Notes under the pieces: model-generated | What the model was told of the DNA's origin: nothing | Databases searched by the model: none | The model's input: the letters and a program-made list of their open reading frames with translations, nothing else | Source: a phage | Length of the DNA: 64,000 bases | Reading direction: 5' to 3' (one strand) | Assembly (NCBI GenBank): GCA_012690745.1 | Contig: GCA_012690745.1_4086.1 | Program-made: the position numbers and the translations under genes | Shown: positions 1 to 64,000 of the stretch, one piece after another | How the letters are laid out: each line of letters opens with the position of its first letter | How positions within the stretch are numbered: the stretch's first letter is position 1

Positions 1-548
1 GTTAGCGGTTTAACTCTAAGTTTATAAATGTGATGTTGCCACGTAACCGAGTATCCCTCAGATGTACGAAATGCATCTTGGACGACATAGAAGCGGTTTA
101 GACCTGTATCTTTACCCAATACATCAAAATCACGTAAATTTGGTAGTTCTATCACATCCCCTGGCATGATTTTTCTACCTAAACGCTGCATCATTGTATT
201 ATAATGGATTGTGATGTCCATAGTGTTGAAATTAAAGAACAATCCTGGGATTTTCAAGTCTGGAGTTGCTTCTTGAACTTGATAGACACAACTAAGTGTG
301 ATAGCTTCAAGGTTGTAGTTTCTGTTTGGTGTGTCACCAAAAATTAAATCGCCAATACTTGACACAACTGATCCTGAAGATGTATAATCACCTCCATAGG
401 ATAAGTCAGTGTTGTCAGCAACTTGTTTTGGACCGACATATGCATAAAGCCACATGTCAACTCCACCAATGTTGTATTGTTCAGCAATGGCAGAATCAAT
501 GAACTTGTAATCATTGGTTCTACCTTTTTTCCACATTCTATATGTCAT
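1..548 (-). CDS. Virion structural protein, N-terminal part only (gene runs past the window start); possibly a baseplate wedge gp8-like protein
   Basis: ATG at 548 on the minus strand, open frame to position 1. Hand translation begins MTYRMWKKG and contains IGGVDMWLYAYVGP, reminiscent of a T4 gp8 segment. Lies downstream of the gp6-like and giant structural genes. Weak by-eye similarity only. Confidence 0.4.
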   Translation of the reverse strand, partial: MTYRMWKKGRTNDYKFIDSAIAEQYNIGGVDMWLYAYVGPKQVADNTDLSYGGDYTSSGSVVSSIGDLIFGDTPNRNYNLEAITLSCVYQVQEATPDLKIPGLFFNFNTMDITIHYNTMMQRLGRKIMPGDVIELPNLRDFDVLGKDTGLNRFYVVQDAFRTSEGYSVTWQHHIYKLRVKPL

Positions 549-609
549 GATTGTCTCCAAAATAAATCGGGTATATCTTTATTTACCTTGTAGACAAACC
601 GTAAGAATG

Positions 610-618
610 TGATATAAT
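610..618 (+). promoter_or_regulatory. Extended -10 sigma70-like promoter (TGaTATAAT) upstream of the ClpA-like gene
   Basis: TGaTATAAT about 40 nt upstream of the ATG at 659; an AGGAG Shine-Dalgarno at about 649-653 precedes the ATG. Confidence 0.4.
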
Positions 619-658
619 GTTTATTAATTAGAGTGACGTGAATCACATAGGAGAATAC

Positions 659-2947
659 ATGAATCTTACTCAATTGTTCAAAAAAAGCGACGAACTGGCA
701 ACATCTCTAGGTCATACATTCTTGACTATTGACCACGTAAGTGCCACAGTACTGACTATTGATAGCATCAAGAACGTATTTGAAGATATGAACATTGATG
801 CAGACAAACTGCACAACCGCCTGATGAACTATCTTAAAAATACAACAGTTCCACATGCACCAAAAAGTGTTAAAGATGAAGACGCGAATCGAACTTCACT
901 TCTAGTGAATCGCGTTGTACATGAGCTTTCTAAAAAATCAGTTATTGAACAACTAAAAAGTGATGATTTTTCGATTGATGCATATTTTGTTCTATTCGAA
1001 TGTCTGTCTTTCCCTAACACAGCACTAGAAGCTGCGTTAAAAGAAGAAGGTGTTAGCTGTACTGAAGCTGCACGTGCATTACAGAAACACGTTGAGTCAC
1101 TTGATAAGGGTATCAACTTACAAAGTATTAATGACGAACCGATTGGAGATAAAAAAGTGGCCCAACAGCAGCAATCATCTAAACAAAAAGGTTTGGAAGA
1201 CTATACAACGAATCTAACTGCTCTTGCAAAAGAAGGCAAACTAGATCCTATGATTGGTCGCCAGAAAGAATTGTCTGCATTGATTGAGACTCTTGCTCGC
1301 AAAACCAAAAAGAATGCTATTCTCACTGGTGAAGCTGGTGTAGGTAAAACACAAATCATCGACGGACTTGCACAAGCTATTGCTGATGGTAACGTACCTG
1401 AACACCTGAAAGACGTTGAAATTCTTTCACTAAATGTTGGTGCATTGACTGCTGGTACTAAGTATCGTGGTGAATTTGAAGAACGCATCGACAATTTGCT
1501 AAAAGAACTAAAGAAACGTGAAAATACTATTGTTTTCATTGATGAAATTCATATTATGGTTGGGGCTGGTTCCGCAAGTAATGGTTCTATGGACATGAGC
1601 AATATGCTTAAGCCAGCACTTTCACGTGGTGAGATTCGTGTAATTGGTGCAACAACATATGATGAATATCGTAAAAATATCGAGAAAGATAGTGCATTAA
1701 CTCGTCGTTTTATGAAAATTGACGTAGTTGAGCCGACAATTGATGAAACTCGTGCAATTGTTAATGGTTTGAAACCAACGTATGAAAAATTCCATAATGT
1801 TGAGTTCACATCTGATGCAATGGATGCTGTAATTTCTCTCAGTGATAAATTCCTGAAGAATAAGCACTTCCCAGATAAAGCAATTGATCTAATGGATGCT
1901 GCTGCGGCTAAAGTTCGTTCACGTGACAACAATAGTAAGCTAATTACTGCCAATTTGATTCAAGAAGTTGTTGCTGGTATTGCCAATTTGGATATCAACG
2001 TGGTTGCATGTACTGAAAGTGATCGTATGCGTAATCTACCAGATGCACTACGCTCACGTGTATACGGTCAAGAGGAAGCTATTCAAAAATTAGTTGATAA
2101 CGTGATGGTAGCTCGTGCAGGACTGCGTGACAAATCTAGTGTTCAGGGTGCATTTATGTTTGTTGGACCATCTGGTACTGGTAAAACAGAAATTACCAAA
2201 GCATTAGCAGACGCAACTGGTGCGGAACTCATTCGCTTTGATATGTCAGAATTTTCTCAAGAACATACTGTTTCTAAACTAATTGGTTCACCTCCAGGTT
2301 ATGTTGGTCATGATTCTGGTAACGGTTTACTGTTGGATAAAATTGAGCAGTTCCCTAATGCAGTACTGTTACTTGATGAAATTGAAAAAGCAGATCGTAA
2401 AGTACTACTAACCTTCCTACAGGTTTTGGATGAAGGTCGTCTGACTGGTTCTCAAGGTAAAACTGTATATTTTAATAACGTAACTGTTATTATGACTACA
2501 AACCTTGGTGCGGCTGATTCAACAAAGCGTAGCATTGGTATGAGCGGTAGTGACACTGCACAGGACAAGGCAATTAAAGCATTCTTGCCACCAGAGTTTA
2601 TTAACCGTATTGATAGTATCGTTACGTTTAAAGACCTAAGCAGTGAAGCTATTGACAGCATCATTGATAAGTTCATGGGTGGTTTGAATGAACAAGTCAA
2701 AGACCGTAATGTTAAAGTTACATTGACAAAAGCTGCACGTGAATGGCTTGCGAAAAATGGGGTAAAAGTTGGTATGGGTGCACGTCCAATGAAACGTACC
2801 ATTGAACAAAACATTCGTGTACCACTAGCTAAAGAAATGTTGTGTGGTTCACTTGTGAATGGTGGTAACATTACATTTGATGTTATTGATGGTAAAATCG
2901 GTATTAAGCCGAAACGTACCAAAGCTGTAGATAAAGCACTAGTATAA
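659..2947 (+). CDS. clpA: ClpA-family AAA+ unfoldase with Clp N-domain and two AAA modules
   Basis: D1 Walker A GEAGVGKT and D2 Walker A GPSGTGKT, Walker [10 protein letters not shown], sensor/arginine-finger region [10 protein letters not shown], and an IGM tripeptide at the position of the ClpA IGL ClpP-docking loop. Spacing between D1 and D2 fits ClpA rather than ClpB (no long M-domain). The track ORF begins at GTG 638; the ATG at 659 has the better RBS. Confidence 0.85.
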
Positions 2948-2956
2948 AAAAAGAAA

Positions 2957-2983
2957 AGGAGAGCATTATGCTCTCCTTTTTTA
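2957..2983. terminator. Bidirectional rho-independent terminator between the convergent clpA-like and giant structural genes
   Basis: Nine-bp stem AGGAGAGCA / TGCTCTCCT with a 3-nt loop, flanked by an A-run upstream and a T-run downstream. Confidence 0.7.
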
Positions 2984-5900
2984 TTACTTAACTAATAATA
3001 TATTTTTAATATCATTACCACTAACTTGTAGACTATCAGTGTATACTGAAAGATCTATAGTGTAACTATTTTGTGTGTAACGTTTTAACATATCATAATT
3101 ACCTAAATTAATTCCATTGAAAGAATATGTGGTATTAAGTTTAAAATCATGTTCTGCACTATACATTACACCACGGAGTAAATTATTTGCATTTCTAACT
3201 TCAACTTTTTCATATCCAATCGATATAATATCATTCATGTTCGCGGCTGAACCGGATAAAACATTATTTCTAATACTATAAGGACTTATTGATTTAGGTT
3301 GAGAAACATAGGTTGTATTTTCTTCACTAATGGTTGTGATGTTAGTAACAGTACCACCAACAACACCGATATACATACCGTCAACCATTGGGAATCCATA
3401 AACCCATATCCCTTCATTATTTCTAAACGGTTGAATAACACTTGAATCATATTCGATAACGTTGATTTCTAAACTATCAGTCATTTTAGTTCTTGCCAAT
3501 TCACTAAGAACTCCCGCACCCGTAATTGGTAAGTTATAACCGTTATCGATAGTAATTCCATCAACATCAAATATTTCATTGGAGATTATCCAAACGTCAA
3601 CGTCATCTGGTGTTATTCCGTCATTGTACTTACCACCATTTAAAGTAATATCGTAGAAAACATCATAATTAATTACATCAATGGTGTAATTTCTATTTTG
3701 TTCATACAATTTAATACCATTCTTGACAAATTCAGGGTCAGCAAATGTTCTAACACGAACAATGTTCAATGCTAGAGGCTGTACTGGCTCATTTTGTTGT
3801 GCAAGAGTGATGTTATCATAACGGAGAACTGCACCAGTACTCTCATCAATCAATTCAATCGTTTCCTTACCTGTATTTCTTACAGTGAATAGGATCGGAG
3901 TTGTATTGTTTTTGATGTTAGATACACGCAAGATTGTTTCCCATGTGTGATTTTGATATCTCACAAAATCTTCACCATCAGGAGTGAAAATCATCACCTT
4001 ATCACCATCAGATAGGTCATTGTCAACTATTTCTGCTTCAGTTAAGCTATTAATAGATCTCACACGATAGAAATATTTTTCATCAAACTTCGATGTTGTT
4101 TTATTAATATCATTTTCAATCTTAGCATATGAAGGAATACTTACAATTGCTTCTGTATGTTTATATGGATTGATAATTGCCATACCTTCAGTTTGATATC
4201 TGCTGTTATCACGTAATTGTACAAGAGATACATTGTCAAACCCATATCCATCAACTGTAAATCTAATTTGTCCAACATCACGCCCAGAAGGGTTTATGTC
4301 AGATATATCCACAATATAAGGATCAACTTCATCATCTTTAACTTCCCATTTTATTGAAGAAGTTTGAGATTCCAATGCTAGGTTATCAAATGCATTCATA
4401 TCATTGAAGTACTTAGCTTCAGTAATACTATCAAGTATATATTGATAATCAGAATACATTGGATTATTTTGATCTAGTGGTAAATCATCAAGATTTATTT
4501 CAGCTAGTTCAACCATTTCACCATTTGTGATAAAATAATCTTCCATGAAATCATCAATACTTTGTTCATCAGGTATACTTTGATATACACCGTTAACATT
4601 TAAGTAAACATATTTTCGTGGAATCATTGTAATTGCATAGATATCAATTGGGGTCTTACTAAGAATCTCTTCAGCTTTTTCGTACTTATCAGTAGCGTCT
4701 TTGTCGAATAACCCTCTCATACCTGCTAATACGTGAATAGCATCAGTATAGAAACGGGTATCACCACCTACTTCATCATAACGATAAACATATACACCAT
4801 ACTCAACTTCAAGTTTAACTTTTACTTCATAGTCTGATGCGTCAGGATTTTTATCTTTAATTAATGAAATGTATTTTTGATACAATTCACTGCTTATTTC
4901 AAAATATCCATAGTTATAATCATTACTAGAAGAAAAGCCTAATGGAAGTCTAGTACTAGGATTGTCATTATAAGTAAGTCCACTAAATCCACATCCAACT
5001 TCATCGTGAATTTTCTCATCACTTATATCTTTATAAAGTTTCAAACGGTTTGCCAATGTGTTATACTGAACATATTGTCTAAGGTCAGTAAACATATCGT
5101 TATGCGTTGATTCTTTATAAACACGTTCCAATGTAGCAGTGAATTCATCAGTTGCTTCTAAATCTTCCGCATGGTCTTTATACCACTGGTTAACGCCATA
5201 TGCTGTTCCTAGTGTTACATCCAATTCTGGATAGTAGATTTGCATTTGATAAGCAATAAGAAGATCGAAAGTTTCTTCACTATATTCTGGGAAAGAATAT
5301 ATATAACGTTGTAATTCATAGTTACTAACAGCATCCTTTTCATTGGATTGATATTTGTTATTAACACTTACTAATTCATTTATGCTTGCCAAATCTTCAT
5401 TTGGTTTACACTGAATATTATCATAATGCATAATAATATCAATTTCTTGGAATCTTCTATTTGGTGTAACGAAATCACTTGGTAGTGAACCTACCTGTTC
5501 CCATTTTTGGGTAATTTCATTAAATTGAGCGTACTCATAATCCCAAATATCTTTTTCAGTTTTGATCCAAGAACCGTCAACGAAAATATATCCATTAGGA
5601 TCTAAATCATTACATAGACCTTTTATTAAATCATCATCAGATGTCTTTTGCTCTATTTGTGAACGAATTTTAGTTCTATAAGGTTTAACTTCTTCAAAAT
5701 ATTCAACAATTTGATTAATCAAATTATCGTTTGAATAGTTTTGAACTAATGATTGTTCCAAACCAACAATATAGATATATGATGTTTTAAATACCCAATC
5801 CACAACACTTTGTTCAACATGTACATATTTGACCATATCAAAAACAATTTCGCTTTGATGTAAATCGAAAGAATTTTTGAGTAAAGCTAGTGCTTTACGA

Positions 5901-8900
5901 ACGTTGATTTCACGATTGCTTAGTGAACCATTATCATTATGAACACTATAATCTGCGTAAAGCATATCATTGAGTTCAACTGTACTGTTTTCACGACCAA
6001 TCGCTTTCCAATAAATTGAATCGCGTGATTGTGATTTAATATACAATGTCCAAATGTTTTCACTATCGGTAACTCTGATAATATCGCCAACTTGGTAGTT
6101 TTTAGTATTAGCATCTTCTAAGCTTGACTCTTGAGTATAAGTCGTGTTACTATCATATCCAACATCATACCAATCAGCATATGACCAGTACTGAGTCATG
6201 TCTAATGAGGTTCCTAGTGATTCAACATAATCAGATTGTTTAATCATTTTATGTTGTCCCTCACCTTTGTTTTCTAACGTTATAGTAACAACACTACCCG
6301 CGTTTGCTGGACTATTCATTAACTGAATATATCCATTTTCGTCGAAGTGAATAAAATAAACAGCACTAGAAGTTAATGGATTTGGTAGATATCCACTAGT
6401 ACTTAAAATAACAGCGTCATTTTCTTTAAATTTATCACTTTCAACTGCAATAACTAATTCATTATTGTAAGACAACACACGGAAAGAAACTTCATTAGGG
6501 TTAACTTCAGTGGTTTTAACATTAAACACATCTTCCATAACAACACTATTAGTGGTTATGTTTTGTGACCTATAATAATTATTAGCACTTTCTACAAAGT
6601 TTCTACGAGCTTCTATAACATTTTGGAACCAAGTTTTGTTTGATCCTAAACCGTTATCAACATCTGGATATAATAAATTAATCACAGAACCTGATTCAGT
6701 TGTTTCTTGACCAATTAGTGAGTTCCACATTGAATCCCAAATTAGTGGGTTAAAGTTATAGCTGTCACCTTCTTTACATAGTTGATACTGGTCATGTTTA
6801 ACAACTTCAGTACTATCCATGTAATAAGAAACAGTTAAAATACTGGTATCATCATTCACTTTAAATTGCATATTACTAAGAATAAACGAGTTTTCATTTA
6901 TTGGAGCGAACCAAGGAATGTTTAGCTGTGTTGGATCTTTAATAATACGAGCAATGTCAGTACATGATTTCGTTCTGGTATGTAGTGGTGGTACATAAAT
7001 TGTATCACGTACCCAGAAATAGTATTTTGTTACATAACTATCAGTTGAACTATCATATTCCAAAAATGTACTATAATTATCTTCAAGTGCAGTTCCACTT
7101 GGTAGATACATAGTATTATTTTTGTTTTTCTTAGCAACATCTTTACAGTATTTGTCCCAGTTATATGGCTCAACTGGTGAACAAACCCACTCTAACACAT
7201 CAATGGTACTATGTGGTAACAAACGTCCCCAGTTGTAACGTTTGTATTCATTGGTTGCATCAATATCAACATTACCGTCTGCGTCATAAATTGCACGAGT
7301 ATAATCCAAATAAAATGCAGTGCTAGTGTTCCACCATACTTGACCAACTTTATCAGCACCCCAAGCCTGGATTAACTCTCCATTACTATTATACTGTGCA
7401 GGATCAACTGGTGAAGTATATGTTACGTTTTGCATAGCCGCACCTGGAATAACACCATTAATTGGGTCATAAACGTTTAGATATAGCTCAGTAATGTTAG
7501 TACGTTCATCATATGTCGTTGGACGATCAAATAAAGTACTTTGTGGTGCTTTAAAACTATATTTCTTGTCAATGTAAGCTTGACGATCATCAGTACTGGC
7601 AAAACGTGATACATAACGATACAAACGTGGACGTGTATCTGGATCAGTAAATTCAATATCAATAGAAGTGTCAAATGGAACTACCATAACTTTAGGATCA
7701 GAACCAGCAGTATAATATTGACTTTCTACTGTTAAAGTATCTGGCATAAAGTTAGTTTCATCAACAAAATAATAATAATCACCATCTTCAAGTGGTACAT
7801 TATCAGTTAAAGTTACTTTACAAAATTGTTCAGCATACACATCGGTATTTTCAATAGGTGTTATAGAAACCATTTGTACATTAGTATCAACCAATTCAAA
7901 AATGTTCCACAAACCATTACCGTCTTTAAACATCCACACAGATTCAGGATTTTCACCTTTACCATTAGTATAAGTTATGCGGTCATTATATGCAGTACTG
8001 AAATCTTTTGTTGTGTACGATACTTCATCCAATGTTACTGGACCAATATCTGGAAGTTGGATGTTTTCACTTCTTCCACTACGCATTGGGAATGAGAACT
8101 TACCATTTGGACGTGTAATCCAACGAGGATCTTTACCTTGCTCACCGAAGTATACAATATGATTACCATTACCATTTGAAGTTGCATTTACATCAAAAGA
8201 AACCATTTGAGGTTGTTGTTTAAATTGGTCATTGATTAGTTTAAATTGAAGGTTTTTCTTACCATCAATATTACCATATGTACCAATTTTAAATGCCCAT
8301 TCTTGTAATGCTTTATATTCATCAGTGTCATATGATTTAGAAACACGAAGTACACGTTCTAAAACTTGGTTAGTACCTTTATCGTGAATGAATCCTTTAT
8401 AGAAATCAACACGACTAACATCACTACTAATCATACGCTGTAGATAATCACGAGATTGATAACCAATCAAATGGTTTGACAACTCTTGTAATTGTACATC
8501 ACTTACTGGAGTTTCACTATCATAATAATGTTGGAAATCCGACACTAATTTTTCAAATGATGGTAGTGTTCCAGCTTCCAAGATAATAAATCCAGGAGCT
8601 TGTAGGCGACCAGTCCATGAACCAGTAATATATCCATACATTTTAATTAGTTCTTGAATAGAACCATATGTTGGCTGATAAATGTAATCACCAAAAATAG
8701 TTTTATCATCAAAAATAACAGCATGTTCATATGAACACAAACTTAAACGAATCAATGCAATGCGTTTATTAGATTCTAAAGTTCTAACAGTGAAGATATT
8801 TCCAATACGAGAAGTTTCAATTTCATATTGGCGAATACCTTGGTTATTATCATCAAGTAATGACCATACACCACCATTATTTTGCGTAATAGATTGTACT

Positions 8901-11900
8901 GAACCAAAGTCTGCCCCAAATTTAGCGTTTGCAGCACTTGGGGTACAAGAAATAAATTCACCAGTTACTAGAGAATTCTGACTCCAGATCACGAAATCTT
9001 TAGCAATAGTGTTCCAATCTTGTTGAGCACCACTATCATTTACATCTTCAAAAATCCAACCATGTTCTTTAAGATATTCACCATATCCACAAATAAAAGT
9101 ATAAACTTCTTGGTAACTATTGAAAACTTTACCATATTCAATTGAAGCTTCAGACTTCCATTCATTATAATGAACAACATTACGGTTTTCCAATTTAAGA
9201 GTTACTTTTCTACCATTTTTTACTGGAAGTTTATATTTAAATTTAGCACCAACTAGATCATATCCATCAATCTGATATGCACTACCATTCCAAGTAATTT
9301 TGATCGCACTCATTTGCTCATCACGGATATTATTAGAACGAACAAGACCAATGGTTTGGTTTTCTTGTGAAATAAGACCGAAAGATTTAGCATTGAATGT
9401 TAGCTGATCTGCTTTAGTAAATCCTCCAATTTTATGACCAACATTTATATAAGAAGAACGAACTACATCCCCATACTTGGTGGTAATATTTTTATTTTGA
9501 TACATCAAATGGTCACTTACAAACATTTGATAACCAATTGTTCTTGTGCTATTTTCACCATGAACTACTGTATTTTTATCAAAATTAATACGCTTACGTG
9601 TATCACCATAAAGGAATTGTGAACCATCAGTGAATACTTCTTTTAAGTTATCGTTGCGGGTATCCCAGAAATAGTTAGCAAATTGTGCTGGTTTAGCTTT
9701 ATACAAAAGCATCATTTGGTCATATGCAAACAATGTAGTGTTCATGTATGTAAATTCCATGTCACCCATATCACCATATGTCCAAGGTTCTGCTCTATGA
9801 TTTAAAGATCCAGACACTAAACCTAAAATTTCAGGTGCAATATATTCAACCACACAAATATCAATACCAGAAGATGTTTTATTTCCAGTTTTTGTAATTT
9901 TGAATGGCTGTACACCAAATCTTTTATATTTGTCATATTGACCACGACGATCACCAAATAAAATAGTTCCAGTACTGCTATCTCCAATAGTTCCGTCAAT
10001 ATCCCAAAGACCACTAGGAACTAAATCACCTTGCTCATTCATAACAAGTGCTTCATATACATATACAACATCACTATCACGTTCACCAACTTGAACAGCC
10101 GTTGGTTCGTATTCTTGGTTCCACCAAGTTGGACGTTGTGTAAAGCCAAACATTTCCCACGGATGGGTAGCTGGGCGATATGTACCATATTGGTCAGTGT
10201 AAATGGCACGCCATGAACCACGTGCAGGAATTTCAGTACTTTGACCATTAACTACATAATAAGTGCCAGTATAGTTCCAAGTTCTCCAATTGTTAGGATC
10301 ATAATCATGTGTACTATTACTGATACCATTAGTTGCGGTGAAGTTAATGTATCCACGTAGTAATAATGTTTGTTTCTCTTCAGCACTATATTCAGTTTTA
10401 GTGAAATATGGTGTAGGGAAAAGGTCATCACTATTCAATACTGGTACGTAATCAACATCTTTGAATTTATTATCAATACTATTAAAAATTCTATTTTCTA
10501 ATTCATATACAACATCATCCATTTTATCAACACCATTGATAACACGGTATGCTTTGGAAATAATACCAGTATGACTGATGTTATAACAGCTTGGTTTACT
10601 ACCAGCAGTGAGGAATGTCGCTTTTTCTGGTACATATGCTTGAAGAATACCTAAGAACTGTGGTGTTGGTGGTATAAATGCACGAATGAATCCAGAAGTA
10701 CTTCCAACATTATCATAATAGAATGGGAATGAACTATCACGTCCCATATTAATAGTAGTTAAAATTGCATCAACAATGTTTGCAGCACTATTTTGTAAAA
10801 AGTCTGATGGATTTTCATCATACATACGAAGCATTTGTGTATTAAATTTATTAATGAATCTAAAATATTCAGATTGCATAAACATAGTTGCTTCAAACAA
10901 ATCAATATCTTCATTTGCAGTATGTGCCATCAATGGAAGCATAGATGCTTCATTTTGGATAATTTTAGTACCTACGCCATTATTAACCAATCCTTTAGCC
11001 AAACGTTCTTCATAGTCATTGAAATCATCAGAAGAACCACGTGTAATGTTCTTTTGAATAATATCCTGAAAATGTAAAGTGTAGTCACCTTGGTTAATGT
11101 ATATAATATTAGAATTATATGGGTTATTTTGTAGGTTGATTGGAACTTCATATGCACCTAATTCTTTATTAGGAGTTACAGTACTGCTATAAGTTCTAAT
11201 TTGAATAACAGAATCTTCATCCAATTCTACAGTACTATCTAGAGTGATGCTTTGTACTTGACCTTTTGAAACATTTTTGGTATATTTGGACACATCAACA
11301 CCATCAACCACAACTTCAATAATATCAGAATCATTATCTAAAACTTTTTGTGCCAATTCGAATGTATGGTCATATTTTACAATCTGAACACCATCACCAG
11401 TAATTGGATGCCAATCTAGATAAGTTTCACGGTCAGCTTTATAGTACTGATATGTTCTATCAACTTCAATAACATATGCATACATACCATCAACTGGTTC
11501 TTTAAAAACTTCCATATCATAAACAGTACTGAATACACGATACATATCAGTACGTTGGACTTGTGGAGTTTGTTTTACAAATTGTTTAGAGTACTCTTCT
11601 GAACGAACCCAATCGGTTTGAAGATTCATTTCATTATTTTCATCAATAATGTTATAATAGTATAAACCATCAATTTCAACTTCTTTTCCAAGATGGTCAT
11701 AGGTATAACGTTGGGATTGTAAAAAGTTTTCATAAATGTAATAATTATAATCACCAAGTTCAATGTTATATCCATATACACTATCAGTTGCATAGTTGTA
11801 ATTTATTTTAAAACCAAACAACTCTGAACCTTTAAAGTTACTTGATGGATATGTAGTACTGTTGTCAAGTTTGATACCATTACGATCATAAAGTTGGAAT

Positions 11901-12955
11901 TTAGGGAATACGTTAACACTAGTTTTTGATTGTGCACGAACCCACAAAGATCCATTCCAGTACATAGAACTATTACCATACTCATTACCTTTAGTGATTA
12001 GAACAACATCACCATCTTGAGGTTCACCACTTGGGCGTGATTCGGTTTCTTCTTCTGGATCTAGTGCTAAACCATAAACACGAGTACCATCTTGCATTTT
12101 TTTCACATATACATTATAAATTCTATTGTTTTCACCATTGTTACCAATACTGGTGAATAGAATACGCATTCCATCTTGCGGAATAATACCATCAATACGT
12201 ATACCACTATTAATATCTTTTTGAACGATATCTTCAGGTTTAATAATATCAGAGAACAGATCAACAGTTCCACGGAATTTTGTACCGTAGTTAATTAGCT
12301 CAATATTTTTATTATATTCAATAATTGGTGCACGTGCACGAATAAAACGTGAATCTTGCATTAATTCTTCAGTTAATATTGAGCCATCTTCTAATGTTTC
12401 ACCTAAAGTATACCAAAAGTTTTGTAGTGACCATGTATTACCATTAAGTGCTCCACGTTCCATTACAATGTAATCAGGTGAAGTAATATTATAAGAGTTT
12501 TTAGTATCCCAAAGATATGAGCTAAAATTGTTCATTTTATTTGGGTTAATAGCTGGAGTCCATGCATAAAACTTACCGTTGAACAAACGGCTTTCATTAT
12601 CGGTTAGTGCTCCATAATGATTCATGTATCCAACTAGATCATCATAAAATTGAATTGAACGAATTGTCGAATCATCATTTTTTGAGACGTAAGCAGTGGA
12701 CAACTGATAAAGTTGACGTGCTACAGTACTTTCATGTAAGAAGATATTACCAGCAGCGGCAGGAGAACCCATATCACCAATATAGCCGTCAACTAATTCG
12801 TTTTCAGCCGGATTAAACCATTGTTGAATAACATCATCACTGACTTTTTGAATATCTTCTAAGCCTTGCATCCACTCAGGCAATCTTTTAATAAAAAGCT
12901 TCTTCTGTACTGCTTCAGCCATCTGTGTAGGTTGAAACTTAAAATTATTAGTCAT
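2984..12955 (-). CDS. Giant virion structural protein (~3,320 aa), probably baseplate-wedge/tail-fiber (gp7 position)
   Basis: Uninterrupted 10 kb ORF immediately downstream of the gp6-like gene. The internal ATG at 12955 is preceded by GGAG with a 7-nt spacer; the track ORF start is 12985. Function inferred from position only. Confidence 0.6.
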   Translation of the reverse strand: MTNNFKFQPTQMAEAVQKKLFIKRLPEWMQGLEDIQKVSDDVIQQWFNPAENELVDGYIGDMGSPAAAGNIFLHESTVARQLYQLSTAYVSKNDDSTIRSIQFYDDLVGYMNHYGALTDNESRLFNGKFYAWTPAINPNKMNNFSSYLWDTKNSYNITSPDYIVMERGALNGNTWSLQNFWYTLGETLEDGSILTEELMQDSRFIRARAPIIEYNKNIELINYGTKFRGTVDLFSDIIKPEDIVQKDINSGIRIDGIIPQDGMRILFTSIGNNGENNRIYNVYVKKMQDGTRVYGLALDPEEETESRPSGEPQDGDVVLITKGNEYGNSSMYWNGSLWVRAQSKTSVNVFPKFQLYDRNGIKLDNSTTYPSSNFKGSELFGFKINYNYATDSVYGYNIELGDYNYYIYENFLQSQRYTYDHLGKEVEIDGLYYYNIIDENNEMNLQTDWVRSEEYSKQFVKQTPQVQRTDMYRVFSTVYDMEVFKEPVDGMYAYVIEVDRTYQYYKADRETYLDWHPITGDGVQIVKYDHTFELAQKVLDNDSDIIEVVVDGVDVSKYTKNVSKGQVQSITLDSTVELDEDSVIQIRTYSSTVTPNKELGAYEVPINLQNNPYNSNIIYINQGDYTLHFQDIIQKNITRGSSDDFNDYEERLAKGLVNNGVGTKIIQNEASMLPLMAHTANEDIDLFEATMFMQSEYFRFINKFNTQMLRMYDENPSDFLQNSAANIVDAILTTINMGRDSSFPFYYDNVGSTSGFIRAFIPPTPQFLGILQAYVPEKATFLTAGSKPSCYNISHTGIISKAYRVINGVDKMDDVVYELENRIFNSIDNKFKDVDYVPVLNSDDLFPTPYFTKTEYSAEEKQTLLLRGYINFTATNGISNSTHDYDPNNWRTWNYTGTYYVVNGQSTEIPARGSWRAIYTDQYGTYRPATHPWEMFGFTQRPTWWNQEYEPTAVQVGERDSDVVYVYEALVMNEQGDLVPSGLWDIDGTIGDSSTGTILFGDRRGQYDKYKRFGVQPFKITKTGNKTSSGIDICVVEYIAPEILGLVSGSLNHRAEPWTYGDMGDMEFTYMNTTLFAYDQMMLLYKAKPAQFANYFWDTRNDNLKEVFTDGSQFLYGDTRKRINFDKNTVVHGENSTRTIGYQMFVSDHLMYQNKNITTKYGDVVRSSYINVGHKIGGFTKADQLTFNAKSFGLISQENQTIGLVRSNNIRDEQMSAIKITWNGSAYQIDGYDLVGAKFKYKLPVKNGRKVTLKLENRNVVHYNEWKSEASIEYGKVFNSYQEVYTFICGYGEYLKEHGWIFEDVNDSGAQQDWNTIAKDFVIWSQNSLVTGEFISCTPSAANAKFGADFGSVQSITQNNGGVWSLLDDNNQGIRQYEIETSRIGNIFTVRTLESNKRIALIRLSLCSYEHAVIFDDKTIFGDYIYQPTYGSIQELIKMYGYITGSWTGRLQAPGFIILEAGTLPSFEKLVSDFQHYYDSETPVSDVQLQELSNHLIGYQSRDYLQRMISSDVSRVDFYKGFIHDKGTNQVLERVLRVSKSYDTDEYKALQEWAFKIGTYGNIDGKKNLQFKLINDQFKQQPQMVSFDVNATSNGNGNHIVYFGEQGKDPRWITRPNGKFSFPMRSGRSENIQLPDIGPVTLDEVSYTTKDFSTAYNDRITYTNGKGENPESVWMFKDGNGLWNIFELVDTNVQMVSITPIENTDVYAEQFCKVTLTDNVPLEDGDYYYFVDETNFMPDTLTVESQYYTAGSDPKVMVVPFDTSIDIEFTDPDTRPRLYRYVSRFASTDDRQAYIDKKYSFKAPQSTLFDRPTTYDERTNITELYLNVYDPINGVIPGAAMQNVTYTSPVDPAQYNSNGELIQAWGADKVGQVWWNTSTAFYLDYTRAIYDADGNVDIDATNEYKRYNWGRLLPHSTIDVLEWVCSPVEPYNWDKYCKDVAKKNKNNTMYLPSGTALEDNYSTFLEYDSSTDSYVTKYYFWVRDTIYVPPLHTRTKSCTDIARIIKDPTQLNIPWFAPINENSFILSNMQFKVNDDTSILTVSYYMDSTEVVKHDQYQLCKEGDSYNFNPLIWDSMWNSLIGQETTESGSVINLLYPDVDNGLGSNKTWFQNVIEARRNFVESANNYYRSQNITTNSVVMEDVFNVKTTEVNPNEVSFRVLSYNNELVIAVESDKFKENDAVILSTSGYLPNPLTSSAVYFIHFDENGYIQLMNSPANAGSVVTITLENKGEGQHKMIKQSDYVESLGTSLDMTQYWSYADWYDVGYDSNTTYTQESSLEDANTKNYQVGDIIRVTDSENIWTLYIKSQSRDSIYWKAIGRENSTVELNDMLYADYSVHNDNGSLSNREINVRKALALLKNSFDLHQSEIVFDMVKYVHVEQSVVDWVFKTSYIYIVGLEQSLVQNYSNDNLINQIVEYFEEVKPYRTKIRSQIEQKTSDDDLIKGLCNDLDPNGYIFVDGSWIKTEKDIWDYEYAQFNEITQKWEQVGSLPSDFVTPNRRFQEIDIIMHYDNIQCKPNEDLASINELVSVNNKYQSNEKDAVSNYELQRYIYSFPEYSEETFDLLIAYQMQIYYPELDVTLGTAYGVNQWYKDHAEDLEATDEFTATLERVYKESTHNDMFTDLRQYVQYNTLANRLKLYKDISDEKIHDEVGCGFSGLTYNDNPSTRLPLGFSSSNDYNYGYFEISSELYQKYISLIKDKNPDASDYEVKVKLEVEYGVYVYRYDEVGGDTRFYTDAIHVLAGMRGLFDKDATDKYEKAEEILSKTPIDIYAITMIPRKYVYLNVNGVYQSIPDEQSIDDFMEDYFITNGEMVELAEINLDDLPLDQNNPMYSDYQYILDSITEAKYFNDMNAFDNLALESQTSSIKWEVKDDEVDPYIVDISDINPSGRDVGQIRFTVDGYGFDNVSLVQLRDNSRYQTEGMAIINPYKHTEAIVSIPSYAKIENDINKTTSKFDEKYFYRVRSINSLTEAEIVDNDLSDGDKVMIFTPDGEDFVRYQNHTWETILRVSNIKNNTTPILFTVRNTGKETIELIDESTGAVLRYDNITLAQQNEPVQPLALNIVRVRTFADPEFVKNGIKLYEQNRNYTIDVINYDVFYDITLNGGKYNDGITPDDVDVWIISNEIFDVDGITIDNGYNLPITGAGVLSELARTKMTDSLEINVIEYDSSVIQPFRNNEGIWVYGFPMVDGMYIGVVGGTVTNITTISEENTTYVSQPKSISPYSIRNNVLSGSAANMNDIISIGYEKVEVRNANNLLRGVMYSAEHDFKLNTTYSFNGINLGNYDMLKRYTQNSYTIDLSVYTDSLQVSGNDIKNILLVK

Positions 12956-13003
12956 TTTTGGACTCCATATAATTCGTTCATTCATTTGATTTATTTATGA
13001 TAT

Positions 13004-13027
13004 AAAAAAGGCGTTCCGAAGAACGCC
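13004..13027 (-). terminator. Rho-independent terminator (minus strand) after the gp6-like gene
   Basis: Stem GGCGTTC / GAACGCC with a CGAA loop; on the minus strand it is followed by a U-run (plus-strand A-run 13004-13009). Confidence 0.55.
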
Positions 13028-13034
13028 CGTTATA

Positions 13035-16000
13035 TTAAGAACCGATATTAATATTACTTTTAGCTAGTGAGTTAACAATTTGAACATTTTCAACAGATGC
13101 AGTACTCAAAAATATTTGGTCTGAACGTGAAGGGATTTCAAATAGAGAGCCAAATTTTGAATTTGGATTTTGTGCAACTATAACAATGGTACTAATATGT
13201 CTACCTAACTGTGAGTGTATGTAAGTACACAAATCAGTATAATAGAAACTTTCACCGAAATCCCAGTTGTCAACATTGAAGTATTCATTAGTTAATGCTA
13301 TAACATTTTGACGAATTTCATCGTCACTCATTGTGCTGTTTGGTAATTTCACTACTTTAAAATCAGCTTTGTAATCTTCAGCAGCACTGTTGCCAAATAA
13401 AGGTAAGTACTCAGCACTATGCCAAATAATACTATCACTAATGACTATTTTTTGTTCAACATCTTTGAACATATCTTTCAATTCAACCGATGTAGGTGGT
13501 TTAGGAATACTACCAACAGCATTATTTTTCAACCAAACGTCAACTTCAGTTTTATATGAATTGGTTAATACATACATATCAATTAAGTTTGTTCTACTAG
13601 GATCAATGCGATTGTCGTCAGGTGCATAGTGTTTCCAATGGAAGTCTATACTAGTACGTGCATTAGTTTTAACAGTGTACTGTGAAGTAACATCTTTGTA
13701 TCCATAATAATCTAGCTTCTGATTCTCGTCAGCATTAGTTCCCATGTTATTAATTGCACGATAAAAAGCCAATTCAGGACTAACAGTGCCAGTATCATCG
13801 GAATAAGTTAAATTACTAATTAGCTGTCCTAAACGATCATTGTTATTACCAACTGTTTGTTCAATAAAATAATATTTACCATCATAGTTAAAACCAACTA
13901 AAAATCCAGAACCTTTACTATATAATCCACTCAATGTGGTTGAACGAATTGCGTTATTTCTAACAAATTCAGTTCTTTTATATGCATTCGGCTCTGCCAA
14001 GGCTTGTTCCATTGTATAAGACCACGATGAATCAAGAAGTGTGAAGGTATCATTTGGTAACGACAGTACTGATATAGTGAAATCACTATTTTCCTGAAAT
14101 ACCAAAATACCACCATATTTTAATGCATCGGTTCCAGTCCAAGTAGGAACAATTTCTTTAAATTGGTTTGGTTCCAATGGTATACCATTACTATCTACTT
14201 TCCTAGATGTAACAATAACACGAGAACCATCTAGATAGCCATTCTCTTGTTGAATTGTGTCATAAATTTGAAAATCTATATTACTTGTCAATCCTGAATT
14301 ACTACTACTAGTAGTGTTAGATGATAAAATTTCAATCTTATCACTTTGAACTGTACCAGTACTAATATCAGTAATTTTTTTAGATGATACAAAGTAAAAT
14401 CTTACTTTTTCTCCACCCACAAAAATATATTCAATACCGTTAGCATCAAATTCCCAAGTTTCTGCTGTATATTTTACATTAATTATAATTAAAACTTCAT
14501 TGCCATTATATACAATAGTATCATCATTGGTACTTACTTCAATAGGAACCCATGATGTCGTTTCTTTGTCATGTACAATAACAAAATCAGTTTTTTTATC
14601 TAGCATAGCAGAAATTGCTTGAACTTCAACCGAGTTAAATCTAGTTCTATATGGTAAAATGTACTCTATGGCTTGCATTCCACTTGGAACCGATGTACTC
14701 AGTACATAAAATCCATTATCCAATACACTAACTACACTAGCCCATATAGTAGTTCCAGAATTAGAAAATTTAATTAGAGTACCAACCTGATATGAACCAT
14801 AAACTGTACCAGATGAACCCAAAATTCTACCATATGTGTTAGTTGTATAATTTGAATTGTATACCGGAGTCCATGCTTGTTGTATTTCAATACCAATTGT
14901 ATTTGATGGAAACGCTTGGTAACGTTGTATTACCGCATTTTCACCAATCAATGGTTGAATATTGTCAATAACAATACTAGCATTTGTTTTTGTAGTTGGT
15001 AGTAATAATGACCTATTAAATTGTGTGTTTTCTTGATATAATGCACCATCATCACTAAAAACATCGGTATTTTGATACTTACCAGTAGGATCATTAATAT
15101 CAATAAATCTTGATTGTCCACTATAAATTCTATTAATAGCTTTAGATTTAAGTACAGTATTGCCTAAACTAAGTGGTGCAATATTATAATCTTCACCATT
15201 GACAAAACGGTTTTGTGTATAGTACATTTGTGGTGCACGTGCTTTAATCTGCTCAATAGTCTCTGCACTTTGTGCACGGTCGGACTCATATTGTAATGAA
15301 AAACGTATATCCAATGTACTAGATTCATAACTTGACTGTGTTTTTGTACGATATGTATATTTTACGCTTTTGTTTTGAATTTCAGAAGTTTTAATGTTAT
15401 ATGTTTTACCATTACTAACACGATACCATACGCGGAACGTCCCACGGGGAACAACACCACTTCTTGAGTCTGGATACTTAATTGTTATTTGATCTTTATC
15501 ACGAGTAGTAACAGCAAAAATTGTTTTTAATTGACGATTAACAGTGTTATATGCAATACTTTCCATTGATGGAACTTTTGTCCATTTGGTACGAACAATA
15601 CCATCTTCATTTATTTCTTGAACCCATACATCAGTTTCGTTGATATTATCAACGTTAATATCTTGTATACGGTTCTCTTCACGGATAGCATATTGATAAT
15701 CTTGATATGTCAATGTACCTTGTACGAAATATACAAAAAAACCAGTATTTGGTGAGCTAAATCCATTACCATCATTTTGATAAACAATATATTTTTGCTC
15801 TTGTGGTTCTGGATGTCGTTCTTCAACACCAACAGACGTAATATCAGGATTCACTACTTCAAATGTCATAGATTCACCATTGACAGTTGCAATAAATGGA
15901 ATACTGGGTGCTGTCATTGGGATGGTGTTCATTCGATATAGTTGACGGGAGACACCATTAACATCAATACGCTTGACTGGATTACCAAATTGGTTAGTAC

Positions 16001-16496
16001 TGACAAATGAACTGTTCATTACTAGAATGAAGTTTTCATACCAGTTAGCATCCATCGGGTCATTCCAACGAATGATTTTATCTTTTAATGATTCATTAAA
16101 ACTATTACGAACATCTTGGTTTGTTTTAATTTCGGTTAATTTAGCAACTGCACGACCTGGATATGAGCGGCGTGGTGAGTAAGAAATCATTTTAGCTAGT
16201 TTTAGTACTGATGCACGACGAGTTGCAGTATCTAAAAAGTTTTCACGTGTGTTCAAATCCATACGAAATGCCAAGTTCTGCCCTAGCATAGAAATCGTAT
16301 CTAAAATAAAAATAAACTGGTCGTTTTCGATCCAGTCGTTGAATGAGTCTGGGTAAGTTGCACGTAGATAATCAATCATACTCTGACGGATAGTATCGAA
16401 GTCATAAGCTGTAAGATTGATTTTATAAAAACTTTCATATACTTGAGTCCAATCCTCACCAGCGTATAAATTTGATTGCCTTTTTTGTTGTGACAT
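13035..16496 (-). CDS. Baseplate wedge protein, gp6/gpJ-like (1153 aa)
   Basis: N-terminal region (ENFLDTATRRASVLKLAKMISYSP) resembles the T4 gp6 N-terminus (ESFMRTANLRSSVVQAAQDNGYLP as recalled). Conserved order gp25-like then gp6-like. Confidence 0.65.
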   Translation of the reverse strand: MSQQKRQSNLYAGEDWTQVYESFYKINLTAYDFDTIRQSMIDYLRATYPDSFNDWIENDQFIFILDTISMLGQNLAFRMDLNTRENFLDTATRRASVLKLAKMISYSPRRSYPGRAVAKLTEIKTNQDVRNSFNESLKDKIIRWNDPMDANWYENFILVMNSSFVSTNQFGNPVKRIDVNGVSRQLYRMNTIPMTAPSIPFIATVNGESMTFEVVNPDITSVGVEERHPEPQEQKYIVYQNDGNGFSSPNTGFFVYFVQGTLTYQDYQYAIREENRIQDINVDNINETDVWVQEINEDGIVRTKWTKVPSMESIAYNTVNRQLKTIFAVTTRDKDQITIKYPDSRSGVVPRGTFRVWYRVSNGKTYNIKTSEIQNKSVKYTYRTKTQSSYESSTLDIRFSLQYESDRAQSAETIEQIKARAPQMYYTQNRFVNGEDYNIAPLSLGNTVLKSKAINRIYSGQSRFIDINDPTGKYQNTDVFSDDGALYQENTQFNRSLLLPTTKTNASIVIDNIQPLIGENAVIQRYQAFPSNTIGIEIQQAWTPVYNSNYTTNTYGRILGSSGTVYGSYQVGTLIKFSNSGTTIWASVVSVLDNGFYVLSTSVPSGMQAIEYILPYRTRFNSVEVQAISAMLDKKTDFVIVHDKETTSWVPIEVSTNDDTIVYNGNEVLIIINVKYTAETWEFDANGIEYIFVGGEKVRFYFVSSKKITDISTGTVQSDKIEILSSNTTSSSNSGLTSNIDFQIYDTIQQENGYLDGSRVIVTSRKVDSNGIPLEPNQFKEIVPTWTGTDALKYGGILVFQENSDFTISVLSLPNDTFTLLDSSWSYTMEQALAEPNAYKRTEFVRNNAIRSTTLSGLYSKGSGFLVGFNYDGKYYFIEQTVGNNNDRLGQLISNLTYSDDTGTVSPELAFYRAINNMGTNADENQKLDYYGYKDVTSQYTVKTNARTSIDFHWKHYAPDDNRIDPSRTNLIDMYVLTNSYKTEVDVWLKNNAVGSIPKPPTSVELKDMFKDVEQKIVISDSIIWHSAEYLPLFGNSAAEDYKADFKVVKLPNSTMSDDEIRQNVIALTNEYFNVDNWDFGESFYYTDLCTYIHSQLGRHISTIVIVAQNPNSKFGSLFEIPSRSDQIFLSTASVENVQIVNSLAKSNINIGS

Positions 16497-16563
16497 AATT
16501 TATTCCTTTAAATCAGTAAAGTACTAGTTCAGTACTGGGAATTATATATAGAAATATTTATTC

Positions 16564-16592
16564 AAAAAGAAAAGCACTCCGAAGAGTGCTTT
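16564..16592 (-). terminator. Hairpin with U-tract on the minus strand between the gp25-like and gp6-like genes (partial terminator or attenuator)
   Basis: Stem AAAGCACTC / GAGTGCTTT with a CGAA loop, then a U-rich tract on the minus strand. Confidence 0.4.
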
Positions 16593-16597
16593 TGTAA

Positions 16598-16993
16598 TTA
16601 TAAAGACGATACTGAATATGTTGCCATTCTGTTATTACTTCTTGCATCGAATACAATAGTAAGTTCTTCTAATGTATCCAATACTACGTACTGTAATACA
16701 ATATTCATTTGGTATCCATATTCTATTCTTGAAATTTGCAATTTCTTAAGATTTAAGCGTGGATCTAAGCTAATTATTCTACGGGCATCTGCTTCCAAAA
16801 GGTTGATAGTATTATAACCTTCCAATTCAAACAGCAAATCCCATGCAATAAAACCATAGTCAGCATCAAATGCTCTTTCGCCTTTTTTTGTATTGAAATG
16901 ATTCATTAAATCTTGGCGAACCAATTCACTATCATACAATGTTTCAGTTCTACCCACTACTGGGGTAGAAAAACCTTTAAAAACAACTGCCAT
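16598..16993 (-). CDS. Baseplate wedge protein gp25/gpW-like (131 aa)
   Basis: Size, and position between the lysozyme and gp6-like genes. ERAFDADYG-type motif typical of the gp25/GPW family. Confidence 0.6.
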   Translation of the reverse strand: MAVVFKGFSTPVVGRTETLYDSELVRQDLMNHFNTKKGERAFDADYGFIAWDLLFELEGYNTINLLEADARRIISLDPRLNLKKLQISRIEYGYQMNIVLQYVVLDTLEELTIVFDARSNNRMATYSVSSL

Positions 16994-17008
16994 TGACTAT
17001 TTCCTTTA

Positions 17009-17497
17009 TTATACGGATTCAACAATACGTGCCATCTTTTCCGCTCTTGAAGTGGTTTGTTTATACCATGTACTATCACGCAATTCCTTACCAGCAGTTT
17101 TATAATCAGCCTTACCTAATGCGGTCATTGCTTTTTTAAATTTTAAAACTTTGGTTTTTCCCATCTGGAATACCATCAACCATAATACACGTTGAACCTG
17201 TACAGGTGCGGTCATACCAAATTGTTCATAAATTGATTTTGCATCATTGTACGCAGTTTGAGCATCTTTAAGAAGAAGTTGGTCAGCTTGTGCTTCTGTT
17301 AAACCATTCTTGAAATTTTCACCAGGTAAAACTAGGTGACCATAGCCAATAGTATCAAGACCTAAGCTGTCTTTATATACCCAAAACTTATCATTTTTAA
17401 AATAACCAAGTTTTTTCTGATAAGCAATAGTTCCTTCAAATTCTTTAATTTCCTTAAAAAATTGCTCATCTGTATTTTTAATTTCCCATTTACTCAT
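17009..17497 (-). CDS. T4-type lysozyme (glycoside hydrolase family 24), stand-alone
   Basis: EFEG...KDSLGLDTIGYGHL matches the T4 lysozyme catalytic Glu/Asp/Thr arrangement. Strongly similar to the C-terminal domain of the upstream spike protein. Confidence 0.8.
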   Translation of the reverse strand: MSKWEIKNTDEQFFKEIKEFEGTIAYQKKLGYFKNDKFWVYKDSLGLDTIGYGHLVLPGENFKNGLTEAQADQLLLKDAQTAYNDAKSIYEQFGMTAPVQVQRVLWLMVFQMGKTKVLKFKKAMTALGKADYKTAGKELRDSTWYKQTTSRAEKMARIVESV

Positions 17498-17533
17498 AAA
17501 GATATCCTCGTTTTATTTATAGTACTAAAATAT

Positions 17534-20197
17534 TTATTGACATGCCTCTAAACGACGAGCCATTAACTCAGCACGGCGAGTAGTTTGGCGATACCAAGCT
17601 GAATTACGTATTTGAGCAGCAGCTTGTTTATAATTACCTTTAGCTAATTCAGACAACATAGTTTTAAATTTAAGTACCCCACCTTTACCCATCTGGAATA
17701 CCATTTGGCATAGTACTTGTTGAGCCAAATAAGGTGTTTTCATGTTGTATGAAGCATAAATTGATTTAGCATCATATATAGCTTTACTACTATCACGAAC
17801 TAACATATCGTTGGCTTGCTGTTCAGTTATTCCATCTGAAAAGTTTTCACCACTAATAATTAAGTGACCATAACCAATAGTTGGATACCCACGACTATCC
17901 AAATAACGCCAGAATTTACCATTACGATAATATCCTTTTGCTTGTTGGTATTGTAATGTACCTTCATATTCTTTTAATTCAGAAATAAATTGTGCATCAC
18001 CTGGAACAACTTTCCAATCGATTGCAGTTTTATCAACATTTCCAATATTATAGGTAGGTTGCTCCACCGGAGTTGTTGAAGCTCCACTTCTCTGTGTTCT
18101 TCTCCTACGAGGCACATGACGAGAACCACGTTGAGAATATCCAGTACCTATCGTTTTGATTTTTGTTGTAACTACCAATTCATCACTATCAACTGAAGGT
18201 TGTACAACTGCTTTTGGAGCAGATTGATTAGTTGCTTGACCACCAATTAATGTTTTATTCGCCGCATCAGACCCTGTTCCTGTTTGTGAAGCATAAAATA
18301 ATCCTGGGTCAACAGAACCACTGAATCCAAGAACATTTGCTGATGTAACACGAATTTCAAACTGTATGACACCATTTGCTTTTCCAACAACTTGACCTTT
18401 TTGAACAACATCTTTGTTTAATAAATCAGATTGAATATTATAAAAAATAGATTTATATCCAGACTTATGTTGTATTAAAAGAGCACCATTAGTAATTACT
18501 ACCACACCACCATCTGGTGCAACTACATCACCTTTACATTGTATTTCCCAACCTGAACGGTCTGCCTTTCCTCCACTTTGTGTTGGAACACCTTTCCCCC
18601 AGTAACCATATTGTCGAATAGTACCGCTACATGGCATTAACATATGTAAACCTTCATATGTAATACTATATCCAGTCATCCCAGGATCAGATGTCATCAA
18701 ATCTTGTGATTGAACTTGTTCAGTTTCTGATGTATAGTTAACAAACTGAACAGCTTCAGTGTCTTGTGCTACGGGTAATTCTGGTGATACATCATTTGCT
18801 GGTTGTGGTTGTACTGGTGATTCACTAGAACCACTTCCACCACCTTGTCTTGGTGGTTCAACATAACTACCATGATTTTCAGCGTTAACCCATGCAGCGA
18901 TATCATGAATGTGTTCATTAAGACCAGCAGATGGTGTTCTAAAGTTTGGTGCAGTAAATTCAGCAGTACCGCTATTACCACCACTATTAACTGTTAATGT
19001 TTGACCACCACCACTAATAATTGCTGATGATGATCCAATTAGGTTTGCAGATGTTGCGGCAGAAATAGAAGCATTTGAACCAGCCGTAATATCAGTACTG
19101 CTACCACTTTGCATACGTAATGATGCAGCCGTAACTAAACGAAGGTCTGCCCCAGAATTAACAACAACTTGTCCACCAACTTTTGCATCAAGAGCACCAA
19201 TTAGATCTAATTTAGTATTTGCACCAACTCGTGCATTGAAATCTTGTCCGGTTTCAATATTATATGAACGTCCAGCAGTAATATTAATATCTTGACCAGC
19301 ACGAATATTAATATTCTTATCACAGTGCATGTCAATATCACCTTCACCAGTGAATTTTATACGTGCAGTGCCATCACGGTTAATTAAAAGAACATCACCA
19401 GTAGCTTCTGATAAAAGAAGTTGTGCACCACTACGTGTTTTTATTACGACACCTTCATTTTTACGAGAACCAACACGTGTATCGTTTACTGGGTTATTAA
19501 ATTGTGTATCTTGATATCCATCTGGGTCTTGATCCCACGTTGGTGCTGTTAATTCCTCTTCAGTATATCCATCATCAATAATAAAACTATTACCACGTGG
19601 CGAAGACATACCATATACAGTACTGGTGGTTTGTCGAGTACTACTACGATTCGCCAACCCAGCTTCTTCGTCATATAAAAGGTTTTGCTTTTTAAGACCT
19701 GCGATGATTGGAACGTTAGCATATTTGTCTTGCATATCGGTAGTGATAGTGTTACGATCATAGTCAGTAACAGGAAGTGGCATATCAGTTCCACCATAAT
19801 TACTTACTTCAGTTGCCATACCCGGAACCATAGTATTCATACGCTGGTCATATACACAACCAATCCAATATGCTTGGAATGTACGGGCTTGTGCAAAAAT
19901 TACAACAACTGTACACCCTACGTCTGGTGGTACTGCCCAAAAACCGTATCCTTTTGGATATTGACCATATGCATCAGCACTTGGAATACCTGGTGTTTTA
20001 CCAGCAAAAGGAGACATGTAAGATGCTTCTATCCATGATTCTTTTGAGTTTTTATCACTTTGAGAACCTTGTATCCAAACTTTCAGTTTTCCTGATTTAG
20101 TTGGATCTCTGTTATCCATAACAGTTGCTAACTGCGGATAAGATGGGTCAAAACGACCCAACTGCTGTTGTGCATACTTTTTACTTGTATCTGCCAT
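17534..20197 (-). CDS. Baseplate central spike (gp5-like) with C-terminal T4-lysozyme domain
   Basis: N-terminus ATVMDNRDPTKSGKLKVWIQG resembles the gp5/VgrG OB-fold start. Gly/Ser-rich repetitive middle region. C-terminal ~165 aa (EYEGT...LDSRGYPTIGYGHL) is a GH24 lysozyme domain. Confidence 0.7.
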   Translation of the reverse strand: MADTSKKYAQQQLGRFDPSYPQLATVMDNRDPTKSGKLKVWIQGSQSDKNSKESWIEASYMSPFAGKTPGIPSADAYGQYPKGYGFWAVPPDVGCTVVVIFAQARTFQAYWIGCVYDQRMNTMVPGMATEVSNYGGTDMPLPVTDYDRNTITTDMQDKYANVPIIAGLKKQNLLYDEEAGLANRSSTRQTTSTVYGMSSPRGNSFIIDDGYTEEELTAPTWDQDPDGYQDTQFNNPVNDTRVGSRKNEGVVIKTRSGAQLLLSEATGDVLLINRDGTARIKFTGEGDIDMHCDKNINIRAGQDINITAGRSYNIETGQDFNARVGANTKLDLIGALDAKVGGQVVVNSGADLRLVTAASLRMQSGSSTDITAGSNASISAATSANLIGSSSAIISGGGQTLTVNSGGNSGTAEFTAPNFRTPSAGLNEHIHDIAAWVNAENHGSYVEPPRQGGGSGSSESPVQPQPANDVSPELPVAQDTEAVQFVNYTSETEQVQSQDLMTSDPGMTGYSITYEGLHMLMPCSGTIRQYGYWGKGVPTQSGGKADRSGWEIQCKGDVVAPDGGVVVITNGALLIQHKSGYKSIFYNIQSDLLNKDVVQKGQVVGKANGVIQFEIRVTSANVLGFSGSVDPGLFYASQTGTGSDAANKTLIGGQATNQSAPKAVVQPSVDSDELVVTTKIKTIGTGYSQRGSRHVPRRRRTQRSGASTTPVEQPTYNIGNVDKTAIDWKVVPGDAQFISELKEYEGTLQYQQAKGYYRNGKFWRYLDSRGYPTIGYGHLIISGENFSDGITEQQANDMLVRDSSKAIYDAKSIYASYNMKTPYLAQQVLCQMVFQMGKGGVLKFKTMLSELAKGNYKQAAAQIRNSAWYRQTTRRAELMARRLEACQ

Positions 20198-20210
20198 AAT
20201 ATTTTATTCC

Positions 20211-22460
20211 TTAATCAACTATACTATCGTGACGTTTGAGTGCACGAATTACAATTGCAGCTTGAATTTGTTGTGTAAAAGAACCACCTGCACCAAAATC
20301 ATGAACAATTTTATTAACACGATAAATTGTTTGGTTAAATGTGGTTGGTGTATTAATATCCAAAACACCAGTGTTATCATTTATTGATATTACTGGTTGT
20401 AATTTTAGTAATAGATACGCTTCAGATGTTATATAATTTGCTACATGATAATCATCTGGGTTAATTTCCATATCTTCACCATTAATTACTTGTTCTAGAT
20501 ATTGTAAGTAAGAGTAATCACTCCACCCTAACCAGTACGGGTCGCCTACTACACGCATATCGAGTTTACACAAAAAAGGTCTATTGTAATAGTTGTCACG
20601 TATTTTACGTCTATCCATTTCATATGTGCTGCTGTTATCGTTTAACGAAGCGGATAAAGTTGTTTCATTGTTAGTTGCTTCGGTTGGCATTGTGAACACT
20701 TCACCATAACGGTGACCAACACCATCAGTACCGCCATCGTTTTCTTCATAAGTGGTTACATAATCTTCAATATATTGAGGTAAAACATTGACTTGATAGT
20801 TATTATAACGGTCTTGTTCTTCTGCGTTACCAACCTGCATTTGATTTTTTGCTAAAGTTTCAACTTCAGTTAACAATTGTTGTTGGGCTTGTGTTAACAT
20901 CCCTCCTAAATCACGAGTTACACGTAAATCACTTGTTTTTGCCCATGCGTCTGGTATACTATTGTATTGTACACCTTGAATATTGAGTTCTTGGGATGTA
21001 TGTGTACCTGCATGGTTCGCTACATCTTGTATCGGACCAGGGTTACGTGTAGTGGCTACGAAAAATTGCTGATCAAATTTCAAATCCAAATCAAGTATCT
21101 CACTATTAAGCCCACTAAATTGATAATTATAAGTTTTCATGTTTATTTTTGGTTTTTGATCATTAGGATCTACGTATTTTTCTGCGTTCTCAAAAAAGTA
21201 CTCAAATGTGAAATTTTCAGGTTGTAAATCCGATTCATGAACAATATCACCTATTTTAAATCTAACAATATAAAAAATTACTTTATAAACAGAAGTATTA
21301 CGATAATTATCAAAACCAACGTATTGTTTAACTGGTATAATGTTTACAAATTGACGCACACTAGTACTATCATCGGCTTGTACAGTACATGTATCAATAA
21401 CGTCATCAATAATTCGAGATATAGGAGTACTTGGGTTCCATGAAAAGTTTTTAGAACCTTGTGCACCACTTTTAGTTGTTCCGGCCTCTGCCATTTGTTT
21501 AGAATCATAGTTTATAAACAAATCTTGCAAATCAGGTGCTACTTTAAATTCGAAAAATTTACCTTCGGATAATTCACCAAATTTATATCTAAGATAACCA
21601 TATTGTTGGTCAGCCATCTGATTTAATTTATCTTCTAAATCAAAGCAGAAGTCACCAAAGTTTTCAGCAGTACAATTGAATGGTTCTTTTAAGGTCCATT
21701 CAATGTTATCAACTAAAGCTGCTCTATTATGAACTAAGTTCATAGTATACATCATAGTACTACCACTTTGTGAAGCACTTGCAGTAACACTATTAATTTT
21801 AACTGACCAGCGTCTTGTTGTTTCTGGGATAATTTCAGGTATTCCATTTTTATTAAAGCCAATAAACTTTAATTCCAAGATCAATGGCAAGTCCATAAAT
21901 TTATGATATCTAAGTTTGTTACTTAACGAAATTAATTCATCATATAGACTCATACTATTATTTTCAGACATATTAAGTACTGCTGTATTAAAACAATAGT
22001 TTGTTGTCATTCCTGGTGTTGAAGGTCCAGCTTGTGTCATTTGTACACTAGTGATATTATATTTGCCAGTAACACCACTTTCTGATATCACATGTCGTTG
22101 CACTTCTGCATCTGGGTAAAGCCAAAAGTTTTTAAAATCATCTTTATCTAAGGCAAATAAACAAAAGTGCCAAGTTGGGTTATCATATTTCAATAATTTA
22201 TTGTCATACGGTATTACAAACTGACTTAAATCGAGATCTTCATAAACTTGATCAACACTAGCACTTTGTTTTGGTAATGATACTACATTACTTACATTTG
22301 CTTTGTAATTATTTTTTGTAATAGTTTTTACATCATTTTGTAATGTATTTGCTGTAGCTTTCAAACTATCAAGTGCATTAGATGTGGTGGTTTTAGCCTT
22401 ACCAGTAATACTTGTAATATCATTTTGAAAATTATCAACTGTACTTCGTAAATCTGCCAT
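20211..22460 (-). CDS. Hypothetical baseplate/tail protein (749 aa), possibly hub-like
   Basis: Long ORF directly upstream of the spike gene in the same late operon; no recognisable motif. Confidence 0.5.
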   Translation of the reverse strand: MADLRSTVDNFQNDITSITGKAKTTTSNALDSLKATANTLQNDVKTITKNNYKANVSNVVSLPKQSASVDQVYEDLDLSQFVIPYDNKLLKYDNPTWHFCLFALDKDDFKNFWLYPDAEVQRHVISESGVTGKYNITSVQMTQAGPSTPGMTTNYCFNTAVLNMSENNSMSLYDELISLSNKLRYHKFMDLPLILELKFIGFNKNGIPEIIPETTRRWSVKINSVTASASQSGSTMMYTMNLVHNRAALVDNIEWTLKEPFNCTAENFGDFCFDLEDKLNQMADQQYGYLRYKFGELSEGKFFEFKVAPDLQDLFINYDSKQMAEAGTTKSGAQGSKNFSWNPSTPISRIIDDVIDTCTVQADDSTSVRQFVNIIPVKQYVGFDNYRNTSVYKVIFYIVRFKIGDIVHESDLQPENFTFEYFFENAEKYVDPNDQKPKINMKTYNYQFSGLNSEILDLDLKFDQQFFVATTRNPGPIQDVANHAGTHTSQELNIQGVQYNSIPDAWAKTSDLRVTRDLGGMLTQAQQQLLTEVETLAKNQMQVGNAEEQDRYNNYQVNVLPQYIEDYVTTYEENDGGTDGVGHRYGEVFTMPTEATNNETTLSASLNDNSSTYEMDRRKIRDNYYNRPFLCKLDMRVVGDPYWLGWSDYSYLQYLEQVINGEDMEINPDDYHVANYITSEAYLLLKLQPVISINDNTGVLDINTPTTFNQTIYRVNKIVHDFGAGGSFTQQIQAAIVIRALKRHDSIVD

Positions 22461-22471
22461 ACGTTACTCCA

Positions 22472-22786
22472 TTAGCCTATGTTTCGAGTACCATTAAGAT
22501 AATTCTGTACTCTTTGATTTGCTGGTATTCTAATTGTTACTCCACTTTTAAAATTATATATAGGATCTTCTCCTAGTATGTCTGGATTTAACAATGCGAA
22601 AATATAATATAAGCGTTCATTACCATACATTTCGTATGCTAAACGCCAAGGTTGATATTCATATTTCAATGGGATCTCATAAAAATCATCAGTATCAGCC
22701 GGAACAATATCACGTGGTAAAGTATACCCAAGATACCATGTTTGTTTCACCTTAGCGTAAGGTGAGTATTGACTATAGTTGGACAT
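22472..22786 (-). CDS. Hypothetical protein (104 aa) in the baseplate operon
   Basis: ORF tightly packed between structural genes on the same strand. Confidence 0.45.
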   Translation of the reverse strand: MSNYSQYSPYAKVKQTWYLGYTLPRDIVPADTDDFYEIPLKYEYQPWRLAYEMYGNERLYYIFALLNPDILGEDPIYNFKSGVTIRIPANQRVQNYLNGTRNIG

Positions 22787-23517
22787 TAAATGAATCCTCC
22801 TTTACGTAATAGTTCACCACGTTTGAATGCATTGAGGTTGAACGTTTTAGTCATATAATCCGATGTTGGTTGTTCTTCAAGTTGTAACATAACTGAGATT
22901 TTTTGTGGAACCCAAACTTCATCTTGTGGGTTCATATATCCAGTACTTCTAAGTTGTTCGAAGAATTTTCTACTATCCATGTCGGATAAATTAAAAGTAC
23001 TATCGCTACTATTCAACGGAACTTGAATATAAGAAACATCATTTGGGTAAGTAAAATTATAAGATTTTAAAATAACAGGAATATCATTATATGTATAACG
23101 ACCATATCCACTTAGAAGTAAGATTGGTGGTGGTGCACCTGCAATTGCGAGTTCGGGGTTATTAGCCGAAGCAGCTTGTCTACCAAAATCCATCAACGAA
23201 ACAGAACGTATAAAATGAACACATGCCAACGCATACATAGCTTCTGCTGCTGTATTCGCATAAAATTCACCCTGAATCGTGAAAACTGTATTAGTAGTGT
23301 TCTTATAGTTGTTATAGTTACTGTTAGTATGTATAGGGGACTGTGTTTCATACTGAATTGACCTTTGTTCAGTAATTGTTGGTGTTACAGTCCAAACCAA
23401 CCCATTAGTTGGACGCAGAAACGAAAGTAGAGTTGGTTCGGAGCTATCTCCAAAATCACCATATACATAGTTAGCACCTGCGGCTTTAGGTCGTAATCGA
23501 ATTCTACGATCAATCAT
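22786..23517 (-). CDS. Hypothetical virion/baseplate protein (244 aa from ATG 23517)
   Basis: The ATG at 23517 is preceded by GGAG with an 8-nt spacer and a late-promoter octamer; the track ORF extends to 23607 only through a non-ATG start. Confidence 0.5.
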   Translation of the reverse strand: MIDRRIRLRPKAAGANYVYGDFGDSSEPTLLSFLRPTNGLVWTVTPTITEQRSIQYETQSPIHTNSNYNNYKNTTNTVFTIQGEFYANTAAEAMYALACVHFIRSVSLMDFGRQAASANNPELAIAGAPPPILLLSGYGRYTYNDIPVILKSYNFTYPNDVSYIQVPLNSSDSTFNLSDMDSRKFFEQLRSTGYMNPQDEVWVPQKISVMLQLEEQPTSDYMTKTFNLNAFKRGELLRKGGFI

Positions 23518-23552
23518 CTTTTTGATTCTCCATAATAAGGGAACATTTGATG

Positions 23553-23560
23553 TATTTATA
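23553..23560 (-). promoter_or_regulatory. T4-type late promoter (TATAAATA on the minus strand) for the baseplate operon
   Basis: Perfect TATAAATA octamer on the minus strand about 35 nt upstream of ATG 23517. Confidence 0.45.
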
Positions 23561-23648
23561 CGTGGGACAAACTGCTTTTTGGTGCTATAATAACATTGAT
23601 GGTACAAGGATTGTACCTATTGGATTTAAACATGGAGAGTAAAATACA

Positions 23649-24488
23649 ATGACAAATAGACCAAAGCGTAAAAAGTATCTCAATAATGCTGATTTACTTC
23701 GTGAAATACAAAAAAGTAAAATTTCATATTGCTGGTTATTAGACAAATCATATAGTATGTATGATTATATTGTTTTTCATGAGTCAGGAATTACTGCTGA
23801 GTTACTAGAAAAAGCTAAGGCAGCACGAATTAAACGACTGAACAATGAAATGCTTGATAGTATTCGTGAAAAGGAAAATATGAGTGCTAAAAAAGCTAAA
23901 GAATATGCAGATGAACACAATTTAGTTATCACTGACGTTCCAATTGATGAAGTTGTTATTCGTGTTATTACAGATGAACATATTCCACCAGATACTAGAG
24001 TTAACTTTGAACCATTCAAGCATTATATTGTAGATAATGAAGGTATTCTCTATGAAGTTTGTCGTTCTCACTGGAAAGGCGACCTTGAAACTGGTGAATT
24101 CAGTACTGTTCATGGTAAAATTACAAATGAACTTGGGAAGATGTTCATTAAACTTGCAGAGGAAATCTCACACAAATCTAATTACAGAAACTATACATAC
24201 TTAGATGAAATGATGGGTGATGCAAGAATACAATTAGTTAAAAACGCACTTCTCTTTAAAGAGAGCATTCTTTATAAAAAAGATAAACCAGCAGTTCAGC
24301 TAAATCCTTTCTCTTACTATACATCATTCGTAAACAATAGTTTTCGTTCTATATTGAATAGTGAGAAAAATGTTCGAAATATACGTGATGATTTACTTGA
24401 AATGCATGGCTTTACGCCATCACATACACGTCAAATTGAAATTGAATTGAACATGATTGAAAGGAAAAATGAAGATGGCTCTGTTTGA
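23649..24488 (+). CDS. gp55: Late-transcription sigma factor, gp55-like, with an internal insertion
   Basis: N-terminus KKYLNNADLLREIQKSK resembles the T4 gp55 N-terminus. Followed by gp47 and gp46 homologues as in T4 (55-47-46 order). About 100 extra residues relative to T4 gp55 (185 aa, as recalled). Confidence 0.55.
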   Translation: MTNRPKRKKYLNNADLLREIQKSKISYCWLLDKSYSMYDYIVFHESGITAELLEKAKAARIKRLNNEMLDSIREKENMSAKKAKEYADEHNLVITDVPIDEVVIRVITDEHIPPDTRVNFEPFKHYIVDNEGILYEVCRSHWKGDLETGEFSTVHGKITNELGKMFIKLAEEISHKSNYRNYTYLDEMMGDARIQLVKNALLFKESILYKKDKPAVQLNPFSYYTSFVNNSFRSILNSEKNVRNIRDDLLEMHGFTPSHTRQIEIELNMIERKNEDGSV

Positions 24489-25506
24489 TAAAGCAATTAC
24501 ATTCACTGATATTCATTTAGGTTTAAAGAATAACAGCAAGCAACACAATGAAGATTGTTTAAACTTCATTAAATTCATGATTGAGGTAGCTAAAAAAAAT
24601 AATATCAAAGTTTGTGTTTTTATGGGAGATTATTTTCATAATAGAAGTAATATCAATATCCAAACACTAAACTATGGTTTACAAATTCTTCAATTATTAA
24701 ATGATAATTTTGAAAAAGTATATTTTTTAGTAGGCAACCATGATATGTATCATAAAAACAAACGTGATATAACAAGTATCAATATGGCTCAAGTTTATGA
24801 AAATATAGAATTCATTAATGAAATTACAACATTTGATGATTGTACTTTCATTCCATTTATGATTGAAGATGAATATAAGTTGTTACCTCAACTAAAAAGT
24901 AAGTATGTTTTTGGTCACTTAGAGTTACCAGGTTACTTGCTTAACAAGATGGTAGAAATGCCTGATCATGGTAAAGAAACAGAAGGTTCTTTTGGTGGTT
25001 GTGAGTATGTTTTTAGTGGACATTTTCATAAAAGGCAGTCAAAAACAACTTCAAAAGGAACTCGTGTAGTTTATACTGGTAATTGTTTTCCACATAATTT
25101 TTCCGATACATGGGATGATGCAAGAGGTGTGATGATTCTTGAACATGGAAAAGAACCTATTTTCAAGTCATGGGATAATGCACCAAAATATAGAACATTC
25201 ACACTTTCTGAATTGTTGACTGATCCAAGCTATTATCTACAAGATAACACAATATCAAAAGTTCAAGTTGATATATCAATAACAACAGATGAGATTAGTT
25301 TTATTCGTGATACATTTACTAAACTTTACAACATTAGAGAGTTTAATGTTGTAACGAGCAAGCAAAGTATCGCAGAATTAATTGAAGATGGTGTTAGTTT
25401 TGAAAGTACTGAATCAGTTGATGAGATTGTGTTGCAGCAAATTATGGAAATTGACTCACCCATGTTTGATAAAAATCTTCTAATCCAAATTTACAGATCG
25501 TTATAA
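24475..25506 (+). CDS. gp47: Recombination nuclease subunit gp47 (Mre11/SbcD-like metallophosphatase)
   Basis: Metallophosphatase motifs ITFTDIHLG, GDYFH, GNHD, GHLE/GHFH. The track ORF starts at TTG 24457; the ATG at 24475 has an RBS. Confidence 0.8.
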   Translation: MALFDKAITFTDIHLGLKNNSKQHNEDCLNFIKFMIEVAKKNNIKVCVFMGDYFHNRSNINIQTLNYGLQILQLLNDNFEKVYFLVGNHDMYHKNKRDITSINMAQVYENIEFINEITTFDDCTFIPFMIEDEYKLLPQLKSKYVFGHLELPGYLLNKMVEMPDHGKETEGSFGGCEYVFSGHFHKRQSKTTSKGTRVVYTGNCFPHNFSDTWDDARGVMILEHGKEPIFKSWDNAPKYRTFTLSELLTDPSYYLQDNTISKVQVDISITTDEISFIRDTFTKLYNIREFNVVTSKQSIAELIEDGVSFESTESVDEIVLQQIMEIDSPMFDKNLLIQIYRSL

Positions 25507-25514
25507 GGGACTAT

Positions 25515-27662
25515 ATGCTAAACATTACACGTATATCTATGAGGAACTTCTTTTCATTTGGTAATGCACCACAATCAATTGAATTGAATGGTTCTGACAT
25601 TTCATTAGTACTGGGTCAAAATAATGATGCAGTTATTGAAGGTGGTGACAGCACCGGACGTCGAAATGGTGTCGGGAAAAGTGCTATTATTCAAGGATTA
25701 GTTTTTGGATTATTTGGGAAAAGTATTGGTAATGATATTAAAATTCCTAACTTAGTCAATAAAACTAATGGTAAAAATTGTGAAGTAGTTGTAGAATTTG
25801 AAAAAGATGGTGTACAATATCTTGTTGAGCGTGGGAGAAGTCCCACGTATTTCAATTTTGTTACTTTAGGCAAAGATAATAAAATTGAAGATGAATCAAG
25901 GGGAGAAAAGAAAGACACACAAGAAGATTTGAATGAAATTCTTGGTATATCTCAATTATTATTTGAACATATTGTAGTACTGAATGCTAACGTTGAACCT
26001 TTCTTAGCTTTATCCACACAAAAACAACGTGATATGATAGAAGAACTTCTTGGAATAACACAGTTGACGGAAAAAGCTGAAATGCTAAAGGAGATGTATA
26101 AGGATACTAAACGTTTAGCCGAACAAGAAAAGTTCAAAAATGAAACTGTAGCTGCAAGTAATGAACGTATTCAAAAAAGTATTGAGACACTACAAGAACA
26201 GGCAAACCAGTTTGAAATTGATAAAAATAATAGAGTATCTAAGTTAAATGAAGAGTTGAATATATATAAAACTTTAGACTTTAATGACCTCTATGAAGCT
26301 GCTGATATAAAAGAGAAAGCTCTTATTCATAACGCAAAGCGTGGGGAAATCGAACGCCGTGTACAAGAGTTGGCGTTAAAATTTGATGCATATGACCGTG
26401 AACTTGAAAGATCTAAAAGAGCATTAAATCTAAGCATTGATAAGCTAAAAACTATTGATATTAGTGCAGAATTGGAAAATCATAATGAGTTGGAGATATG
26501 GAAACAGTTAGAGGGTATTCTAAAAGAGAATAATAACCAAAAACGTTTCAAAGAACAAAAACTAAACTCACTAAAAATAGCTTTAAAAGGATATGAATGT
26601 TCAATTAATGCTGAAATTGACAAATTATCAACAGTTGAAAACAGCAAATGTCCACTTTGTATGTCTGAATTAGAACATAACGAACATACTTCTTCAATTA
26701 AAGACAAAATCCAAAGTACTATTAATGATCTTCAAGCTAAAATTGATAGTTCTTCTTCTGAAATTGAAACATTACTTCAAGAAATTGATAGTATTGAGAT
26801 TTTTGATATGCCACCTAAGCCTGTGACATATTATAATACACTTTCAGAAGCACAAATGCATGAACATAAGCTTCAAGAATTGGTCAGAAAGAGTGAAGAA
26901 GAACAAATAAACATCTATGCAAATGAACTTATGTCATCATATGATGAACTTAACTCATATGAACTAATGGAAGTTCCAGATACATTAAACAAATATGAAG
27001 TTAAAGAGTTAGAAATGACTGTAAATTCATTATCACAGCAATTAGATCGTGAATTGAAGACTACTAACACATTTATTAGCCAAATTAATACCCTGAAGAC
27101 TGATTCTTTAGTACCAATTGATTATAGCGACTATAATAATCTTGATAAAATGTCAAATCACCAAGATTTCTTGGTTAAATTACTTTTAAACAAGGATTCT
27201 TATGTCCGTAAACGTATTATTGAGCAAAATATATCATATTTGAATACACGACTTCAGTACTATATCGATATGTGCGGTTCTGAGCATAATGTTGTGTTTT
27301 TGAATGATTTGAGTGTTGAAATTGAGAAGAGTGGACAGTACTTTGACTATAAACAGCTTAGTAGAGGTGAGCGTACAAGGGTAAACATCGCATTATCTTG
27401 TGCTTTCCGTGATACATATGAGTCATTATACCAAAGTATTAATATTCTTATCATTGATGAGATGATTGACCAAGGTCTTGACTCAAGTGGTGTTCTACGT
27501 GTGTGGTCTATCTTCCAAGATATGGCTGCTGTACGTGGTAAGAACGTTTATGCTATTTCCCACAGAGAAGAGTTACTATCTAAGACTGAAAAAATCCTCA
27601 AAGTTGTTAAAGAGGACGGTTTCAGTACTGTTGAATATGCAACCCTTGATGATGTTTTCTAA
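25515..27662 (+). CDS. gp46: Recombination ATPase subunit gp46 (Rad50/SbcC-like)
   Basis: N-terminal Walker A NGVGKS, central coiled coil with a CPLC zinc hook, ABC signature LSRGERTRV, and Walker B LIIDE. Confidence 0.85.
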   Translation: MLNITRISMRNFFSFGNAPQSIELNGSDISLVLGQNNDAVIEGGDSTGRRNGVGKSAIIQGLVFGLFGKSIGNDIKIPNLVNKTNGKNCEVVVEFEKDGVQYLVERGRSPTYFNFVTLGKDNKIEDESRGEKKDTQEDLNEILGISQLLFEHIVVLNANVEPFLALSTQKQRDMIEELLGITQLTEKAEMLKEMYKDTKRLAEQEKFKNETVAASNERIQKSIETLQEQANQFEIDKNNRVSKLNEELNIYKTLDFNDLYEAADIKEKALIHNAKRGEIERRVQELALKFDAYDRELERSKRALNLSIDKLKTIDISAELENHNELEIWKQLEGILKENNNQKRFKEQKLNSLKIALKGYECSINAEIDKLSTVENSKCPLCMSELEHNEHTSSIKDKIQSTINDLQAKIDSSSSEIETLLQEIDSIEIFDMPPKPVTYYNTLSEAQMHEHKLQELVRKSEEEQINIYANELMSSYDELNSYELMEVPDTLNKYEVKELEMTVNSLSQQLDRELKTTNTFISQINTLKTDSLVPIDYSDYNNLDKMSNHQDFLVKLLLNKDSYVRKRIIEQNISYLNTRLQYYIDMCGSEHNVVFLNDLSVEIEKSGQYFDYKQLSRGERTRVNIALSCAFRDTYESLYQSINILIIDEMIDQGLDSSGVLRVWSIFQDMAAVRGKNVYAISHREELLSKTEKILKVVKEDGFSTVEYATLDDVF

Positions 27663-27672
27663 TTAAAGTTAA

Positions 27673-27697
27673 AGGGAGCCTTAGCTCCCTTTTTTTA
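27673..27697 (+). terminator. Rho-independent terminator after gp46 (overlaps the stop of the convergent minus-strand gene)
   Basis: Stem AGGGAGC / GCTCCCT with a 4-nt loop followed by TTTTTTT. Confidence 0.65.
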
Positions 27698-28172
27698 TAT
27701 CTACCATATTTAATTTACCGTCCTTAATTAGCTTTCTAGCTTGTTTAGTTCTTTCCTTGACGTTACCTCCAGGAACTACTCCTAAATCGCTTAGAATGGC
27801 GTTCTGCTGCGTTGCTGGAAGCCTTTTAAACTTAGCTACGTCAACGGTTAATGCCGTGTGGTGAATGACCTGCTCATCTTCTGGTATATGATTGTTCCTT
27901 TCAAGATAATCTGCCAGATTACGCAATACTTCATGTAATGGCTTATCAGTTAAATGACTTAGGCATCGTTTATATGAGTTTGCTACTCTCCCTTCCCATC
28001 CATTCACTTCGTTTTGAAGAACCTGCCTACAATGTTGATTTCCACCATGATAATGGTCCAGTACTGGTTTTGTTATTTCTATACCAATTATAGGGTCAAT
28101 CCCATTCTGCTTCTTTAATAGTTCATTTCGATAAGATGCTGCTTCTTTAGGATTTTTTAATCTCTTTTTCAT
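27681..28172 (-). CDS. Endonuclease VII-like / HNH-type nuclease (163 aa)
   Basis: LDHYHGGNQHCRQVLQNEVNGWEG resembles the T4 endonuclease VII HNH-like motif (LDHDHE...G.VRGLLC..CN...G as recalled). Confidence 0.4.
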   Translation of the reverse strand: MKKRLKNPKEAASYRNELLKKQNGIDPIIGIEITKPVLDHYHGGNQHCRQVLQNEVNGWEGRVANSYKRCLSHLTDKPLHEVLRNLADYLERNNHIPEDEQVIHHTALTVDVAKFKRLPATQQNAILSDLGVVPGGNVKERTKQARKLIKDGKLNMVDIKKGS

Positions 28173-28232
28173 AGCTGTTTGTCCTGTTTTGTTAAATAAA
28201 GTATATTAAAAAGTTTTGTGAGGTACAATAGA

Positions 28233-29180
28233 ATGGCTAAAATGACACAACAACAATTTATAGATAAATCAATTAATCTACATGGTAGTATTTACACCTA
28301 CAATAACACCGTGTATGTTAATGCACATCAACCAGTGTCTATTACATGTAAAATTCATGGTGACTTTACGGTAGTTCCTAATAAACATATTTCCGCAAAG
28401 CAAGGTTGTCCGGTTTGTTCTGATATTGCAAAGAAAGAACGTAAATCTAAAAAGTCACTGGAGTCATTCTTTACTGAAGCAAAAGAAGTACACGGTGATA
28501 AGTATGATTACTCTAAAGTGTTTTTCAACATTCGTTCAGAGAAAATTACTATCATATGCAAAGAAGAAGGTCATGGTGAATTTAATCAGGTAGTTAGTAA
28601 TCACCTAGCTGGACAGGGTTGCCCTGAATGCTCCAAAGCACTTATTGGTTTAAAGAAAAGAACACCAGAAGATGTATTCTTTGAAGATTGTAAGTACATT
28701 CATATGGATGCATACGACTACTCCAATACAAAATATAATGGTATGTATGAAACAATTACACCAGTATGCAAACGTCATGGAGAATTCACAGTACTGGCAA
28801 CTAAACATTATCATAGAAAGCAAGGTTGTCCGGTTTGTTCTGACATGGAACTAAAGTCAAGACCAGTTATTGAAATTCAGAATTTTTTAAAAGAGTATGA
28901 TATAATATTTGAAATGGAAAAGAAGTTTGATGGTTGTAAAAATATAAACCATTTACCATTTGATTTTTATATTCCTTCACTGAATCTTCTAATAGAGTAT
29001 GATGGTATTCAACACTTCAAACCAATAGAGTACTTTGGTGGTAAACAAGCTTTAGCTGAACAGCAAAGAAATGATGAAATAAAAAATCAATTCTGTTTTA
29101 ATAACAACATTACTCTTCTTAGAATAAAGTATTTCGAAGATCATATTAAAATCATCAAAGACTATATATCAAAACTTTAA
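28233..29180 (+). CDS. Homing-endonuclease-like protein: three tandem zinc-ribbon repeats plus a C-terminal PD-(D/E)xK (Vsr/DUF559-like) nuclease domain
   Basis: Three copies of the repeat (Y-x-Y ... HGEF/HGDF ... GQGCP-x-C). C-terminal FDFYIPSLNLLIEYDGIQHF is typical of Vsr-like PD-(D/E)xK domains. The track ORF starts at GTG 28218; the ATG at 28233 has an RBS. Confidence 0.55.
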   Translation: MAKMTQQQFIDKSINLHGSIYTYNNTVYVNAHQPVSITCKIHGDFTVVPNKHISAKQGCPVCSDIAKKERKSKKSLESFFTEAKEVHGDKYDYSKVFFNIRSEKITIICKEEGHGEFNQVVSNHLAGQGCPECSKALIGLKKRTPEDVFFEDCKYIHMDAYDYSNTKYNGMYETITPVCKRHGEFTVLATKHYHRKQGCPVCSDMELKSRPVIEIQNFLKEYDIIFEMEKKFDGCKNINHLPFDFYIPSLNLLIEYDGIQHFKPIEYFGGKQALAEQQRNDEIKNQFCFNNNITLLRIKYFEDHIKIIKDYISKL

Positions 29181-29203
29181 AATATGATATAGTTTTTTTA
29201 GAA

Positions 29204-29235
29204 CCAAGTAATAAAAATGTTACTTGGGTTTTTAT
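29204..29235 (+). terminator. Rho-independent terminator after the homing-endonuclease-like gene
   Basis: Eight-bp stem CCAAGTAA / TTACTTGG with an 8-nt loop followed by GTTTTTAT. Confidence 0.55.
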
Positions 29236-29305
29236 ATGTGTAAAAGTTGGAACTAAGTACTTAATGAATATTTTTATAAAAATAGTGAGACAACTTTAAA
29301 GTTTG

Positions 29306-29314
29306 TGCTATAAT
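29306..29314 (+). promoter_or_regulatory. Extended -10 sigma70-like promoter (TGcTATAAT) driving an ORF-free region
   Basis: TGcTATAAT with no protein-coding gene downstream before the terminator at 29752-29777. Confidence 0.4.
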
Positions 29315-29319
29315 GTTTG

Positions 29320-29777
29320 TTGTAGTAATGACAATCCTGTTGAATGCAGAAATGCATATAAATTAGAACCTGATCCTATCGAAAATGTAGATGGCAGATG
29401 AGCAGTTCAACAGTGCGATGAGCAAAAGAAACCCGTTAGATGTGGGCATAGTTTGAACCCCTCACGGCAATGCGGCTCAATAAAGAACTCCGATAAGCAT
29501 ACAGAGAGTTCCTAGATAGACATATAAGGATCGCACCTTACCAGATTTGCTAAGGGAGTTTATTAAGTGATTTTAATAAACAGCCTGAAGTTTGATTGTA
29601 TAGACTTTCAGGTGAGTGTCAGGATGATTAAGACTGACGACCGTTGCACATGACTGCGATAGAGAGAAACAGAGCAACCCGCTTTCGTTCTTAATATATT
29701 TTTAAGAAATTCGCAATACAATAAATGCTGAAACCATCAGCGTCAAGAAATAGAGACTTCATTGTCTCTTTTTTATT
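29320..29777 (+). ncRNA. Candidate structured non-coding RNA (~460 nt), unclassified
   Basis: ORF-free, visibly more GC-rich than flanking DNA, bounded by a promoter-like element and a strong intrinsic terminator. Several internal stem-loops (for example CCTGAAG...CTTTCAGG, GTCAG...CTGAC). No tRNA T-loop motif found. Confidence 0.35.
29752..29777 (+). terminator. Rho-independent terminator ending the ORF-free transcription unit
   Basis: Stem AGAGAC / GTCTCT with loop TTCATT followed by TTTTTTATT. Confidence 0.65.
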
Positions 29778-29993
29778 GTCTTCATTCCCCTGCGGGGGGA
29801 TGAAAATGTCCTCAACAAATCCCGTCAAGTATTAAATCTTTTAAAGTTCTTTATAATTAATTTAATTAAATGAATATGAGTTACGTAGTAACGAATATTC
29901 TTCAGCTAACGAATGAAATGAGTTAGATGAATCCAATAATATTAAAATTAATCCTTTCATAATTCAATTCAAATAATTCTGTAGTTTAAAACC

Positions 29994-30021
29994 AAAAAAA
30001 AAACCAGCAACAATGTGCTGG
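29994..30021 (-). terminator. Rho-independent terminator (minus strand) after the 69-aa gene
   Basis: Stem CCAGCA / TGCTGG preceded on the plus strand by A10, which is a U10 tract after the hairpin on the minus strand. Confidence 0.65.
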
Positions 30022-30032
30022 CTATATGAAAA

Positions 30033-30242
30033 TTAGTGCTTCTCGTTTTGTTTTTTAATTTTTTTATTAAAAGACTTAACTAATAAGTCTCTATCTATTA
30101 ATGGCATATTAAGGAGTGTTCCATAGTCAATGTTATCCATATATACAGAACATTCCATTAGTGCATTTTTGATTTCTGACTTATTCAGTTCTATCTCCTT
30201 CAGTACTTCTTGTATTTCTTCAGGAGATGACTGGAGAAGCAT
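30033..30242 (-). CDS. Hypothetical small protein (69 aa)
   Basis: Start overlaps the stop of the upstream 278-aa gene (translational coupling); followed by a terminator. Confidence 0.45.
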   Translation of the reverse strand: MLLQSSPEEIQEVLKEIELNKSEIKNALMECSVYMDNIDYGTLLNMPLIDRDLLVKSFNKKIKKQNEKH

Positions 30243-31078
30243 TACTCGAAAAAATGACTAGGATCATATTTTAGTCCATCAATTTCCCATTGATGATTAC
30301 ATCCATCACATTCTACTTCCATACTATGTGATACTCCAATTTCAAGTACTTCATCCATTTTTTCACGAATTAGTTTAAGTACTCCCTTCGATTGTTGTCC
30401 AAGCCATTCATTAATAAATTCTTTTTCAACTACTTCATCACCATCTGGTGTTATAATTTTTGCAATAACTCCACCGATCATGTCGAAGTTAAGTTGAGCC
30501 ATGTTTTCAAATACTTCAGAAAATATTTTTACTTTTTCATCTTTATCAATATCAGCAGTTTCAAGAAACTTAGTCTTCTGTTGCTCACTGAACATGCGTT
30601 CAGCAAACGATGAATATTCTTTCCATGTAAGTGGTCTAAATTCTAAACGGAGTCCATTATCTAAATCAATTGATGGGATTTCTTCAAATGCTTGTGCAGT
30701 TTCAAGAAGATATGATAGATTACGCTCAAATCGACCTTCTTTTTCACATTCAGGACATACAACGTTAATATCATATGTTTCTTCTTTAGAAGCAACTTTA
30801 ATAGCAATAAGAAGCATTTCAACGTCATTTACATACAACTCATCAGCGTCAATTACATTAGGAACACAGTTTTCAATAACACGGGATACTGCATCTCCGT
30901 TTAGTAACATATCGGGGGTATTAAGTGTCATTTCATCACGTGCACTACGTGCACAAACTCCACATTTGACACCTTTTGGACCTAGGACTCCTTCTTTATA
31001 AGGAATAACGCCGTTTGTAACTAACTTAGTACTGATCTCTTCAATTTTAGTGTACTTAGCAAGTGGATTCATAGCCAT
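30242..31078 (-). CDS. Hypothetical Cys-rich late protein (278 aa), possible zinc-ribbon assembly protein
   Basis: CGVC, CPEC and CDGC pairs; transcribed from a perfect late-promoter octamer. Confidence 0.5.
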   Translation of the reverse strand: MAMNPLAKYTKIEEISTKLVTNGVIPYKEGVLGPKGVKCGVCARSARDEMTLNTPDMLLNGDAVSRVIENCVPNVIDADELYVNDVEMLLIAIKVASKEETYDINVVCPECEKEGRFERNLSYLLETAQAFEEIPSIDLDNGLRLEFRPLTWKEYSSFAERMFSEQQKTKFLETADIDKDEKVKIFSEVFENMAQLNFDMIGGVIAKIITPDGDEVVEKEFINEWLGQQSKGVLKLIREKMDEVLEIGVSHSMEVECDGCNHQWEIDGLKYDPSHFFE

Positions 31079-31112
31079 TTTATTAAATCTCCATGTAATA
31101 AATGTGTTTTAG

Positions 31113-31120
31113 TATTTATA
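31113..31120 (-). promoter_or_regulatory. T4-type late promoter (TATAAATA on the minus strand)
   Basis: Perfect octamer about 35 nt upstream of ATG 31078. Confidence 0.45.
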
Positions 31121-31208
31121 AGACCAAAAAAGATTAAATTAAACTAATTTTTATATTCTCTATAGTTTCATAAATATTTCTATAATACATCTATTAAAAG
31201 GGAATGTT

Positions 31209-33413
31209 ATGGCTGGAAATACAAGTGATTACCTACTCCAGCAGTTGGTTAATCAAACTAAAGATAACAACGATAGTTTGAGTGCTATACGTGAGTTATT
31301 GGCTGAAAATATAAAAAATGATAGAAAGAAATCCGGTTCTAAAAGTGGAAAACGTAATGGAAGTAATTCATCAAGTACTGGAAACCGTGGCTCTCGAACA
31401 AATAACAAAGCTGATGATGGTAAAGAATTTGGAAAAATATTTAAATCATTATCATCTGAAGTATCGAATGTCGGCAAAACTATGATGAGTACGTCTGCAA
31501 ACGTTAGCAATGTTGTAAACTCACTAGGAATGAGTGCATCTTCATTTGCTGGTTCATTAGCAATGATCCCAGGTCCAGTTGGTGCAGCAGCATCTGCCTT
31601 CAAATTGGTTGCTGACGCTGGTTTAGCAGTTTATAATGTGTTAAATGCACAGCTTGAAGTTTATAATAGAATAAACAGTGCTGGTGTCGCTCTATCTGAA
31701 GGTTACGGCTCCATATTAAAAGGTGCTGGTGCATCAATGATGAGTATTGATGCATTTGGTGAAGCATTACAAACTCATAGTGCCGTTGTTGCACAATTAG
31801 ATGGTGCATATGGTGATGGTGTTTCTACATTTGGTAAATTATTGGGTACTGTGCAACAAGCACAAAATCAATTAGGTTTATATGGTGTTTCTCAAAAAAC
31901 ATTAACTGATTTAACTGCACGTAATATTAAATTCCAAAAGCAATTTGGTGGAAGAGAAATGTTACGTAGTATGGATCAAGCAAAAAGTACTGAACAGTTT
32001 ATCATGAGTATGACTAAGTTCAGTAAAAGTATGGGTGAGTCAGTTGATGCACTATTAAATAAAACACAAAACTTAGATAAATCATTAGACACACGTTCAA
32101 TGCAAATCGCATTACAAAACTATTCTGGCTTATCTAGTAAAGCAGCAGTTGCAACATCAAAAGCATTTAACGAAGCTGCTGCCAGTATGGGTGATGCTGG
32201 TGCAGATTTTCTACGTTTAATTTCACATCGTTTAACTATTGGTGGAGTACCAGATGATTTATTGACTCCAGTACTGAACCAATTTGCTGATTTAGGTGAG
32301 AACTTGGTACGTAGTGGTGTTACTGATTCACAAGAAATTCGCCGTCAACAATTGGAATTTGTTAAAAAGAACAAAGAACTAATAAAGCAAGATTTATTAA
32401 ATCAGATACAATTAGGAAACACTACGGCAGCAACCTTCAACCAACAACTACTTGATATGGAAGCTGCGATTAATGATCCTAAGAGTCAACCAGCAGATAA
32501 ACTAACACAATTCACTGATAGATTCAATAGATGGATTAGTAAAGAATTTACTGAACCATTTAATAAAATGTATGCAGATACACAAAATTCTATTGCGGAT
32601 TACCTTACTGATATTGCAGACCGTACTGATGGTGCATGGGAATTTATCGGAGAGTTAGCACTTGATGGTTTTGGTTTGGTTCCTATTGCGAAAGATGCAG
32701 TTGCGTATTTGGATAGGATTGGTGGTGAGTTTGAGCAGTGGTTAGAAGGGTTAGGTACTGAAATTTTTGGTAGTGGATATAATAAAGTTTCAGAAGCATT
32801 TGATAGCTTTATGAATAACCTAATGGATCTTCCTGGTAAACTTTGGGATTCTGTTAAAGGTTGGTTTGGTGGTTCAGACGACAAAGTAAAAGTAGAAAAC
32901 AATTCTGTTACCGATGGTGCAGAAAAAGTTAATAATTATTTTGAAGAAAAAATGAATTCATTTGGTGATTATATTTCTAGTTCATTTGATGGTTTTTTAA
33001 AATGGAATTCAAGTAGAAACTTTAAACAACCAAAACCCCTTGATGAATCAGTTGCTGAAAAACTTATTAGTAGTGGTCTTGAAAATAAGCCAAGAGCAAC
33101 TGCGAGAATCGAAAAATCTGAACATGTTGCACCATATGTTACCATAACTCCAAAAACTTTTGATAAATCAGCATGGGGTCCAAATGAACCACCAATTCAA
33201 GCTGAACCGGACGATTATGAGGCCATGAAAGCGATGATAAATAGTGGTAGTAGTATGGCAAATGCTAATAATAATGCCACAATATCAGAAGACATGAAAG
33301 AGTTACTTAAAAAACTTGCTGATGTTAATGAGCAATCTCTATCTGCCGTGCAACAGACAAATAACTATCTAAGAACTATCTCTGAAAACACTCAAGGTGA
33401 GAGAAACAGTTAA
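31209..33413 (+). CDS. Hypothetical virion protein (734 aa), tape-measure-like or internal protein
   Basis: Basic Ser/Gly/Arg/Lys-rich N-terminus, then long Ala/Gln/Leu-rich predicted helical segments with FG/GxxG motifs typical of tape-measure proteins; directly upstream of the portal gene. Functional call is inference. Confidence 0.35.
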   Translation: MAGNTSDYLLQQLVNQTKDNNDSLSAIRELLAENIKNDRKKSGSKSGKRNGSNSSSTGNRGSRTNNKADDGKEFGKIFKSLSSEVSNVGKTMMSTSANVSNVVNSLGMSASSFAGSLAMIPGPVGAAASAFKLVADAGLAVYNVLNAQLEVYNRINSAGVALSEGYGSILKGAGASMMSIDAFGEALQTHSAVVAQLDGAYGDGVSTFGKLLGTVQQAQNQLGLYGVSQKTLTDLTARNIKFQKQFGGREMLRSMDQAKSTEQFIMSMTKFSKSMGESVDALLNKTQNLDKSLDTRSMQIALQNYSGLSSKAAVATSKAFNEAAASMGDAGADFLRLISHRLTIGGVPDDLLTPVLNQFADLGENLVRSGVTDSQEIRRQQLEFVKKNKELIKQDLLNQIQLGNTTAATFNQQLLDMEAAINDPKSQPADKLTQFTDRFNRWISKEFTEPFNKMYADTQNSIADYLTDIADRTDGAWEFIGELALDGFGLVPIAKDAVAYLDRIGGEFEQWLEGLGTEIFGSGYNKVSEAFDSFMNNLMDLPGKLWDSVKGWFGGSDDKVKVENNSVTDGAEKVNNYFEEKMNSFGDYISSSFDGFLKWNSSRNFKQPKPLDESVAEKLISSGLENKPRATARIEKSEHVAPYVTITPKTFDKSAWGPNEPPIQAEPDDYEAMKAMINSGSSMANANNNATISEDMKELLKKLADVNEQSLSAVQQTNNYLRTISENTQGERNS

Positions 33414-33424
33414 GGACGAAAATA

Positions 33425-35164
33425 ATGAGTTGGAAACGACATATGACAGTGGGAAGGTCTAAACTATCGACCATCCCGAATCAGTCCAGTAATAGCAATA
33501 AATCAACAGGAACGAAAACAAATTTCGCTTCCTATCTTCCTGTTGTATATAATGGATTGGCAAACCGTACTGAGCGTTATAGTCAGTATGAGCAAATGGA
33601 CCAAGATCCTGAAATTAGAACTGCATTGAATATAATTGCTGACTTTTGTACCCAAAGTACTGAAGATTTTGGTTTACCATATAAAATCAAATATAAAGAT
33701 GATATTGGTGATACTGAAGTAACTACTATTGAAGATCGTTTAGATGCATGGACTGAACAAAATGATTTTAAAACACGAATGTATGAAATTGTGCGTGGTC
33801 TTCTGAAATATGGTGATCAATTTTTCATTCGAGATCCAGAAACATTCGATTGGTATTGGGTAAGTCCCAAAAATGTTGAGCAAGTATTTGTTAACGAAGC
33901 CACTGGTAAAACACCAGTAATTTATTATATACGTGATGTATCATTAAATTTGAAAGATAAAGTTTTTAGTAACCTTCAAGTAGGATTTGATAAAACCGCT
34001 TATCCAGGAGCTATTCCAACAACAATGGGTGGTGGTGGTTCAGTAGCTGCTGGTGGTGCATCTGGTTTTACAAGTCAAGGAAATACGGCTGACCCATTCA
34101 GTACTAACGGTCAATTAGACGTTATTCCTGTTGGTGCAGAACACGTAATTCATCTAACGCTAAATACAGGACAAGATGGAGTATGGCCTTTTGGTACTAG
34201 TATACTTGAGGACGTATTTAAAGTCTATAAGCAAAAAGAACTTCTGGAAGATAGTATCATAATTTATCGTGTACAACGTGCACCTGAGCGTCGTGTATTT
34301 AAAATTGATGTTGGTGATATGCAAGCACACCAAGCGATGGCTTATGTTGAAAGATTTAAAAATGAAATCCACCAGCGTAGAATACCTTCAAACAAAGGTG
34401 GAAGTACTTCATTAATGGATGCAGCATATAATCCATTAAGCATTTTAGAAGACTACTTTTTCCCACAAACTTCTGAAGGTCGTGGTTCAGATGTTCAAAC
34501 ATTACCAGGCGGTGATAACTTAGGACAAATTGATGACTTACGTTATTTTAATAATAAATTGATTCGTGGTCTTCAAATACCAGCTTCTTATCTACCACAA
34601 GGTCCAGATGATGGTGGTGTTTCATTATTTGGTGATGGTGCTACACAAGCTATGGCAAGTGAATTGCGATTCAATAATCAATGTATGCGTTATCAACGTT
34701 TAGTTGCAAAACATTTTGATGCTGAATTCAAAAGATTTATGGTTAAAAATGGATATAACATTAGTACTTCATCTTTTGAAGTTATTATGAATCCACCTAT
34801 TAACTTAGCTTCTTATCGTAAAGCTGAACTAGATGCTAAACTAATTAATACATATCTTCCTCTTAATGACTTGCCTTATATGGCGAAACAAACAATTCTT
34901 GAAAAAATGGGCTTTTCTAAAGCTGATATTGTTAAGAATGAACAAATGTGGTTACAAGAGAATCCACAAGATGGTTCCCAACCTTCTGGTGGTGAAGAAG
35001 ATTCCGCTGGATTACAGTCTGTTGGTATTGATGCTCCAAATGATCCTGGAATGGATCTTGGTATTGATGGAGAAGGTAATTTGGAAAGTGCTGATGCCGA
35101 ATACCAAGAGCAACAGAGTGGAAGTGGTGGTTTCAACCCTAATAATTTAGGCAATTCTTTTTAA
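33425..35164 (+). CDS. gp20: Portal vertex protein (gp20-like)
   Basis: IIYRVQRAPERRVFKIDVGDM and TLPGGDNLGQIDDLRYF closely parallel T4 gp20 ([21 protein letters not shown] and TLPGADNTGNMEDIRWF as recalled). Confidence 0.85.
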   Translation: MSWKRHMTVGRSKLSTIPNQSSNSNKSTGTKTNFASYLPVVYNGLANRTERYSQYEQMDQDPEIRTALNIIADFCTQSTEDFGLPYKIKYKDDIGDTEVTTIEDRLDAWTEQNDFKTRMYEIVRGLLKYGDQFFIRDPETFDWYWVSPKNVEQVFVNEATGKTPVIYYIRDVSLNLKDKVFSNLQVGFDKTAYPGAIPTTMGGGGSVAAGGASGFTSQGNTADPFSTNGQLDVIPVGAEHVIHLTLNTGQDGVWPFGTSILEDVFKVYKQKELLEDSIIIYRVQRAPERRVFKIDVGDMQAHQAMAYVERFKNEIHQRRIPSNKGGSTSLMDAAYNPLSILEDYFFPQTSEGRGSDVQTLPGGDNLGQIDDLRYFNNKLIRGLQIPASYLPQGPDDGGVSLFGDGATQAMASELRFNNQCMRYQRLVAKHFDAEFKRFMVKNGYNISTSSFEVIMNPPINLASYRKAELDAKLINTYLPLNDLPYMAKQTILEKMGFSKADIVKNEQMWLQENPQDGSQPSGGEEDSAGLQSVGIDAPNDPGMDLGIDGEGNLESADAEYQEQQSGSGGFNPNNLGNSF

Positions 35165-35237
35165 ACATAAATAACAGTGTATAAGAATGAGGGTTTATTT
35201 TTACCCTCATTTATAATGCATATTTCAAGGAGATCAA

Positions 35238-35465
35238 ATGTTAAAGGACATCTTTGAATCTAGCAGTGATTCAATGTACGACCCTGAAGATGATCAGAAC
35301 GTATATAAAATTACTGATTCCAGAAAACCGAAACTAACATTACAAGTATTAAACAACTTAAGAAAGTACCGTGAATTTAAAGCACATGAAGAACAACGCC
35401 GCAAAAATGTGGTTGCAGTTGTTTATGCCGCTGCACCAACTGGTGACGGTTCTGGGTTAATGTAA
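35238..35465 (+). CDS. Small prohead core protein (gp67-like position), 75 aa
   Basis: Small acidic ORF between the portal and protease genes, as for T4 gp67. Position-based. Confidence 0.35.
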   Translation: MLKDIFESSSDSMYDPEDDQNVYKITDSRKPKLTLQVLNNLRKYREFKAHEEQRRKNVVAVVYAAAPTGDGSGLM

Positions 35466-35566
35466 ATCAAAAATCGCACTTTTTAAAGCTTTTAAAAAAG
35501 GCGATTTTATTCAGTACTAAATAATATCATACTTTATACGAATGTAATATATCTATGGAGGATATA

Positions 35567-36415
35567 ATGGCGAATTTAAAACTACTACAAGAAGCAATTG
35601 CGGCGTTTGCAAATGGCGAACAAGATATTGCTGATAAAAAAATGCGTAAGTATTTCGTTGAGCAAGCTCAAGAAATTAACAAACAACTAGAAGAAAGCAT
35701 GGAAGATGAAGACGACGATGAAGATTGTGAAGTCGAAGTTAAAGTCAAAGATGAAGAAAAGCTTGACGAAGATTTTGATGTACAACCAGACGAAGGTCTA
35801 AATGCTGAAATCGAATACACCCTTGGTGAAGAAGATGAAAGTGCAGAAGAAGAAGTTGAATTCTCTGCTGATGCAGATGGTGACGGTGAAGACGATGTTG
35901 ACGTTGAAGTGAAAGCTGATGCTGATGTTCCTTCCGAAGACCAATGGGAATCAATCCAAGATGCTTTCCGTGGCCTACAACAAATGTTTGATGAAATCGG
36001 TGACGGTGAAGTTGATCTAGATTCTGAAGAAGAAGTAGAAGATAGCGAAGAAGAAGTTGGTGTTGACGGTGACGACGAATTTGCTGATGTTGAATTCGGC
36101 GATGAAAAATTCGGTGAATCCTTCAAACTAGAAAAAGTTGCTCCAGTTGATAAGAAAGAAAAAGCTGGCACTCATTCCAAATCTCCAGTAGCACCAGAAG
36201 CTAAATCTCCAGTAGCAGGAGCAGAGCCAGTTAAATTCGCTAAGAAAACTGACCAAGCCCCACTACTAGACCTAGATGATAAATCTGTTCTACCAAAAGA
36301 TAGCCTAGATCTTGGTAAAAATGCTCGCGGTGAAATGAAAGATGTTAAAGCACCAAAAACTACTGCATCTAATTCTAAATCACCACTAAGCAAAGCACAA
36401 CCTAAACTAAAATAA
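35567..36415 (+). CDS. Highly acidic head-module protein (prohead core/scaffold or internal protein)
   Basis: Extreme Asp/Glu content (EDEDDDEDCEVEVKVKDEE...) and a C-terminal KSPVAPEAKSPVAGAEP repeat. Track ORF start 35555; the ATG at 35567 follows GGAGGA. Confidence 0.45.
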   Translation: MANLKLLQEAIAAFANGEQDIADKKMRKYFVEQAQEINKQLEESMEDEDDDEDCEVEVKVKDEEKLDEDFDVQPDEGLNAEIEYTLGEEDESAEEEVEFSADADGDGEDDVDVEVKADADVPSEDQWESIQDAFRGLQQMFDEIGDGEVDLDSEEEVEDSEEEVGVDGDDEFADVEFGDEKFGESFKLEKVAPVDKKEKAGTHSKSPVAPEAKSPVAGAEPVKFAKKTDQAPLLDLDDKSVLPKDSLDLGKNARGEMKDVKAPKTTASNSKSPLSKAQPKLK

Positions 36416-36435
36416 ATATCTGAAAGGAGATCATT

Positions 36436-37059
36436 ATGAGTAGTATGATTCGTGAATGGTCTTCATTCAATGATTCTAAAGTTGTTTTGGAACATCGTGA
36501 TAATGGATTTGGTGGGCGTGACTGCTATCTTCGTGGTATTGCTATTCAAGCCGACCAACGAAATTTGAACGAGAGAATTTACCCTTTATCTGAAATTACA
36601 AGGGCAGTAAATAACATGAACCAGCGTTTAGCTAAAGGTGAAAGCATTCTTGTTGAATGTGACCATCCAGAAACACTAACTATTAACCTAGACCGTGTAG
36701 CAGCAATGATTACTAAGGTTTGGATGGAAGGTGCTAATGGTATGGCAGAAATCAAACTACTTGATACTGCACATGGTCAGAATATCCGTAAAATGCTAGA
36801 GGCTGGTGTAAAACTTGGTGTAAGTTCTCGCGGTTCCGGTAACGTTGATTATAATGGAATAGTTTCTGATTTTGAAATTATCACTATTGATATTGTTGCT
36901 CAACCTAGTGCTCCAGAAGCATACCCAACAGCGGTATTTGAATCTCTGATGAGTAAGTACGGATCACCTTGTAATAGTTCTAAAAAAATCACTGAATCTA
37001 AAAAAGTAAATAATTTAGATTCTGAAATATACGATTTTTTCAAGAAATTAAAAGGTTAA
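36436..37059 (+). CDS. gp21: Prohead core protease (gp21-like)
   Basis: CYLRGIAIQADQRNLNERIYP, ECDHP and GVSSRGSG match conserved T4 gp21 segments. Confidence 0.8.
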   Translation: MSSMIREWSSFNDSKVVLEHRDNGFGGRDCYLRGIAIQADQRNLNERIYPLSEITRAVNNMNQRLAKGESILVECDHPETLTINLDRVAAMITKVWMEGANGMAEIKLLDTAHGQNIRKMLEAGVKLGVSSRGSGNVDYNGIVSDFEIITIDIVAQPSAPEAYPTAVFESLMSKYGSPCNSSKKITESKKVNNLDSEIYDFFKKLKG

Positions 37060-37070
37060 CATTTTAAAAA

Positions 37071-37078
37071 TATAAATA
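37071..37078 (+). promoter_or_regulatory. T4-type late promoter (TATAAATA)
   Basis: Perfect octamer about 48 nt upstream of the scaffold gene ATG; a hairpin ATCTGTA...TACAGAT lies in the leader. Confidence 0.45.
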
Positions 37079-37125
37079 TCTGTATGTTGAAGTACAGATA
37101 TTTCAGTACTTAAAGGAGAGAACGA

Positions 37126-38241
37126 ATGTCTAAATTAGAAAAGCTTCTAAAAGAATCATCTCTTTCTGATGAGGCAAAACAGCTAATTCAGGAAGCATGG
37201 AATGAAGAAAAGAATACACTAGCCGCAGAGATGCGTGAAGAAATGAAAGGCCGTTATCAGCAAGATTTGGCTGAACTAACCGAAGGTTTGAACACTATGG
37301 TTACTCAAGTCATTTCTGAAGAAATGGGTGCTGTATATGAAGAGAAAAAACGTCTCGTTGAAGATCGTGTAACTCTACGTAAAACACTAAGCAATTTCTC
37401 TGCGTTTTCAAACTCTGTTTTGGCTGAAGAAGTTAAACAAATGCGTAAAGAACGTAAGCATCTTCATGAATGCATGGGTAAATTCGTTAATTTTTCTAAC
37501 GGTATCCTAGCAGAAGAGCTAAAAGAATTCCACACTGAAAAACGCCAACTAGTAGAAACTCGCGTTAAACTACTTGCTGAAGGTTCACGTCAAATTGCTG
37601 AAGCTCGTAATAACTTCATCAAACGTACATCTGAAAGTGCTGCTAAATATATTGCAGAAACCACTCAGAAGAATCTATATGCGTTGAAACAAGATCTAGT
37701 GGAAGCAAAACAAAATATGTTTGGTCGTAAAATCTTTGAAGCATTTGCTCAAGAGTTTAATGTCAAACAATTTAATGAAAACTCATTGCTACGTTCCCTA
37801 ACTGAATCAATTAAATCCAAAGAAGATGAAATTGCTCAAGTTAAGCAAGAACTACATGAAACTGCTAATGCGGTTAAAGCTGCTAAAACCAAACTACGTA
37901 TTATGGAAGATGCACAAGCACGTAATGCGATTATGTCTGAACTAGTAAAACCACTAACTGCACAGCAAAAACAAATTATGGAATCCCTTCTAGCTACTTC
38001 ACCTACTGAAAAGCTTAAAGAAGATTTCAGCAAGTACCATAAGTCAGTACTTAACGGTACTAAAGTAAATGAATCTGCTACCACTCGTCAAGCAGTTCAG
38101 TCTTCCGCTAAGAAAACTCTTGCAGAAGGTAAAGTAATCACTGGCAACCGTCAGGCTATTGTTGAAAGCGAAGAAATGACCGCTGACGATATGGCATTCC
38201 TAAAAGAACTCGATGTTCTTTCAGGTATCAATAAAAAATAA
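37126..38241 (+). CDS. gp22: Prohead scaffold protein (gp22-like), coiled-coil rich
   Basis: Lys/Glu/Ala/Gln-rich predicted helical protein between the protease and capsid genes. Confidence 0.6.
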   Translation: MSKLEKLLKESSLSDEAKQLIQEAWNEEKNTLAAEMREEMKGRYQQDLAELTEGLNTMVTQVISEEMGAVYEEKKRLVEDRVTLRKTLSNFSAFSNSVLAEEVKQMRKERKHLHECMGKFVNFSNGILAEELKEFHTEKRQLVETRVKLLAEGSRQIAEARNNFIKRTSESAAKYIAETTQKNLYALKQDLVEAKQNMFGRKIFEAFAQEFNVKQFNENSLLRSLTESIKSKEDEIAQVKQELHETANAVKAAKTKLRIMEDAQARNAIMSELVKPLTAQQKQIMESLLATSPTEKLKEDFSKYHKSVLNGTKVNESATTRQAVQSSAKKTLAEGKVITGNRQAIVESEEMTADDMAFLKELDVLSGINKK

Positions 38242-38279
38242 ACATTTTAAAGCATTTTAATAATCAAATTTTTCAGTTC

Positions 38280-38287
38280 TATAAATA
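38280..38287 (+). promoter_or_regulatory. T4-type late promoter (TATAAATA) for the major capsid gene
   Basis: Perfect octamer about 45 nt upstream of ATG 38333; the leader is shared with the acidic-protein gene. Confidence 0.5.
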
Positions 38288-38332
38288 ATATCATACTGAA
38301 AAACGAATATAACATCTTTAAGGAGATATATA

Positions 38333-39508
38333 ATGTCACAACTACTAAATGAATCCAAATGGGTAGCAGTAAAAGAGAAACTAGTTGAAGGTCTACAGGG
38401 TACTCGTAAGTCTGTAATGGAAACTGTTCTTGATAACCATCGTAAAGTTATGCTAACTGAATCCGCAACTTCTGGTGCAACTACCGCTGGTAACATCGCT
38501 ACTCTAAACAAAGTGATTCTACCAATTATGCGTCGTGTAATGCCAACCGTTATTGCTAACGAAATCATCGGTGTTCAACCTATGACTGGTCCAGTTGGTC
38601 AGATCCACACCCTACGTGTACAATATGCTGATAACGCACCTGGTGTAATCGCTGGTGAAGAAATGCTTTCTCCATACAAAATCGCTAAATCTTACTCTGG
38701 TGATCTAAATGCGGATAATAGCAACCCACAAGCTGCTCCTACTAGCCAACTAGAAGGTACTATGGGTCGTCGCGTTAACATCCGTATTCTACGTGAAACT
38801 GTTGAAGCGAAATCTCGTCGTCTATCTGCACGTTGGACTGTTGAATCTGCACAAGATGCACAATCCCAACATGGTGTTGACGTTGAAGCAGAACTAATGG
38901 CTGCAATCGCTCAAGAAGTTACCGTAGAAATCGACCAAGAGCTACTAAGCCGTCTACGTGCACTACCTGGTGCTGCTGCTGTAACTTATGACCAATCTAA
39001 AGTTACTGGTGTTGCAACCTTCGTTGGTGATGAGCACGCTGCTCTAGCAACTCTAATTAACCGTCAAGCAAACGAAGTTGCTCGTCGTACTAAGCGTGGT
39101 GCTGCAAACTGGGCTGTTGTTTCCCCAACTGCACTAACCATTCTACAATCTGCTACTACTTCTAGCTTTGCACGTACCACTGAAGGTACTTTCGAAGCCC
39201 CAACTAACGTTAAGTTTGTAGGTACTCTAAACAGCACTATGCGTATTTTTGTTGATACTTATGCAAGTGATGCAGAAGATATTCTAATTGGTTATAAAGG
39301 TAATGCAGAAACTGATGCTGGTGTGTTCTATTGCCCATACATCCCACTAATGGCTTCCGGTACTGTAATGGACCCTAACACTGGGGAATTGGTCACAACT
39401 TTCCTTACCAGGTATGGTTATGTACAATTGACTGATAGTACTTCTTCTCTTGGTAACGCTGCTGACTACTACAGCAAAATCGCTATCAAAAACGTTACTT
39501 TCATGTAA
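38333..39508 (+). CDS. gp23: Major capsid protein (gp23/gp24 family), short 391-aa form
   Basis: IATLNKVILPIMRRVMPTVIANEIIGVQPMTGPVGQIHTLRVQYAD parallels T4 gp23 (IAFDICGVQPMNSPTGQVFALRAVYG as recalled). Confidence 0.85.
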   Translation: MSQLLNESKWVAVKEKLVEGLQGTRKSVMETVLDNHRKVMLTESATSGATTAGNIATLNKVILPIMRRVMPTVIANEIIGVQPMTGPVGQIHTLRVQYADNAPGVIAGEEMLSPYKIAKSYSGDLNADNSNPQAAPTSQLEGTMGRRVNIRILRETVEAKSRRLSARWTVESAQDAQSQHGVDVEAELMAAIAQEVTVEIDQELLSRLRALPGAAAVTYDQSKVTGVATFVGDEHAALATLINRQANEVARRTKRGAANWAVVSPTALTILQSATTSSFARTTEGTFEAPTNVKFVGTLNSTMRIFVDTYASDAEDILIGYKGNAETDAGVFYCPYIPLMASGTVMDPNTGELVTTFLTRYGYVQLTDSTSSLGNAADYYSKIAIKNVTFM

Positions 39509-39552
39509 TTGTAATCGATTTAAAAGATTTAATCAAGAAATTAAAAACAATA

Positions 39553-39581
39553 GGGACTCTTCGGAGTCCCTTTTCTTTTTT
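39553..39581 (+). terminator. Rho-independent terminator after the capsid gene
   Basis: Stem GGGACTC / GAGTCCC with a TTCG loop followed by TTTTCTTTTTT. Confidence 0.7.
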
Positions 39582-39584
39582 GTG

Positions 39585-39613
39585 TTGACATGTCACATTT
39601 TTTGTGTAATAAT
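39585..39613 (+). promoter_or_regulatory. Sigma70-like promoter (TTGACA - 17 bp - AATAAT) upstream of the split homing-endonuclease gene
   Basis: Perfect -35 hexamer TTGACA; -10-like AATAAT at 17-bp spacing. Confidence 0.45.
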
Positions 39614-39641
39614 ACGCGTACATTATAAATGAAGAAGAGAA

Positions 39642-40566
39642 ATGACAATGAATCCAAATGAAGAAAAATTTATTAATACAGTGAATGAAAAGTATGGTAC
39701 TGGTGTGTATTTGTTTGATAAAATGGTATATATTAATGCTCATAAACAGGTTGAACTTTATTGTGTAGAAGGTGGTCATTATTTCAAAATCACTCCTATG
39801 CAAATAGTCCGACCTTCTGCAAAAGGATGTAACATTTGTCAAAAAAAACACAGCATACACGACCGAAACGTTTATTGAAAAAGTTAAAACCATCCATCCA
39901 ACATTGTCATTTGAGAAAACTATCTACAAAAAACAAAGTGACAGTAATGGGCGAGTCATCGTTACATGTCATAATGATCCGAATGATGTGCATGATTGGG
40001 AAGTATCAGCCGCAACATTATTAAAAGGAAAAACTAGTTGTGGAATATGTTCTGGTAAAGGTGGAAGAAGTACTGAACGTTTCATTGAACTTGTGTCGCC
40101 TATCCATAACCATAAGTATGATTATAGCTTGGTGGATTACAAGACTAGTGATGAACATGTGGATATTATTTGTCCTGAACATGGTGTCTTTAAACAAATA
40201 CCCAAATCTCATATGGCAGGAAGAGGATGTCCATCATGTGGTGAGTATGGTTATCAACCATCAAAACCTGGATATTTCTATGTTCAAAAACTAACTAACA
40301 ATGACAAGACGGTGTACAAGTATGGAATCACTGGTGATATGAAACGCCGTGTAAACGAACAAAGTCGCAATTCTGAGTTCGAGCATGAAGTACTTGTAGA
40401 ACGCTACTTTGAAGATGGCAATCAACCATTACTGTTGGAAAAGTTCATAAAGAAATACATTGAAAGTGGTGTTGTAAGTACTGAAGAGTTATCGTCAGGA
40501 TTTACTGAAACATTTGATGCTAAGTATCTTGAAAGTGTTTTAGAAATTGTAAATACTTTTAAGTAA
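39642..40566 (+). pseudogene. Homing-endonuclease-like gene (zinc-ribbon repeats plus T5orf172/GIY-YIG-like domain) split by a frameshift at an A8 run
   Basis: ORFs 39642-39878 and 39904-40566 carry the same repeats as the 28233 gene. Removing one A from the A8 run at about 39841-39848 joins them in frame (…NICQKNTAYTTETFIEKVKTIHPTLSFEKTIYKK…). Confidence 0.5.
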
Positions 40567-40589
40567 ACAATCTAAAGGAGTTGACACGG

Positions 40590-40940
40590 ATGTTAACTGT
40601 ATACAAATTTAACAAAGAAGAGTACTTAAAGAGTCAGTACTCAAATATAGAAATAAATGTTCCTTATGGTACGTTAGTTGGATATGATGAAGCCACTGAA
40701 ACATTGTATTATAATGATGATAGATTGGATTATAGTTTAGATTCTTTCATAGAAGATATACTTAATACACATACTGAAGATATGTTGTATGAAGAATACA
40801 TCGATCATTATAGAGAACGTATGTCGGTGCTGCATTCTGATGCTCCTGTGCTAAACATTGCACAAGAACCATCGGAATTTCAGCCACATAATCCTTTTCA
40901 ACGTTTAATTGATATTGGTTTAAAATTCACTATTAGTTGA
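40590..40940 (+). CDS. Hypothetical protein (~116 aa)
   Basis: ORF with AGGAG upstream of ATG 40590; the track start 40581 is TTG. Confidence 0.4.
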   Translation: MLTVYKFNKEEYLKSQYSNIEINVPYGTLVGYDEATETLYYNDDRLDYSLDSFIEDILNTHTEDMLYEEYIDHYRERMSVLHSDAPVLNIAQEPSEFQPHNPFQRLIDIGLKFTIS

Positions 40941-40978
40941 TAGATAAATATCTCCATATTAATGATGGAGATTGAATC

Positions 40979-41288
40979 TATGTCACAGATATGTTATGTT
41001 ATAATAAACTCTGCATGGCCTGACTATGTTAAGATTGGTTTCACTTCTAAATCTGAAATGACAGAGCGTTTGAGAACGTATCAGACAGCTACCCCGTTTC
41101 GTGATTTTGAAGTTTATCATGAAGTTCACTTTGAAGACGCACGTTTAGCTGAAAAAGAGATACATAAAAGGCTTAAACAAATGAATGCAACTAGACAACC
41201 AAACACGGAGTGGTTTAAAATGTCTAAAAAGATAGCAGCAAACATCATTGATTCTGTGTGGGATGATATGGATAACGACTTGCTATAG
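40979..41288 (+). CDS. Small stand-alone T5orf172/GIY-YIG-like domain protein
   Basis: CYVIIN...YVKIGFTS...RL..YQT...EVHFED parallels the C-terminal domain of the adjacent split gene (YFYVQK...YKYGITGD...EVLVERYFED). Confidence 0.45.
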
Positions 41289-41328
41289 GAATAAATATAG
41301 TATATATTAATCATAAAGGGATTTATAC

Positions 41329-42939
41329 ATGAGCATAAGTTTTAATAACCCATTGGATACAATGACCAGTACTGGTGCTAATGGATCTTTAGAACTAATA
41401 GTGCTTGGTGGTACACCAACTAACCCAAGACCTATTCGTTTTAATTCGTCATCAGTTATTATACCAGTACAAACGTTACCTACTGGTGAACAAGGTGCAA
41501 TGGTTTTTGATCGAAACGAATTAGTTTTGAAGTATCATAACGGTACAAGTTGGATTGCAGTATACGATACTGATACTATTTTGGAACCAATTAGAATTTC
41601 ATTAGATGAAGTAAACAGAAAATTAAATTTAAAAGTAGAAAGTGTAACATACAGTAGTAGTACTGTTCCTAGTGCAAGTATTAGTGGAACAAACTTAAAC
41701 ATTGTATTCCCTACTGCTTCTAGTGGTGGTTCTGGTCCAACTGGTCTTTACACTTCACTTAAACCAGGTGCTATTACACAATATTCATTGACTTCTGGTC
41801 AATCTGTTGCTAGTATACGTGAACAAATGTCAGGACAATCGAATGGACAAAGTGGGAGAAACGGTTCACAAGGTGCTCCGTGGAAAACGTCTGACGGTTG
41901 GTGTTTTGCTGATGGTATGTGGTGGCAATGGGAGGGGGAAAATGGTACAATTACCAAACAAGTACCAAACCTTAACCAAAACGCGTACTTAAAAGGGATA
42001 TCCACATCAGGTGTAACTAAAACTGATAGTGTTATTGGTAGTAGCGGTAATATTAGCGGCACAGTATTAAGTGTTGCCCAATTACCATCACACTCATTTA
42101 GTTTTAGTGGGACCACAGGGGCTGCTGGTCGTCATGGTCATAGTCAAGCACTAAAAGGTATGGACCGTAGTGGTCTAAATGCGTTAACTTCAAGTAATGA
42201 TAACGGTATACCAACTGTAATCAATAACATTAACGAAGCACCAGACCACATTCACTCATTTAGTGGAAACACTAACACACTTGGTGGAAACCAACCACAC
42301 TATCATGGTATTAGTAACATTGATGTGGAACACTTTAACGTTGCATATCTATATAACATTGCTGAATCTAACGTCGCATTGAGTGAAAAAGTTGCAAACA
42401 CTCGTTATGTACTAAAAACTGGTGATACAATGACTGGTTCATTGACTATTGCAAACAGTGCGTCAATTAAGTCAAATGATACATCATTAGTTCTATATTT
42501 CCGTAACGCAAGCGGTGGTGAGCGTGCGGCAGTGTATCATAACTCTTCAAATAATACATTGAGATTACGTTCCGGTGGAGCAGAAGTTACTGTAAACTCT
42601 TCTGGTACTTTAGCTGCTCCATCATTAACTGTTTCTAACAACTCAGCTACTGTTGGTGGTAAAAATATTGTTCGTTCAATTAACGGTACTGCTGCTGATG
42701 CTAGTGGCAACGTTACTTTGCAAATTAGTACTAATAACGTACAAAGTATTCGTTTGAGTGCACGTATTGAAACAAGTAAAATACCTGATTCTTCATGGAC
42801 ATATACACCAGAAGGTGCATTTATGGATGGCGTATGGATTTCTGTTAATGGTAGTTCAGGCACTCACTTAGAACGAATTAGTTATCGCTATGTTCAAATG
42901 CAAATAAATGGTAACTGGGAAACAGTACGTCAACAATAA
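41329..42939 (+). CDS. Tail fiber / short tail fiber-like protein with collar-type His motifs
   Basis: Ser/Thr/Gly-rich repetitive sequence. HxH-type motifs (PDHIHSFSG, PHYHG, GRHGH) resembling the phage tail-collar / gp12 receptor-binding region. Confidence 0.45.
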   Translation: MSISFNNPLDTMTSTGANGSLELIVLGGTPTNPRPIRFNSSSVIIPVQTLPTGEQGAMVFDRNELVLKYHNGTSWIAVYDTDTILEPIRISLDEVNRKLNLKVESVTYSSSTVPSASISGTNLNIVFPTASSGGSGPTGLYTSLKPGAITQYSLTSGQSVASIREQMSGQSNGQSGRNGSQGAPWKTSDGWCFADGMWWQWEGENGTITKQVPNLNQNAYLKGISTSGVTKTDSVIGSSGNISGTVLSVAQLPSHSFSFSGTTGAAGRHGHSQALKGMDRSGLNALTSSNDNGIPTVINNINEAPDHIHSFSGNTNTLGGNQPHYHGISNIDVEHFNVAYLYNIAESNVALSEKVANTRYVLKTGDTMTGSLTIANSASIKSNDTSLVLYFRNASGGERAAVYHNSSNNTLRLRSGGAEVTVNSSGTLAAPSLTVSNNSATVGGKNIVRSINGTAADASGNVTLQISTNNVQSIRLSARIETSKIPDSSWTYTPEGAFMDGVWISVNGSSGTHLERISYRYVQMQINGNWETVRQQ

Positions 42940-42949
42940 GGAATGTGTA

Positions 42950-43465
42950 ATGCAACTAACAAATTTTAAGATGTATGAAAAAGAAGGTGGTAATCCTAAT
43001 TCTTTGTATATGATGTCCGATGAAGGTATGGATTGGTATGAATCTCGTGAATTGTTTGACATTAATAAAGCAAAATTTATGTATGATACTAATGGTTTAA
43101 TTGTTTCAGCATCATATAACATTTATGATCTAGTACCTTTAGGTTTTAGTGTTTCTGAAATTGAATATGATGGTGATATTAACAAACTTTATGGTATGGT
43201 TTACGATGGAAATACTATTCATGACTATATTGAAACTAAAGAAGAAAAAATTGAACGCCTAAAAAATGAATTATCTAATTTGAAATACATTGCAATTCAA
43301 GAACTTGGACACTTAAAAACTGCTATGGATCTTGAGTTAGCAACTGATGAAGAAGCTGTATTGTTTGTAAAATTGAAAGATTATGTAACGCAATTGAATT
43401 CAATCAAACCAGCAGACATGATCAAGAAAACATTTTCATTTCCAGTTAAACCGGAAAAAAAATGA
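42950..43465 (+). CDS. Putative tail fiber assembly chaperone
   Basis: Small gene immediately after the fibre-like gene with overlapping RBS. Position-based; weak. Confidence 0.3.
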   Translation: MQLTNFKMYEKEGGNPNSLYMMSDEGMDWYESRELFDINKAKFMYDTNGLIVSASYNIYDLVPLGFSVSEIEYDGDINKLYGMVYDGNTIHDYIETKEEKIERLKNELSNLKYIAIQELGHLKTAMDLELATDEEAVLFVKLKDYVTQLNSIKPADMIKKTFSFPVKPEKK

Positions 43466-43494
43466 GACAACACGTAAAGACGTGATACAATTAA

Positions 43495-43530
43495 GTCATC
43501 TCACCGATTGTGGTGAGGTGACATTTTTTT
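43495..43530 (+). terminator. Rho-independent terminator
   Basis: About 11-bp stem (GTCATCTCACC / GGTGAGGTGAC, one mismatch) followed by ATTTTTTT. Confidence 0.65.
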
Positions 43531-43555
43531 GAAAACACACATGGAGAAATACAAA

Positions 43556-43858
43556 ATGGCTAAATCTAAAAAAGAAGTTAAAGTTGAAATTCGTGATCTA
43601 AACGATGAACAACGTAAACGTCTCGGTGACGCACTTAACAACATTGTTGTACAACTAACTTTCATTGATGATACCAAAGCATCCTTATCTGATTTTGTTT
43701 CTAGTGTTTCTGATGAACTTGGTATCGATGCATCTGATATCAAACAAGCTGCACAACGTATGTACAAAGGTGATTACTTTGACAAACAAAATAAACTCGA
43801 TAATATCGAAACTATTCTTAGTGTTACTAATAATCTTCCACAAGCAGATGATTACTAA
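43556..43858 (+). CDS. Hypothetical protein (100 aa)
   Basis: ORF with GGAG RBS, bounded by terminators. Confidence 0.4.
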   Translation: MAKSKKEVKVEIRDLNDEQRKRLGDALNNIVVQLTFIDDTKASLSDFVSSVSDELGIDASDIKQAAQRMYKGDYFDKQNKLDNIETILSVTNNLPQADDY

Positions 43859-43880
43859 TTAGTACTAAAATATATTAAAT

Positions 43881-43908
43881 AGCCTCCAATGACGGAGGCT
43901 TTCTTTTT
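43881..43908 (+). terminator. Rho-independent terminator
   Basis: Stem AGCCTCC / GGAGGCT followed by TTCTTTTT. Confidence 0.6.
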
Positions 43909-43937
43909 AACTTAATAAACGTAAGGGAATACAAACG

Positions 43938-46900
43938 ATGTATATCGATGCTTATATGGAACGTAAACGTACTGGTGATATTCTTCATGTAGTTGAACGT
44001 AAGAATGGTAAACGTATTCTACGCGAATTAGATCCAGTATATGAATATTATGTTGAATCCCCACAAGGAACACATAAAACTGTTTATGGTACAATGGCTA
44101 AACATTTTGAGTTTCAAACTCAAGCTCAAATGAATAAAAGTGTAGAGCAACACAAAAGTGAAGGTCTACGTATTTTTGAAAGTGATTGTAACATTACATT
44201 TAAAACATTAGCTAAAGAATATATGGGAAAAGGTTCACCCGATTTGAACATCGTGTTCTTCGATATCGAGACTGATTTCCATAAGAAATTTGGTTATGCT
44301 CCACCATCAGACCCGTTTAACCGAGTAACCGCTATTTCTCTATATCAATCATGGACTGGAAAGGATTATGTACTTACTTTACCACCTGCTGATATGGAAA
44401 TTTATGAAGCACAAGATATTGTTCGCCAACTAAATGAAGAAACAAACGATCCTAACAGTACTGTAATTTTATATACAGACGAAAAGGAAATGTTTATGGA
44501 ATTCTTTAGTTTAATTGATGATTCTGATGTTATTTCAGGATGGAATAGTGAATTCTTTGATATTCCATATATGATCAATCGAACTAAAAAAATCTTCAAT
44601 GAAGCAACAACTGCTCGTTGGTGTTTATGGAATAAAAAACCAAATTCACGTGAAGCAGACAACTTTGGTAAAACTGTTCAAACATATGATCTGGTAGGTC
44701 GCGTCCATCTTGATTATTTGGCTTTGTATAAGAAACATGCTGGTCAAGTTGAACAATCTTATAAACTAGATTATATTGCTGAAAAAGTAACTAAAGAAAA
44801 TAAAGTATCATATGAAGGTTCATTGGATAAACTTTACAGAGAGGATTACATTACTTTCTTGCGTTATTCTAAACAGGATAGTATTCTTCTTAAAAAGATT
44901 GATGCTAAATGTGACTATATCAACCTACACAATCGACTTGCACACAAAGAATGTGTACTTATCAGTACAACAATGGGTTCAGTAGCACTAATCGACACTG
45001 CTATTATCAACTTAGCACATACTCGTGGTGAAGTTGTTTTCAACAAAGCACCGAAAGATGATCTTGAGTTTGATCCAGAAATGGAATATTATGGTGAAGA
45101 TGGTGAAGATGAAGATGAGAAAATTAGTGCAAAAGCAGCAGGTGCATGGGTACAAGATCCAGTACTAGGACTTGTAAGTGACCTTGGGTGTACTGACTTT
45201 AACTCTCTTTACCCTACTGTTCTACGTACTTTGGGTATGAGTACTGAATGTATTCTTGGTCAATTACGTCAAGATTACACCGATGCGTATCTTGCAGCTA
45301 AAATCCAAGAACAGAAGAACAAATCTAAATCTAAATCATTTGAACCAGATTGGACTGCGGCATGGCATGGTTTATTTGCTGCTGTTGAATTTACAATGGT
45401 TCATGAAAAGTCAGAAGAAACATTGATTGTTGATTTAGAAGATGGGAGTTCTTTTAAAGCAACGGGCAAAGAGCTATATGATATTATTTTTGCAGAAGAT
45501 AGTACTATTGTACTTAGTGCAAACGGAACACTTTTTGATAAGTCTAAGTCTGGTGTAATTCCTGACATTCTAACTCAATGGTATTCTGAACGTAAAGCAC
45601 AGCAAAAAATGGTCATTGACTACAAACATATGTATACTGATGGTTGGGAGTTTAATGGCTATGAAAAAGTCGAACCACTACTATCAAACTATACCCCTGG
45701 TACAATGTTTAGAACTAATATTCATGATAATGATCCTGTATACTTACTTCGTAAAGAAATTGGTAAAGGACAGTGGGATGAAGTTGCTAAGTTGATTGTA
45801 GAAAACGGATTAGTACTAAAAGATGGTCGTATTTTCTGTCCTAAAGAAGAAAAAGATTACTTCAAACAACGTAGTGCTTTCTGGAAACAGAACCAACAGA
45901 TTCGTAAGATTCTTCTAAACAGTCTATATGGTGCACTATTGAACAAAGGTTCTCGTTTTTTTGACAAACGTTTAGGTCAATCCGTAACATTAACTGGACG
46001 TTCTATGACCAAACATATGGCAAGTCGTATCAATGAAATTACTACTGGTGTATATAACCACCAAGGTGGTTCAGTAATTTATGGTGATACTGACTCAGTT
46101 TACTTTAGTGTAACTCATTATCTGAAAGAACAAGGTATTCCATATAATCTATCTAAAGAAGAGATTGTTGATATGTATATTAAAATTGGTGAAGAAGTTG
46201 GTGAATCTTTCCCATCATTTATGCATGAGATGTTCAACACTGGTATTGAAAAAGGTAAGATTGTTGGTGCAGACCTTGAGATGGTTGGTTCGCGTGGCCT
46301 ATTCTTGAAGAAAAAACGTTATGCAATTCTGAAGTACTGGGAAGATGGGTTCCGTAAAGATATTGATGGTAAACCAGGTGAAATCAAAGCGATGGGTCTT
46401 GAAATTAAACGCTCAGACACGCCAAAATACATCCAGAACTTCCTAGAAGAGACTCTAATCGCATTACTGGTAGGTGAGAGTGAACAGCAGCTAAAACAGC
46501 GTGTACGTGAGTTTAAGGACGTATTTAAGGATATGCCTGTACATGAAAAAGGTTCACCAAAAACTGTAAAAAACTACACTAATTTAGAGGCTGAATATCA
46601 GCTAACTGGTAAGTGTAAAGTTGGTCACGTTCTTGCTGGTATCCAATGGAACCGTCTACGTGAAGTTTATGATGATAAATCTGTTCCAGAAGTAACAGAT
46701 GGAACAAAAGTAATTGTCTGTAACTTAAAAGATAATCCTATGGGAATTAAAGCAGTTGGTTATCCAATTGACTGTGTTGAGTATCTTCCAGAATGGTTCT
46801 TGGAACTACCATTTGATACTGAAAAAATGGAAGAGATTGTTCTAACTAAAAAATTAGAGAATATTTTTGGTATTTTGGATATGGATATTGGTATTCATGA

Positions 46901-46943
46901 AAAAAGTACTGCGTCAGTAAACAATGGATTCTTCACTTGGTAA
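43938..46943 (+). CDS. gp43: DNA polymerase, family B (gp43-like), with 3'-5' exonuclease domain
   Basis: Exo I FDIETD, polymerase motif A DFNSLYPT, motif C YGDTDSVYF, KxxxNSxYG motif (KILLNSLYGAL). Confidence 0.9.
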   Translation: MYIDAYMERKRTGDILHVVERKNGKRILRELDPVYEYYVESPQGTHKTVYGTMAKHFEFQTQAQMNKSVEQHKSEGLRIFESDCNITFKTLAKEYMGKGSPDLNIVFFDIETDFHKKFGYAPPSDPFNRVTAISLYQSWTGKDYVLTLPPADMEIYEAQDIVRQLNEETNDPNSTVILYTDEKEMFMEFFSLIDDSDVISGWNSEFFDIPYMINRTKKIFNEATTARWCLWNKKPNSREADNFGKTVQTYDLVGRVHLDYLALYKKHAGQVEQSYKLDYIAEKVTKENKVSYEGSLDKLYREDYITFLRYSKQDSILLKKIDAKCDYINLHNRLAHKECVLISTTMGSVALIDTAIINLAHTRGEVVFNKAPKDDLEFDPEMEYYGEDGEDEDEKISAKAAGAWVQDPVLGLVSDLGCTDFNSLYPTVLRTLGMSTECILGQLRQDYTDAYLAAKIQEQKNKSKSKSFEPDWTAAWHGLFAAVEFTMVHEKSEETLIVDLEDGSSFKATGKELYDIIFAEDSTIVLSANGTLFDKSKSGVIPDILTQWYSERKAQQKMVIDYKHMYTDGWEFNGYEKVEPLLSNYTPGTMFRTNIHDNDPVYLLRKEIGKGQWDEVAKLIVENGLVLKDGRIFCPKEEKDYFKQRSAFWKQNQQIRKILLNSLYGALLNKGSRFFDKRLGQSVTLTGRSMTKHMASRINEITTGVYNHQGGSVIYGDTDSVYFSVTHYLKEQGIPYNLSKEEIVDMYIKIGEEVGESFPSFMHEMFNTGIEKGKIVGADLEMVGSRGLFLKKKRYAILKYWEDGFRKDIDGKPGEIKAMGLEIKRSDTPKYIQNFLEETLIALLVGESEQQLKQRVREFKDVFKDMPVHEKGSPKTVKNYTNLEAEYQLTGKCKVGHVLAGIQWNRLREVYDDKSVPEVTDGTKVIVCNLKDNPMGIKAVGYPIDCVEYLPEWFLELPFDTEKMEEIVLTKKLENIFGILDMDIGIHEKSTASVNNGFFTW

Positions 46944-47093
46944 GGAGTAATAATATGGTTATTGTAAATGAAATTGAACTAAACTATGACGAAGTAAACG
47001 ATACTTTCACTAATGAGATGTTGAATCTTACTGAAGAAAGTGTAAATGAGGCATGGGAAAAATATGTAGAATGGACTTCATTACAAGGTAAAA

Positions 47094-47393
47094 ATGATGA
47101 GTAATATATATAAGCGTATTGGTGAAGTATTAGAAGGTAATGGTATCATTAATTCTGTACTAGCATATGATAATGATGAAGAAGTAGTTCTAATTGGTGC
47201 GGGTTTTACTCGCACTGGTTCAGTGGAAGTTGACGGAGAGATTGCTGATGTTTACACTCTTGTGAAAAAGCGTAAAGTTGTTTTTGTCGATGATGTACAT
47301 ACATTAAAAGACTTGAAAAAATTACGCGATAAAATTGGCATGAGTTCTACAATTGATAAGCCTTATCTTCAACGTTGGAATACAAAATACTGA
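47094..47393 (+). CDS. Hypothetical protein (99 aa)
   Basis: ORF in the replication module. Confidence 0.35.
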   Translation: MMSNIYKRIGEVLEGNGIINSVLAYDNDEEVVLIGAGFTRTGSVEVDGEIADVYTLVKKRKVVFVDDVHTLKDLKKLRDKIGMSSTIDKPYLQRWNTKY

Positions 47394-47400
47394 TAAAAAA

Positions 47401-47430
47401 TTGAGACAAGCATCATTTTTGAGATATAAT
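47401..47430 (+). promoter_or_regulatory. Sigma70-like promoter (TTGAGA - 18 bp - TATAAT)
   Basis: Both hexamers present upstream of the clamp gene. Confidence 0.4.
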
Positions 47431-47495
47431 GGTGCTTGTAGTAATCTTACATAAAAAAACATTTTTGATTAACAAATAAAACGGAGAATTATATA

Positions 47496-48227
47496 ATGGA
47501 TCTACGCAACGTACTACGTGACCTCGTAAACACAACCAGCGGTATTGACTTCTCTTGTATTGCAGTAAGCAGTGAAGACCGTGGTGAAGGACAACGTGTA
47601 TATCTAGAAGCGTACACAGATGACCGAACTCTTGTAATGCGAGCATATACTAAAGAAGATGTTCCTGAAGTTCAGGGTCGTTTTGGTTTAGGTAATCTAG
47701 GTCTTCTTCAGGGTCTAATGTCTCTAAAAACATACAGTACTGAAGGAACCACAATCACATCAAATGTTAAAGATGGTTCAGTTAAAAGTCTGGCATTTAA
47801 ATCTGAAGATGCAAGCACTACATTTATGGTACAAGCTGAAAAACTTATTCCAGTTCAACCACGTTTTCATGAACAACCATATGACGTACAGGTTATTCCT
47901 AGTGCAGCAAAAGTTCAGGAACTAAAGAGTTTTTCTGGTGTATTTAAATCTTTTAGTTCTCTTGTAACTCCATATACTGAAGGTGACACCCTATACTTTC
48001 ACGTTGGTGAGAAAAACAAAAGCAACCACGTTGGTTCTCTAGCTTTTTCTAAAACTGAAGGTGAATTAGGTCTTGGTTTTGGTTATAATATTGATCGCGT
48101 ACTTCAAGCATTATCTCGCGTATCCAATGCCGAATCAGTATCACTTGGTATTACTAAAACTGGTATGCTAAATGTAACACTAGATACTGGAATTGCAGTA
48201 TACAAATTTTACGTAACAGGCTGCTAA
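47496..48227 (+). CDS. gp45: Sliding clamp processivity factor (gp45-like)
   Basis: Length about 240 aa; N-terminus LRDLVNTTSGIDF and GLGNLGLLQGLMSL resemble T4 gp45 segments. Modest by-eye similarity. Confidence 0.5.
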   Translation: MDLRNVLRDLVNTTSGIDFSCIAVSSEDRGEGQRVYLEAYTDDRTLVMRAYTKEDVPEVQGRFGLGNLGLLQGLMSLKTYSTEGTTITSNVKDGSVKSLAFKSEDASTTFMVQAEKLIPVQPRFHEQPYDVQVIPSAAKVQELKSFSGVFKSFSSLVTPYTEGDTLYFHVGEKNKSNHVGSLAFSKTEGELGLGFGYNIDRVLQALSRVSNAESVSLGITKTGMLNVTLDTGIAVYKFYVTGC

Positions 48228-48235
48228 TATAAATA
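48228..48235 (+). promoter_or_regulatory. T4-type late promoter (TATAAATA) followed by a leader hairpin
   Basis: Perfect octamer directly after the clamp stop; hairpin GGGGAACA/TGTTCCCC just downstream; drives the Zn-ribbon and GroES-like genes. Confidence 0.4.
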
Positions 48236-48291
48236 ACGGGGAACATAGTGTTCCCCAAATTGGTTTGATTTAAAAAGTAAAGGAATACAAA

Positions 48292-48498
48292 ATGCCATTA
48301 TATACATATCGTTGTGAAAAAGAAGAATGCAAACATAGCATGGAAAAAATTGTTAAAATTGCAAACCGTGATGAACCTCATGATTGTCCTAAATGTAATG
48401 GTGAAAAAACTATGAAGTTGGAAGTATTCACTCCAGGTGATAAGGGTGCTAATCTTTATTTCCGTGGAAAATGGTTTGCAAATACTGGAGGTTACTAA
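48292..48498 (+). CDS. Small zinc-ribbon protein (68 aa)
   Basis: Two Cys pairs (CEKEEC and CPKC). Confidence 0.45.
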   Translation: MPLYTYRCEKEECKHSMEKIVKIANRDEPHDCPKCNGEKTMKLEVFTPGDKGANLYFRGKWFANTGGY

Positions 48499-48499
48499 T

Positions 48500-48799
48500 A
48501 TGAAAATTAAAATGATTAATGATTACGTTCTTGTTCGACAAATTGAAGCACAGAATAAAAGTACTGGTGGTATTATTCTAGGTAATGTTGAACCACCATG
48601 TATTGGGATGGTAATTTCCGTTGGTCCAGGTAAAATTCTTCCGAACGGACAACTTGCAGAACATAATATTAAAGAAGGTGATATGGTTGTGTTTGGTCGT
48701 TCATCTTTGAACACACCACTGACTGAAGATCTTGGTGGCGGCGAAGATACATATTATGTAATGAAAATCGAAGAGATTTTTGGTAAGAAAAATGGCTAA
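48500..48799 (+). CDS. GroES-family co-chaperonin (functional analogue of T4 gp31)
   Basis: VLVRQIEAQNKSTGGIILGN mobile-loop region and the overall pattern parallel bacterial GroES ([20 protein letters not shown] as recalled). Confidence 0.7.
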   Translation: MKIKMINDYVLVRQIEAQNKSTGGIILGNVEPPCIGMVISVGPGKILPNGQLAEHNIKEGDMVVFGRSSLNTPLTEDLGGGEDTYYVMKIEEIFGKKNG

Positions 48800-49517
48800 A
48801 AAGAAATTTATTCCATTTTGGATGGTCCCTGCTCACTGGGGACTTTCTGGAAAGGCAAAAGAGATAGCTAAAGCATACTACTACAATGATGATTATGAAG
48901 CTGATATGAAAGTTGCTGAATTGACATATCTAACTCCATATGAAGTTGAAGTGGCCCAATTGGATATTAAAAAGAAATATAGCGTAATTGGAGATTTGGA
49001 ATATCTAATTGCTGTACTTGATGTTGAACTAAAATATTCTAAAATTACTCGTGAACAGTATGATGTTAAAGTTCTTGATGCAAAACTAAGTACTGGTTCT
49101 ATTACTGAAAAAGAATATGATATGGAAATCATTGAGTTAATGCCAGACGGTGATGAAAAAAGGCTTAAGGCTATAGAATTTGCATATCGTTATGAAGAAA
49201 TCACTCAAAGTGAATATTCAAAGGAGATATATACACTTCGAAAAGAGCCTTGGATTGATTTGGATGTGGTTCTTGATCCTGAAACAAATGAAGTTGAGTT
49301 TGTTTTTGACTATAACGAATATTTCTGGAAAAAGTTGAAAGCCGAAGGTCATCCAGGTAATGATGAAGAAGAAATCATAGATAACTTTGTTAGAGACTTG
49401 GGGCGTAAACTTGCTACGGATGATTTCAGTGATGATTACGACACAAAGCTAGTGAGTGCGAACGAAGGATTAGACAAGCTACCTGGTTTACCTGAAGGAT
49501 TTCGTTCATATAGATAA
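48792..49517 (+). CDS. Hypothetical protein (~241 aa)
   Basis: ORF overlapping the GroES-like stop; the ATG at 48792 is in the track ORF frame. Confidence 0.4.
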   Translation: MAKKKFIPFWMVPAHWGLSGKAKEIAKAYYYNDDYEADMKVAELTYLTPYEVEVAQLDIKKKYSVIGDLEYLIAVLDVELKYSKITREQYDVKVLDAKLSTGSITEKEYDMEIIELMPDGDEKRLKAIEFAYRYEEITQSEYSKEIYTLRKEPWIDLDVVLDPETNEVEFVFDYNEYFWKKLKAEGHPGNDEEEIIDNFVRDLGRKLATDDFSDDYDTKLVSANEGLDKLPGLPEGFRSYR

Positions 49518-49526
49518 AAATAAAAA

Positions 49527-49555
49527 AGGAGAGCATTTGCTCTCCTTTTCTTTTG
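49527..49555. terminator. Bidirectional rho-independent terminator between convergent genes
   Basis: Stem AGGAGAGC / GCTCTCCT flanked by A-run and T-run; near-identical to the hairpin at 2957-2983. Confidence 0.65.
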
Positions 49556-49562
49556 TAAAATA

Positions 49563-50252
49563 TTAAACCAATGCTGGGATGTATTGGAAAAGTTTAACAC
49601 CGAAATCCCCTGCTGCATCAGCAGACTGGGAACGTAGATAAACTTCAGTAACACCATCTTTAGCAAGTAGCGGAACACCAGTTAGGTCATCAATTAGTAG
49701 ACGGCCTTCTTCGGATTCAGTACTTGGTACACCTTGTGGTGATTTAAGATCTTTGTTAAAGACACCAGCACGTTCAACTAGGAAGGTTACAACGGAAGCA
49801 TCAGCAATACTAACTGAACCTGCACTCAATACACCATCAGGTGCGTTGGTGAAACCAGTAACTGGAAATACTTCAAGACCATTACCTGCGATGTTAGAGG
49901 TAGCGATGATAACCGCACGTTGTTGAACAACATCGACAATACGTTTAACGTTAGTTTGTGCTGCATAAGATGCATTGTAATCAGCTTCTAGTGTGCCAAG
50001 AACAAATGCAGTTCCATCAATACGTTTGATACCTTTATCATTTAGATATGCTAGAATTTCTTCTGGAATATCAGTGTTTAGAAAACGTTGTAGACCAGCA
50101 TAAGAAGAAACTGCACCAGTAACTAGAACGTTTACGTTTCCTAGCTTACTGATAGCAATGGATGCTAGGGCGTTAGTGCCACAAAAGTAACCTAGAATAC
50201 GTTCAAAGGAATAACCATTGATACGTTCAAAAGAAGTATTAGTATATGACAT
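49563..50252 (-). CDS. Hypothetical late protein, paralogue A (229 aa), probably virion-associated
   Basis: Clear paralogue of the adjacent 50267-50866 gene (shared ...QQRAV(L/I)(V/I)(T/A)TS...F..ER..VFNK... segments). Confidence 0.45.
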   Translation of the reverse strand: MSYTNTSFERINGYSFERILGYFCGTNALASIAISKLGNVNVLVTGAVSSYAGLQRFLNTDIPEEILAYLNDKGIKRIDGTAFVLGTLEADYNASYAAQTNVKRIVDVVQQRAVIIATSNIAGNGLEVFPVTGFTNAPDGVLSAGSVSIADASVVTFLVERAGVFNKDLKSPQGVPSTESEEGRLLIDDLTGVPLLAKDGVTEVYLRSQSADAAGDFGVKLFQYIPALV

Positions 50253-50266
50253 AATCTATCCTCCTA

Positions 50267-50866
50267 TTATAGTTGAACAGGAAGAGCAGCACGTACTTTA
50301 ATTGCTACAGCAGTAGATGCACCTGCATCACCAACACCATCAGTACCTTGACTTACGAAAGTTTTGGTACGGAAAACTTTAGCTTGAGCGATAGACTTAG
50401 CTAGGTCAACAGTTGGATCAACTGGAGCAGGACATGCTGAACCAGGACGAACTTCTTGCTTGTTAAATACGTCTTGACGTTCACAGATGAAAGTCAATGC
50501 AACAGAATTAGCACCACCTGCTACATCAGCACCACTAGTACCGAACGCAACTACGTTTGGATTAGCATTTTTGAAATCAGCAGGAATAACAACTTCTGAA
50601 TCAAGAGCTAGTAGAGAGGTAGTAACTAGAACTGCACGTTGTTGTAGTAGTTGGGTAACCATGAATAGGTTATATTGAGCATTACTTAGAGCAGTTTGAT
50701 ACGCTTCAGCTTGAACATCAGAACCGTCAGAAGTAACTTTGGTAGTACCTAGTTCAACATCAGTTGGTAGATCGATTACGATGGTAACGAAACCGTTATT
50801 ACCACCCCACCATTCGCGAGCAACGCTAGACATACCATAGTTACGGTTAAAAGAATTAAGACTCAT
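50267..50866 (-). CDS. Hypothetical late protein, paralogue B (199 aa), probably virion-associated
   Basis: Paralogue of 49563-50252; preceded on the minus strand by two late-promoter-like TTGATAAATAA elements. Confidence 0.45.
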   Translation of the reverse strand: MSLNSFNRNYGMSSVAREWWGGNNGFVTIVIDLPTDVELGTTKVTSDGSDVQAEAYQTALSNAQYNLFMVTQLLQQRAVLVTTSLLALDSEVVIPADFKNANPNVVAFGTSGADVAGGANSVALTFICERQDVFNKQEVRPGSACPAPVDPTVDLAKSIAQAKVFRTKTFVSQGTDGVGDAGASTAVAIKVRAALPVQL

Positions 50867-51009
50867 GAAAATCTCCTTGTCAAATTTTGTGCAGGTATAT
50901 CCTGCTTAAAGTTATTTATCAAAAAATATCACTAGCATTTAAATTTACTGAGATATTTAATGAATTTCTATGATATTATTTATCAAATCTGGGAAAGTGA
51001 TTCAAGATG

Positions 51010-51018
51010 TGCTATAAT
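51010..51018 (+). promoter_or_regulatory. Extended -10 sigma70-like promoter (TGcTATAAT) upstream of the RNase H gene
   Basis: TGcTATAAT about 65 nt upstream of ATG 51085. Confidence 0.4.
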
Positions 51019-51027
51019 TATCAATGA

Positions 51028-56285
<5,258 letters not shown>

Positions 56286-56305
56286 TTAAAAAATATGGGA
56301 CAGTA

Positions 56306-56314
56306 TAAAAACCT
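56306..56314 (+). promoter_or_regulatory. Extended -10 promoter (TGcTATAAT) upstream of gp32
   Basis: TGcTATAAT about 100 nt upstream of ATG 56412. Confidence 0.4.
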
Positions 56315-56411
56315 GTGCTATAATGTAAAACGTTGAAGGAACAATGAAGTTTCTGAAACATTGAAGCCAATTAACAAATAACAAAGAAACCCAAAATCAA
56401 GGAAGATATAT

Positions 56412-57464
56412 ATGAAATCTCTAGCTGAAATTCGTGCACACCTAAAAGCAGAACAAGAAAAAGCAGAAGCTCAAAAGAATGGTACATTTACTGGCGAGCG
56501 TAAAGCTGATTCGTTCTTAGCTTTCTGGAACGTACCTTATAACGAACCACTAAACCTACGTTTTCTACCAGATGCAGATGAGTCTAACCCATTCTTCTGG
56601 CGTGAACGTGACATGATTAACCTAACTTTCAATGGTGTAGTCGGTATGCACACTGATAAAGTTACCGTTCAAGTGCCTTGCAACGAAATGTGGGTTCCTA
56701 AATCCTGTCCGGTTCTGAAAGAAGTACGTCAATGGTTCCAAAGTGCGAATGAAACAGGGAACGAAGAACTAAAAGCAATGGCTGGTCGTTACTGGAAGAA
56801 GAAAACCTATCTAATGCAATGTTTTATTGCTCCTGATAGCGTTGCAGTAAAAGACGACATTGCACCAGAAAATCCAATTCGTCGTATTCTGGCTAACAAA
56901 GATATCTTTGATAAAGTTAAATCCATCCTGCTAAACCCAGGCATCAAAGAGTCTCCAACTCACTACGTTCAAGGTCGTGATTTTGGTATTGTTAAAACTA
57001 AGAATGGTGGTGGTTATAATAGCTACGACATGTCTCAATTCTCCATGTCTGAGCGTCCACTAAACGAAGAAGAACTAGCAGCAATTGAAAAATATGGCCT
57101 ATACAATCTAAATGATTTTATGCCAAAACAACCAACTCCAGAAGAGTTGAAAGCAATTGAAGAAATGTTCGAAGCATCAGTAAATGGTGAAGCATATGAT
57201 CCAGCACGTTGGGCATTTGCATATCGTCCAGCAGGTGTACCAAAACCTAACTCTGGAACTGTTACTGAATCAAAACCAACTCCTGCTCCAGTACAACAAG
57301 AGTCAGCACCTGCACCAGTAGCACCTACTGCTCCAGTTACACCAGCCCCACAAGCTGCTCCAGTAACTCCAGTCGCTACCCCAGCAGCAACCACTCCTGA
57401 AGCACCAAAAGAACAACTATCTGCATCTGCACTAGTTGCTCGTTTGAAACAACAAGGTAAGTAA
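56412..57464 (+). CDS. gp32: Single-stranded DNA-binding protein (gp32-like) with Pro/Ala-rich C-terminal tail
   Basis: LNLRFLP and the Cys/His cluster (VPCNEMWVPKSCP) parallel the T4 gp32 zinc-binding core; the C-terminus is PAPV-repeat rich. Confidence 0.75.
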   Translation: MKSLAEIRAHLKAEQEKAEAQKNGTFTGERKADSFLAFWNVPYNEPLNLRFLPDADESNPFFWRERDMINLTFNGVVGMHTDKVTVQVPCNEMWVPKSCPVLKEVRQWFQSANETGNEELKAMAGRYWKKKTYLMQCFIAPDSVAVKDDIAPENPIRRILANKDIFDKVKSILLNPGIKESPTHYVQGRDFGIVKTKNGGGYNSYDMSQFSMSERPLNEEELAAIEKYGLYNLNDFMPKQPTPEELKAIEEMFEASVNGEAYDPARWAFAYRPAGVPKPNSGTVTESKPTPAPVQQESAPAPVAPTAPVTPAPQAAPVTPVATPAATTPEAPKEQLSASALVARLKQQGK

Positions 57465-57482
57465 TAGTTTTTGAAAAGTTAA

Positions 57483-57511
57483 GGGGCAACGGAGTTTGCC
57501 CCGTTTTATTT
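57483..57511 (+). terminator. Rho-independent terminator after gp32
   Basis: Stem GGGGCAA / TTGCCCC followed by GTTTTATTT. Confidence 0.65.
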
Positions 57512-57533
57512 CATAAAATTCAAGGAGCGAATT

Positions 57534-58652
57534 ATGAAAATGACAAGTGGTTTTGCGAACATTCTTAAAAACAGTACTGGTAGTGTTAAAAAGAATACTG
57601 GTGTTAGTGTTGGTTTTCATGATCCAGATACATGGGTTAGTACTGGTAACTATGCACTAAATTATCGCATCAGTGGCTATTTTGACCGTGGTATCCCACT
57701 AGGCAAAGTAACGATGTTTGCTGGTGAATCAGGTAGTGGTAAATCTTTTATCGTATCTGGTAATATTGCACGTGAAGCTCAAAAACAAGGCATCTTTGTT
57801 GTTATGATTGACTCAGAGAACGCATTGGATTCAGATTGGCTTCAAGCACTTGGTGTTGACACTTCTGAAGAAAAACTTTTGAAAGTCAATATGGGTATGA
57901 TTGGTGACGTTGCAAAATTCACCTATGAGTTCATTGAAGGATATCGTAAAGAATACGAAAATACACCTAAAGATGAACGTCAAAAAGTATTGTTTATTAT
58001 TGATTCAATTGGTATGCTAAACACTGAAGTAGCCAATGATCAAATGAAAGCGGGTAACCTTAAAGGTGACATGGGTCATAAACCCAAACAGCTTAAAGCA
58101 TATATCACAAACTGTGTAAACTCTATTGGTTCATTGAACATTGGTATGGTTTGCGTTAACCACAGTTATGAATCTCAGGACATGTTTAACCCAGATCCTA
58201 AAGTTTCAGGTGGTAGTGGCTTGATTTATGCTTCATCTATGGTTATCGCAATGGGTAAATTAAAACTTAAAGAAGATGAAGACGGAAATAAAACTTCCGA
58301 AGTAAATGGTATTCGTGCTAAATGTAAAGTCATGAAGACTCGTTACAACAAGCCGTTCGAAGATGTAGAAATTAAAATTCCTTGGGATAAAGGTATGGAC
58401 CCACGTAGTGGTCTACTAGATATGTTTGAAAAATACGGTCTAATCACTAAATCAGGTAACCGTCTATTGTATGTTGATATTGTAACTGGCGAACAGATTC
58501 TAAAATATCGCAAAGAGTGGATGCGTAATGAAGATTCATGTCTTGATTTGGTAATGCATCAATTTAAAAATCATCCTTTGATTGAAGAAGTTAAAGAAGA
58601 AGAAAAAGGTGATGAAACTTTTGGTACTGATGTGGATATTAGTGAGGAATAA
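57534..58652 (+). CDS. uvsX: RecA-like recombinase UvsX
   Basis: Walker A GESGSGKS; GMDPRSGLLDMFEKYG parallels T4 UvsX GIDPYSGLLDMALELG. Confidence 0.85.
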   Translation: MKMTSGFANILKNSTGSVKKNTGVSVGFHDPDTWVSTGNYALNYRISGYFDRGIPLGKVTMFAGESGSGKSFIVSGNIAREAQKQGIFVVMIDSENALDSDWLQALGVDTSEEKLLKVNMGMIGDVAKFTYEFIEGYRKEYENTPKDERQKVLFIIDSIGMLNTEVANDQMKAGNLKGDMGHKPKQLKAYITNCVNSIGSLNIGMVCVNHSYESQDMFNPDPKVSGGSGLIYASSMVIAMGKLKLKEDEDGNKTSEVNGIRAKCKVMKTRYNKPFEDVEIKIPWDKGMDPRSGLLDMFEKYGLITKSGNRLLYVDIVTGEQILKYRKEWMRNEDSCLDLVMHQFKNHPLIEEVKEEEKGDETFGTDVDISEE

Positions 58653-59113
58653 TGAAACCTTGGCATTGGATTATCAAAGATGATAAATCTAAAATTATTG
58701 AAATGATTGAGTTCTTTAACAAAGAAGTTGAAGAAGCTCGTCGTGAAGTAAAGAAGATTGGCATCATTGAAAAAATTGCTCAAGAGATTCCTGGCTGGCA
58801 TGAGACGCGTCTAAGCCAGCTTCAAGAACTTGAAGCAGTATTGGAAATGTTAGAAATTGAAATGCGTCAGGTACAAGCCGAGAAATTCAAATACTTTCTC
58901 GAAGGATACCGCCGTGCACTATCTTCATCTGACTGTAAAAAGTATGTTGAAGGTGATAAAGATGTTTGTGAGTTAGCAGAACTTATAAACGAGGTATCTT
59001 ATATAAGAAATACATATTCAAGTATTGTTAAATCCTTAGAGATGAAAGCTTTTCAGTTAAACAATATTGTGAGACTACGTGCCGCTGGTATTGAGGATGC
59101 ACGTTTAGAATAA
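58652..59113 (+). CDS. Hypothetical protein (153 aa)
   Basis: ORF overlapping the uvsX stop; followed by a terminator. Confidence 0.4.
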   Translation: MKPWHWIIKDDKSKIIEMIEFFNKEVEEARREVKKIGIIEKIAQEIPGWHETRLSQLQELEAVLEMLEIEMRQVQAEKFKYFLEGYRRALSSSDCKKYVEGDKDVCELAELINEVSYIRNTYSSIVKSLEMKAFQLNNIVRLRAAGIEDARLE

Positions 59114-59122
59114 TTATCATTA

Positions 59123-59147
59123 AGGACGCATATCGCGTCCTTTTTCT
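59123..59147 (+). terminator. Rho-independent terminator
   Basis: Stem AGGACGC / GCGTCCT followed by TTTTTCT. Confidence 0.6.
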
Positions 59148-59160
59148 ATGCGAGAATAAA

Positions 59161-59979
59161 ATGACAAAATTAAATGAGTTTTTATCAAATGTAGCAGTTC
59201 TAGATACTGAAACTACTGGGGTTGAGAGTGAAGATGATATTATTGAATTTAGTATCTCGTATCCACATACTTCACATGAAAACATTGATACTATTGATAA
59301 CTATACATTGAGATACAAACCCTTGAAAGATATTCCACCAGAGGCATCTGCTGTGCACTTTATCAGTACTGAGGATGTAGCTAATTGTGTTGGGTATAAA
59401 GATGATTTAGATAACATTGATGCACTTATGGGATGCCGTAAGTATTTTGTTGGTCATAATGTACAATTTGACCGTAGAATGATGGTAGATAACGAATATA
59501 AATATCGTAACTCAATTTCACAGTACTTACTTGATGAAAATAAATGGATTTGTACCCTTCGTCTTGCTAAGAAAATGTTCGCAGAAGATATTGAATTTAA
59601 AAACTTAACTCTAAGTTATTTGTGGTATAAGTTTGGATGTTATCGTGATGTTCATCGACCTGTTAATGCACACGCAGCAAAAGACGATGTGTTCATGTGT
59701 TATCAGGTTCTAATCAAATTAGTTGAAATTGCAATCGAACGTGGACATATTGAACCTAATGGTGATATTGGTGAGCAAATTGTAACTTTCTGCAACACAC
59801 CAATGCGTTATCAATTCATGCCATTTGGTAAACACAAAGGTGAGCCAATGAGTACAGTTCCATTGAATTACATTGAATGGATGATTGCTAATAGTGACAT
59901 TTTAGATGCAAGTAACCCTAACTGTGATAAAGATTTAGTATATACATTTGAGTACGAATATAATACTCGAACTAATTAA
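59161..59979 (+). CDS. DEDDh-family 3'-5' exonuclease (DnaQ-like)
   Basis: Exo I LDTETTG, Exo II VGHNVQFD, Exo III HAAKDD. Confidence 0.6.
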   Translation: MTKLNEFLSNVAVLDTETTGVESEDDIIEFSISYPHTSHENIDTIDNYTLRYKPLKDIPPEASAVHFISTEDVANCVGYKDDLDNIDALMGCRKYFVGHNVQFDRRMMVDNEYKYRNSISQYLLDENKWICTLRLAKKMFAEDIEFKNLTLSYLWYKFGCYRDVHRPVNAHAAKDDVFMCYQVLIKLVEIAIERGHIEPNGDIGEQIVTFCNTPMRYQFMPFGKHKGEPMSTVPLNYIEWMIANSDILDASNPNCDKDLVYTFEYEYNTRTN

Positions 59980-59994
59980 TAAAGGTAATCATGG

Positions 59995-61479
59995 ATGAAA
60001 ACTTGTAAGTTAACCTTATTGGATGAGGTGAATTGTAAATTTGAGGGACTTGATCCCTCAATTAGACAAAAGATGATTCGTGCAACTGAATATGTGTTAC
60101 CATATGCAAAGTTCACACCAGCAGGACGTATTGGACGTTGGGATGGTAAAGTTCAGTTTATGAATTTAGGCGGGACAACTTATTATCATATGTTAGATAA
60201 GTTATTGCCTATTCTTGATGAAGCTAAGATTGACATTGAATTAGTAGATCATAGGGTAGATTATGGATTTAAATTTGACCCCATTGATGAAGATATTTTT
60301 AGTGATGTTGTATTCGGTGCAGGACACCACATGGAAGGTAAATCCATAAAACTACGTGAACATCAAGTTAATGCGGTTAATGCATGTTTGGCTAATCCAC
60401 ACGGACTGCTATTGGCAGCTACTGGTGCAGGTAAAACTCTCATTACTGCTGCATTGTCAAAGAAAGTGCAAGAGTATGGACGTTCTGTTATAATAGTACC
60501 AAGTACTGACTTAGTACAACAAACATATGATGACTACATTATGTGTGGGTTGGATACTGGCATGTTCTATGGTTCACAAAAAGATTTTGGTCACCAACAT
60601 ACTATTACGACTTGGCAATCATTTAACTCTCTATGGAAGAAAACCAAGAAAGGTGAAATTGAATTAACTGAACAAGACGTGAATGATTTTATCGATGGAG
60701 TAGTTTGTGTTATCGTTGATGAGTGTCAAGGTGCAGGCGGTGACGCATTAGTTCAAGTACTTTCTAAAGTTATGAATAACGTACCATTACGTTGGGGTCT
60801 TACTGGAACAATTCCTAAAGATCCGGTAGTTGCCGCGAAAATCAAATGTAATGTTGGTGATGTTATATTTAAAATAACTGCAAAGGAATTACAAGATAAA
60901 CAAATACTAAGTACATGTAATGTGAATTGCATCAAACTAAAAAGTAGTATGAAGTTTGCATCATATGCTGAAGAGTTGAAATACTTAGTAACTGACAGAG
61001 ATAGGATGGCATATGTAGCGTCATTGATATCTGCGTTATCTGAATCAGGAAACACTTTAGTTTTAGTAGATAGACTTGAAGCAGGTGAGTTGCTATGTGA
61101 ATTTTTAGGCATTCCCAAATCAGAATTCGTTCGTGGAGAAACTAAAAAGAAAGATCGAGAATCATCTTATGGTGAAATTCGTTGGGCTGATAATAAAATA
61201 CTTATTGCGACATACGGCGTTGCCAGTACTGGTATTAGTATTTCAAGGTTATATAATGTAGTATTGATTGAGCCAGGAAAAAGTTTTGTAAGAACTATAC
61301 AGTCAATTGGACGTGGATTACGCCGAGCAGAAGATAAAGACCACGTAGAAATATATGATATTAGTGGTTCTAATAAGTATAGTGCCAAGCATTTACGAGA
61401 ACGTTTAGCTTACTATAAGGAAGCACAATATCCTCATAGTATAATAGATGTTAAAGATTGGGAAAACACAGCGGGATAA
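59995..61479 (+). CDS. uvsW: Superfamily-2 DNA helicase, UvsW-like
   Basis: Walker A ATGAGKT, DExx box VIVDECQ, motif VI SIGRGLRR. Confidence 0.65.
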   Translation: MKTCKLTLLDEVNCKFEGLDPSIRQKMIRATEYVLPYAKFTPAGRIGRWDGKVQFMNLGGTTYYHMLDKLLPILDEAKIDIELVDHRVDYGFKFDPIDEDIFSDVVFGAGHHMEGKSIKLREHQVNAVNACLANPHGLLLAATGAGKTLITAALSKKVQEYGRSVIIVPSTDLVQQTYDDYIMCGLDTGMFYGSQKDFGHQHTITTWQSFNSLWKKTKKGEIELTEQDVNDFIDGVVCVIVDECQGAGGDALVQVLSKVMNNVPLRWGLTGTIPKDPVVAAKIKCNVGDVIFKITAKELQDKQILSTCNVNCIKLKSSMKFASYAEELKYLVTDRDRMAYVASLISALSESGNTLVLVDRLEAGELLCEFLGIPKSEFVRGETKKKDRESSYGEIRWADNKILIATYGVASTGISISRLYNVVLIEPGKSFVRTIQSIGRGLRRAEDKDHVEIYDISGSNKYSAKHLRERLAYYKEAQYPHSIIDVKDWENTAG

Positions 61480-61491
61480 ACCCGCTGTTTG

Positions 61492-61500
61492 TGATATAAT
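61492..61500 (+). promoter_or_regulatory. Extended -10 promoter (TGaTATAAT), overlapping a terminator-like hairpin
   Basis: TGaTATAAT directly after the hairpin GCGGG/CCCGC at 61471-61485. Confidence 0.35.
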
Positions 61501-61534
61501 GTGTCATATGACAACAACAAGGATGTAAAATAAA

Positions 61535-61963
61535 ATGGAATTGAGATCTAGTATTGCTTTTATTTGTGACCAAGAAACTTTAGAAGTTATGGATGTATTG
61601 TTGAACGATGATGGTATTATGGATGACATGGTATCTTCTCTTGACTATATACCTGAGCTAGAAACGGATGATACTAACGTATGGAGATGTAATATTGATA
61701 GTGATTCTTGGATTAATATTTATGAATTACAGACACGAATTGATTCTAAAGTAGAATCATTGAAATATGATATCATCTATGCAAGTACTGACACGAAAAC
61801 TTTTATTGATGTAGTAAGTCTAAGTGGTAATTTTGATTCATATCTGGATACTGATGTAGATAAAATTCAAGAGATGTGTGAAACTTATGGACTTGAATTT
61901 TATGGCGTAGAAGACCAAGATGATGAAGAATATTATGATGACGAAGAAGATTCGCAGTACTAA
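61535..61963 (+). CDS. Hypothetical protein with acidic C-terminus (142 aa)
   Basis: ORF; C-terminus DQDDEEYYDDEEDSQY. Confidence 0.4.
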   Translation: MELRSSIAFICDQETLEVMDVLLNDDGIMDDMVSSLDYIPELETDDTNVWRCNIDSDSWINIYELQTRIDSKVESLKYDIIYASTDTKTFIDVVSLSGNFDSYLDTDVDKIQEMCETYGLEFYGVEDQDDEEYYDDEEDSQY

Positions 61964-61972
61964 GGAGATGAC

Positions 61973-62470
61973 ATGAACGTATTAACACCTGAAAATAATT
62001 CTTTTGACATGGATTTAGTAACAGAACATATCCCTGAAGAAATGTATTGTGTTTTGGATCTAAGCCCAAATGGTGAATCTGATTTTTATTTTAGACATAT
62101 TCTAAACACCGTATCATTTAATAGTATTAGTGCTGATCTTCAAATTGGTGAAAAGATTATTCAAGTGCCTCTAGGATGGCAAATTATGTTAGGTGATGAA
62201 GAAACTGGTATGGTTGAGATGTGTACAATTGAAAACATTCTTAACATGAAAGAACCAAAAGCTTTTGTTTACAATCCTATCCGTTCAATGTATCCTAAGT
62301 TTGAACCAGTCAAAGTACTACGTGTATTTGCATTAACTACAAAGTGGCAGATACCAATGTTACCTAAAAAGAATTTACTATGCGTCCCACTACATAGTGG
62401 TGAAAATCCACCATGTGTGTACTTTGCAGATGAAAACGAAAAAATTCAAGATTTGTATCTAGGAGTATAA
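61973..62470 (+). CDS. Hypothetical protein (165 aa)
   Basis: ORF with RBS. Confidence 0.4.
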   Translation: MNVLTPENNSFDMDLVTEHIPEEMYCVLDLSPNGESDFYFRHILNTVSFNSISADLQIGEKIIQVPLGWQIMLGDEETGMVEMCTIENILNMKEPKAFVYNPIRSMYPKFEPVKVLRVFALTTKWQIPMLPKKNLLCVPLHSGENPPCVYFADENEKIQDLYLGV

Positions 62471-62474
62471 AATA

Positions 62475-63320
62475 GTGTTTGATTTCAGTGATATTAAAAA
62501 TAAGTCGGTCGATGATGATGAAAAACCAACACAGCATTCTTTTTCTATTGCTGAATTTCTAAAACACATTGACCGTGCTGATTATAAGTACTATAATGAC
62601 ATGACCGAAAAAGAACGAAAAGAGTTTACTCCATATACTGTTTTGCGATGGGTAAGCTCTTTAGATGATTCGTTACAAGTAACCTACCCTAGTAGTAAAG
62701 TTGAAAGTGTATTTGGAAAATGGAAATCTGGTGGTAAAGAAGCACTGACTGAACTAGTTACTGAATTAAAGTCTTCAGGGACAAATGTTTCATCAGTAAC
62801 TAAGTACTGTCATAGTGATTATGATTGGCGTATTAAATTTGCAGTCCAATCAAAAGATGACGCACAAAAATTAATATCCTCAATGGTCGAATTTGGCGTA
62901 TCAGGTTCCGAAATTGTTTCATTAGTAGATACTGAAGTTGTCAAATACCAACTTATTATGCTAAATGATATGGTTAATGATGGATTTTGGGATATGAAAG
63001 AACATCCAGAATTAGTATATCAGCTTATGTGTTCAGTCCATGATATGATTGGTGGACAAGAAATGCCACGTAACTGGTTAAACTTTTCTAAGAATTTCAA
63101 AAAGGCAAATAACGAATTATTTGAGTTAATTAAAAGCTCACAACCTGATACTATATCTACTCAAATGAATGAAGATGAGTACAAAATTGTTCTATTGCAG
63201 TATGATAAAAAAACATTTGAGACATTTCTTGACAATAATGGTTTTCAAGATAATGAAAAGAAATCTATGATGAAATTGTTTAAAGAAGAATGTAAAAAAT
63301 ATGGCAAAGAAATCAAGTAA
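62475..63320 (+). CDS. Hypothetical protein (281 aa), GTG start
   Basis: GTG start preceded by AGGAG at a 9-nt spacing; no in-frame ATG for about 40 codons. Confidence 0.4.
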   Translation: MFDFSDIKNKSVDDDEKPTQHSFSIAEFLKHIDRADYKYYNDMTEKERKEFTPYTVLRWVSSLDDSLQVTYPSSKVESVFGKWKSGGKEALTELVTELKSSGTNVSSVTKYCHSDYDWRIKFAVQSKDDAQKLISSMVEFGVSGSEIVSLVDTEVVKYQLIMLNDMVNDGFWDMKEHPELVYQLMCSVHDMIGGQEMPRNWLNFSKNFKKANNELFELIKSSQPDTISTQMNEDEYKIVLLQYDKKTFETFLDNNGFQDNEKKSMMKLFKEECKKYGKEIK

Positions 63321-64000
63321 TAAAGTATATACCTGTAGATTTTGTGATCGTGAATTTAAACGTGAAGAAACTGTAAACACACATAAATGTATAAAACGTG
63401 ACCGATACGAAGACCGCCAAAGCCGCCAGATGATGGAGGCTTTTCGTATATATATGCAATTTATGGAATTGAATAAGTTCCCATTTAAAAAAGGCGTAGA
63501 GCCTTTTATTGCTTTTATAAAGTCAAAGTACTTTAATGATTTTTATAGTTTTGCCGAATACTATTTGAATAATAGAGATATTATTAATGTGGACGAGTTT
63601 GTAAAGTACTTGATTATCAATAACAAACCAATCACGGAATGGAGTACATATAAAGCAAAAGATGAATGGATATTAAAAACAATTCGTGCCGAGCACCCAA
63701 AAGAAGCAATTGCAAGAAGTGTTATCTCACTGGTTGAATGGGCTGAAAATTTGAATGTACAATGGAATACTTTCTTTGAAAATGTAAGTTCTGCCCGTGC
63801 AATTGCATGGATTGAGAGTGGTAAAATTTCACCTTGGATTATCTGGCTTGCTCCTAAAAAAAGTACTAATAAGTTTTTTAAAAAACTATCAAACTCAGAA
63901 ATTGAATATATACTTAAATACATCGATCCAAGTTATTTTGAAATCAAAACTATAAAATACAAAAAGGATTGTGATGAAATTAAGATTATGCTATGTGAGG
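63301..64000 (+). CDS. Hypothetical zinc-finger protein, 5' part only (runs past the window end)
   Basis: ATG at 63301, open frame to 64000, not in the supplied ORF track because it has no stop in the window. N-terminal CRFC...H.C zinc-finger-like motif. Confidence 0.4.
   Translation, partial: MAKKSSNKVYTCRFCDREFKREETVNTHKCIKRDRYEDRQSRQMMEAFRIYMQFMELNKFPFKKGVEPFIAFIKSKYFNDFYSFAEYYLNNRDIINVDEFVKYLIINNKPITEWSTYKAKDEWILKTIRAEHPKEAIARSVISLVEWAENLNVQWNTFFENVSSARAIAWIESGKISPWIIWLAPKKSTNKFFKKLSNSEIEYILKYIDPSYFEIKTIKYKKDCDEIKIMLCE

Follow-up and report, generated by a model that had tools for sequence, protein, structure and literature searches.

ClpA has been described as highly conserved across most Rak2-like phages, and Agrobacterium phage Atu_ph07 additionally carries ClpS and encodes a DnaJ (gp293) numbered directly after its ClpA (gp292) (PMC6102473). 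The gene considered here is already known: it has been annotated as "ClpA-like" in Escherichia phage 121Q (gene 581) and is found in dozens of deposited genomes. As its conservation in Rak2-like phages has been noted in the literature, its presence alone is an ordinary finding. The searchable literature yielded no experiment on the phage ClpA-like, ClpP or ClpS-like proteins. With regard to phage particles, the phAPEC6 counterpart, gp246c, is not among the 62 virion proteins identified by mass spectrometry, which do include two products of neighbouring genes, the 3333-aa gp245 and gp248 (PMC7247149).

The window, a stretch of 64,000 nucleotides analysed as a whole, comes from an Asteriusvirus (Escherichia phage 121Q/PBECO4, about 348 kb; 99.9% identity). 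The T4 setting assumed in the initial annotation has to be revised, as this is a 121Q/PBECO4-type jumbo phage and not strictly T4-like. The ClpA-like ORF extends on the + strand from an ATG at 659 to a TAA at 2947 (Table 1); the program-made ORF list begins it at a GTG at 638, and all annotated homologues start at the ATG.

Table 1. Features of the ClpA-like locus and of related genes in the window.
Feature	Position	Strand	Remarks
gp580-like virion structural gene, 5' part	1..548	-	late; divergent from ClpA-like gene
Distal sigma70-consensus promoter (putative)	359..388	+	TTGACA, 18 nt, TATAAT (12/12)
Proximal promoter	591..618	+	-35 TAGACA (591-596), 16-nt spacer, extended -10 TGATATAAT (610-618)
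Ribosome-binding site GGAGA	650..654	+	4 nt 5' of ATG
ClpA-like AAA+ unfoldase CDS	659..2947	+	762 aa; 121Q gene 581; phAPEC6 gp246c
N-terminal all-helical domain, divergent Clp_N-type	659..1108	+	aa 1-150
D1 AAA+ module	1214..1993	+	aa 186-445; 51% identity to E. coli D1
D1 Walker A GEAGVGKT	1328-1351	+	
D1 pore loop KYRG	1460-1471	+	aa 268
D1 Walker B FIDEIH	1535-1552	+	
D2 AAA+ module and small domain	1994..2893	+	aa 446-745; 44% identity to E. coli D2
D2 Walker A GPSGTGKT	2165-2188	+	
D2 pore loop GYVG	2297-2308	+	aa 547
D2 Walker B LLDEIEKA	2369-2392	+	
IGM tripeptide	2534..2542	+	aa 626-628; at site of ClpP-docking IGL of E. coli ClpA
Sensor-2 GARP	2777-2788	+	
Bidirectional intrinsic terminator hairpin	2954..2980	both	AAAAGGAGAGCA-TTA-TGCTCTCCTTTT; A-run and T-run flanks
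3333-aa virion protein gene	2984..12985	-	121Q gene 582; phAPEC6 gp245; conserved convergent neighbour
Head maturation protease, separate gp21-like gene	36436-37059		121Q gene 601

The description of the product as a 762-aa ClpA-type protein with two AAA+ modules is borne out by Pfam, which recognises AAA (D1), AAA_lid_9, AAA_2 (D2) and ClpB_D2-small, by the TIGR02639 (ClpA) profile, which covers residues 3-740, and by intact Walker, pore and sensor motifs. The phage "ATP-dependent protease" profile phrog_4871 matches at full length with a score of 1035 bits, pairing residues 2-756 with positions 11-761 of its 764, and E. coli ClpA (1ksf) matches over residues 17-741 (E = 2e-180). The scores fall short of the curated equivalog cut-offs (754.7 vs 993 for TIGR02639; 654.6 vs 1350 for NF008263), so the protein is ClpA-like and not an equivalog of bacterial ClpA. 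RRF arginine fingers are present in D1, the ATPase and pore motifs are all kept and near-invariant among 114 phage homologues, and an alignment of 48 sequences, with identities down to 38%, has 119 invariant columns. The protein aligns to ClpA in one collinear stretch and to ClpB, ClpC and Hsp104 in two, and a ClpB/ClpC-type middle domain is absent. The AF2 model matches the ClpA chains of ClpAP complexes (target-normalised TM-score 0.8-0.88). The Clp N-domain can be retained only in a qualified form: Pfam Clp_N detects a single weak repeat (residues 11-59, E = 3.3e-5, 24.4 bits vs a cut-off of 20.7) and the modelled domain is helical (pLDDT 52-89, falling to 52-67 at residues 61-110), but it is divergent, with 18% identity to the N-domain of E. 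coli ClpA. Judged from sequence and model, the gene encodes a complete double-ring unfoldase of the ClpA type, one that is apparently active.

The tail/baseplate genes on either side lie on the - strand, so that the ClpA-like gene is indeed encoded opposite to its structural neighbours. The sigma70-like extended -10 promoter reported upstream of it holds as well: the site is intergenic, scores 11/12 against the sigma70 consensus plus the TG (extended -10 TGaTATAAT), and has a TGnTATAAT counterpart 64-77 nt before the ATG in 6/6 Rak2-like genomes checked. Promoter-like sites in general are not in excess in positions 1-17000 (75 vs 90.8 in shuffles). The distal site, which precedes the ClpA-like ATG by 300 nt, lies antisense inside the gp580-like structural gene. 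It has a counterpart (11-12/12) 292-303 nt upstream in RaK2, CBB, SE_PL and Serratia BF, and none was found in XbC2. From its sequence, it probably functions as a promoter for the ClpA-like gene. Its hexamers coincide with conserved DYT and xSS codons within an otherwise variable stretch of the structural protein. The bidirectional terminator also stands; the hairpin is common to the convergent ClpA-like and 3333-aa genes, with a predicted folding energy of -19.1 (+ strand) and -16.9 kcal/mol (- strand). At the corresponding site, RaK2 and CBB likewise exhibit a G+C-rich hairpin between A- and T-runs, the CBB stem differing in sequence with complete pairing. These observations support the view that the ClpA-like gene is its own transcription unit under a host-type promoter, opposite to the late structural genes.

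The order of genes at this locus, comprising a gp15-like gene, a structural gene, ClpA on the other strand, a gene for a virion protein of about 3330 aa and a gp6-like wedge gene, is identical in RaK2, CBB, SE_PL, XbC2 and Serratia BF. In a Vibrio jumbo phage, the ClpA-like gene is also on the opposite strand and adjoins the gp15-like gene, and the site and orientation are the same in 7/7 related genomes inspected. About 71 phage records contain a homologue at >=60% identity, and a full-length ORF is retained in more than 70 phage genomes. In the search results, phage homologues form one unbroken series down to 54% identity, and the next matches reach at most 46%; overall identity to E. coli ClpA is 41%. 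With regard to base composition, the gene is GC-richer than its two large downstream neighbours, as claimed (0.385 vs 0.327-0.329), but this is within the range of variation among the window genes (means: GC 0.358 +/- 0.032, GC3 0.221 +/- 0.027; z = 0.85 and 1.3, respectively). Its GC3 of 0.254 is similar to that of phage TerL, MCP and RecA, and E. coli clpA has a GC of 0.526 and a GC3 of 0.574.

Two proposals about the origin of the gene were discarded on these grounds. The initial annotation had regarded it as an independent accessory cassette, or moron, and had itself named conserved placement in relatives as evidence to the contrary; placement, orientation, promoter and terminator are all conserved. 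Among the features of a moron, the gene has its own promoter and terminator, and neither sporadic presence nor donor-like base composition. The suggested acquisition from a host shows no sign of being recent, given the 41% identity to ClpA, the continuous phage series and the phage-like GC3. The ClpA-like gene is thus old and conserved in Rak2-like jumbo phages, including Asteriusvirus, Alcyoneusvirus, Mimasvirus, Eneladusvirus and relatives.

The ClpP-docking site is among the most variable parts of D2 in the phage clade. As described initially, IGM occupies the position of the docking IGL, being aligned to residues 617-619 of E. coli ClpA; the loop has a low pLDDT at residues 624-630 in the AF2 model, as expected of a flexible loop. 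Methionine as the third residue is rare, with one other case among 148 comparison sequences, the unrelated ClpA-like representative P0165, which also has IGM. With the canonical tripeptide defined as [LIVM]-G-[FL], it is present in 30/61 non-redundant sequences of the phage clade vs 135/138 other ClpA-like representatives, which implies that ClpP docking is not obviously under selection clade-wide. Variants in the clade include MSM, MNM, IGG, IGA and TAI, and the three positions are at the 86th, 60th and 93rd percentiles of variability in D2. Asteriusvirus, the genus of the window, retains IGM or LGL. The helix-loop-helix bearing the tripeptide is kept in every clade member, most of which have a hydrophobic-Gly-hydrophobic sequence.

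A candidate partner is encoded by the phage itself. The product of 121Q gene 464 is a phage ClpP (141 bits on PF00574) that fits true ClpP models better than the model of the ClpP-related head-maturation protease. Its Ser-His-Asp triad is intact and conserved in seven phage lineages, and it has a conserved C-terminal extension of about 20 aa. An intact ClpP is also kept in SE_PL, where the tripeptide is MNM. Several residues of the phage ClpP that presumably line the docking pocket are not the same as in E. coli ClpP. Similarly, the ClpS-like protein (121Q gene 48) is without the residues that presumably read N-degrons in E. coli ClpS. The distributions of the three genes among phage records match: ClpP homologues at >=60% identity occur in 70 records, compared with 71 for the ClpA-like protein, with the same taxa, and the ClpS-like protein occurs in 72, every one Rak2-like. 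The three genes are widely separated in the genome, and the promoters of the ClpP gene (TGGACA, 16 nt, TGaTATAAT) and of the IF3-ClpS gene pair (TTGACA, 17 nt, TATAAT) are likewise of the sigma70 type. ClpP was detected in CBB virion preparations (PMC5259590) and that of PA5oct is annotated as found in a virion preparation; this virion association could indicate a different role for ClpP.

Based on these observations, we consider that the best explanation, and a reasonably probable one, is an early, phage-borne ClpA-ClpP(-ClpS) protease, in which a functional ClpA-family unfoldase feeds the phage ClpP. The gene would be transcribed alone by the host sigma70 RNA polymerase, which makes it probably early, starting at the proximal promoter, probably also at the distal one, and ending at the hairpin common to the convergent late gene. 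The product, a double-ring AAA+ unfoldase of the ClpA family (class I Hsp100), would form a hexamer in which the KYRG and GYVG pore loops grip the substrate, so that it is threaded, driven by ATP, into a ClpP peptidase. As partner, the phage ClpP would be the most economical choice, in view of its intact triad, its occurrence in the same phage records and its promoter of the same kind; the ClpS-like protein may serve as adaptor to the divergent N-domain. In infected cells, the resulting ATP-dependent protease would act on proteins of the host or of the phage. Weighing against this reading are the poorly conserved docking tripeptide, the wide separation of the three genes, the residue differences of the phage ClpP and ClpS-like proteins, and the ClpP of virion preparations. 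We infer the early timing, the formation of hexamers, the docking on phage rather than host ClpP, and the substrates. We put forward only tentatively the further idea of an orthogonal Clp machine, composed of the ClpA-like protein, the extended ClpP and the pocket-altered ClpS-like protein, whose docking interface has co-evolved away from [LIVM]-G-[FL]. Tripeptides such as MSM, MNM and IGG could be the outcome of such co-evolution, which would also shield the machine against Clp partners and adaptors of the host. With early expression driven by sigma70 promoters, the machine would reshape the proteome of the infected cell, and the antisense distal promoter may couple early ClpA transcription to repression of the gp580-like gene, or the reverse.

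The initial annotation had instead proposed an adaptor role, with the IGM loops of the phage unfoldase engaging host ClpP so that proteolysis is redirected to host defence or regulatory proteins. The alignment of IGM with the E. coli IGL, the retention of IGM or LGL in the genus and the occurrence of IGM in P0165 are compatible with this, and host ClpP is abundant at the time of early-gene expression. We nevertheless find it doubtful, as it is less economical given an intact phage ClpP in the same genome set and a ClpS-like protein, and as sister lineages infecting closely related hosts, in which a conserved ClpP is to be expected, have drifted to non-canonical tripeptides. Its moron and recent-capture part is contradicted by the synteny, the identity series and GC3.

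The drift of the tripeptide, non-canonical in 31/61 clade members alongside near-invariant ATPase and pore motifs, would also suit an unfoldase or remodelling chaperone that acts independently of ClpP and unfolds or disassembles its substrates without degradation, for example by keeping giant virion proteins, among them the adjacent 3333-aa one, assembly-competent or by dismantling host complexes. A giant virion protein gene is always the neighbour, convergent in Rak2-like phages; in PA5oct, the ClpA-like gene is followed on the same strand by the gene for a 2236-aa structural protein and preceded by that for DnaJ. A translocase or assembly role has been suggested for such proteins by Iyer et al. 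(PMC7824862). This role is unlikely, however, as every clade member has the tripeptide-bearing helix-loop-helix and most have a hydrophobic-Gly-hydrophobic tripeptide, the ClpB-type middle domain for DnaK coupling is missing, a late factor dedicated to assembly is poorly matched with a sigma70-type and probably early promoter, the protein is absent from phAPEC6 virions, and phage ClpP shares its distribution. Finally, the scores below the equivalog cut-offs could be taken to indicate a degenerate, inactive remnant of a captured host gene. A degenerate ATPase had been named at the outset as a finding that would weigh against a working unfoldase, but the pore-loop and ATPase motifs are intact; with the 119 invariant columns and the full-length ORF in so many genomes, a remnant is highly improbable.

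The comparison yields concrete hypotheses, namely that the ClpA and ClpP of the phage pair with each other, that the docking motif has been relaxed or re-tuned, and that expression is early, via two conserved promoters, one of them hidden within a late gene. If true, an AAA+ protease encoded by a virus and independent of the host would represent a new type of tool for host takeover and a natural test case for the divergence of the Clp ATPase-peptidase interface.

Among known systems, E. coli ClpA (1ksf, 6w1z) has the same order of N-domain, D1, and D2 with small domain, no middle domain, identical Walker B, pore-loop and sensor-2 motifs, a GxxGxGKT core in Walker A, and a hydrophobic-Gly-hydrophobic tripeptide in the equivalent loop. 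In contrast, the phage protein exhibits IGM instead of IGL in a loop two residues shorter and a Q-rich linker between the N-domain and D1, and its gene has its own promoter, whereas clpA of E. coli belongs to a clpS-clpA operon. ClpB/Hsp104 and ClpV share the two AAA+ rings and a Clp_N-type N-domain and give high-scoring partial matches, but the phage protein lacks the coiled-coil middle domain of ClpB/Hsp104, and ClpB models match it in two separate stretches. P0190, the one representative with a three-stretch match of the ClpB-type pattern, has a long unrelated insertion where the phage protein has the docking-tripeptide loop. Atu_ph07 and Pseudomonas phage PA5oct also carry both ClpA-like and ClpP proteins, their ClpA-like proteins being only 38-41% identical to ours; in PA5oct, the tripeptide is the canonical IGF, and the gene lies beside that for DnaJ on the same strand as its neighbours, unlike the gene in the window. 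Closest are the counterparts in SHEFM2K, slurp01 and SP27 (100% identical), followed by RaK2 ORF069 (75%) and GAP32_229 and CBB gp235 (62%). The RaK2 and CBB loci have the same neighbours, strand, promoter and terminator, and among the Rak2-like genera nothing of substance differs other than the docking tripeptide and the N-domain.

With regard to its sequence, the ClpA-like protein (121Q gene 581; phAPEC6 gp246c) exhibits a full set of catalytic and mechanical motifs, comprising two Walker A motifs (GEAGVGKT and GPSGTGKT), two Walker B motifs (FIDEIH and LLDEIEKA), the pore loops KYRG and GYVG, RRF and a sensor-2 GARP. In the alignment with E. coli ClpA, an IGM tripeptide (residues 626-628) takes the place of IGL 617-619. 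Pfam matches are AAA (D1), AAA_lid_9, AAA_2 (D2) and ClpB_D2-small, and a weak yet above-threshold Clp_N match was obtained when the N-terminal 184 residues were scanned alone. The top NCBIfam model is TIGR02639 (ClpA; 754.7 bits over residues 3-740, below the equivalog cut-off of 993), and membership of phrog_4871 spans the full length. The closest solved structure is E. coli ClpA, which is collinear over residues 17-741 (E = 2e-180); ClpB, ClpC and Hsp104 align in two pieces because the phage protein is devoid of the middle domain. The AlphaFold2 model (mean pLDDT 79) resembles the ClpA and ClpC chains of ClpP complexes (TM-scores of 0.8-0.88, normalised to the target). A Foldseek search against the PDB confirmed this fold and gave nothing further for the N-domain by itself. 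The PADLOC defence families retrieved (PDC-M37B, DolB) reflect generic AAA+ similarity and were set aside as uninformative. A mechanical ORF list gives an upstream GTG at 638 as the start, which was rejected because the RBS precedes the ATG and all annotated homologues begin at this ATG. The initial annotation had described the ORF, the two AAA+ modules, the IGM, the strands, the promoter and the terminator correctly, and the intact motifs and transcription signals agree with its proposal of an active-looking ClpA-type unfoldase probably forming its own transcription unit.

Coordinates of the features of the ClpA-like locus and of related genes (positions in the window unless a locus is named)
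Feature	Position	Strand	Remarks
ClpA-like CDS	659-2947	+	ATG 659, TAA ending 2947, 762 aa
RBS of ClpA-like gene	650-654	+	GGAGA, precedes ATG 659
Proximal promoter of ClpA-like gene	591-618	+	TAGACA, 16 nt, TGATATAAT
Embedded promoter	359-388	+	TTGACA, 18 nt, TATAAT (perfect consensus), inside minus-strand gp580-like CDS
Embedded-promoter equivalents	RaK2 (L011) 13698; CBB (L012) 13688; SE_PL (L021) 583; Serratia BF (L023) 588		
Third promoter-like site	CBB (L012) 13505; SE_PL (L021) 400; Serratia BF (L023) 405		about 475-480 nt upstream of ClpA-like ATG
TAAATA, 3 nt, TATA motif	556-587	-	upstream of gp580-like start at 548
Hairpin terminator after ClpA-like gene	2954-2980	both	flanking A- and T-runs; predicted -19.1 and -16.9 kcal/mol
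3333-aa virion protein, 382 kDa	2984-12985	-	phAPEC6 gp245, seen in virions; convergent with ClpA-like gene
121Q genes 579 and 580			neighbours of gene 581: gp15-like; virion structural protein
121Q genes 582 and 583			neighbours of gene 581: 3333-aa virion protein; gp6-like baseplate wedge
Phage late sigma factor	23649-24488		121Q gene 591
gp21-like head maturation protease	36436-37059		121Q gene 601, separate gene
121Q gene 464	121Q (L007) 14364-15059		'protease (ClpP-like)'
121Q genes 47-48	121Q (L003) 33944-35006		IF3-like (both IF3 domains), then directly ClpS-like
121Q gene 48			'protease adapter protein ClpS'
121Q genes 473 and 475	121Q (L007) 18420-19952		two more putative peptidases near the ClpP gene

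Over its first 4000 bases the window matches Escherichia phages PBECO4, slurp01 and phAPEC6 at 99.9% identity and 121Q at 99.8%; all four belong to Asteriusvirus and have genomes of about 348 kb. The T4 context assumed initially is thus replaced by that of a Rak2-like jumbo myovirus, which has T4-like structural and replication genes and is not T4 itself. The ClpA-like gene is already known: it is annotated in 121Q as 'ATP-dependent protease / ClpA-like', and ClpA is listed among jumbo-phage AAA+ chaperones (PMC7824862). Phage homologues form a continuous series from 93% down to 54% identity, including RaK2 (75%), Salmonella SE_PL/7t3 (70%), GAP32 (62%), XbC2 (61%), Erwinia phages (60%) and XaC1 (54%), and after a gap the next matches are at most 46% identical. 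The majority of the homologues on long contigs lie on contigs of about 350 kb, and 71 records of the phage collection hold one of at least 60% identity. Database entries of the ClpA-like protein labelled 'AAA family ATPase [Escherichia coli]' (P0001, P0010, P0011, P0013 and P0015) lie on contigs of 350-378 kb, apparently entire jumbo-phage genomes deposited inside E. coli assemblies.

The placement within a tail/baseplate block, as first described, was confirmed by the 121Q neighbours. RaK2 (Alcyoneusvirus) as well as CBB (Mimasvirus) have exactly the order of 121Q: gp15-like gene, structural gene, ClpA-like gene on the opposite strand, virion protein of about 3330 aa and gp6-like wedge. SE_PL, XbC2 and Serratia BF (Eneladusvirus) retain the immediate neighbours, and in a Vibrio jumbo phage with a protein of 46.6% identity the gene still lies on the opposite strand and adjoins the gp15-like gene. 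The initial annotation considered the gene to be a moron or accessory cassette and named conservation of placement in relatives as the refuting outcome; the same placement, together with the same transcription signals, is what was found. The 3333-aa protein is the convergent neighbour in all Rak2-like genomes inspected, and the gene directly downstream of ClpA in PA5oct encodes a structural protein of 2236 aa. An HNH endonuclease gene ('associated with group I intron'; 121Q gene 584, L001 36502-37266) lies between the gp6-like wedge and gp25-like genes of 121Q; at this site the window has only a gap of about 100 nt (16497-16597).

Recent capture of the gene from a host, also proposed initially, is not borne out. 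Overall, the protein shares 41% identity with E. coli ClpA (N-domain 18%, D1 51%, D2 44%). The GC content of the gene is 0.385 and its GC3 0.254, against means of 0.358 +/- 0.032 and 0.221 +/- 0.027 for the 31 other large genes of the window; the GC3 of the phage MCP, TerL and RecA genes is the same, and E. coli clpA has values of 0.526 and 0.574. The observation of a slightly raised GC content holds with respect to the two AT-rich downstream neighbours. However, it is first codon positions that carry the excess, which therefore reflects amino-acid composition, and, GC3 being that of core phage genes, GC content was discarded as a sign of host origin.

Both genes flanking the ClpA-like gene lie on the minus strand. 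In each of the six Rak2-like genomes compared, the ATG is preceded at 64-77 nt by an extended -10 (TGnTATAAT) together with a hexamer resembling a -35. A G+C-rich hairpin with A- and T-runs directly past the stop codon is likewise present in RaK2 and CBB, and in CBB the stem differs in sequence while its pairing remains complete. An extended -10 in a sigma70-type promoter is suggestive of transcription by the unmodified host polymerase, and thus of early expression. For the flanking structural genes, the phage late sigma factor presumably takes this role. A literature search retrieved no transcript data for Asteriusvirus, nor is Clp mentioned in the main text of the omics paper on PA5oct, which was consulted for expression timing. 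By eye, the TAAATA motif is seen some 20 nt before the gp580-like RBS, and RaK2 and CBB have it in the same position (three sequences); it may be a late promoter.

The embedded promoter lies 300 nt upstream of the ClpA-like ATG. Equivalents scoring 11-12 out of 12 are found 292-303 nt upstream in RaK2, CBB, SE_PL and Serratia BF; the site is absent from XbC2 and thus kept in five of six Rak2-like genomes. Its two hexamers correspond to conserved DYT and xSS codons of the gp580-like gene, exactly six codons apart, where the N-terminal region of the encoded protein is least conserved, which argues that conservation acts on the DNA signal rather than on the protein. An RNA started here would run antisense to the gp580-like RBS and the first ~55 codons. 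The site could act as a second ClpA promoter, as an antisense regulator of the late gp580-like gene, or both. Deeper in the gp580-like gene, CBB, SE_PL and Serratia BF share a third promoter-like site (TTCCCA, 18 nt, TGnTATAAT), which was not found in the window.

The proteins encoded on either side of phAPEC6 gp246c, gp245 and gp248, were found in virions by mass spectrometry, and gp246c is not among the 62 virion proteins identified. Association with the virion was rejected on this ground, and the ClpA-like protein functions inside the cell rather than in the particle.

The entire 121Q record was read for Clp-related genes. Gene 464 encodes a full-length ClpP-family protein (PF00574, 141 bits), scoring 127-155 bits with true-ClpP models of NCBIfam versus 51 bits with the ClpP-related head-maturation model. 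The Ser-His-Asp triad is intact in this protein and in the ClpPs of K64-1, GAP32, XbC2, SE_PL, XaC1 and PA5oct. In the phage collection, 70 records contain a homologue of at least 60% identity, and their taxa are those in which the ClpA-like gene is found. Gene 48 encodes a ClpS-like protein of 181 aa with a long N-terminal extension; its Pfam ClpS match, although weak, exceeds the cut-off, and the protein occurs in 72 phage records, exclusively of Rak2-like taxa. At the aligned positions it lacks residues that read N-degrons in E. coli ClpS (D36 and H66). The promoter of gene 464 (TGGACA, 16 nt, TGaTATAAT) has the architecture of the proximal ClpA-like promoter, and that of the IF3-like/ClpS-like pair is a perfect TTGACA, 17 nt, TATAAT. 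The ClpA-like, ClpP and ClpS-like genes are thus a clade-wide set, all three with host-type promoters. Gene 473, annotated 'ClpP-like', was not counted as a ClpP, as its score (16.7 bits) is below the cut-off and its N-terminus hydrophobic. Of the 473/475 pair, one member resembles ClpP only very distantly and has a signal-like N-terminus, and the other shows marginal HslV similarity only.

Given this clade-wide set with host-type promoters, the phage ClpP is the most parsimonious choice of partner for the unfoldase. Based on these sequence comparisons, we consider it somewhat probable that the ClpA-like protein would pair with the phage's own ClpP, and possibly the ClpS-like protein, in a phage-borne protease. 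The initial annotation had emphasised docking to host ClpP, a less economical choice; we regard it as unlikely, even if it is compatible with a phage-borne ClpAP. Within the genus of the window the tripeptide stays IGM or LGL, so docking to a ClpP remains plausible here. Across 114 phage-clade sequences, by contrast with the nearly invariant ATPase and pore motifs, the tripeptide appears as IGM, MGM, IGV, LGM, IGA, LGL, MSM, VGF, IGG, MNM, IGF, TGM, LGH, IAG, TAI and others. The canonical form ([ILVMFP]-G-[FLMIYW]) occurs in only 30 of 61 phage-clade sequences non-redundant at 90% identity, 10 ending in F. In the control, made up of the 148 best representatives outside the clade in a library with clustering at 50% identity, it occurs in 135 of 138, with 122 ending in F. 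Within D2, the variability of the three columns ranks at the 86th, 60th and 93rd percentiles. At the level of the clade, this could reflect either a relaxed constraint, which would fit a ClpP-independent unfoldase, or an interface re-tuned to the phage ClpP. A ClpP-independent function, to which the conservation of an intact ClpP in the same taxa lends no support, appears improbable to us.

The interest of the gene lies mainly in the conserved viral Clp set, the apparently relaxed docking motif and the embedded promoter; the literature on Rak2-like phage Clp proteins gave annotation-level remarks only. With regard to a re-tuned interface, SE_PL exhibits an MNM tripeptide yet has an intact ClpP, and the phage ClpPs also differ on their side. 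Several residues that presumably line the hydrophobic docking site differ from those of E. coli ClpP. Moreover, the Rak2-like ClpPs (gene 464 and its homologues in loci L014-L018) have in common a C-terminal extension of about 20 aa, ending in (K/R)RRGGVEEWV or similar, which is absent from E. coli ClpP and PA5oct ClpP. The extension adjoins the region that, in known ClpPs, makes up the ATPase docking site. In Listeria ClpP2, a long C-terminus can occupy or expose the docking site (PMC9035409), and the likeness of the phage extension to it is an analogy only.

Follow-up and report, generated by a model that had tools for sequence, protein, structure and literature searches.

A giant virion protein in the gp7 slot of a jumbo coliphage baseplate module: a candidate single-chain peripheral scaffold

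Introduction

It is the baseplate that sets the moment at which a contractile tail fires. To our knowledge, every solved myophage baseplate has a (gp6)2-gp7 core ringed by several smaller peripheral proteins. In contractile injection systems, the third chain of this wedge heterotrimer is T4 gp7 or its counterparts P2 gpI, Pam3 gp23 and T6SS TssG. In a 64,000-nucleotide stretch of phage DNA, which we call the window, the gene that comes after the gp6-like wedge gene is a single ORF of 10 kb. What kind of protein does it encode, and what might a chain of this size do at the gp7 position? An earlier note on this DNA had proposed a chimera that fuses wedge, tail fibre and receptor-binding or depolymerase functions, with host range set by its C-terminal half. 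The gene and the presence of its product in virions are already public record, and the literature that we found on the function or structure of the protein consists only of listings as a "structural/hypothetical protein" or as the "largest ORF". What is new here is the family-wide anatomy of the protein and the assignment of its position only.

Results

The minus strand of the window carries, at positions 2984-12985, an uninterrupted ORF with 3333 codons ahead of two TAA stops, one at 2984-2986 and the other just downstream. The single unbroken 10-kb frame of the earlier note, which gave no strand, is thus confirmed, as is its place after a 1153-aa gp6-like gene in the direction of transcription; the T4 sizes given there were also right (gp6, 660 aa; gp7, 1032 aa; NC_000866). 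The longest possible ORF begins at 12985, 30 nt upstream of Met11. The true start is probably Met11 (position 12955): a GGAG stands 9 nt ahead of this codon, both the PHROG profile and gene callers begin the protein there, and the annotation of phAPEC6 gp245 begins at the same Met. The resulting 3323-aa product is identical to a database homologue (P0001). The gene and its surroundings are as follows.

2987..12955, minus strand: giant virion protein gene, Met11 to last sense codon (3323 aa, 381.87 kDa, pI 4.6)
13035..16496, minus strand: gp6-like baseplate wedge gene (1153 aa, 131 kDa; PHROG 10646/219, "baseplate wedge subunit"; product found in virions by mass spectrometry)
16598..16993, minus strand: gp25-like sheath-initiator/wedge gene (131 aa; PF04965, E = 1.2e-8; phrog_43)
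13009..13028, minus strand: hairpin and T-run terminator between the gp6-like and giant genes
2954..2980, minus strand: strong terminator hairpin with a 12-bp stem, directly 3' of the giant gene

Could such a long frame have arisen by an assembly or annotation error that joined several genes, the outcome that the earlier note named as fatal to its reading? In about 20 Escherichia/Salmonella phage genomes, each sequenced independently, the 10-kb ORF is unbroken, with a nucleotide identity of 98.7-100%; a nucleotide search covered at least 80% of it in 35 records, the frame is intact in at least 35 independent phage genomes, and colinear homologues of 3310-3346 aa reach down to 44% identity. The ORF is split into several "hypothetical proteins" in only two of 58 records (SD-1_S14 and SD-2_S15), in the pattern that sequencing errors would give, and we found no support for an artefact beyond these. 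With the same unbroken frame in dozens of isolates and in metagenomes, at about 25-100% identity, and with peptides of the product detected, an artefact has a negligible probability, and we rejected it on the conservation of the reading frame.

The protein matches the PHROG 10938 profile with 5793 bits, residues 11-3330 aligning to profile positions 1-3324 of 3324. This "virion structural protein" family, filed under "head and packaging", is its own family; entries 100% identical to our protein exist, and the members include phAPEC6 gp245, 121Q gp582, PBECO4, RaK2 ORF070w, CBB_236, GAP32 and PA5oct gp128. The gene is an already catalogued one, and the phages that carry it are PBECO4/121Q-type jumbo coliphages. 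In the records and literature that we searched, the family has neither a functional assignment nor annotated domains nor a structure. A protein search gave 198 homologues, and 1,402 cluster representatives (50% identity clusters), mostly of 2,200-6,281 aa, open with the N-terminal block described below, which begins at residues 1-36 among the matches listed. Short proteins of 263-370 aa with this block were rejected as stand-alone forms: they lie on contigs of 1-3 kb and are most likely fragments.

Published mass spectrometry found gp245 (381.88 kDa) in phAPEC6 virions with 17 unique peptides, and CBB_236 in CBB virions with 21 peptides. These products are identical or homologous to the protein of the window. 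The earlier note had regarded absence from virions as evidence against its reading; the product is present in both, and the ORF does encode a genuine giant virion protein. In the phAPEC6 data, its peptides per residue are about 3.6-fold below those of the gp6-like protein, a semi-quantitative figure that is compatible with fewer copies of the giant protein. In the 25 A map of the phAPEC6 tail, nothing is assigned to it.

We compared gene order in six loci: the window, phAPEC6, RaK2 and three distant relatives (L003, L006 and L007, 25-28% identity). All share the order hub-lysozyme, gp25, gp6-like, giant, a gp5-like hub/lysozyme gene thus also lying upstream of the giant gene. In 6/6 loci the giant gene is the next one in line behind the gp25-like and gp6-like wedge genes and so occupies the gp7/gpI slot, and in two of the three distant relatives the end of the gp6-like gene overlaps the start of the giant gene. 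PA5oct gp128 also adjoins the wedge genes of its phage, gp129/130. No other gp7/gpI-like gene was seen in the baseplate module. Of the "gp7/fibre position" in the earlier note, the gp7 slot stands, and the fibre role is not supported, the fibres being encoded separately (see Discussion). The gp6-like protein is the presumed assembly partner of the giant protein.

In this phage, the terminator at 13009..13028 splits the gp6-like from the giant gene, so co-transcription is not required. After it comes CATAAATA, which has one mismatch to the T4 late-promoter motif TATAAATA. Since this motif is not enriched across the window, a promoter upstream of the giant gene is only suggestive. The hairpin at 2954..2980 is common to the giant gene and to a convergent Clp-like ATPase gene.

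Alignment of the family divides the chain into conserved blocks, common across the family over residues ~11-2470, and a variable end. Residues are numbered on the long ORF.

12476..12955, minus strand: N-terminal block, ~residues 11-170, common to 30/30 diverse members aligned (alignment A5)
5576..12475, minus strand: conserved non-repetitive scaffold, ~residues 171-2470, from the block map (relatives at 25-30% identity)
5486..5785, minus strand: most conserved 100-residue stretch by invariant columns, residues 2401-2500, with EVKPYRTKIR
2987..5485, minus strand: C-terminal module, ~residues 2501-3333, clade-specific and faster-evolving; a helical region, then beta-rich globular domains

The N-terminal block carries the motifs LP..Q(T), GYIG, R..YQL, FY.DL, RLF, YSW.PPI and NY..YYW, and we propose that it is an anchor into the wedge core. 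The scaffold has a mean identity of 60-75% within the close clade, with hot spots of lineage-specific insertion near residues 160, 760 and above all 1740-1810. The C-terminal ~830 aa evolve ~1.5-2 times faster; this module is missing from distant family members, which have unrelated tails instead, some with CBM_5_12. Thus only the last quarter (from about residue 2500 onward), and not the whole C-terminal half, is faster-evolving and clade-specific. CBM_5_12, FG-GAP and LamG domains were confined to other lineages, in which they occupy insertions or tails; their presence in distant members makes surface exposure and sugar binding probable for parts of the family. Self-comparison of the giant protein revealed no internal repeats.

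Two AlphaFold models, outside of which lie residues 1061-2139, are of mixed alpha/beta, globular structure, and mean pLDDT is 80 for residues 11-1060. The first ~130 residues of the N-terminal block have low confidence in the monomer (pLDDT 28-70), and about half of residues 2401-2500 falls within a helical, low-confidence region. The two most conserved stretches are therefore those that AlphaFold cannot place in the monomer, as would be expected of assembly interfaces, and on this modelling residues 2401-2500 are a probable inter-subunit interface.

Homology searches returned the family itself. Scans of Pfam, NCBIfam and PHROGs at permissive thresholds (whole protein, thirds, and the N-terminal block of 30 members) gave only its own PHROG, and searches of PDB chains (whole protein, 28-sequence full-length profile, N-terminal block) gave nothing below E = 0.27. 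The gp7 Pfam families PF21427, PF21428 and PF21456, and Tail_P2_I, do not match the giant protein, nor do Mu gp48 and TssG, which were compared through Pfam scans only. By hhalign, the probability against T4 gp7 was at most 0.6% with the single sequence (a low-power comparison) and at most 0.4% against a 23-sequence gp7 profile; against P2 gpI it was 0.1%, and T4 gp5, 6, 8, 9, 10, 11, 12, 53 and wac gave nothing, the single-sequence version again being of low power. This power was gauged with a control, in which the gp6-like protein scored only 2.4% against T4 gp6. Neither AlphaFold model matches the solved wedge proteins structurally, for a comparison in which the N-terminal block has low confidence and residues 1061-2139 lie outside. 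The term "gp7-like" is thus a positional inference: it denotes position only, and neither sequence nor profile places the protein in the gp7 family. The giant protein is one non-repetitive chain with many globular domains, and outside its own family we detected no relative.

Discussion

We favour, with a probability of roughly 0.6, the reading that the ORF encodes a low-copy structural baseplate protein, a single-chain peripheral scaffold that functionally takes the gp7 position and docks separately encoded fibres. For the jumbo myophages of the Rak2-like / PA5oct / Atu_ph07 superclade, this "giant wedge-position protein" can be regarded as a hallmark.

The chimera of wedge, fibre and receptor-binding or depolymerase functions put forward in the earlier note has several observations in its favour: the fast, clade-specific C-terminal ~830 aa, the sugar-binding type domains in insertions and tails of distant members, and recurrent weak Foldseek matches to the N-terminal domains by which fibres and tailspikes are attached (CBA120 TSP4 residues 1-250, T7 gp17 N-terminus, Dpo31). 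These matches speak equally for the scaffold that we favour. They are below significance (E 0.028, ~3% of the chain), and in the case of CBA120 TSP4, whose residues 1-250 are T4 gp10-like domains, and of T7 gp17, no catalytic or shaft part is matched. The domain search that the note had suggested, for depolymerase, lectin and similar modules, gave no Pfam, NCBIfam or PDB domain at permissive thresholds, and structure prediction gave no beta-helix, fibre shaft or lectin fold in either model (residues 1061-2139 being outside). No coiled coil was seen in the protein. A depolymerase was rejected on the lack of a beta-helix. The C-terminal region diverges smoothly, at near-constant length of the protein, without mosaic breakpoints or exchange tracking the host, and phages isolated on Salmonella and on E. 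coli have giant proteins 99.7-100% identical. Against the proposed host-range role of the C-terminal half, RaK2 and K64-1 giant proteins differ at 15 of 3326 residues (99.5% identical), three of the 15 in the last quarter, whereas their fibre proteins, which carry the capsule specificities, are 26-100% identical (PMC10253068). Fibres are indeed encoded separately, as gp248/256/314 in phAPEC6 and as gp526-534 and gp098 in RaK2 (PMC10253068), and relatives have Gp34_trimer, Peptidase_S74 and Collar genes downstream. The giant protein thus shows no sign of a fibre, depolymerase or main host-range role, and we consider the chimera improbable, a little more so than a virion protein outside the baseplate.

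Such a protein could be an internal or ejected head protein, of which N4 vRNAP and P1 DarB are examples, a tape measure, or the building block of the "hairy" fibres that cover tail and capsid in phAPEC6 and CBB. PHROG 10938 is filed with head proteins, the size is comparable to that of other giant virion-packaged proteins, and the hair-like fibres that phAPEC6 and CBB bear are unassigned. The head label is probably a generic "virion structural protein" tag, and the invariant place of the gene beside the gp25-like and gp6-like genes of the baseplate module, with stop/start overlap in some lineages, speaks against all of these identities. An ejected enzyme is further disfavoured, since Pfam/NCBIfam scans found no polymerase, helicase, methylase or other enzymatic motif. 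A tape measure, at 0.15 nm per residue, would translate 3323 aa into a tail of ~500 nm, against 94-123 nm observed, and the chain is not all-helical in the AlphaFold models; it was rejected on length and fold. As for the hairs, the family also occurs in PA5oct and in RaK2, for which the literature examined describes no such hairs, a globular non-repetitive chain is a poor fit for hairs of 119 nm, and the low peptide yield speaks against a many-copy fibre. Taken as a group, these identities are unlikely.

How does the single-chain scaffold that we favour compare with known systems? As in P2, where the order is spike, W, J, I, the gene stands immediately behind a gp25-like and a gp6-like gene, and like the gp7 class the product is a virion protein, apparently of low abundance, in which a conserved N-terminal segment is followed by lineage-specific peripheral domains. 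It differs from that class in showing no detectable similarity to it in sequence, in profile or, over the modelled residues, in fold, the core-bundle/trifurcation fold of the class being putative here, and it is 3.2 times as long as T4 gp7 and ~19 times as long as P2 gpI. Pam3 gp23 supplies fibre-docking sites (PMC9942802), and here too the fibres are separately encoded and would need a docking platform. AlgoCIS Alg11 is an enlarged wedge protein that forms a spike cage with carbohydrate-binding modules (PMC8894135). Both Alg11 and the phiKZ/Goslar periphery combine a conserved wedge core with large lineage-specific insertions, and some members of the giant family have carbohydrate-binding modules, but there is no homology to either; moreover, the phiKZ/Goslar periphery is made of many separate proteins, against one 380-kDa chain here. 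Unlike the situation in T4, this chain would have to replace several peripheral proteins.

In the model that we infer, the conserved N-terminal ~150 residues would join the gp6-like chains inside the wedge core, a role likened by analogy to that of T4 gp7, P2 gpI and Pam3 gp23. The next ~2,300 conserved residues would make up, in one chain, most of the periphery of the baseplate; six copies would add ~2.3 MDa in place of the T4 peripheral proteins gp7-gp11. No homologues of gp7-gp11 have been reported for this phage group, and the table of T4 homologues in the CBB paper has gp6, gp25 and gp53 as the only wedge proteins. On this scaffold, the separately encoded fibres would find sites to dock. 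An exposed distal surface is probably made up of the C-terminal ~830 residues together with the insertion hot spots, where other lineages have carbohydrate-binding modules; this surface may touch the cell envelope or lineage-specific fibres as a secondary contact. The protein itself would then be neither a fibre nor an enzyme, nor the primary determinant of host specificity. A bolder version is tentative, and we give it slightly less than even odds: that one non-repetitive 380-kDa chain, almost entirely of folds without solved relatives, accounts for essentially all of the peripheral baseplate in this large jumbo-phage superclade, its N-terminal ~150 residues standing in for the gp7/gpI wedge-core element as a previously unrecognised analogue unrelated in sequence (or as a homologue that has diverged extremely) and its insertion sites letting lineages plug in carbohydrate-binding modules.

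If the single-chain periphery is real, it would show that baseplates can grow larger by another route than the multi-protein peripheries of T4, phiKZ and phage 812, and more than 3,000 residues would be structurally uncharted domains. Metagenomes are rich in this superclade, with 1,402 clusters at 50% identity, and among its members are candidates for therapy against E. coli, Klebsiella, Pseudomonas and Erwinia. Phage engineers should seek host range in the separate fibre genes, and not in the giant ORF.

Identity and start of the giant ORF

The 10-kb stretch is 100% identical in Escherichia phages ECO103 4-12-1 and EC22.5-2, and 98.7-99.9% identical in PBECO4, 121Q, phAPEC6, G17, Sharanji, slurp01 and others (genus Asteriusvirus). 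Since at least 80% of it is covered in 35 records, an assembly artefact, which the earlier note had proposed checking for, is excluded. Mass spectrometry of phAPEC6 virions identified the same protein, gp245 (381.88 kDa, 17 unique peptides, 7.6% coverage; PMC7247149), and in CBB virions it detected CBB_236 (21 peptides; PMC5259590), which is 58% identical to the window's giant protein. The prediction of a giant virion protein is thereby confirmed, the protein being real and apparently of low abundance. The "largest ORF" has also served to orient genomes (PMC5259590). As the gene, its size and its virion presence were already public, the observation is not new; no assigned function was found in the literature on phages carrying the protein.

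The gene is one open frame of 3333 codons (window 2984-12985, minus strand), ending in TAA TAA. GGAG stands 9 nt 5' of the second in-frame ATG (Met11, window 12955). Met11 is the start chosen by gene callers, by the PHROG profile and in the phAPEC6 annotation, so the product is most likely 3323 aa (381.87 kDa); a length of 3,333 aa is correct for the frame and should read 3,323 aa for the protein. The first ATG of the long ORF (12956-12985, minus strand) is probably unused, the Shine-Dalgarno belonging to Met11.

Baseplate module and gene order

The following features lie upstream of the giant gene:

13028-13009, minus: hairpin and T-run terminator, in the intergenic region upstream of the giant gene
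13035-16496, minus: gp6-like wedge gene, 1153 aa (PHROG 10646/219)
gp25-like gene (PF04965)
17009-17497, minus: lysozyme paralogue, 162 aa
17534-20197, minus: gp5-like hub/lysozyme gene, 887 aa (PF04717, PF00959)
20211-22460, minus: virion protein gene, 749 aa, matching its own PHROG only
22472-22786, minus: gp53-type wedge subunit, 104 aa
22786-23517, minus: virion protein gene, 243 aa, matching its own PHROG only
23649-24488, plus: divergent gene, corresponding to the phAPEC6 late sigma factor

In transcription order, the 749-aa virion protein, hub/lysozyme, 162-aa lysozyme, gp25-like and gp6-like genes precede the giant gene. The order hub-lysozyme, gp25, gp6-like, giant recurs in phAPEC6, RaK2 and three distant loci with giant homologues at 25-28% identity; the gp6-like protein in it is ~1,120-1,150 aa long and carries PF27647/DUF8360 (precomputed annotation), and its stop overlaps the giant start in two of the three distant loci. 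This order matches the P2-type V-W-J-I, the giant gene taking the place of I (gp7), and none of the remaining genes of the window's module (the gp53-type gene and two uncharacterised virion protein genes) is gp7/gpI-like. The giant gene thus belongs to the baseplate module and occupies its gp7/gpI position. The three distant loci have separate genes for fibre-type proteins (Gp34_trimer, Peptidase_S74, Collar) 3' of it.

The terminator at 13028-13009 is followed, upstream of the giant gene, by CATAAATA; speculatively, it could reduce giant expression relative to gp6-like expression. A terminator with a 12-bp stem lies 3' of the giant stop. It is common to the giant gene and a convergent gene for a ClpA/ClpB-like ATPase (window 638-2947, plus strand; 769 aa; two AAA+ modules: AAA_2, ClpB_D2-small, Clp_N). 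This pairing also occurs in phAPEC6 (gp246c), RaK2 (ORF069) and K64-1, and the two genes do not adjoin in the three distant loci; a chaperone role in folding the 382-kDa protein is conceivable.

The gp6-like protein is also enlarged (1153 aa, 131 kDa, versus 660 aa in T4), and the general gp6 PHROG matches its residues ~26-125 only. Its metagenomic relatives have PF27647 (DUF8360), a family missing from the Pfam copy used. Standing alone, the 162-aa lysozyme ORF is paralogous to the hub's C-terminal lysozyme domain and matches positions 727-885 of the hub PHROG profile; phAPEC6 mass spectrometry lists the hub gp241 and does not list gp242, the homologue of this ORF. Between these two genes, TATAAATA at 17514-17521 resembles a late promoter.

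Family anatomy

A word-indexed search returned 198 homologues. Those down to 44% identity are colinear and near-constant in length (3310-3346 aa), those at 36-40% have ~75% of the length in common, and those at 24-31% (2,779-5,638 aa, contigs up to 512 kb) have common blocks over query residues ~11-2470, at about 12-150, 158-470, 545-752, 755-952, 1055-1260, 1260-1460, 1465-1730, 1800-2140 and 2245-2460 in profile coordinates. Insertions concentrate at three hot spots:

after ~150: 80-550 aa
near 755
~1730-1800 (query ~1740-1810): up to about 1,700 aa

Everything past ~2500 is restricted to closer clades, and distant members bear unrelated tails. Their Pfam domains, where present (CBM_5_12, FG-GAP_2, Laminin_G_3, Gly_rich), fall within insertions or the variable tail, as mapped in two members. 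Among annotated phages, RaK2, K64-1, GAP32, CBB, Serratia BF, the Eneladusvirus phages of Erwinia, Yersinia fHe-Yen9-03/04, a Vibrio phage, PA5oct, Atu_ph07, Phosso, SCTP-2 and XacN1 have a homologue.

The N-terminal 175-residue block (alignment A5), used in an exhaustive HMMER search, matched 1,402 cluster representatives at 50% identity (699 below 1e-30). Among the 150 matches listed, it is at the very N-terminus of proteins mostly of 2,200-6,281 aa; the short matches examined come from 1-3 kb contigs and probably represent fragments. Members reach 5,638-6,281 aa through insertions at query ~1740-1810 (the distant locus L006, 8001-24917; metagenomic P0094, P0149 and others), which can hold FG-GAP repeats; Laminin_G_3 and CBM_5_12 also occur in such members. 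The largest would rank among the largest phage structural proteins.

Searches for relatives and predicted structure

Pfam gave no match with the whole protein, with its thirds (E up to 5) or with the N-terminal block taken from 30 members (E up to 10), and its three gp7 domain families are borne by every gp7 homologue retrieved. NCBIfam gave no match, nor did PDB sequences with the protein, full-length profile or N-terminal profile. With hhalign, probabilities were 0.6% or less against T4 gp7, 0.4% or less against a 23-member gp7 family profile, 0.1% against P2 gpI, and 1.6% or less against T4 gp5, 6, 8, 9, 10, 11, 12, 53 and wac. The single-sequence test is weak: in the control, the gp6-like protein and T4 gp6, which are truly related according to PHROG, aligned in the correct position yet reached no more than 2.4%. 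Sequence does not place the giant protein in the gp7/gpI/TssG family, and we do not claim membership. Self-comparison (BLAST and segment-wise hhalign) found no internal repeats. The protein is a non-repetitive chain of several domains, and no relative was detected beyond its own family.

An AlphaFold2 model of residues 11-1060, built with 22 diverse relatives, has a mean pLDDT of 80. The universal block coincides exactly with its first ~130 residues, where pLDDT is 28-70 and short helices give way to strands; after it come beta-rich and helical domains in a row, predicted with confidence. The fold match ranked first in both comparisons, a weak one, aligned ~100 residues to CBA120 TSP4 residues 1-250, described as its anchor and T4 gp10-like domains (PMC10253068); other fibre or tailspike N-terminal domains (T7 gp17 N-terminus, Dpo31) followed, also weak. 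The model of residues 2140-3333 (mean pLDDT 65) starts with two small beta domains. A helical stretch of low confidence comes next (~2361-2464), running into the beginning of the most conserved 100-residue window (2401-2500); beyond it lie a helical region at ~2530-2860 and then, at ~2875-3105 and ~3170-3333, beta-rich domains. The model shows no obvious parallel beta-helix, shaft of coiled-coil type or lectin fold.

Host range and the role of the giant protein

Mean identity to the query within the close clade is 0.6-0.75 as far as residue 2500 and 0.3-0.5 beyond. Because each relative steps at ~2500 without breakpoints or replaced modules, faster evolution belongs to the final quarter rather than to the C-terminal half, under vertical inheritance. 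Between RaK2 and K64-1, 15 of 3326 positions of the giant protein differ, including 3 past residue 2500, and the fibre proteins of the two phages are 26-100% identical; those of K64-1 are depolymerases for ten capsule types, and in RaK2 gp531 is the primary receptor-binding protein and gp098 a secondary one (PMC10253068). The giant proteins of Salmonella-isolated phages are 99.7-100% identical to those of E. coli isolates. These comparisons argue that the giant protein is not the principal specificity determinant; it may be an accessory surface contact. The earlier note held the C-terminal half likely to carry host-range determinants; the near-identity of the RaK2 and K64-1 proteins speaks against a principal determinant there. 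The fusion of wedge, fibre and receptor-binding or depolymerase functions proposed with it fails on architecture as well as on these comparisons, and we regard it as improbable. It is also unlikely that the protein lies elsewhere than in the baseplate, as an internal protein, tape measure or tail hairs: synteny, fold type, length arithmetic and phyletic distribution speak against this.

We infer, with a probability of roughly 0.6, that the giant protein is a baseplate protein functioning at the gp7 position. Intertwined wedge-core elements are typically conserved yet unpredictable in the monomer, and the universal N-terminal block would enter the wedge core together with the gp6-like chains. 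A rim would consist of the conserved body of 2,300 residues (six giant copies amount to 2.3 MDa, versus 1.6 MDa for twelve gp6-like chains); it would dock the separately encoded fibres and stand in for T4 gp7-gp11, of which no homologues are listed in the CBB comparison (PMC5259590). The variable insertions and C-terminal module would face outward. The protein is best seen as the wedge-position baseplate protein of contractile tails in a strongly divergent form.

New here are the layout common to the family (a universal block at the N-terminus, a conserved core, hot spots for insertion and a clade-specific tail), the comparisons with every known family and solved fold, all negative, the constant gp25 / gp6-like / giant arrangement, and the evidence against a fibre and host-range reading. 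The protein will be no surprise to jumbo-phage specialists; with so much of its fold space uncharted it makes a good target for cryo-EM, and it is a hallmark of a very large jumbo-myophage superclade.

Follow-up and report, generated by a model that had tools for sequence, protein, structure and literature searches.

A VgrG-like central spike with C-terminal LytM-fold and lysozyme domains, and its tandem free lysozyme, in a PBECO4-type jumbo coliphage

Bacteriophage T4 carries a GH24 lysozyme within its central baseplate spike gp5, in which the domains are ordered OB-fold, lysozyme, β-helix, and a free paralogue of this domain, T4 lysozyme (T4L), encoded by gene e at a distance from the gp5 gene. 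Wall-degrading enzymes at the C-terminal end of a spike are known from evolved VgrG proteins of type VI secretion systems (T6SS), e.g., VgrG-3 of V. cholerae, which has a C-terminal peptidoglycan-degrading domain. T4 gp5 has been described without an HxH motif near its C-terminus and with a separate PAAR tip, gp5.4 (bioRxiv 10.1101/2023.02.25.529910).

The closest described systems are found in Rak2-like jumbo phages. It was reported already in 2013 that gp078 of RaK2 has "a very unusual domain composition" with the lysozyme located C-terminally, and that the three lysozyme domains of RaK2 resemble each other (PMC3622015). In the 2017 paper on CBB the spike architecture was found to be unlike that of T4 gp5, a possible central M23 domain was indicated (E = 6.5e-4), a T4-type lysozyme adjoining the spike gene was described and the confirmed structural proteins were named (PMC5259590). 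The architecture of the spike, its possible M23 domain and the lysozyme next to it are therefore already known from these two papers. New with respect to both are that the LytM domain is, judged by its residues, catalytically dead, that an invariant HxH precedes some 450 further residues, that the duplication of the lysozyme is dated, and that the free copy has a conserved late promoter.

The window, i.e., the whole stretch of 64,000 nucleotides analysed here (contig GCA_012690745.1_4086.1 of GenBank assembly GCA_012690745.1), belongs to a PBECO4/121Q-type jumbo coliphage (Asteriusvirus) and shows 99.9% nucleotide identity to PBECO4. All coordinates given in the following refer to the window, and all features lie on its minus strand, where both open reading frames were found as placed by the preliminary description. 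The central baseplate spike protein (887 aa; 17534..20197) is orthologous to phAPEC6 gp241, CBB_240 and RaK2 gp078, and the free GH24 lysozyme (162 aa; 17009..17497) to LysUE1, CBB_239 and RaK2 ORF073. The same gene order is found in the published pairs RaK2 gp078 and ORF073 (PMC3622015), CBB_240 and CBB_239 (PMC5259590), phAPEC6 gp241 and gp242, and UE-S1 ORF535 and LysUE1. The locus resembles T4 in having an OB-fold and β-helix spike with GH24, a free GH24 paralogue in the genome, gp53-, gp25- and gp6-like baseplate neighbours and a T4-type late promoter, but differs in that the free paralogue adjoins the spike gene.

The spike begins with a gp5/VgrG-type OB-fold (aa 23–116; 19850..20131) predicted to attach it to the hub, which is recognized by Pfam PF04717 (Phage_base_V) with 29.8 bits (cutoff 23.8) and aligns with the OB domain of T6SS VgrG 9jg8. 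The VgrG-like triple β-helix (aa 246–422; 18932..19462) is recognized by Pfam DUF2345 (aa 278–329) with 34.7 bits (cutoff 30.7); the helix region aligns to VgrG β-helix segments in the PDB (VgrG matches at E = 8e-6), and the predicted model has short regular strands with pLDDT values of 75–83. This succession is that of a gp5/VgrG-type central spike, and the gp53-, gp25- and gp6-like neighbours place the gene in a baseplate module. Between OB-fold and helix lies a conserved region without assigned structure (aa 117–245; 19463..19849), with many invariant residues, a pLDDT mostly below 50 and no match in a family search. It is located where T4 gp5 has its lysozyme.

The lysozyme of the spike (aa 725–887; 17537..18025) comes after the helix rather than before it as in T4 gp5. 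Its C-terminal position, as claimed in the preliminary description, is borne out by the Pfam Phage_lysozyme match to aa 765–882 of 887 and by the predicted model, and the Gly/Ser-rich repetitive region mentioned there turns out to be the VgrG-like β-helix followed by a Pro/Gly/Ser-rich linker, as seen from DUF2345 and the alignments with VgrG structures. With evolved T6SS VgrG proteins the spike shares the VgrG-type OB-fold and β-helix (DUF2345, PDB VgrG) and a C-terminal wall-degrading enzyme. Unlike these, it is a phage baseplate protein without a fused gp27-like domain, and its HxH suggests a self-capped tip instead of a PAAR tip.

The HxH motif GLNEHIHDIAAWVNAENHG (aa 423–445; 18863..18931) follows directly on the helix. 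H429 and H431 are invariant in all 52 spike homologues and H442 is found in 46 of them; the register is that of the P2 gpV sequence LHTHKH (H197/H199). P2 gpV and phi92 gp138-type spikes are similarly composed of an OB-fold and an intertwined β-helix with a conserved HxH straight after it. However, only 12 residues follow the HxH in P2 gpV versus 456 in the spike, whereas the HxH Apex motif is defined with a placement near the C-terminus; HxH cages in mid-fibre also exist, and P2 gpV is known to reach the periplasm (bioRxiv 10.1101/2023.02.25.529910; PMC12407873). In a PDB profile search with the HxH region the best match was to the HxH region of a 207-aa phage "puncture apparatus" (E = 0.2, not significant), and the sequence similarity to solved apex domains was not significant either (E = 0.13–0.2). 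From conservation and register, the motif probably is a histidine cage that binds metal like that of P2 gpV, a type of apex characterised by octahedral coordination of Fe through the three HxH copies of the trimer.

The cargo behind the HxH consists of two linkers and two domains. The first linker (aa 446–511; 18665..18862) is Pro/Gly/Ser-rich and acidic (pI 4.05, computed over aa 433–511), with pLDDT values from below 50 to 65. The second (aa 656–724; 18026..18232) is basic (pI 10.6; pLDDT 35–55) and contains a conserved stretch, ...ELVVTTKIKTIGTGYSQRGSRHVPRRRR..., with V675, G691 and P696 being invariant. Between the two lies a domain of LytM (M23) fold (aa 512–655; 18233..18664), absent from T4 gp5, which was modelled with AF2 at a pLDDT of 94.2 and a pTM of 0.89. 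Foldseek searches of the PDB with this model yielded 55 matches at E ≤ 1e-3, with the LytM domain of EnvC (4bh5; 2.1e-6) at the top together with DipM (7qrl), and among the matches listed all 50 of 50 were M23/LytM-family entries. A profile of the spike LytM family found LasA in the PDB (1.1e-6), besides SpoIIQ, DipM and zoocin A, while Pfam M23 (PF01551) scored 22.2 bits on the spike, under its cutoff of 28.7. The preliminary description had seen a possible degenerate peptidase-like segment at aa ~520–640, and this segment can now be assigned to the LytM fold.

The residues of an active peptidase are missing from this domain. His is absent from the HxH positions 610/612 and from the catalytic His positions 587/588 in all 52 homologues, and of the HxxxD positions 547 is R in 38 of 52 (H in 4) and 551 is I in 27 of 52 (D in 2). 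The domain, which is kept down to 36% identity, is therefore predicted to be catalytically dead. EnvC, NlpD, DipM and SpoIIQ also have a LytM fold without zinc or catalytic residues, and EnvC and DipM are the top structural matches; these proteins are, however, bacterial periplasmic regulators or scaffolds, whereas the LytM domain described here is part of a virion spike. A virion-borne glycosidase combined with an M23-fold domain is also found in phi29 gp13-type tail proteins, but in phi29 gp13 this domain is described as an active peptidase. Among the viral matches to the M23 fold there are many tape measures, hubs and internal proteins.

We propose that the 887-aa protein forms, as a trimer, the central spike of a contractile-tail baseplate. 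Its OB-fold would seat it on the hub, the VgrG-like β-helix would be the needle, closed by the invariant HxH; the wall-degrading module is appended after the helix as a cargo of about 450 residues made up of acidic linker, dead LytM, basic linker and intact GH24. Upon sheath contraction the spike would enter the periplasm, where the three tethered lysozymes may open a way for the tube by cutting glycan strands locally. The dead LytM domain is probably a binding or regulatory module, docking on peptidoglycan or on a protein, rather than a peptidase.

The spatial arrangement of the cargo, like metal binding by the HxH, the role of the LytM domain and that of the free copy in vivo, is inferred. 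A bulky cargo at the piercing tip conflicts with a result on P2, in which a wider spike tip lowers infectivity (bioRxiv 10.1101/2023.02.25.529910); it may therefore be cleaved off or lie folded back on the helix. Taken further, the cargo could be cut from the β-helix during assembly, or be folded back with the lysozymes placed at the spike's base in the baseplate and the HxH forming a sharp tip, which would make the protein functionally a permuted T4 gp5. T4 gp5 itself is cleaved into gp5* and gp5C during assembly. With its 66 residues the acidic linker has the length needed to return along the helix of about 170 residues, the invariant, basic stretch in the second linker could serve as a site for processing or docking, and the P2 work shows that the diameter of the tip matters. 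Yet the spike contains no recognisable protease site, the published mass spectrometry is given without peptide positions, and a monomer model cannot show the arrangement. We regard cleavage or folding back as a serious if tentative possibility, and keep the tethered C-terminal cargo as the preferred reading.

The GH24 domain of the spike matches Pfam PF00959 with 45.2 bits and the free copy with 37.0 bits (cutoff 22.3). In PDB searches with phmmer the spike domain, modelled at pLDDT values of 84–92, matched lysozyme domains at 4e-11, among them a chain named gp5. Of the 52 homologues, 51 have E745, 51 have D767 and 40 have T773, which is replaced by D in 6; in the free copy E21, D43 and T49 are kept in 23 of 23. 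These residues align with Glu11, Asp20 and Thr26 of T4L. The spike domain thus looks active as a lysozyme, as predicted from its kept catalytic residues.

The two lysozymes are true paralogues. By BLASTP the free copy is identical to spike aa 728–885 at 83 of 158 positions (53%) without gaps (E = 3e-57), and all of the shared motifs pointed out before, namely E(Y/F)EGT, TIGYGHL, MVFQMGK, WY(R/K)QTT and AE(L/K)MAR, fall inside this alignment. Whereas the copies are 51–53% identical to each other, they are about 30% identical to T4L, 29–36% to the third lysozyme of the phage, and no more than about 38% to the nearest phage lysozymes sampled outside the family. Compared with T4L, both carry a deletion and, between the catalytic Glu and Asp, an insertion of 13 residues. 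The local duplication proposed in the preliminary description is thus upheld, with the refinement that it is ancient rather than recent: at the nucleotide level the copies are only 60% identical, with a longest identical run of 17 nt. Since the gene pair is present in 22 of 22 related loci and the free copies of different genera form one clade of their own (81% bootstrap), the duplication is old, without recent gene conversion.

The free gene is preceded by a GAGGA ribosome-binding site (17505–17509) and, 16 nt upstream of its ATG, by the T4-type late-promoter motif TATAAATA (17514..17521); a second ATAAATA (17531–17537) overlaps the stop codon of the spike gene. The motif TATAAATA is also found at 23553..23560, heading the baseplate operon, whose genes run from 23517 (a start taken from the annotation of phAPEC6 gp238) down to 16598. 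Of the 7 copies that the window contains, 6 are intergenic (P = 3e-7). Directly downstream of the free lysozyme and in the same transcription unit lies a gp25-like baseplate wedge gene (16598..16993; Pfam GPW_gp25, 35.1 bits; PHROG 43), and a terminator-like hairpin with a 10-bp stem followed by a T-run (16570..16593) marks the end of the spike/lysozyme/gp25 unit. ATAAATA, the predicted late promoter in CBB (PMC5259590), precedes the free copy in 13 of the 16 distinct related loci examined and is displaced in the other 3 by the start call of an upstream ORF; in L016 it is kept although 1.8 kb separates the free copy from the spike. Of 22 related loci, 21 have the free gene flanked by the spike gene and the gp25-like gene, and the remaining one has it no more than 1.8 kb away; this synteny holds down to 39% spike identity. 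The free gene is found within a baseplate operon rather than beside a recognisable holin or spanin gene.

Which copy is virion-associated, left unclear in the preliminary description, is largely answered by published proteomics. Mass spectrometry of phAPEC6 virions found 7 peptides of the spike gp241, and the free copy gp242 is not listed (PMC7247149); the CBB spike ortholog was likewise detected, the free copy is not listed, and its homologue was left out of the proteins confirmed to be structural in Rak2-like phages (PMC5259590). For the free copy this is negative evidence, and low-copy proteins were missed too: the gp25-like protein is not listed for phAPEC6 (PMC7247149), and the analysis of RaK2 virions missed the spike itself. 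LysUE1, to which the free copy is 96% identical, is muralytic in vitro with EDTA and lyses permeabilised cells, high enzyme concentrations being needed. The third lysozyme of the phage, encoded outside the window, is composed of a membrane anchor, LysM and GH24, with a signal anchor as in SAR endolysins; its CBB homologue, toxic when expressed, has been predicted to be the endolysin (PMC5259590). The free copy, an ancient tandem duplicate of the spike lysozyme with its own late promoter and without detection in the virion, is in our view most likely a soluble late muralytic enzyme, which may act as an accessory or holin-dependent endolysin beside the third lysozyme.

One might instead take the 162-aa protein for the main endolysin and assign the third lysozyme another role, e.g., that of a pinholin-like trigger or in wall remodelling during infection. 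The activity of LysUE1, the size typical of endolysins and the pI of 9.2–9.3, the late promoter and the absence from virion lists are all consistent with this; against it stand the toxicity and SAR-endolysin-like anchor of the third lysozyme, direct neighbours that include no recognisable holin or spanin, and the high concentrations required of LysUE1, so that we find it rather unlikely. It is improbable that the free copy serves the spike or baseplate as a structural or assembly partner in numbers too low for mass spectrometry to have caught it: its position between spike and gp25-like genes, its co-transcription with baseplate genes (no terminator before gp25), the small or low-copy baseplate proteins known to escape detection in these phages, and the favoured endolysin already present elsewhere would fit, but synteny is weak evidence because tandem duplicates stay adjacent by default, and its absence from the phAPEC6 and CBB lists, the promoter kept in L016 and the behaviour of LysUE1 as a soluble active enzyme speak against it.

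The reading as a whole, a trimeric spike with C-terminal LytM and lysozyme cargo together with a free copy that would be a soluble late muralytic enzyme, we consider likely, with some reserve. Across the wider spike superfamily the C-terminal cargo differs (none, only GH24, a domain of GH19 type, or LytM together with GH24), and this swapping of cargo parallels the effectors of evolved VgrG in type VI secretion. The spike might even be a phage "evolved VgrG", the self-capped, HxH-closed needle of which would bring three flexibly tethered arms into the periplasm, where the conserved but dead LytM domain, in the manner of EnvC, NlpD or DipM, would gate the spike's own GH24 or dock on and activate host amidases or lytic transglycosylases, thereby widening the entry hole. 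We think this very improbable; if true, the host's system of autolysin control would be hijacked by means of the virion. The phage had already been sequenced and annotated, and as found, little changes. The dead LytM domain, the HxH ahead of the cargo and the kept late promoter do allow sharper hypotheses on which of the three lysozymes to use as enzybiotic and on how Rak2-like jumbo phages may breach the cell wall.

The gene for the spike (887 aa, 17534..20197, minus strand) and that for the free lysozyme (162 aa, 17009..17497, minus strand; Phage_lysozyme by Pfam) are separated by 36 nt. A gp25-like gene (16598..16993, minus strand) and then a gp6-like wedge gene come next, and 5′ of the spike there are a gp53-like gene and a 749-aa virion structural protein (20211-22460, minus strand). 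The latter has the spike on one side and the gp53-like gene on the other, the position expected of a gp27-like hub; evidence for this assignment was not found, as Pfam and PDB sequence searches gave no match. Over the spike/lysozyme region the Escherichia phage PBECO4 is 99.9% identical and other Asteriusvirus jumbo phages (phAPEC6, 121Q, SP27) are 95–99.8% identical, and the gene pair is already known and annotated in phages. Directly 3′ of the gp6-like wedge gene is an ORF of 3333 aa (2984-12985, minus strand), the ortholog of phAPEC6 gp245, a protein of 381.9 kDa represented by 17 peptides in virions (PMC7247149).

The Pfam matches of the spike are, from N- to C-terminus, Phage_base_V (OB-fold, aa 23-116), DUF2345 (helix segment of the VgrG type, aa 278-329) and Phage_lysozyme (aa 765-882 of 887), and the N-terminal half matches the OB-fold and helix of T6SS VgrG in the PDB (E = 8e-6). 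The full-length AlphaFold model shows the OB-fold at moderate confidence, a beta-helix at aa ~246-422 (pLDDT 75-83) and, set off by low-confidence linkers, two globular domains modeled with confidence, one at aa 512-655 and one at aa 725-887. A central lysozyme as in T4 is ruled out by the Pfam domain positions and by this model. The segment between OB-fold and beta-helix (aa 117-245; 19463-19849, minus strand), which is where the lysozyme is inserted in T4 gp5, has many invariant residues, a pLDDT below 50 and no family match. From the Pfam positions and an alignment of the spike lysozyme with the free copy over 158 residues (0 gaps, 53% identity, E = 3e-57), it follows that the spike lysozyme is C-terminal, unlike that of T4 gp5, and that the next gene encodes its paralog, both as stated in the preliminary description; the identical stretches quoted there for the two lysozymes all fall within the alignment.

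To assess the conservation of individual residues, 51 out of a total of 86 full-length homologs were aligned with the window protein (n = 52); they are 93% down to 37% identical to it and include proteins from GAP32 and from Erwinia, Yersinia, and Xanthomonas jumbo phages. Two His residues that follow the helix immediately, H429 and H431 (NEHIHDI), do not vary (52/52 sequences). An HxH motif defines the spike Apex, which in P2 gpV contains an Fe-binding histidine cage with H197 and H199 of 211 residues (bioRxiv 10.1101/2023.02.25.529910; PMC12407873). The LHTHKH of P2 gpV is in the same register as the HxH of the spike, and divergent family members have NHTHPHGD where P2 gpV has HTHKHPGD. It should be noted that homology to the Apex is without statistical support (family profile against the PDB, E = 0.2; hhalign against P2 gpV, E = 0.13 over 8 columns) because the motif is too short. 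VgrG1 (4uhv) also seemed to match the HxH region, but through the His-tag of the construct, and was discarded.

The unusual point is the 456 residues that follow HxH. First comes a linker that is acidic and rich in Pro, Gly, and Ser (pI 4.05, calculated for aa 433-511), then the middle domain, which a second, basic linker (pI 10.6) connects to the lysozyme. The basic linker contains, at aa ~668-698 (18110-18200), a conserved stretch, ELVV.T.V.SIGS.YSQRGS..VPRR, with V675, G691 and P696 invariant, and is otherwise disordered; the stretch may be where the protein is processed, or may serve as a strand for docking.

A possible degenerate peptidase-like segment had been suspected in the middle of the spike, and a LytM/M23 fold without the catalytic residues is indeed found there at aa 512-655. 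Modeled alone, the domain has a pLDDT of 94.2 and a pTM of 0.89. A Foldseek search of the PDB gave 55 matches at E ≤ 1e-3, the best 50 of the 55 all being members of the M23/LytM family, with the LytM domains of the cell-wall hydrolase regulators EnvC (4bh5) and DipM (7qrl) at the top. On the sequence level the family profile of the domain matches M23 proteins (LasA at 1.1e-6, and also SpoIIQ, DipM, and zoocin A), and the Pfam M23 score is below threshold (22.2 vs 28.7 bits). Column counts in the 52 homologs revealed no His at either position of the M23 HxH motif or at the position of the third catalytic His, and the HxxxD positions are occupied mostly by Arg and Ile. These counts rule out an active M23 peptidase, and from them it follows that the middle domain is a catalytically dead LytM domain. 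That such a domain is kept down to 36% identity argues for a non-enzymatic function. Virion-borne phage proteins often carry M23-fold domains, which is thus a known theme; the distinctive part here is the dead active site.

With respect to the origin of the two lysozymes, the gene pair was found in 22/22 related IMG/VR loci and is adjacent in 21/22. In the exception, the RaK2-sized contig L016, ~1.8 kb are inserted between spike and free lysozyme (9661-11446). The catalytic Glu and Asp are present in 51/52 spike domains and in 23/23 free copies, the catalytic Thr in 40/52 and 23/23, respectively. In a neighbor-joining tree, calculated and bootstrapped with a custom script, the two copies form one cluster, outside of which lie T4L (30% identity) and the more distant spike-borne lysozyme of locus L025. 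In the core group, bootstrap support is 81% for a clade of the free copies and weak (36%) for one of the spike copies, and the internal topologies of the two seem broadly congruent. Strict clades of all free or all spike copies are not recovered (bootstrap ~0), for the sole reason that the highly divergent pair of locus L022 branches basally. The two copies are closer to each other (53%) than to the nearest phage lysozymes outside the family, whose identity does not exceed ~38% among those sampled; the third lysozyme of the phage is 36% identical to the free copy and 29% to the spike copy. A recent duplication or gene conversion is ruled out by the nucleotide identity of the two copies of 60%, with 17 nt as the longest identical run, and by a free clade that extends across genera. 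The local duplication proposed earlier thus stands, with the refinement that it is old: given the tree grouping, the outgroup identities and the nucleotide divergence, the pair arose by one ancient tandem duplication without recent conversion.

Within the 36 nt that separate the free gene from the spike are a GAGGA ribosome-binding site and TATAAATA, the T4 late-promoter consensus. This octamer occurs 7 times in the window, 6/7 copies being located in intergenic DNA, which makes up 6% of the sequence, upstream of genes and on the coding strand (P = 3e-7; 17514-17521, 23553-23560, and 31113-31120 on the minus strand; 37071-37078, 38280-38287, and 48228-48235 on the plus strand); five are 16-47 nt and one is 201 nt upstream of the gene start. 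One copy stands at the head of the baseplate operon. The phage has a gene for a gp55-like late sigma factor (23649-24488), and ATAAATA has independently been proposed as late promoter in CBB (PMC5259590). Upstream of the free copy, ATAAATA is found in 13/16 distinct related loci, including the divergent L022, and usually overlaps the TAA stop codon of the spike; in L016 it is retained 43 nt upstream of the free copy despite the ~1.8-kb insert. In the remaining 3/16 there is no match because the ORF caller picked an upstream start, which displaced the scanned stretch. Terminator-like hairpins were not found on the minus strand before the end of the gp25-like gene, and a scan for sigma-70 promoters, with counts at or under the shuffled expectation, was uninformative. 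From the conserved ATAAATA and the lack of an earlier terminator-like hairpin the free lysozyme is predicted to be expressed late, from a conserved promoter of its own within the baseplate unit. As a side aspect, the mechanically called ORF at 22786-23607 (minus strand) has 273 aa, starting with TTG at 23607, and is annotated in phAPEC6 with 243 aa, starting at ~23517; TATAAATA at 23553-23560 lies within the longer ORF, which favors the shorter gene.

As to the roles of the copies, of the two only the spike is named in published virion proteomes: for phAPEC6, 7 peptides were assigned to gp241 (the spike), and gp242 (the free copy) and gp243 are missing from the table (PMC7247149). Which proteins are structural is also stated for CBB (PMC5259590). 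LysUE1 from phage UE-S1, identical to the free copy of the window in 156/162 residues, has been purified and lysed EDTA-permeabilised cells; the papers on PA5oct and Sharanji contain nothing further on the free copy. The third GH24 lysozyme (phAPEC6 gp293c; L030:27101-28027, on a related contig outside the window) has a hydrophobic N-terminal anchor, LysM, and GH24, and is the endolysin candidate published for Rak2-like phages; the CBB homolog was toxic when expressed (PMC5259590).

More distant spikes have the N-terminal 40% in common and differ in their C-terminal ends: some have a short tail of ~100 residues, P0095 and L025 carry only GH24, and P0110 has a domain of the GH19 type. The pattern resembles that of evolved VgrGs and suggests a shared chassis with modular cargo. 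In distant relatives (P0088, P0090-P0097, P0110; L025:3552-6083) a motif similar to 'R.PTHEPWPHHENLD' recurs at the C-terminus, and some of them have HxH ('GHTHK') plus 'EPCPEH'.

The preliminary description was correct in observation and interpretation, but, as is evident from the papers on RaK2 and CBB, not new. For RaK2 three lysozymes with mutually similar domains were reported already in 2013, together with gp078 (886 aa), which ends in a lysozyme and was said to have 'a very unusual domain composition' (PMC3622015). For CBB it was stated in 2017 that the architecture differs from that of T4 gp5, the adjacent T4-type lysozyme was described, and a possible central M23 domain was noted, also in other Rak2-like homologs (PMC5259590). 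What is added here to the picture of this spike family is therefore incremental: the dead LytM domain, HxH before the cargo, the age of the duplication, and a conserved, putative internal late promoter.

Follow-up and report, generated by a model that had tools for sequence, protein, structure and literature searches.

The gene at positions 28233-29180 (plus strand) of the window, the 64,000-nucleotide stretch of phage DNA analyzed here, is very probably a free-standing homing endonuclease gene (HEG) of an Asteriusvirus-type (121Q/PBECO4-like) jumbo coliphage, with a predicted cleavage activity. It encodes three tandem zinc modules followed by a Vsr-like nuclease domain. The gene behaves as a mobile element, being present or absent at a fixed site between close relatives in two clades. 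The proposed pathway begins in a mixed infection. The enzyme would cut the endonuclease VII locus of a co-infecting relative that lacks the HEG. The break would then be repaired by recombination off the HEG-bearing genome, and the HEG would be copied in. A variable neighboring stretch, endonuclease VII included, would be copied along with it. We infer that the protein cleaves DNA and makes a double-strand break.

The window belongs to a jumbo myovirus in the Asteriusvirus group (121Q, PBECO4). The preliminary description of this DNA placed the HEG at 28233-29180, and the open reading frame list bears this out, with an ATG at 28233, a stop codon ending at 29180 (included in the span), and a product of 315 aa. 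A ribosome-binding site, GAGG (28220-28223, plus strand), was read directly from the sequence 9 nt 5' of the ATG. The N-terminus, MAK..., is kept in the homologs P0001 and P0005. The protein matches PHROG 559 (E=5e-65) and PHROG 9084, "homing endonuclease" (E=2e-32). On its 5' side lie an SbcC/gp46-like ATPase gene (25515-27662, plus strand) and, divergent from the HEG, an endonuclease VII gene (27681-28172, minus strand; PHROG 423, E=1e-30), the neighbor that had been named. On the 3' side, the terminator that had been assigned to the HEG was found as an intrinsic-terminator-like element at 29204-29237 (plus strand), a hairpin (29204-29227) followed by a T-run. A scan of 25000-42000 against Rfam gave no intron match at gathering score. 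With no detectable intron RNA, the HEG is free-standing, as had been proposed.

Beyond the HEG, about 780 nt without an open reading frame and one small open reading frame precede a baseplate hub gene (30242-31078, minus strand). The empty stretch (29254-30030) has no open reading frame of at least 60 aa and is 99-100% identical to 121Q; within it, 29349-29836 is ~77% identical to Salmonella phage Munch. Terminator-like hairpins lie at 29752-29769 (both strands) and 30002-30023 (minus strand). The preliminary description had flagged this stretch as a candidate noncoding RNA. No Rfam family reaches gathering score in it and no tRNA was detected; across 29150-30100, Rfam matches are at chance level.

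Comparison of insertion sites in related phages had been suggested as a check on mobility, with universal presence of the gene counting against it. Matches to the region 27000-30500 came from 59 phage records, most of them Escherichia jumbo phages of ~350 kb. Two of these cover the HEG, ECO103 4-12-1 and EC22.5-2 (88% amino acid identity). 121Q does not have it, nor do at least 27 further Asteriusvirus records in which both flanks are present. The HEG-bearing segment, 1,080 bp at 28173-29253, was delimited by BLAST and by alignment junctions against 121Q. Phage 121Q aligns to the window through 28173 and resumes at 29254, with an unrelated 58-bp spacer (L001 2675-2732) between. The inserted segment brings its own ribosome-binding site and terminator hairpin for the HEG.

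The same site is polymorphic in a second clade. Munch and Klebsiella phage fENko-Kae01 carry a 46%-identical homolog at exactly the same position, while 7t3, a near-identical relative of Munch, has no HEG at the locus. Four metagenomic relatives (P0005, P0029, P0043, and P0111) encode proteins of 311-318 aa with three modules and 49-61% identity to the HEG. In all four of the corresponding contigs, which were looked up, the gene order is SbcD, SbcC, endonuclease VII (minus strand), HEG (plus strand). This HEG lineage is faithful to one site, the endonuclease VII locus.

The N-terminal part of the protein is built from repeats. A repeat hidden Markov model (HMM), made from 200 repeats of family proteins, detects three domains and no more (independent E-values 5e-17 to 3e-22). 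These are module 1 (28251-28421, aa 7-63, with C39, H42, C59, and C62; iE=2.6e-19), module 2 (28458-28634, aa 76-134, with C109, H114, C130, and C133; iE=2.6e-22), and module 3 (28668-28841, aa 146-203, with C179, H182, C199, and C202; iE=4.7e-17), all on the plus strand. Pairwise identity among the three is 34-46%, with BLASTP E-values of 1e-11 to 3e-19. Two Pfam families score above cutoff, DUF723 (30.1 bits, cutoff 20.9) and DUF4379 (27.3 bits, cutoff 24.5), the latter at aa 103-135 within module 2. The preliminary description was right that there are three tandem copies. Its repeat length of ~45 aa was too short, as the unit is ~58-60 aa with a 70-aa period.

Each repeat carries an invariant Cys-x2/4-His...Cys-x2-Cys set together with HG-x-F and Y-D-Y motifs. 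The zinc-ligand residues of module 1 do not vary across an alignment of 40 homologs; among aligned family members DUF4379 is found in 40 of 40, DUF723 in 37 of 40, and CapR in 11 of 40. In the AlphaFold model, secondary structure assigned by DSSP puts the Cys-x2/4-His knuckle in a beta-hairpin, and a helix starts at the CPxC. The modeled ligand arrangement looks nearer to a treble clef than to a classical zinc ribbon, the label first given to the module, and Pfam itself describes DUF4379 as a "probable treble clef zinc finger". No NUMOD or helix-turn-helix match was found in the protein, whose N-terminus consists of these Cys/His modules. Most likely the modules bind an extended DNA site. At the DNA level, modules 1 and 3 are 75% identical over 81 nt, including a 27-nt exact match (28397-28423 and 28817-28843) that encodes KQGCPVCSD. 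Gene conversion or a recent duplication may account for this identity, and repeat number could change through it.

The C-terminal domain (28854-29177, plus strand; aa 208-315) was harder to place by profile. Domain HMM searches, proposed earlier as a check, put the modules above cutoff and left the nuclease profiles below threshold; the fold came from modeling. On the nuclease domain, Pfam gave DUF2726 (E=0.0014) and DUF559 (E=0.16), both sub-cutoff, and the Vsr family profile is absent among Pfam matches at E<=1 for the protein. Profile searches against the PDB returned AbaSI, NGO0050 (3hrl), and I-Bth0305I, all sub-threshold, with the D...I-E-x-D-G-x-Q-H motif aligned. Foldseek with the full-length model was weak against the PDB (Vsr, E=0.12, probability 0.97). 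That model has a pTM of 0.41 and its inter-domain geometry is undefined, so the C-terminal domain was modeled separately. The resulting fold is Vsr-like, as claimed at the outset, with an identity to 1cw0 of merely 10%. The fold comparison also lists RAP domains, then VRR-NUC, TnsA, and Hjc. By its modeled structure, the domain is a Vsr-like member of the restriction-endonuclease fold.

Alignments of the C-terminal domain (39 and 32 sequences) show D244, E255, G258, H261, and D281 to be invariant and K284 nearly so. By alignment, D244, H261, and D281 are plausible equivalents of the composite residues of I-Bth0305I. The first helix of most family members has a conserved Glu (SxxE), which is Val or Ile in the clade of this HEG. 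The domain most likely cuts DNA, and by analogy with I-Bth0305I it probably does so as a dimer. PHROG 559, the RefSeq protein YP_006987379.1 (GAP32_274), and Flavobacterium phage homologs are labeled "HNH endonuclease". Since the protein has no HNH match in Pfam at E<=1 and its fold is Vsr-like, this label appears to be a misnomer, a misannotation that has been propagated.

The DNA around the gene bears a recombination signature. In a sliding-window comparison, the window and 121Q are 97-100% identical in the SbcC-like gene and again from 29271 on. Across the whole of endonuclease VII (27691-28172) they are just 67-79% identical. The left edge of this divergent island is a bidirectional terminator hairpin (27671-27692) between the SbcC-like gene and endonuclease VII. 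The left breakpoint differs in ECO103, where it falls inside endonuclease VII. ECO103 follows 121Q at 98-100% identity up to ~27872 and diverges just in the 5' part of endonuclease VII, beside the HEG. Munch and 7t3 show the same arrangement, with flanks at 98-100% and endonuclease VII at 63-84% identity. For the endonuclease VII allele of the window, the best match in the phage collection is 82%.

Between the window and ECO103, whose backbones are ~99-100% identical to one another and to 121Q, the HEG has a dS of 0.74 and a dN/dS of 0.09, low in both the repeat and the nuclease halves. By this measure the HEG is under purifying selection. Such near-identical backbones, combined with HEG alleles at this dS, divergent endonuclease VII genes, and differing breakpoints, require lateral replacement of the cassette. 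These comparisons indicate that an "endonuclease VII + HEG" cassette has been replaced repeatedly, with variable breakpoints. The divergence islands over the HEG and endonuclease VII fit homing with co-conversion, and they agree with a published report of nuclease genes at the borders of exchange and recombination between phages (PMC10448857).

The selection signal could also be read as domestication. The gene would then be a HEG derivative that no longer propagates itself and acts as a sequence-specific DNA-binding regulator, like CapR for the PLE satellite, or serves to attack competing phages or satellites. Both the low dN/dS and the long retention at a single locus across deep clades would suit a useful function, and there is precedent, as CapR and Odn derive from related modules (PMC8096241, PMC10448857). 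We nevertheless consider domestication unlikely. Most close relatives are viable phages without the gene, the candidate catalytic residues are all intact, and the islands of divergence are centered on the gene, as expected from homing with co-conversion. Exclusion of competitors' markers would, moreover, be the identical molecular activity to homing.

Presence and absence could also arise without mobility, were the gene an ancestral resident of the endonuclease VII locus deleted in most lineages. Homologs of 46-88% identity at the same position in Asteriusvirus, Munch-like phages, and several metagenomic jumbo phages speak for such a history, and occupation of one locus in several deep clades would also suit old vertical inheritance with repeated loss. 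Simple deletion elsewhere, however, cannot explain how near-identical backbones come to hold HEG alleles so far apart at synonymous sites, nor why endonuclease VII alleles are 20-30% off between near-twin genomes with differing breakpoints. This makes a history of loss quite improbable. That the gene is an inactive, decaying remnant kept through linkage alone is very hard to credit: degeneration belongs to HEG life cycles and the second HEG of the window is frameshifted, but none of the eight carriers examined has a broken reading frame, dN/dS is low in both domains, and the zinc ligands and nuclease-motif residues are all conserved.

Homing, the preferred reading, raises the question of where the enzyme would cut. 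Endonuclease VII (27681-28172) is a probable co-conversion tract and a candidate site of the target. Both the window and ECO103 are divergent over the 5' 300 bp of this gene and the spacer, so in genomes without the HEG the cut is likeliest there. We rate such a target, whether in the 58-bp spacer or the 5' part of the gene, as a real possibility, somewhat short of probable. A hint toward codons 24-80 comes from the protein alleles. Within endonuclease VII aa 24-80, the HEG-linked alleles (window, ECO103, and Munch) are mutually 88-95% identical in protein and 63-79% identical to the alleles of 121Q, TH47, and 7t3. In the C-terminal half, Munch groups with 7t3. Nucleotide identity within the HEG-linked class (NGWEGRV...KRCL) is only 72-77% between clades.

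We considered this class as a marker of immunity to the HEG and reduced the idea to a hint. The class also turns up in UE-S1, phiKp_21, and GAP32, all lacking this HEG, and the HEG-bearing contig L017 does not have it; the link between allele and target is therefore only suggestive. UE-S1 has the HEG-linked class in codons 24-80, a 121Q-like 5' end, and no HEG, a pattern that a repair tract stopping short of the HEG could explain. Separately, Salmonella phage SD-2_S15 has a 402-bp deletion relative to 121Q (L004 ~2379/2380, corresponding to window 27897-29302). It takes the 5' ~295 bp of endonuclease VII, the spacer, and ~50 bp more, which is the inferred target region. Three sibling SD records have similarly reduced coverage of the region 27000-30500. 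The SD-2_S15 deletion could reflect faulty break repair, or an assembly or annotation problem.

A second HEG lies at 39642-40566 (plus strand) in the window, with three zinc modules and a T5orf172/GIY-YIG-like domain. It is of the T5orf172 type (PHROG 681, E=6e-53; Pfam T5orf172, E=0.007, sub-cutoff), and the repeat HMM scores its modules at iE=3.8e-23, 7.5e-6, and 0.86. A scan of all six-frame open reading frames of the window found modules in these two genes alone. Because the repeat HMM matches both, one module family is common to two nuclease heads in one genome. The preliminary description had recognized this sharing and regarded the array as a portable module on different catalytic domains. 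That view is correct and already published (PMC10448857, PMC12350094). NCBIfam has no model for either HEG or for the endonuclease VII of the window.

The second gene had also been called split, which holds, and the cause is a single-base frameshift. Its modules and T5orf172 domain are not in one intact open reading frame in the window, as a run of eight A residues (39841-39848) breaks the frame; slurp01 has seven and an intact 307-aa open reading frame. The extra A may be a real inactivating mutation or an error of sequencing. Over this region, ECO103 and IA-38 reach 99.6% identity. In 121Q the gene encodes 365 aa with one additional N-terminal module, and it is absent from PBECO4. The second HEG is thus also polymorphic, and modular in repeat number. 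Two genes 3' of it, 40962-41288 (plus strand) encodes a stand-alone 108-aa T5orf172/MUG113 (GIY-YIG-like) protein (Pfam E=4e-13) without DNA-binding modules, and its counterpart is annotated in 121Q, PBECO4, and slurp01. It may be a nuclease head without a DNA-binding array.

Some relatives carry a different HEG in the gap that separates endonuclease VII from the SbcC-like gene, opposite the side used by the HEG of the window: TH47 (L002 2177-3199), phiKp_21 (L012 2923-3954), and the metagenomic contig L014 (2418-3449). These encode 340-343 aa with Cys-rich modules and a T5orf172/MUG113 domain, and in L014 HEGs flank endonuclease VII on both sides. The endonuclease VII locus of Rak2/121Q-like jumbo phages looks like a HEG hotspot, where Vsr-type HEGs take one side of the gene and T5orf172-type HEGs the opposite one.

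One further proposal concerns the modules themselves. The tandem 60-aa units might form a DNA-reading array, with one sub-site per module, that can be combined with Vsr-like or T5orf172 heads. We hold this to be doubtful. The modules could instead give largely non-specific affinity, by analogy with the N-terminal region of I-Bth0305I. If the array did read DNA, the series of HEG alleles at this locus (46-88% identical, with diverged targets) could yield a module-to-DNA recognition rule and could localize the target within endonuclease VII codons 24-80.

The family to which this HEG belongs is very large and biochemically uncharacterized. Of 8,000 candidates scored, 7,461 proteins matched at E<=1e-5, many with at least five modules, and the family is found in 1,037 phage records by tblastn and among 295 BFVD viral structures at E<=1e-3, giant-virus proteins included. 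The gene in the window is a clean natural example from this family, across which the "HNH endonuclease" misannotation is widespread. New here is a HEG sub-lineage specific to one site, the endonuclease VII locus, in Rak2/121Q-like jumbo phages. New too are two natural pairs of genomes with and without the HEG that have clear co-conversion tracts, together with the evidence for purifying selection. In these pairs, window/121Q and Munch/7t3, the genomes are otherwise near-identical and the neighboring endonuclease VII has been replaced together with the HEG. They are ready substrates for mapping cleavage sites and measuring co-conversion in jumbo phages.

Both the architecture and the sharing of modules were already described in 2023 and 2025, and this is no new kind of system. 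In PMC12350094, the architecture is presented as a large unrecognized outgroup of EDxHD/Vsr HEGs with thousands of unannotated relatives. Those proteins have 3-5 modules of ~60 aa related to CapR, DUF4379, or DUF723, followed by an EDxHD/Vsr-like domain of ~100 aa. The HEG of the window has the same layout, three such modules ahead of a C-terminal domain of that size and kind. The difference is one of setting: theirs are intron-encoded in virion RNA polymerase genes, whereas this one is free-standing and intergenic. The accessible text of that paper holds no biochemical test of its examples, and our search of the searchable literature found no tested member with this exact architecture.

HEGs of the T5orf172 type and the domesticated CapR share the repeated zinc-module array, which is presumed to bind DNA (PMC10448857, PMC8096241). 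In the 2023 paper, T5orf172 HEGs are described with repeated CapR/DUF723/DUF4379 modules, whose modularity is discussed (PMC10448857). HEGs of this kind have been seen at the borders of exchanged DNA. The second gene of the window belongs to this type. The catalytic domain sets the first apart, being Vsr-like where theirs is T5orf172/GIY-YIG-like.

I-Bth0305I, the EDxHD prototype (PDB 3R3P; PMC3239194), shares the Vsr-like catalytic fold. Unlike the HEG described here, it has two NUMOD2/helix-turn-helix motifs and no zinc modules, and it is a homodimer encoded by a group I intron in recA (PMC3239194). The Glu, Asp, (x), His, and Asp of EDxHD correspond to E25, D51, H64, H69, and D97 of Vsr. 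Plausible equivalents of D, H, and D are conserved in the HEG, while the first E is absent in its clade; the IEYDG motif adds an invariant Glu beyond the composite residues of I-Bth0305I. The Vsr mismatch-repair endonuclease proper differs from the HEG in profile match, domain context, and mobility.

In lifestyle, the closest likeness is to the free-standing HEGs of T-even phages (SegG, MobE, and Hef). These are intergenic and cleave in or near a conserved neighbor in phages that lack the HEG, and they cause co-conversion of flanking markers, which for the HEG of the window is predicted. Hef, likened here by description, is listed as a Vsr-like family member (PMC3239194) and cuts nrdB (PMC2988022). 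The T-even enzymes differ in catalytic domain, Seg being GIY-YIG and Mob HNH, and in target, which is gene 32 or the nrd genes rather than endonuclease VII.
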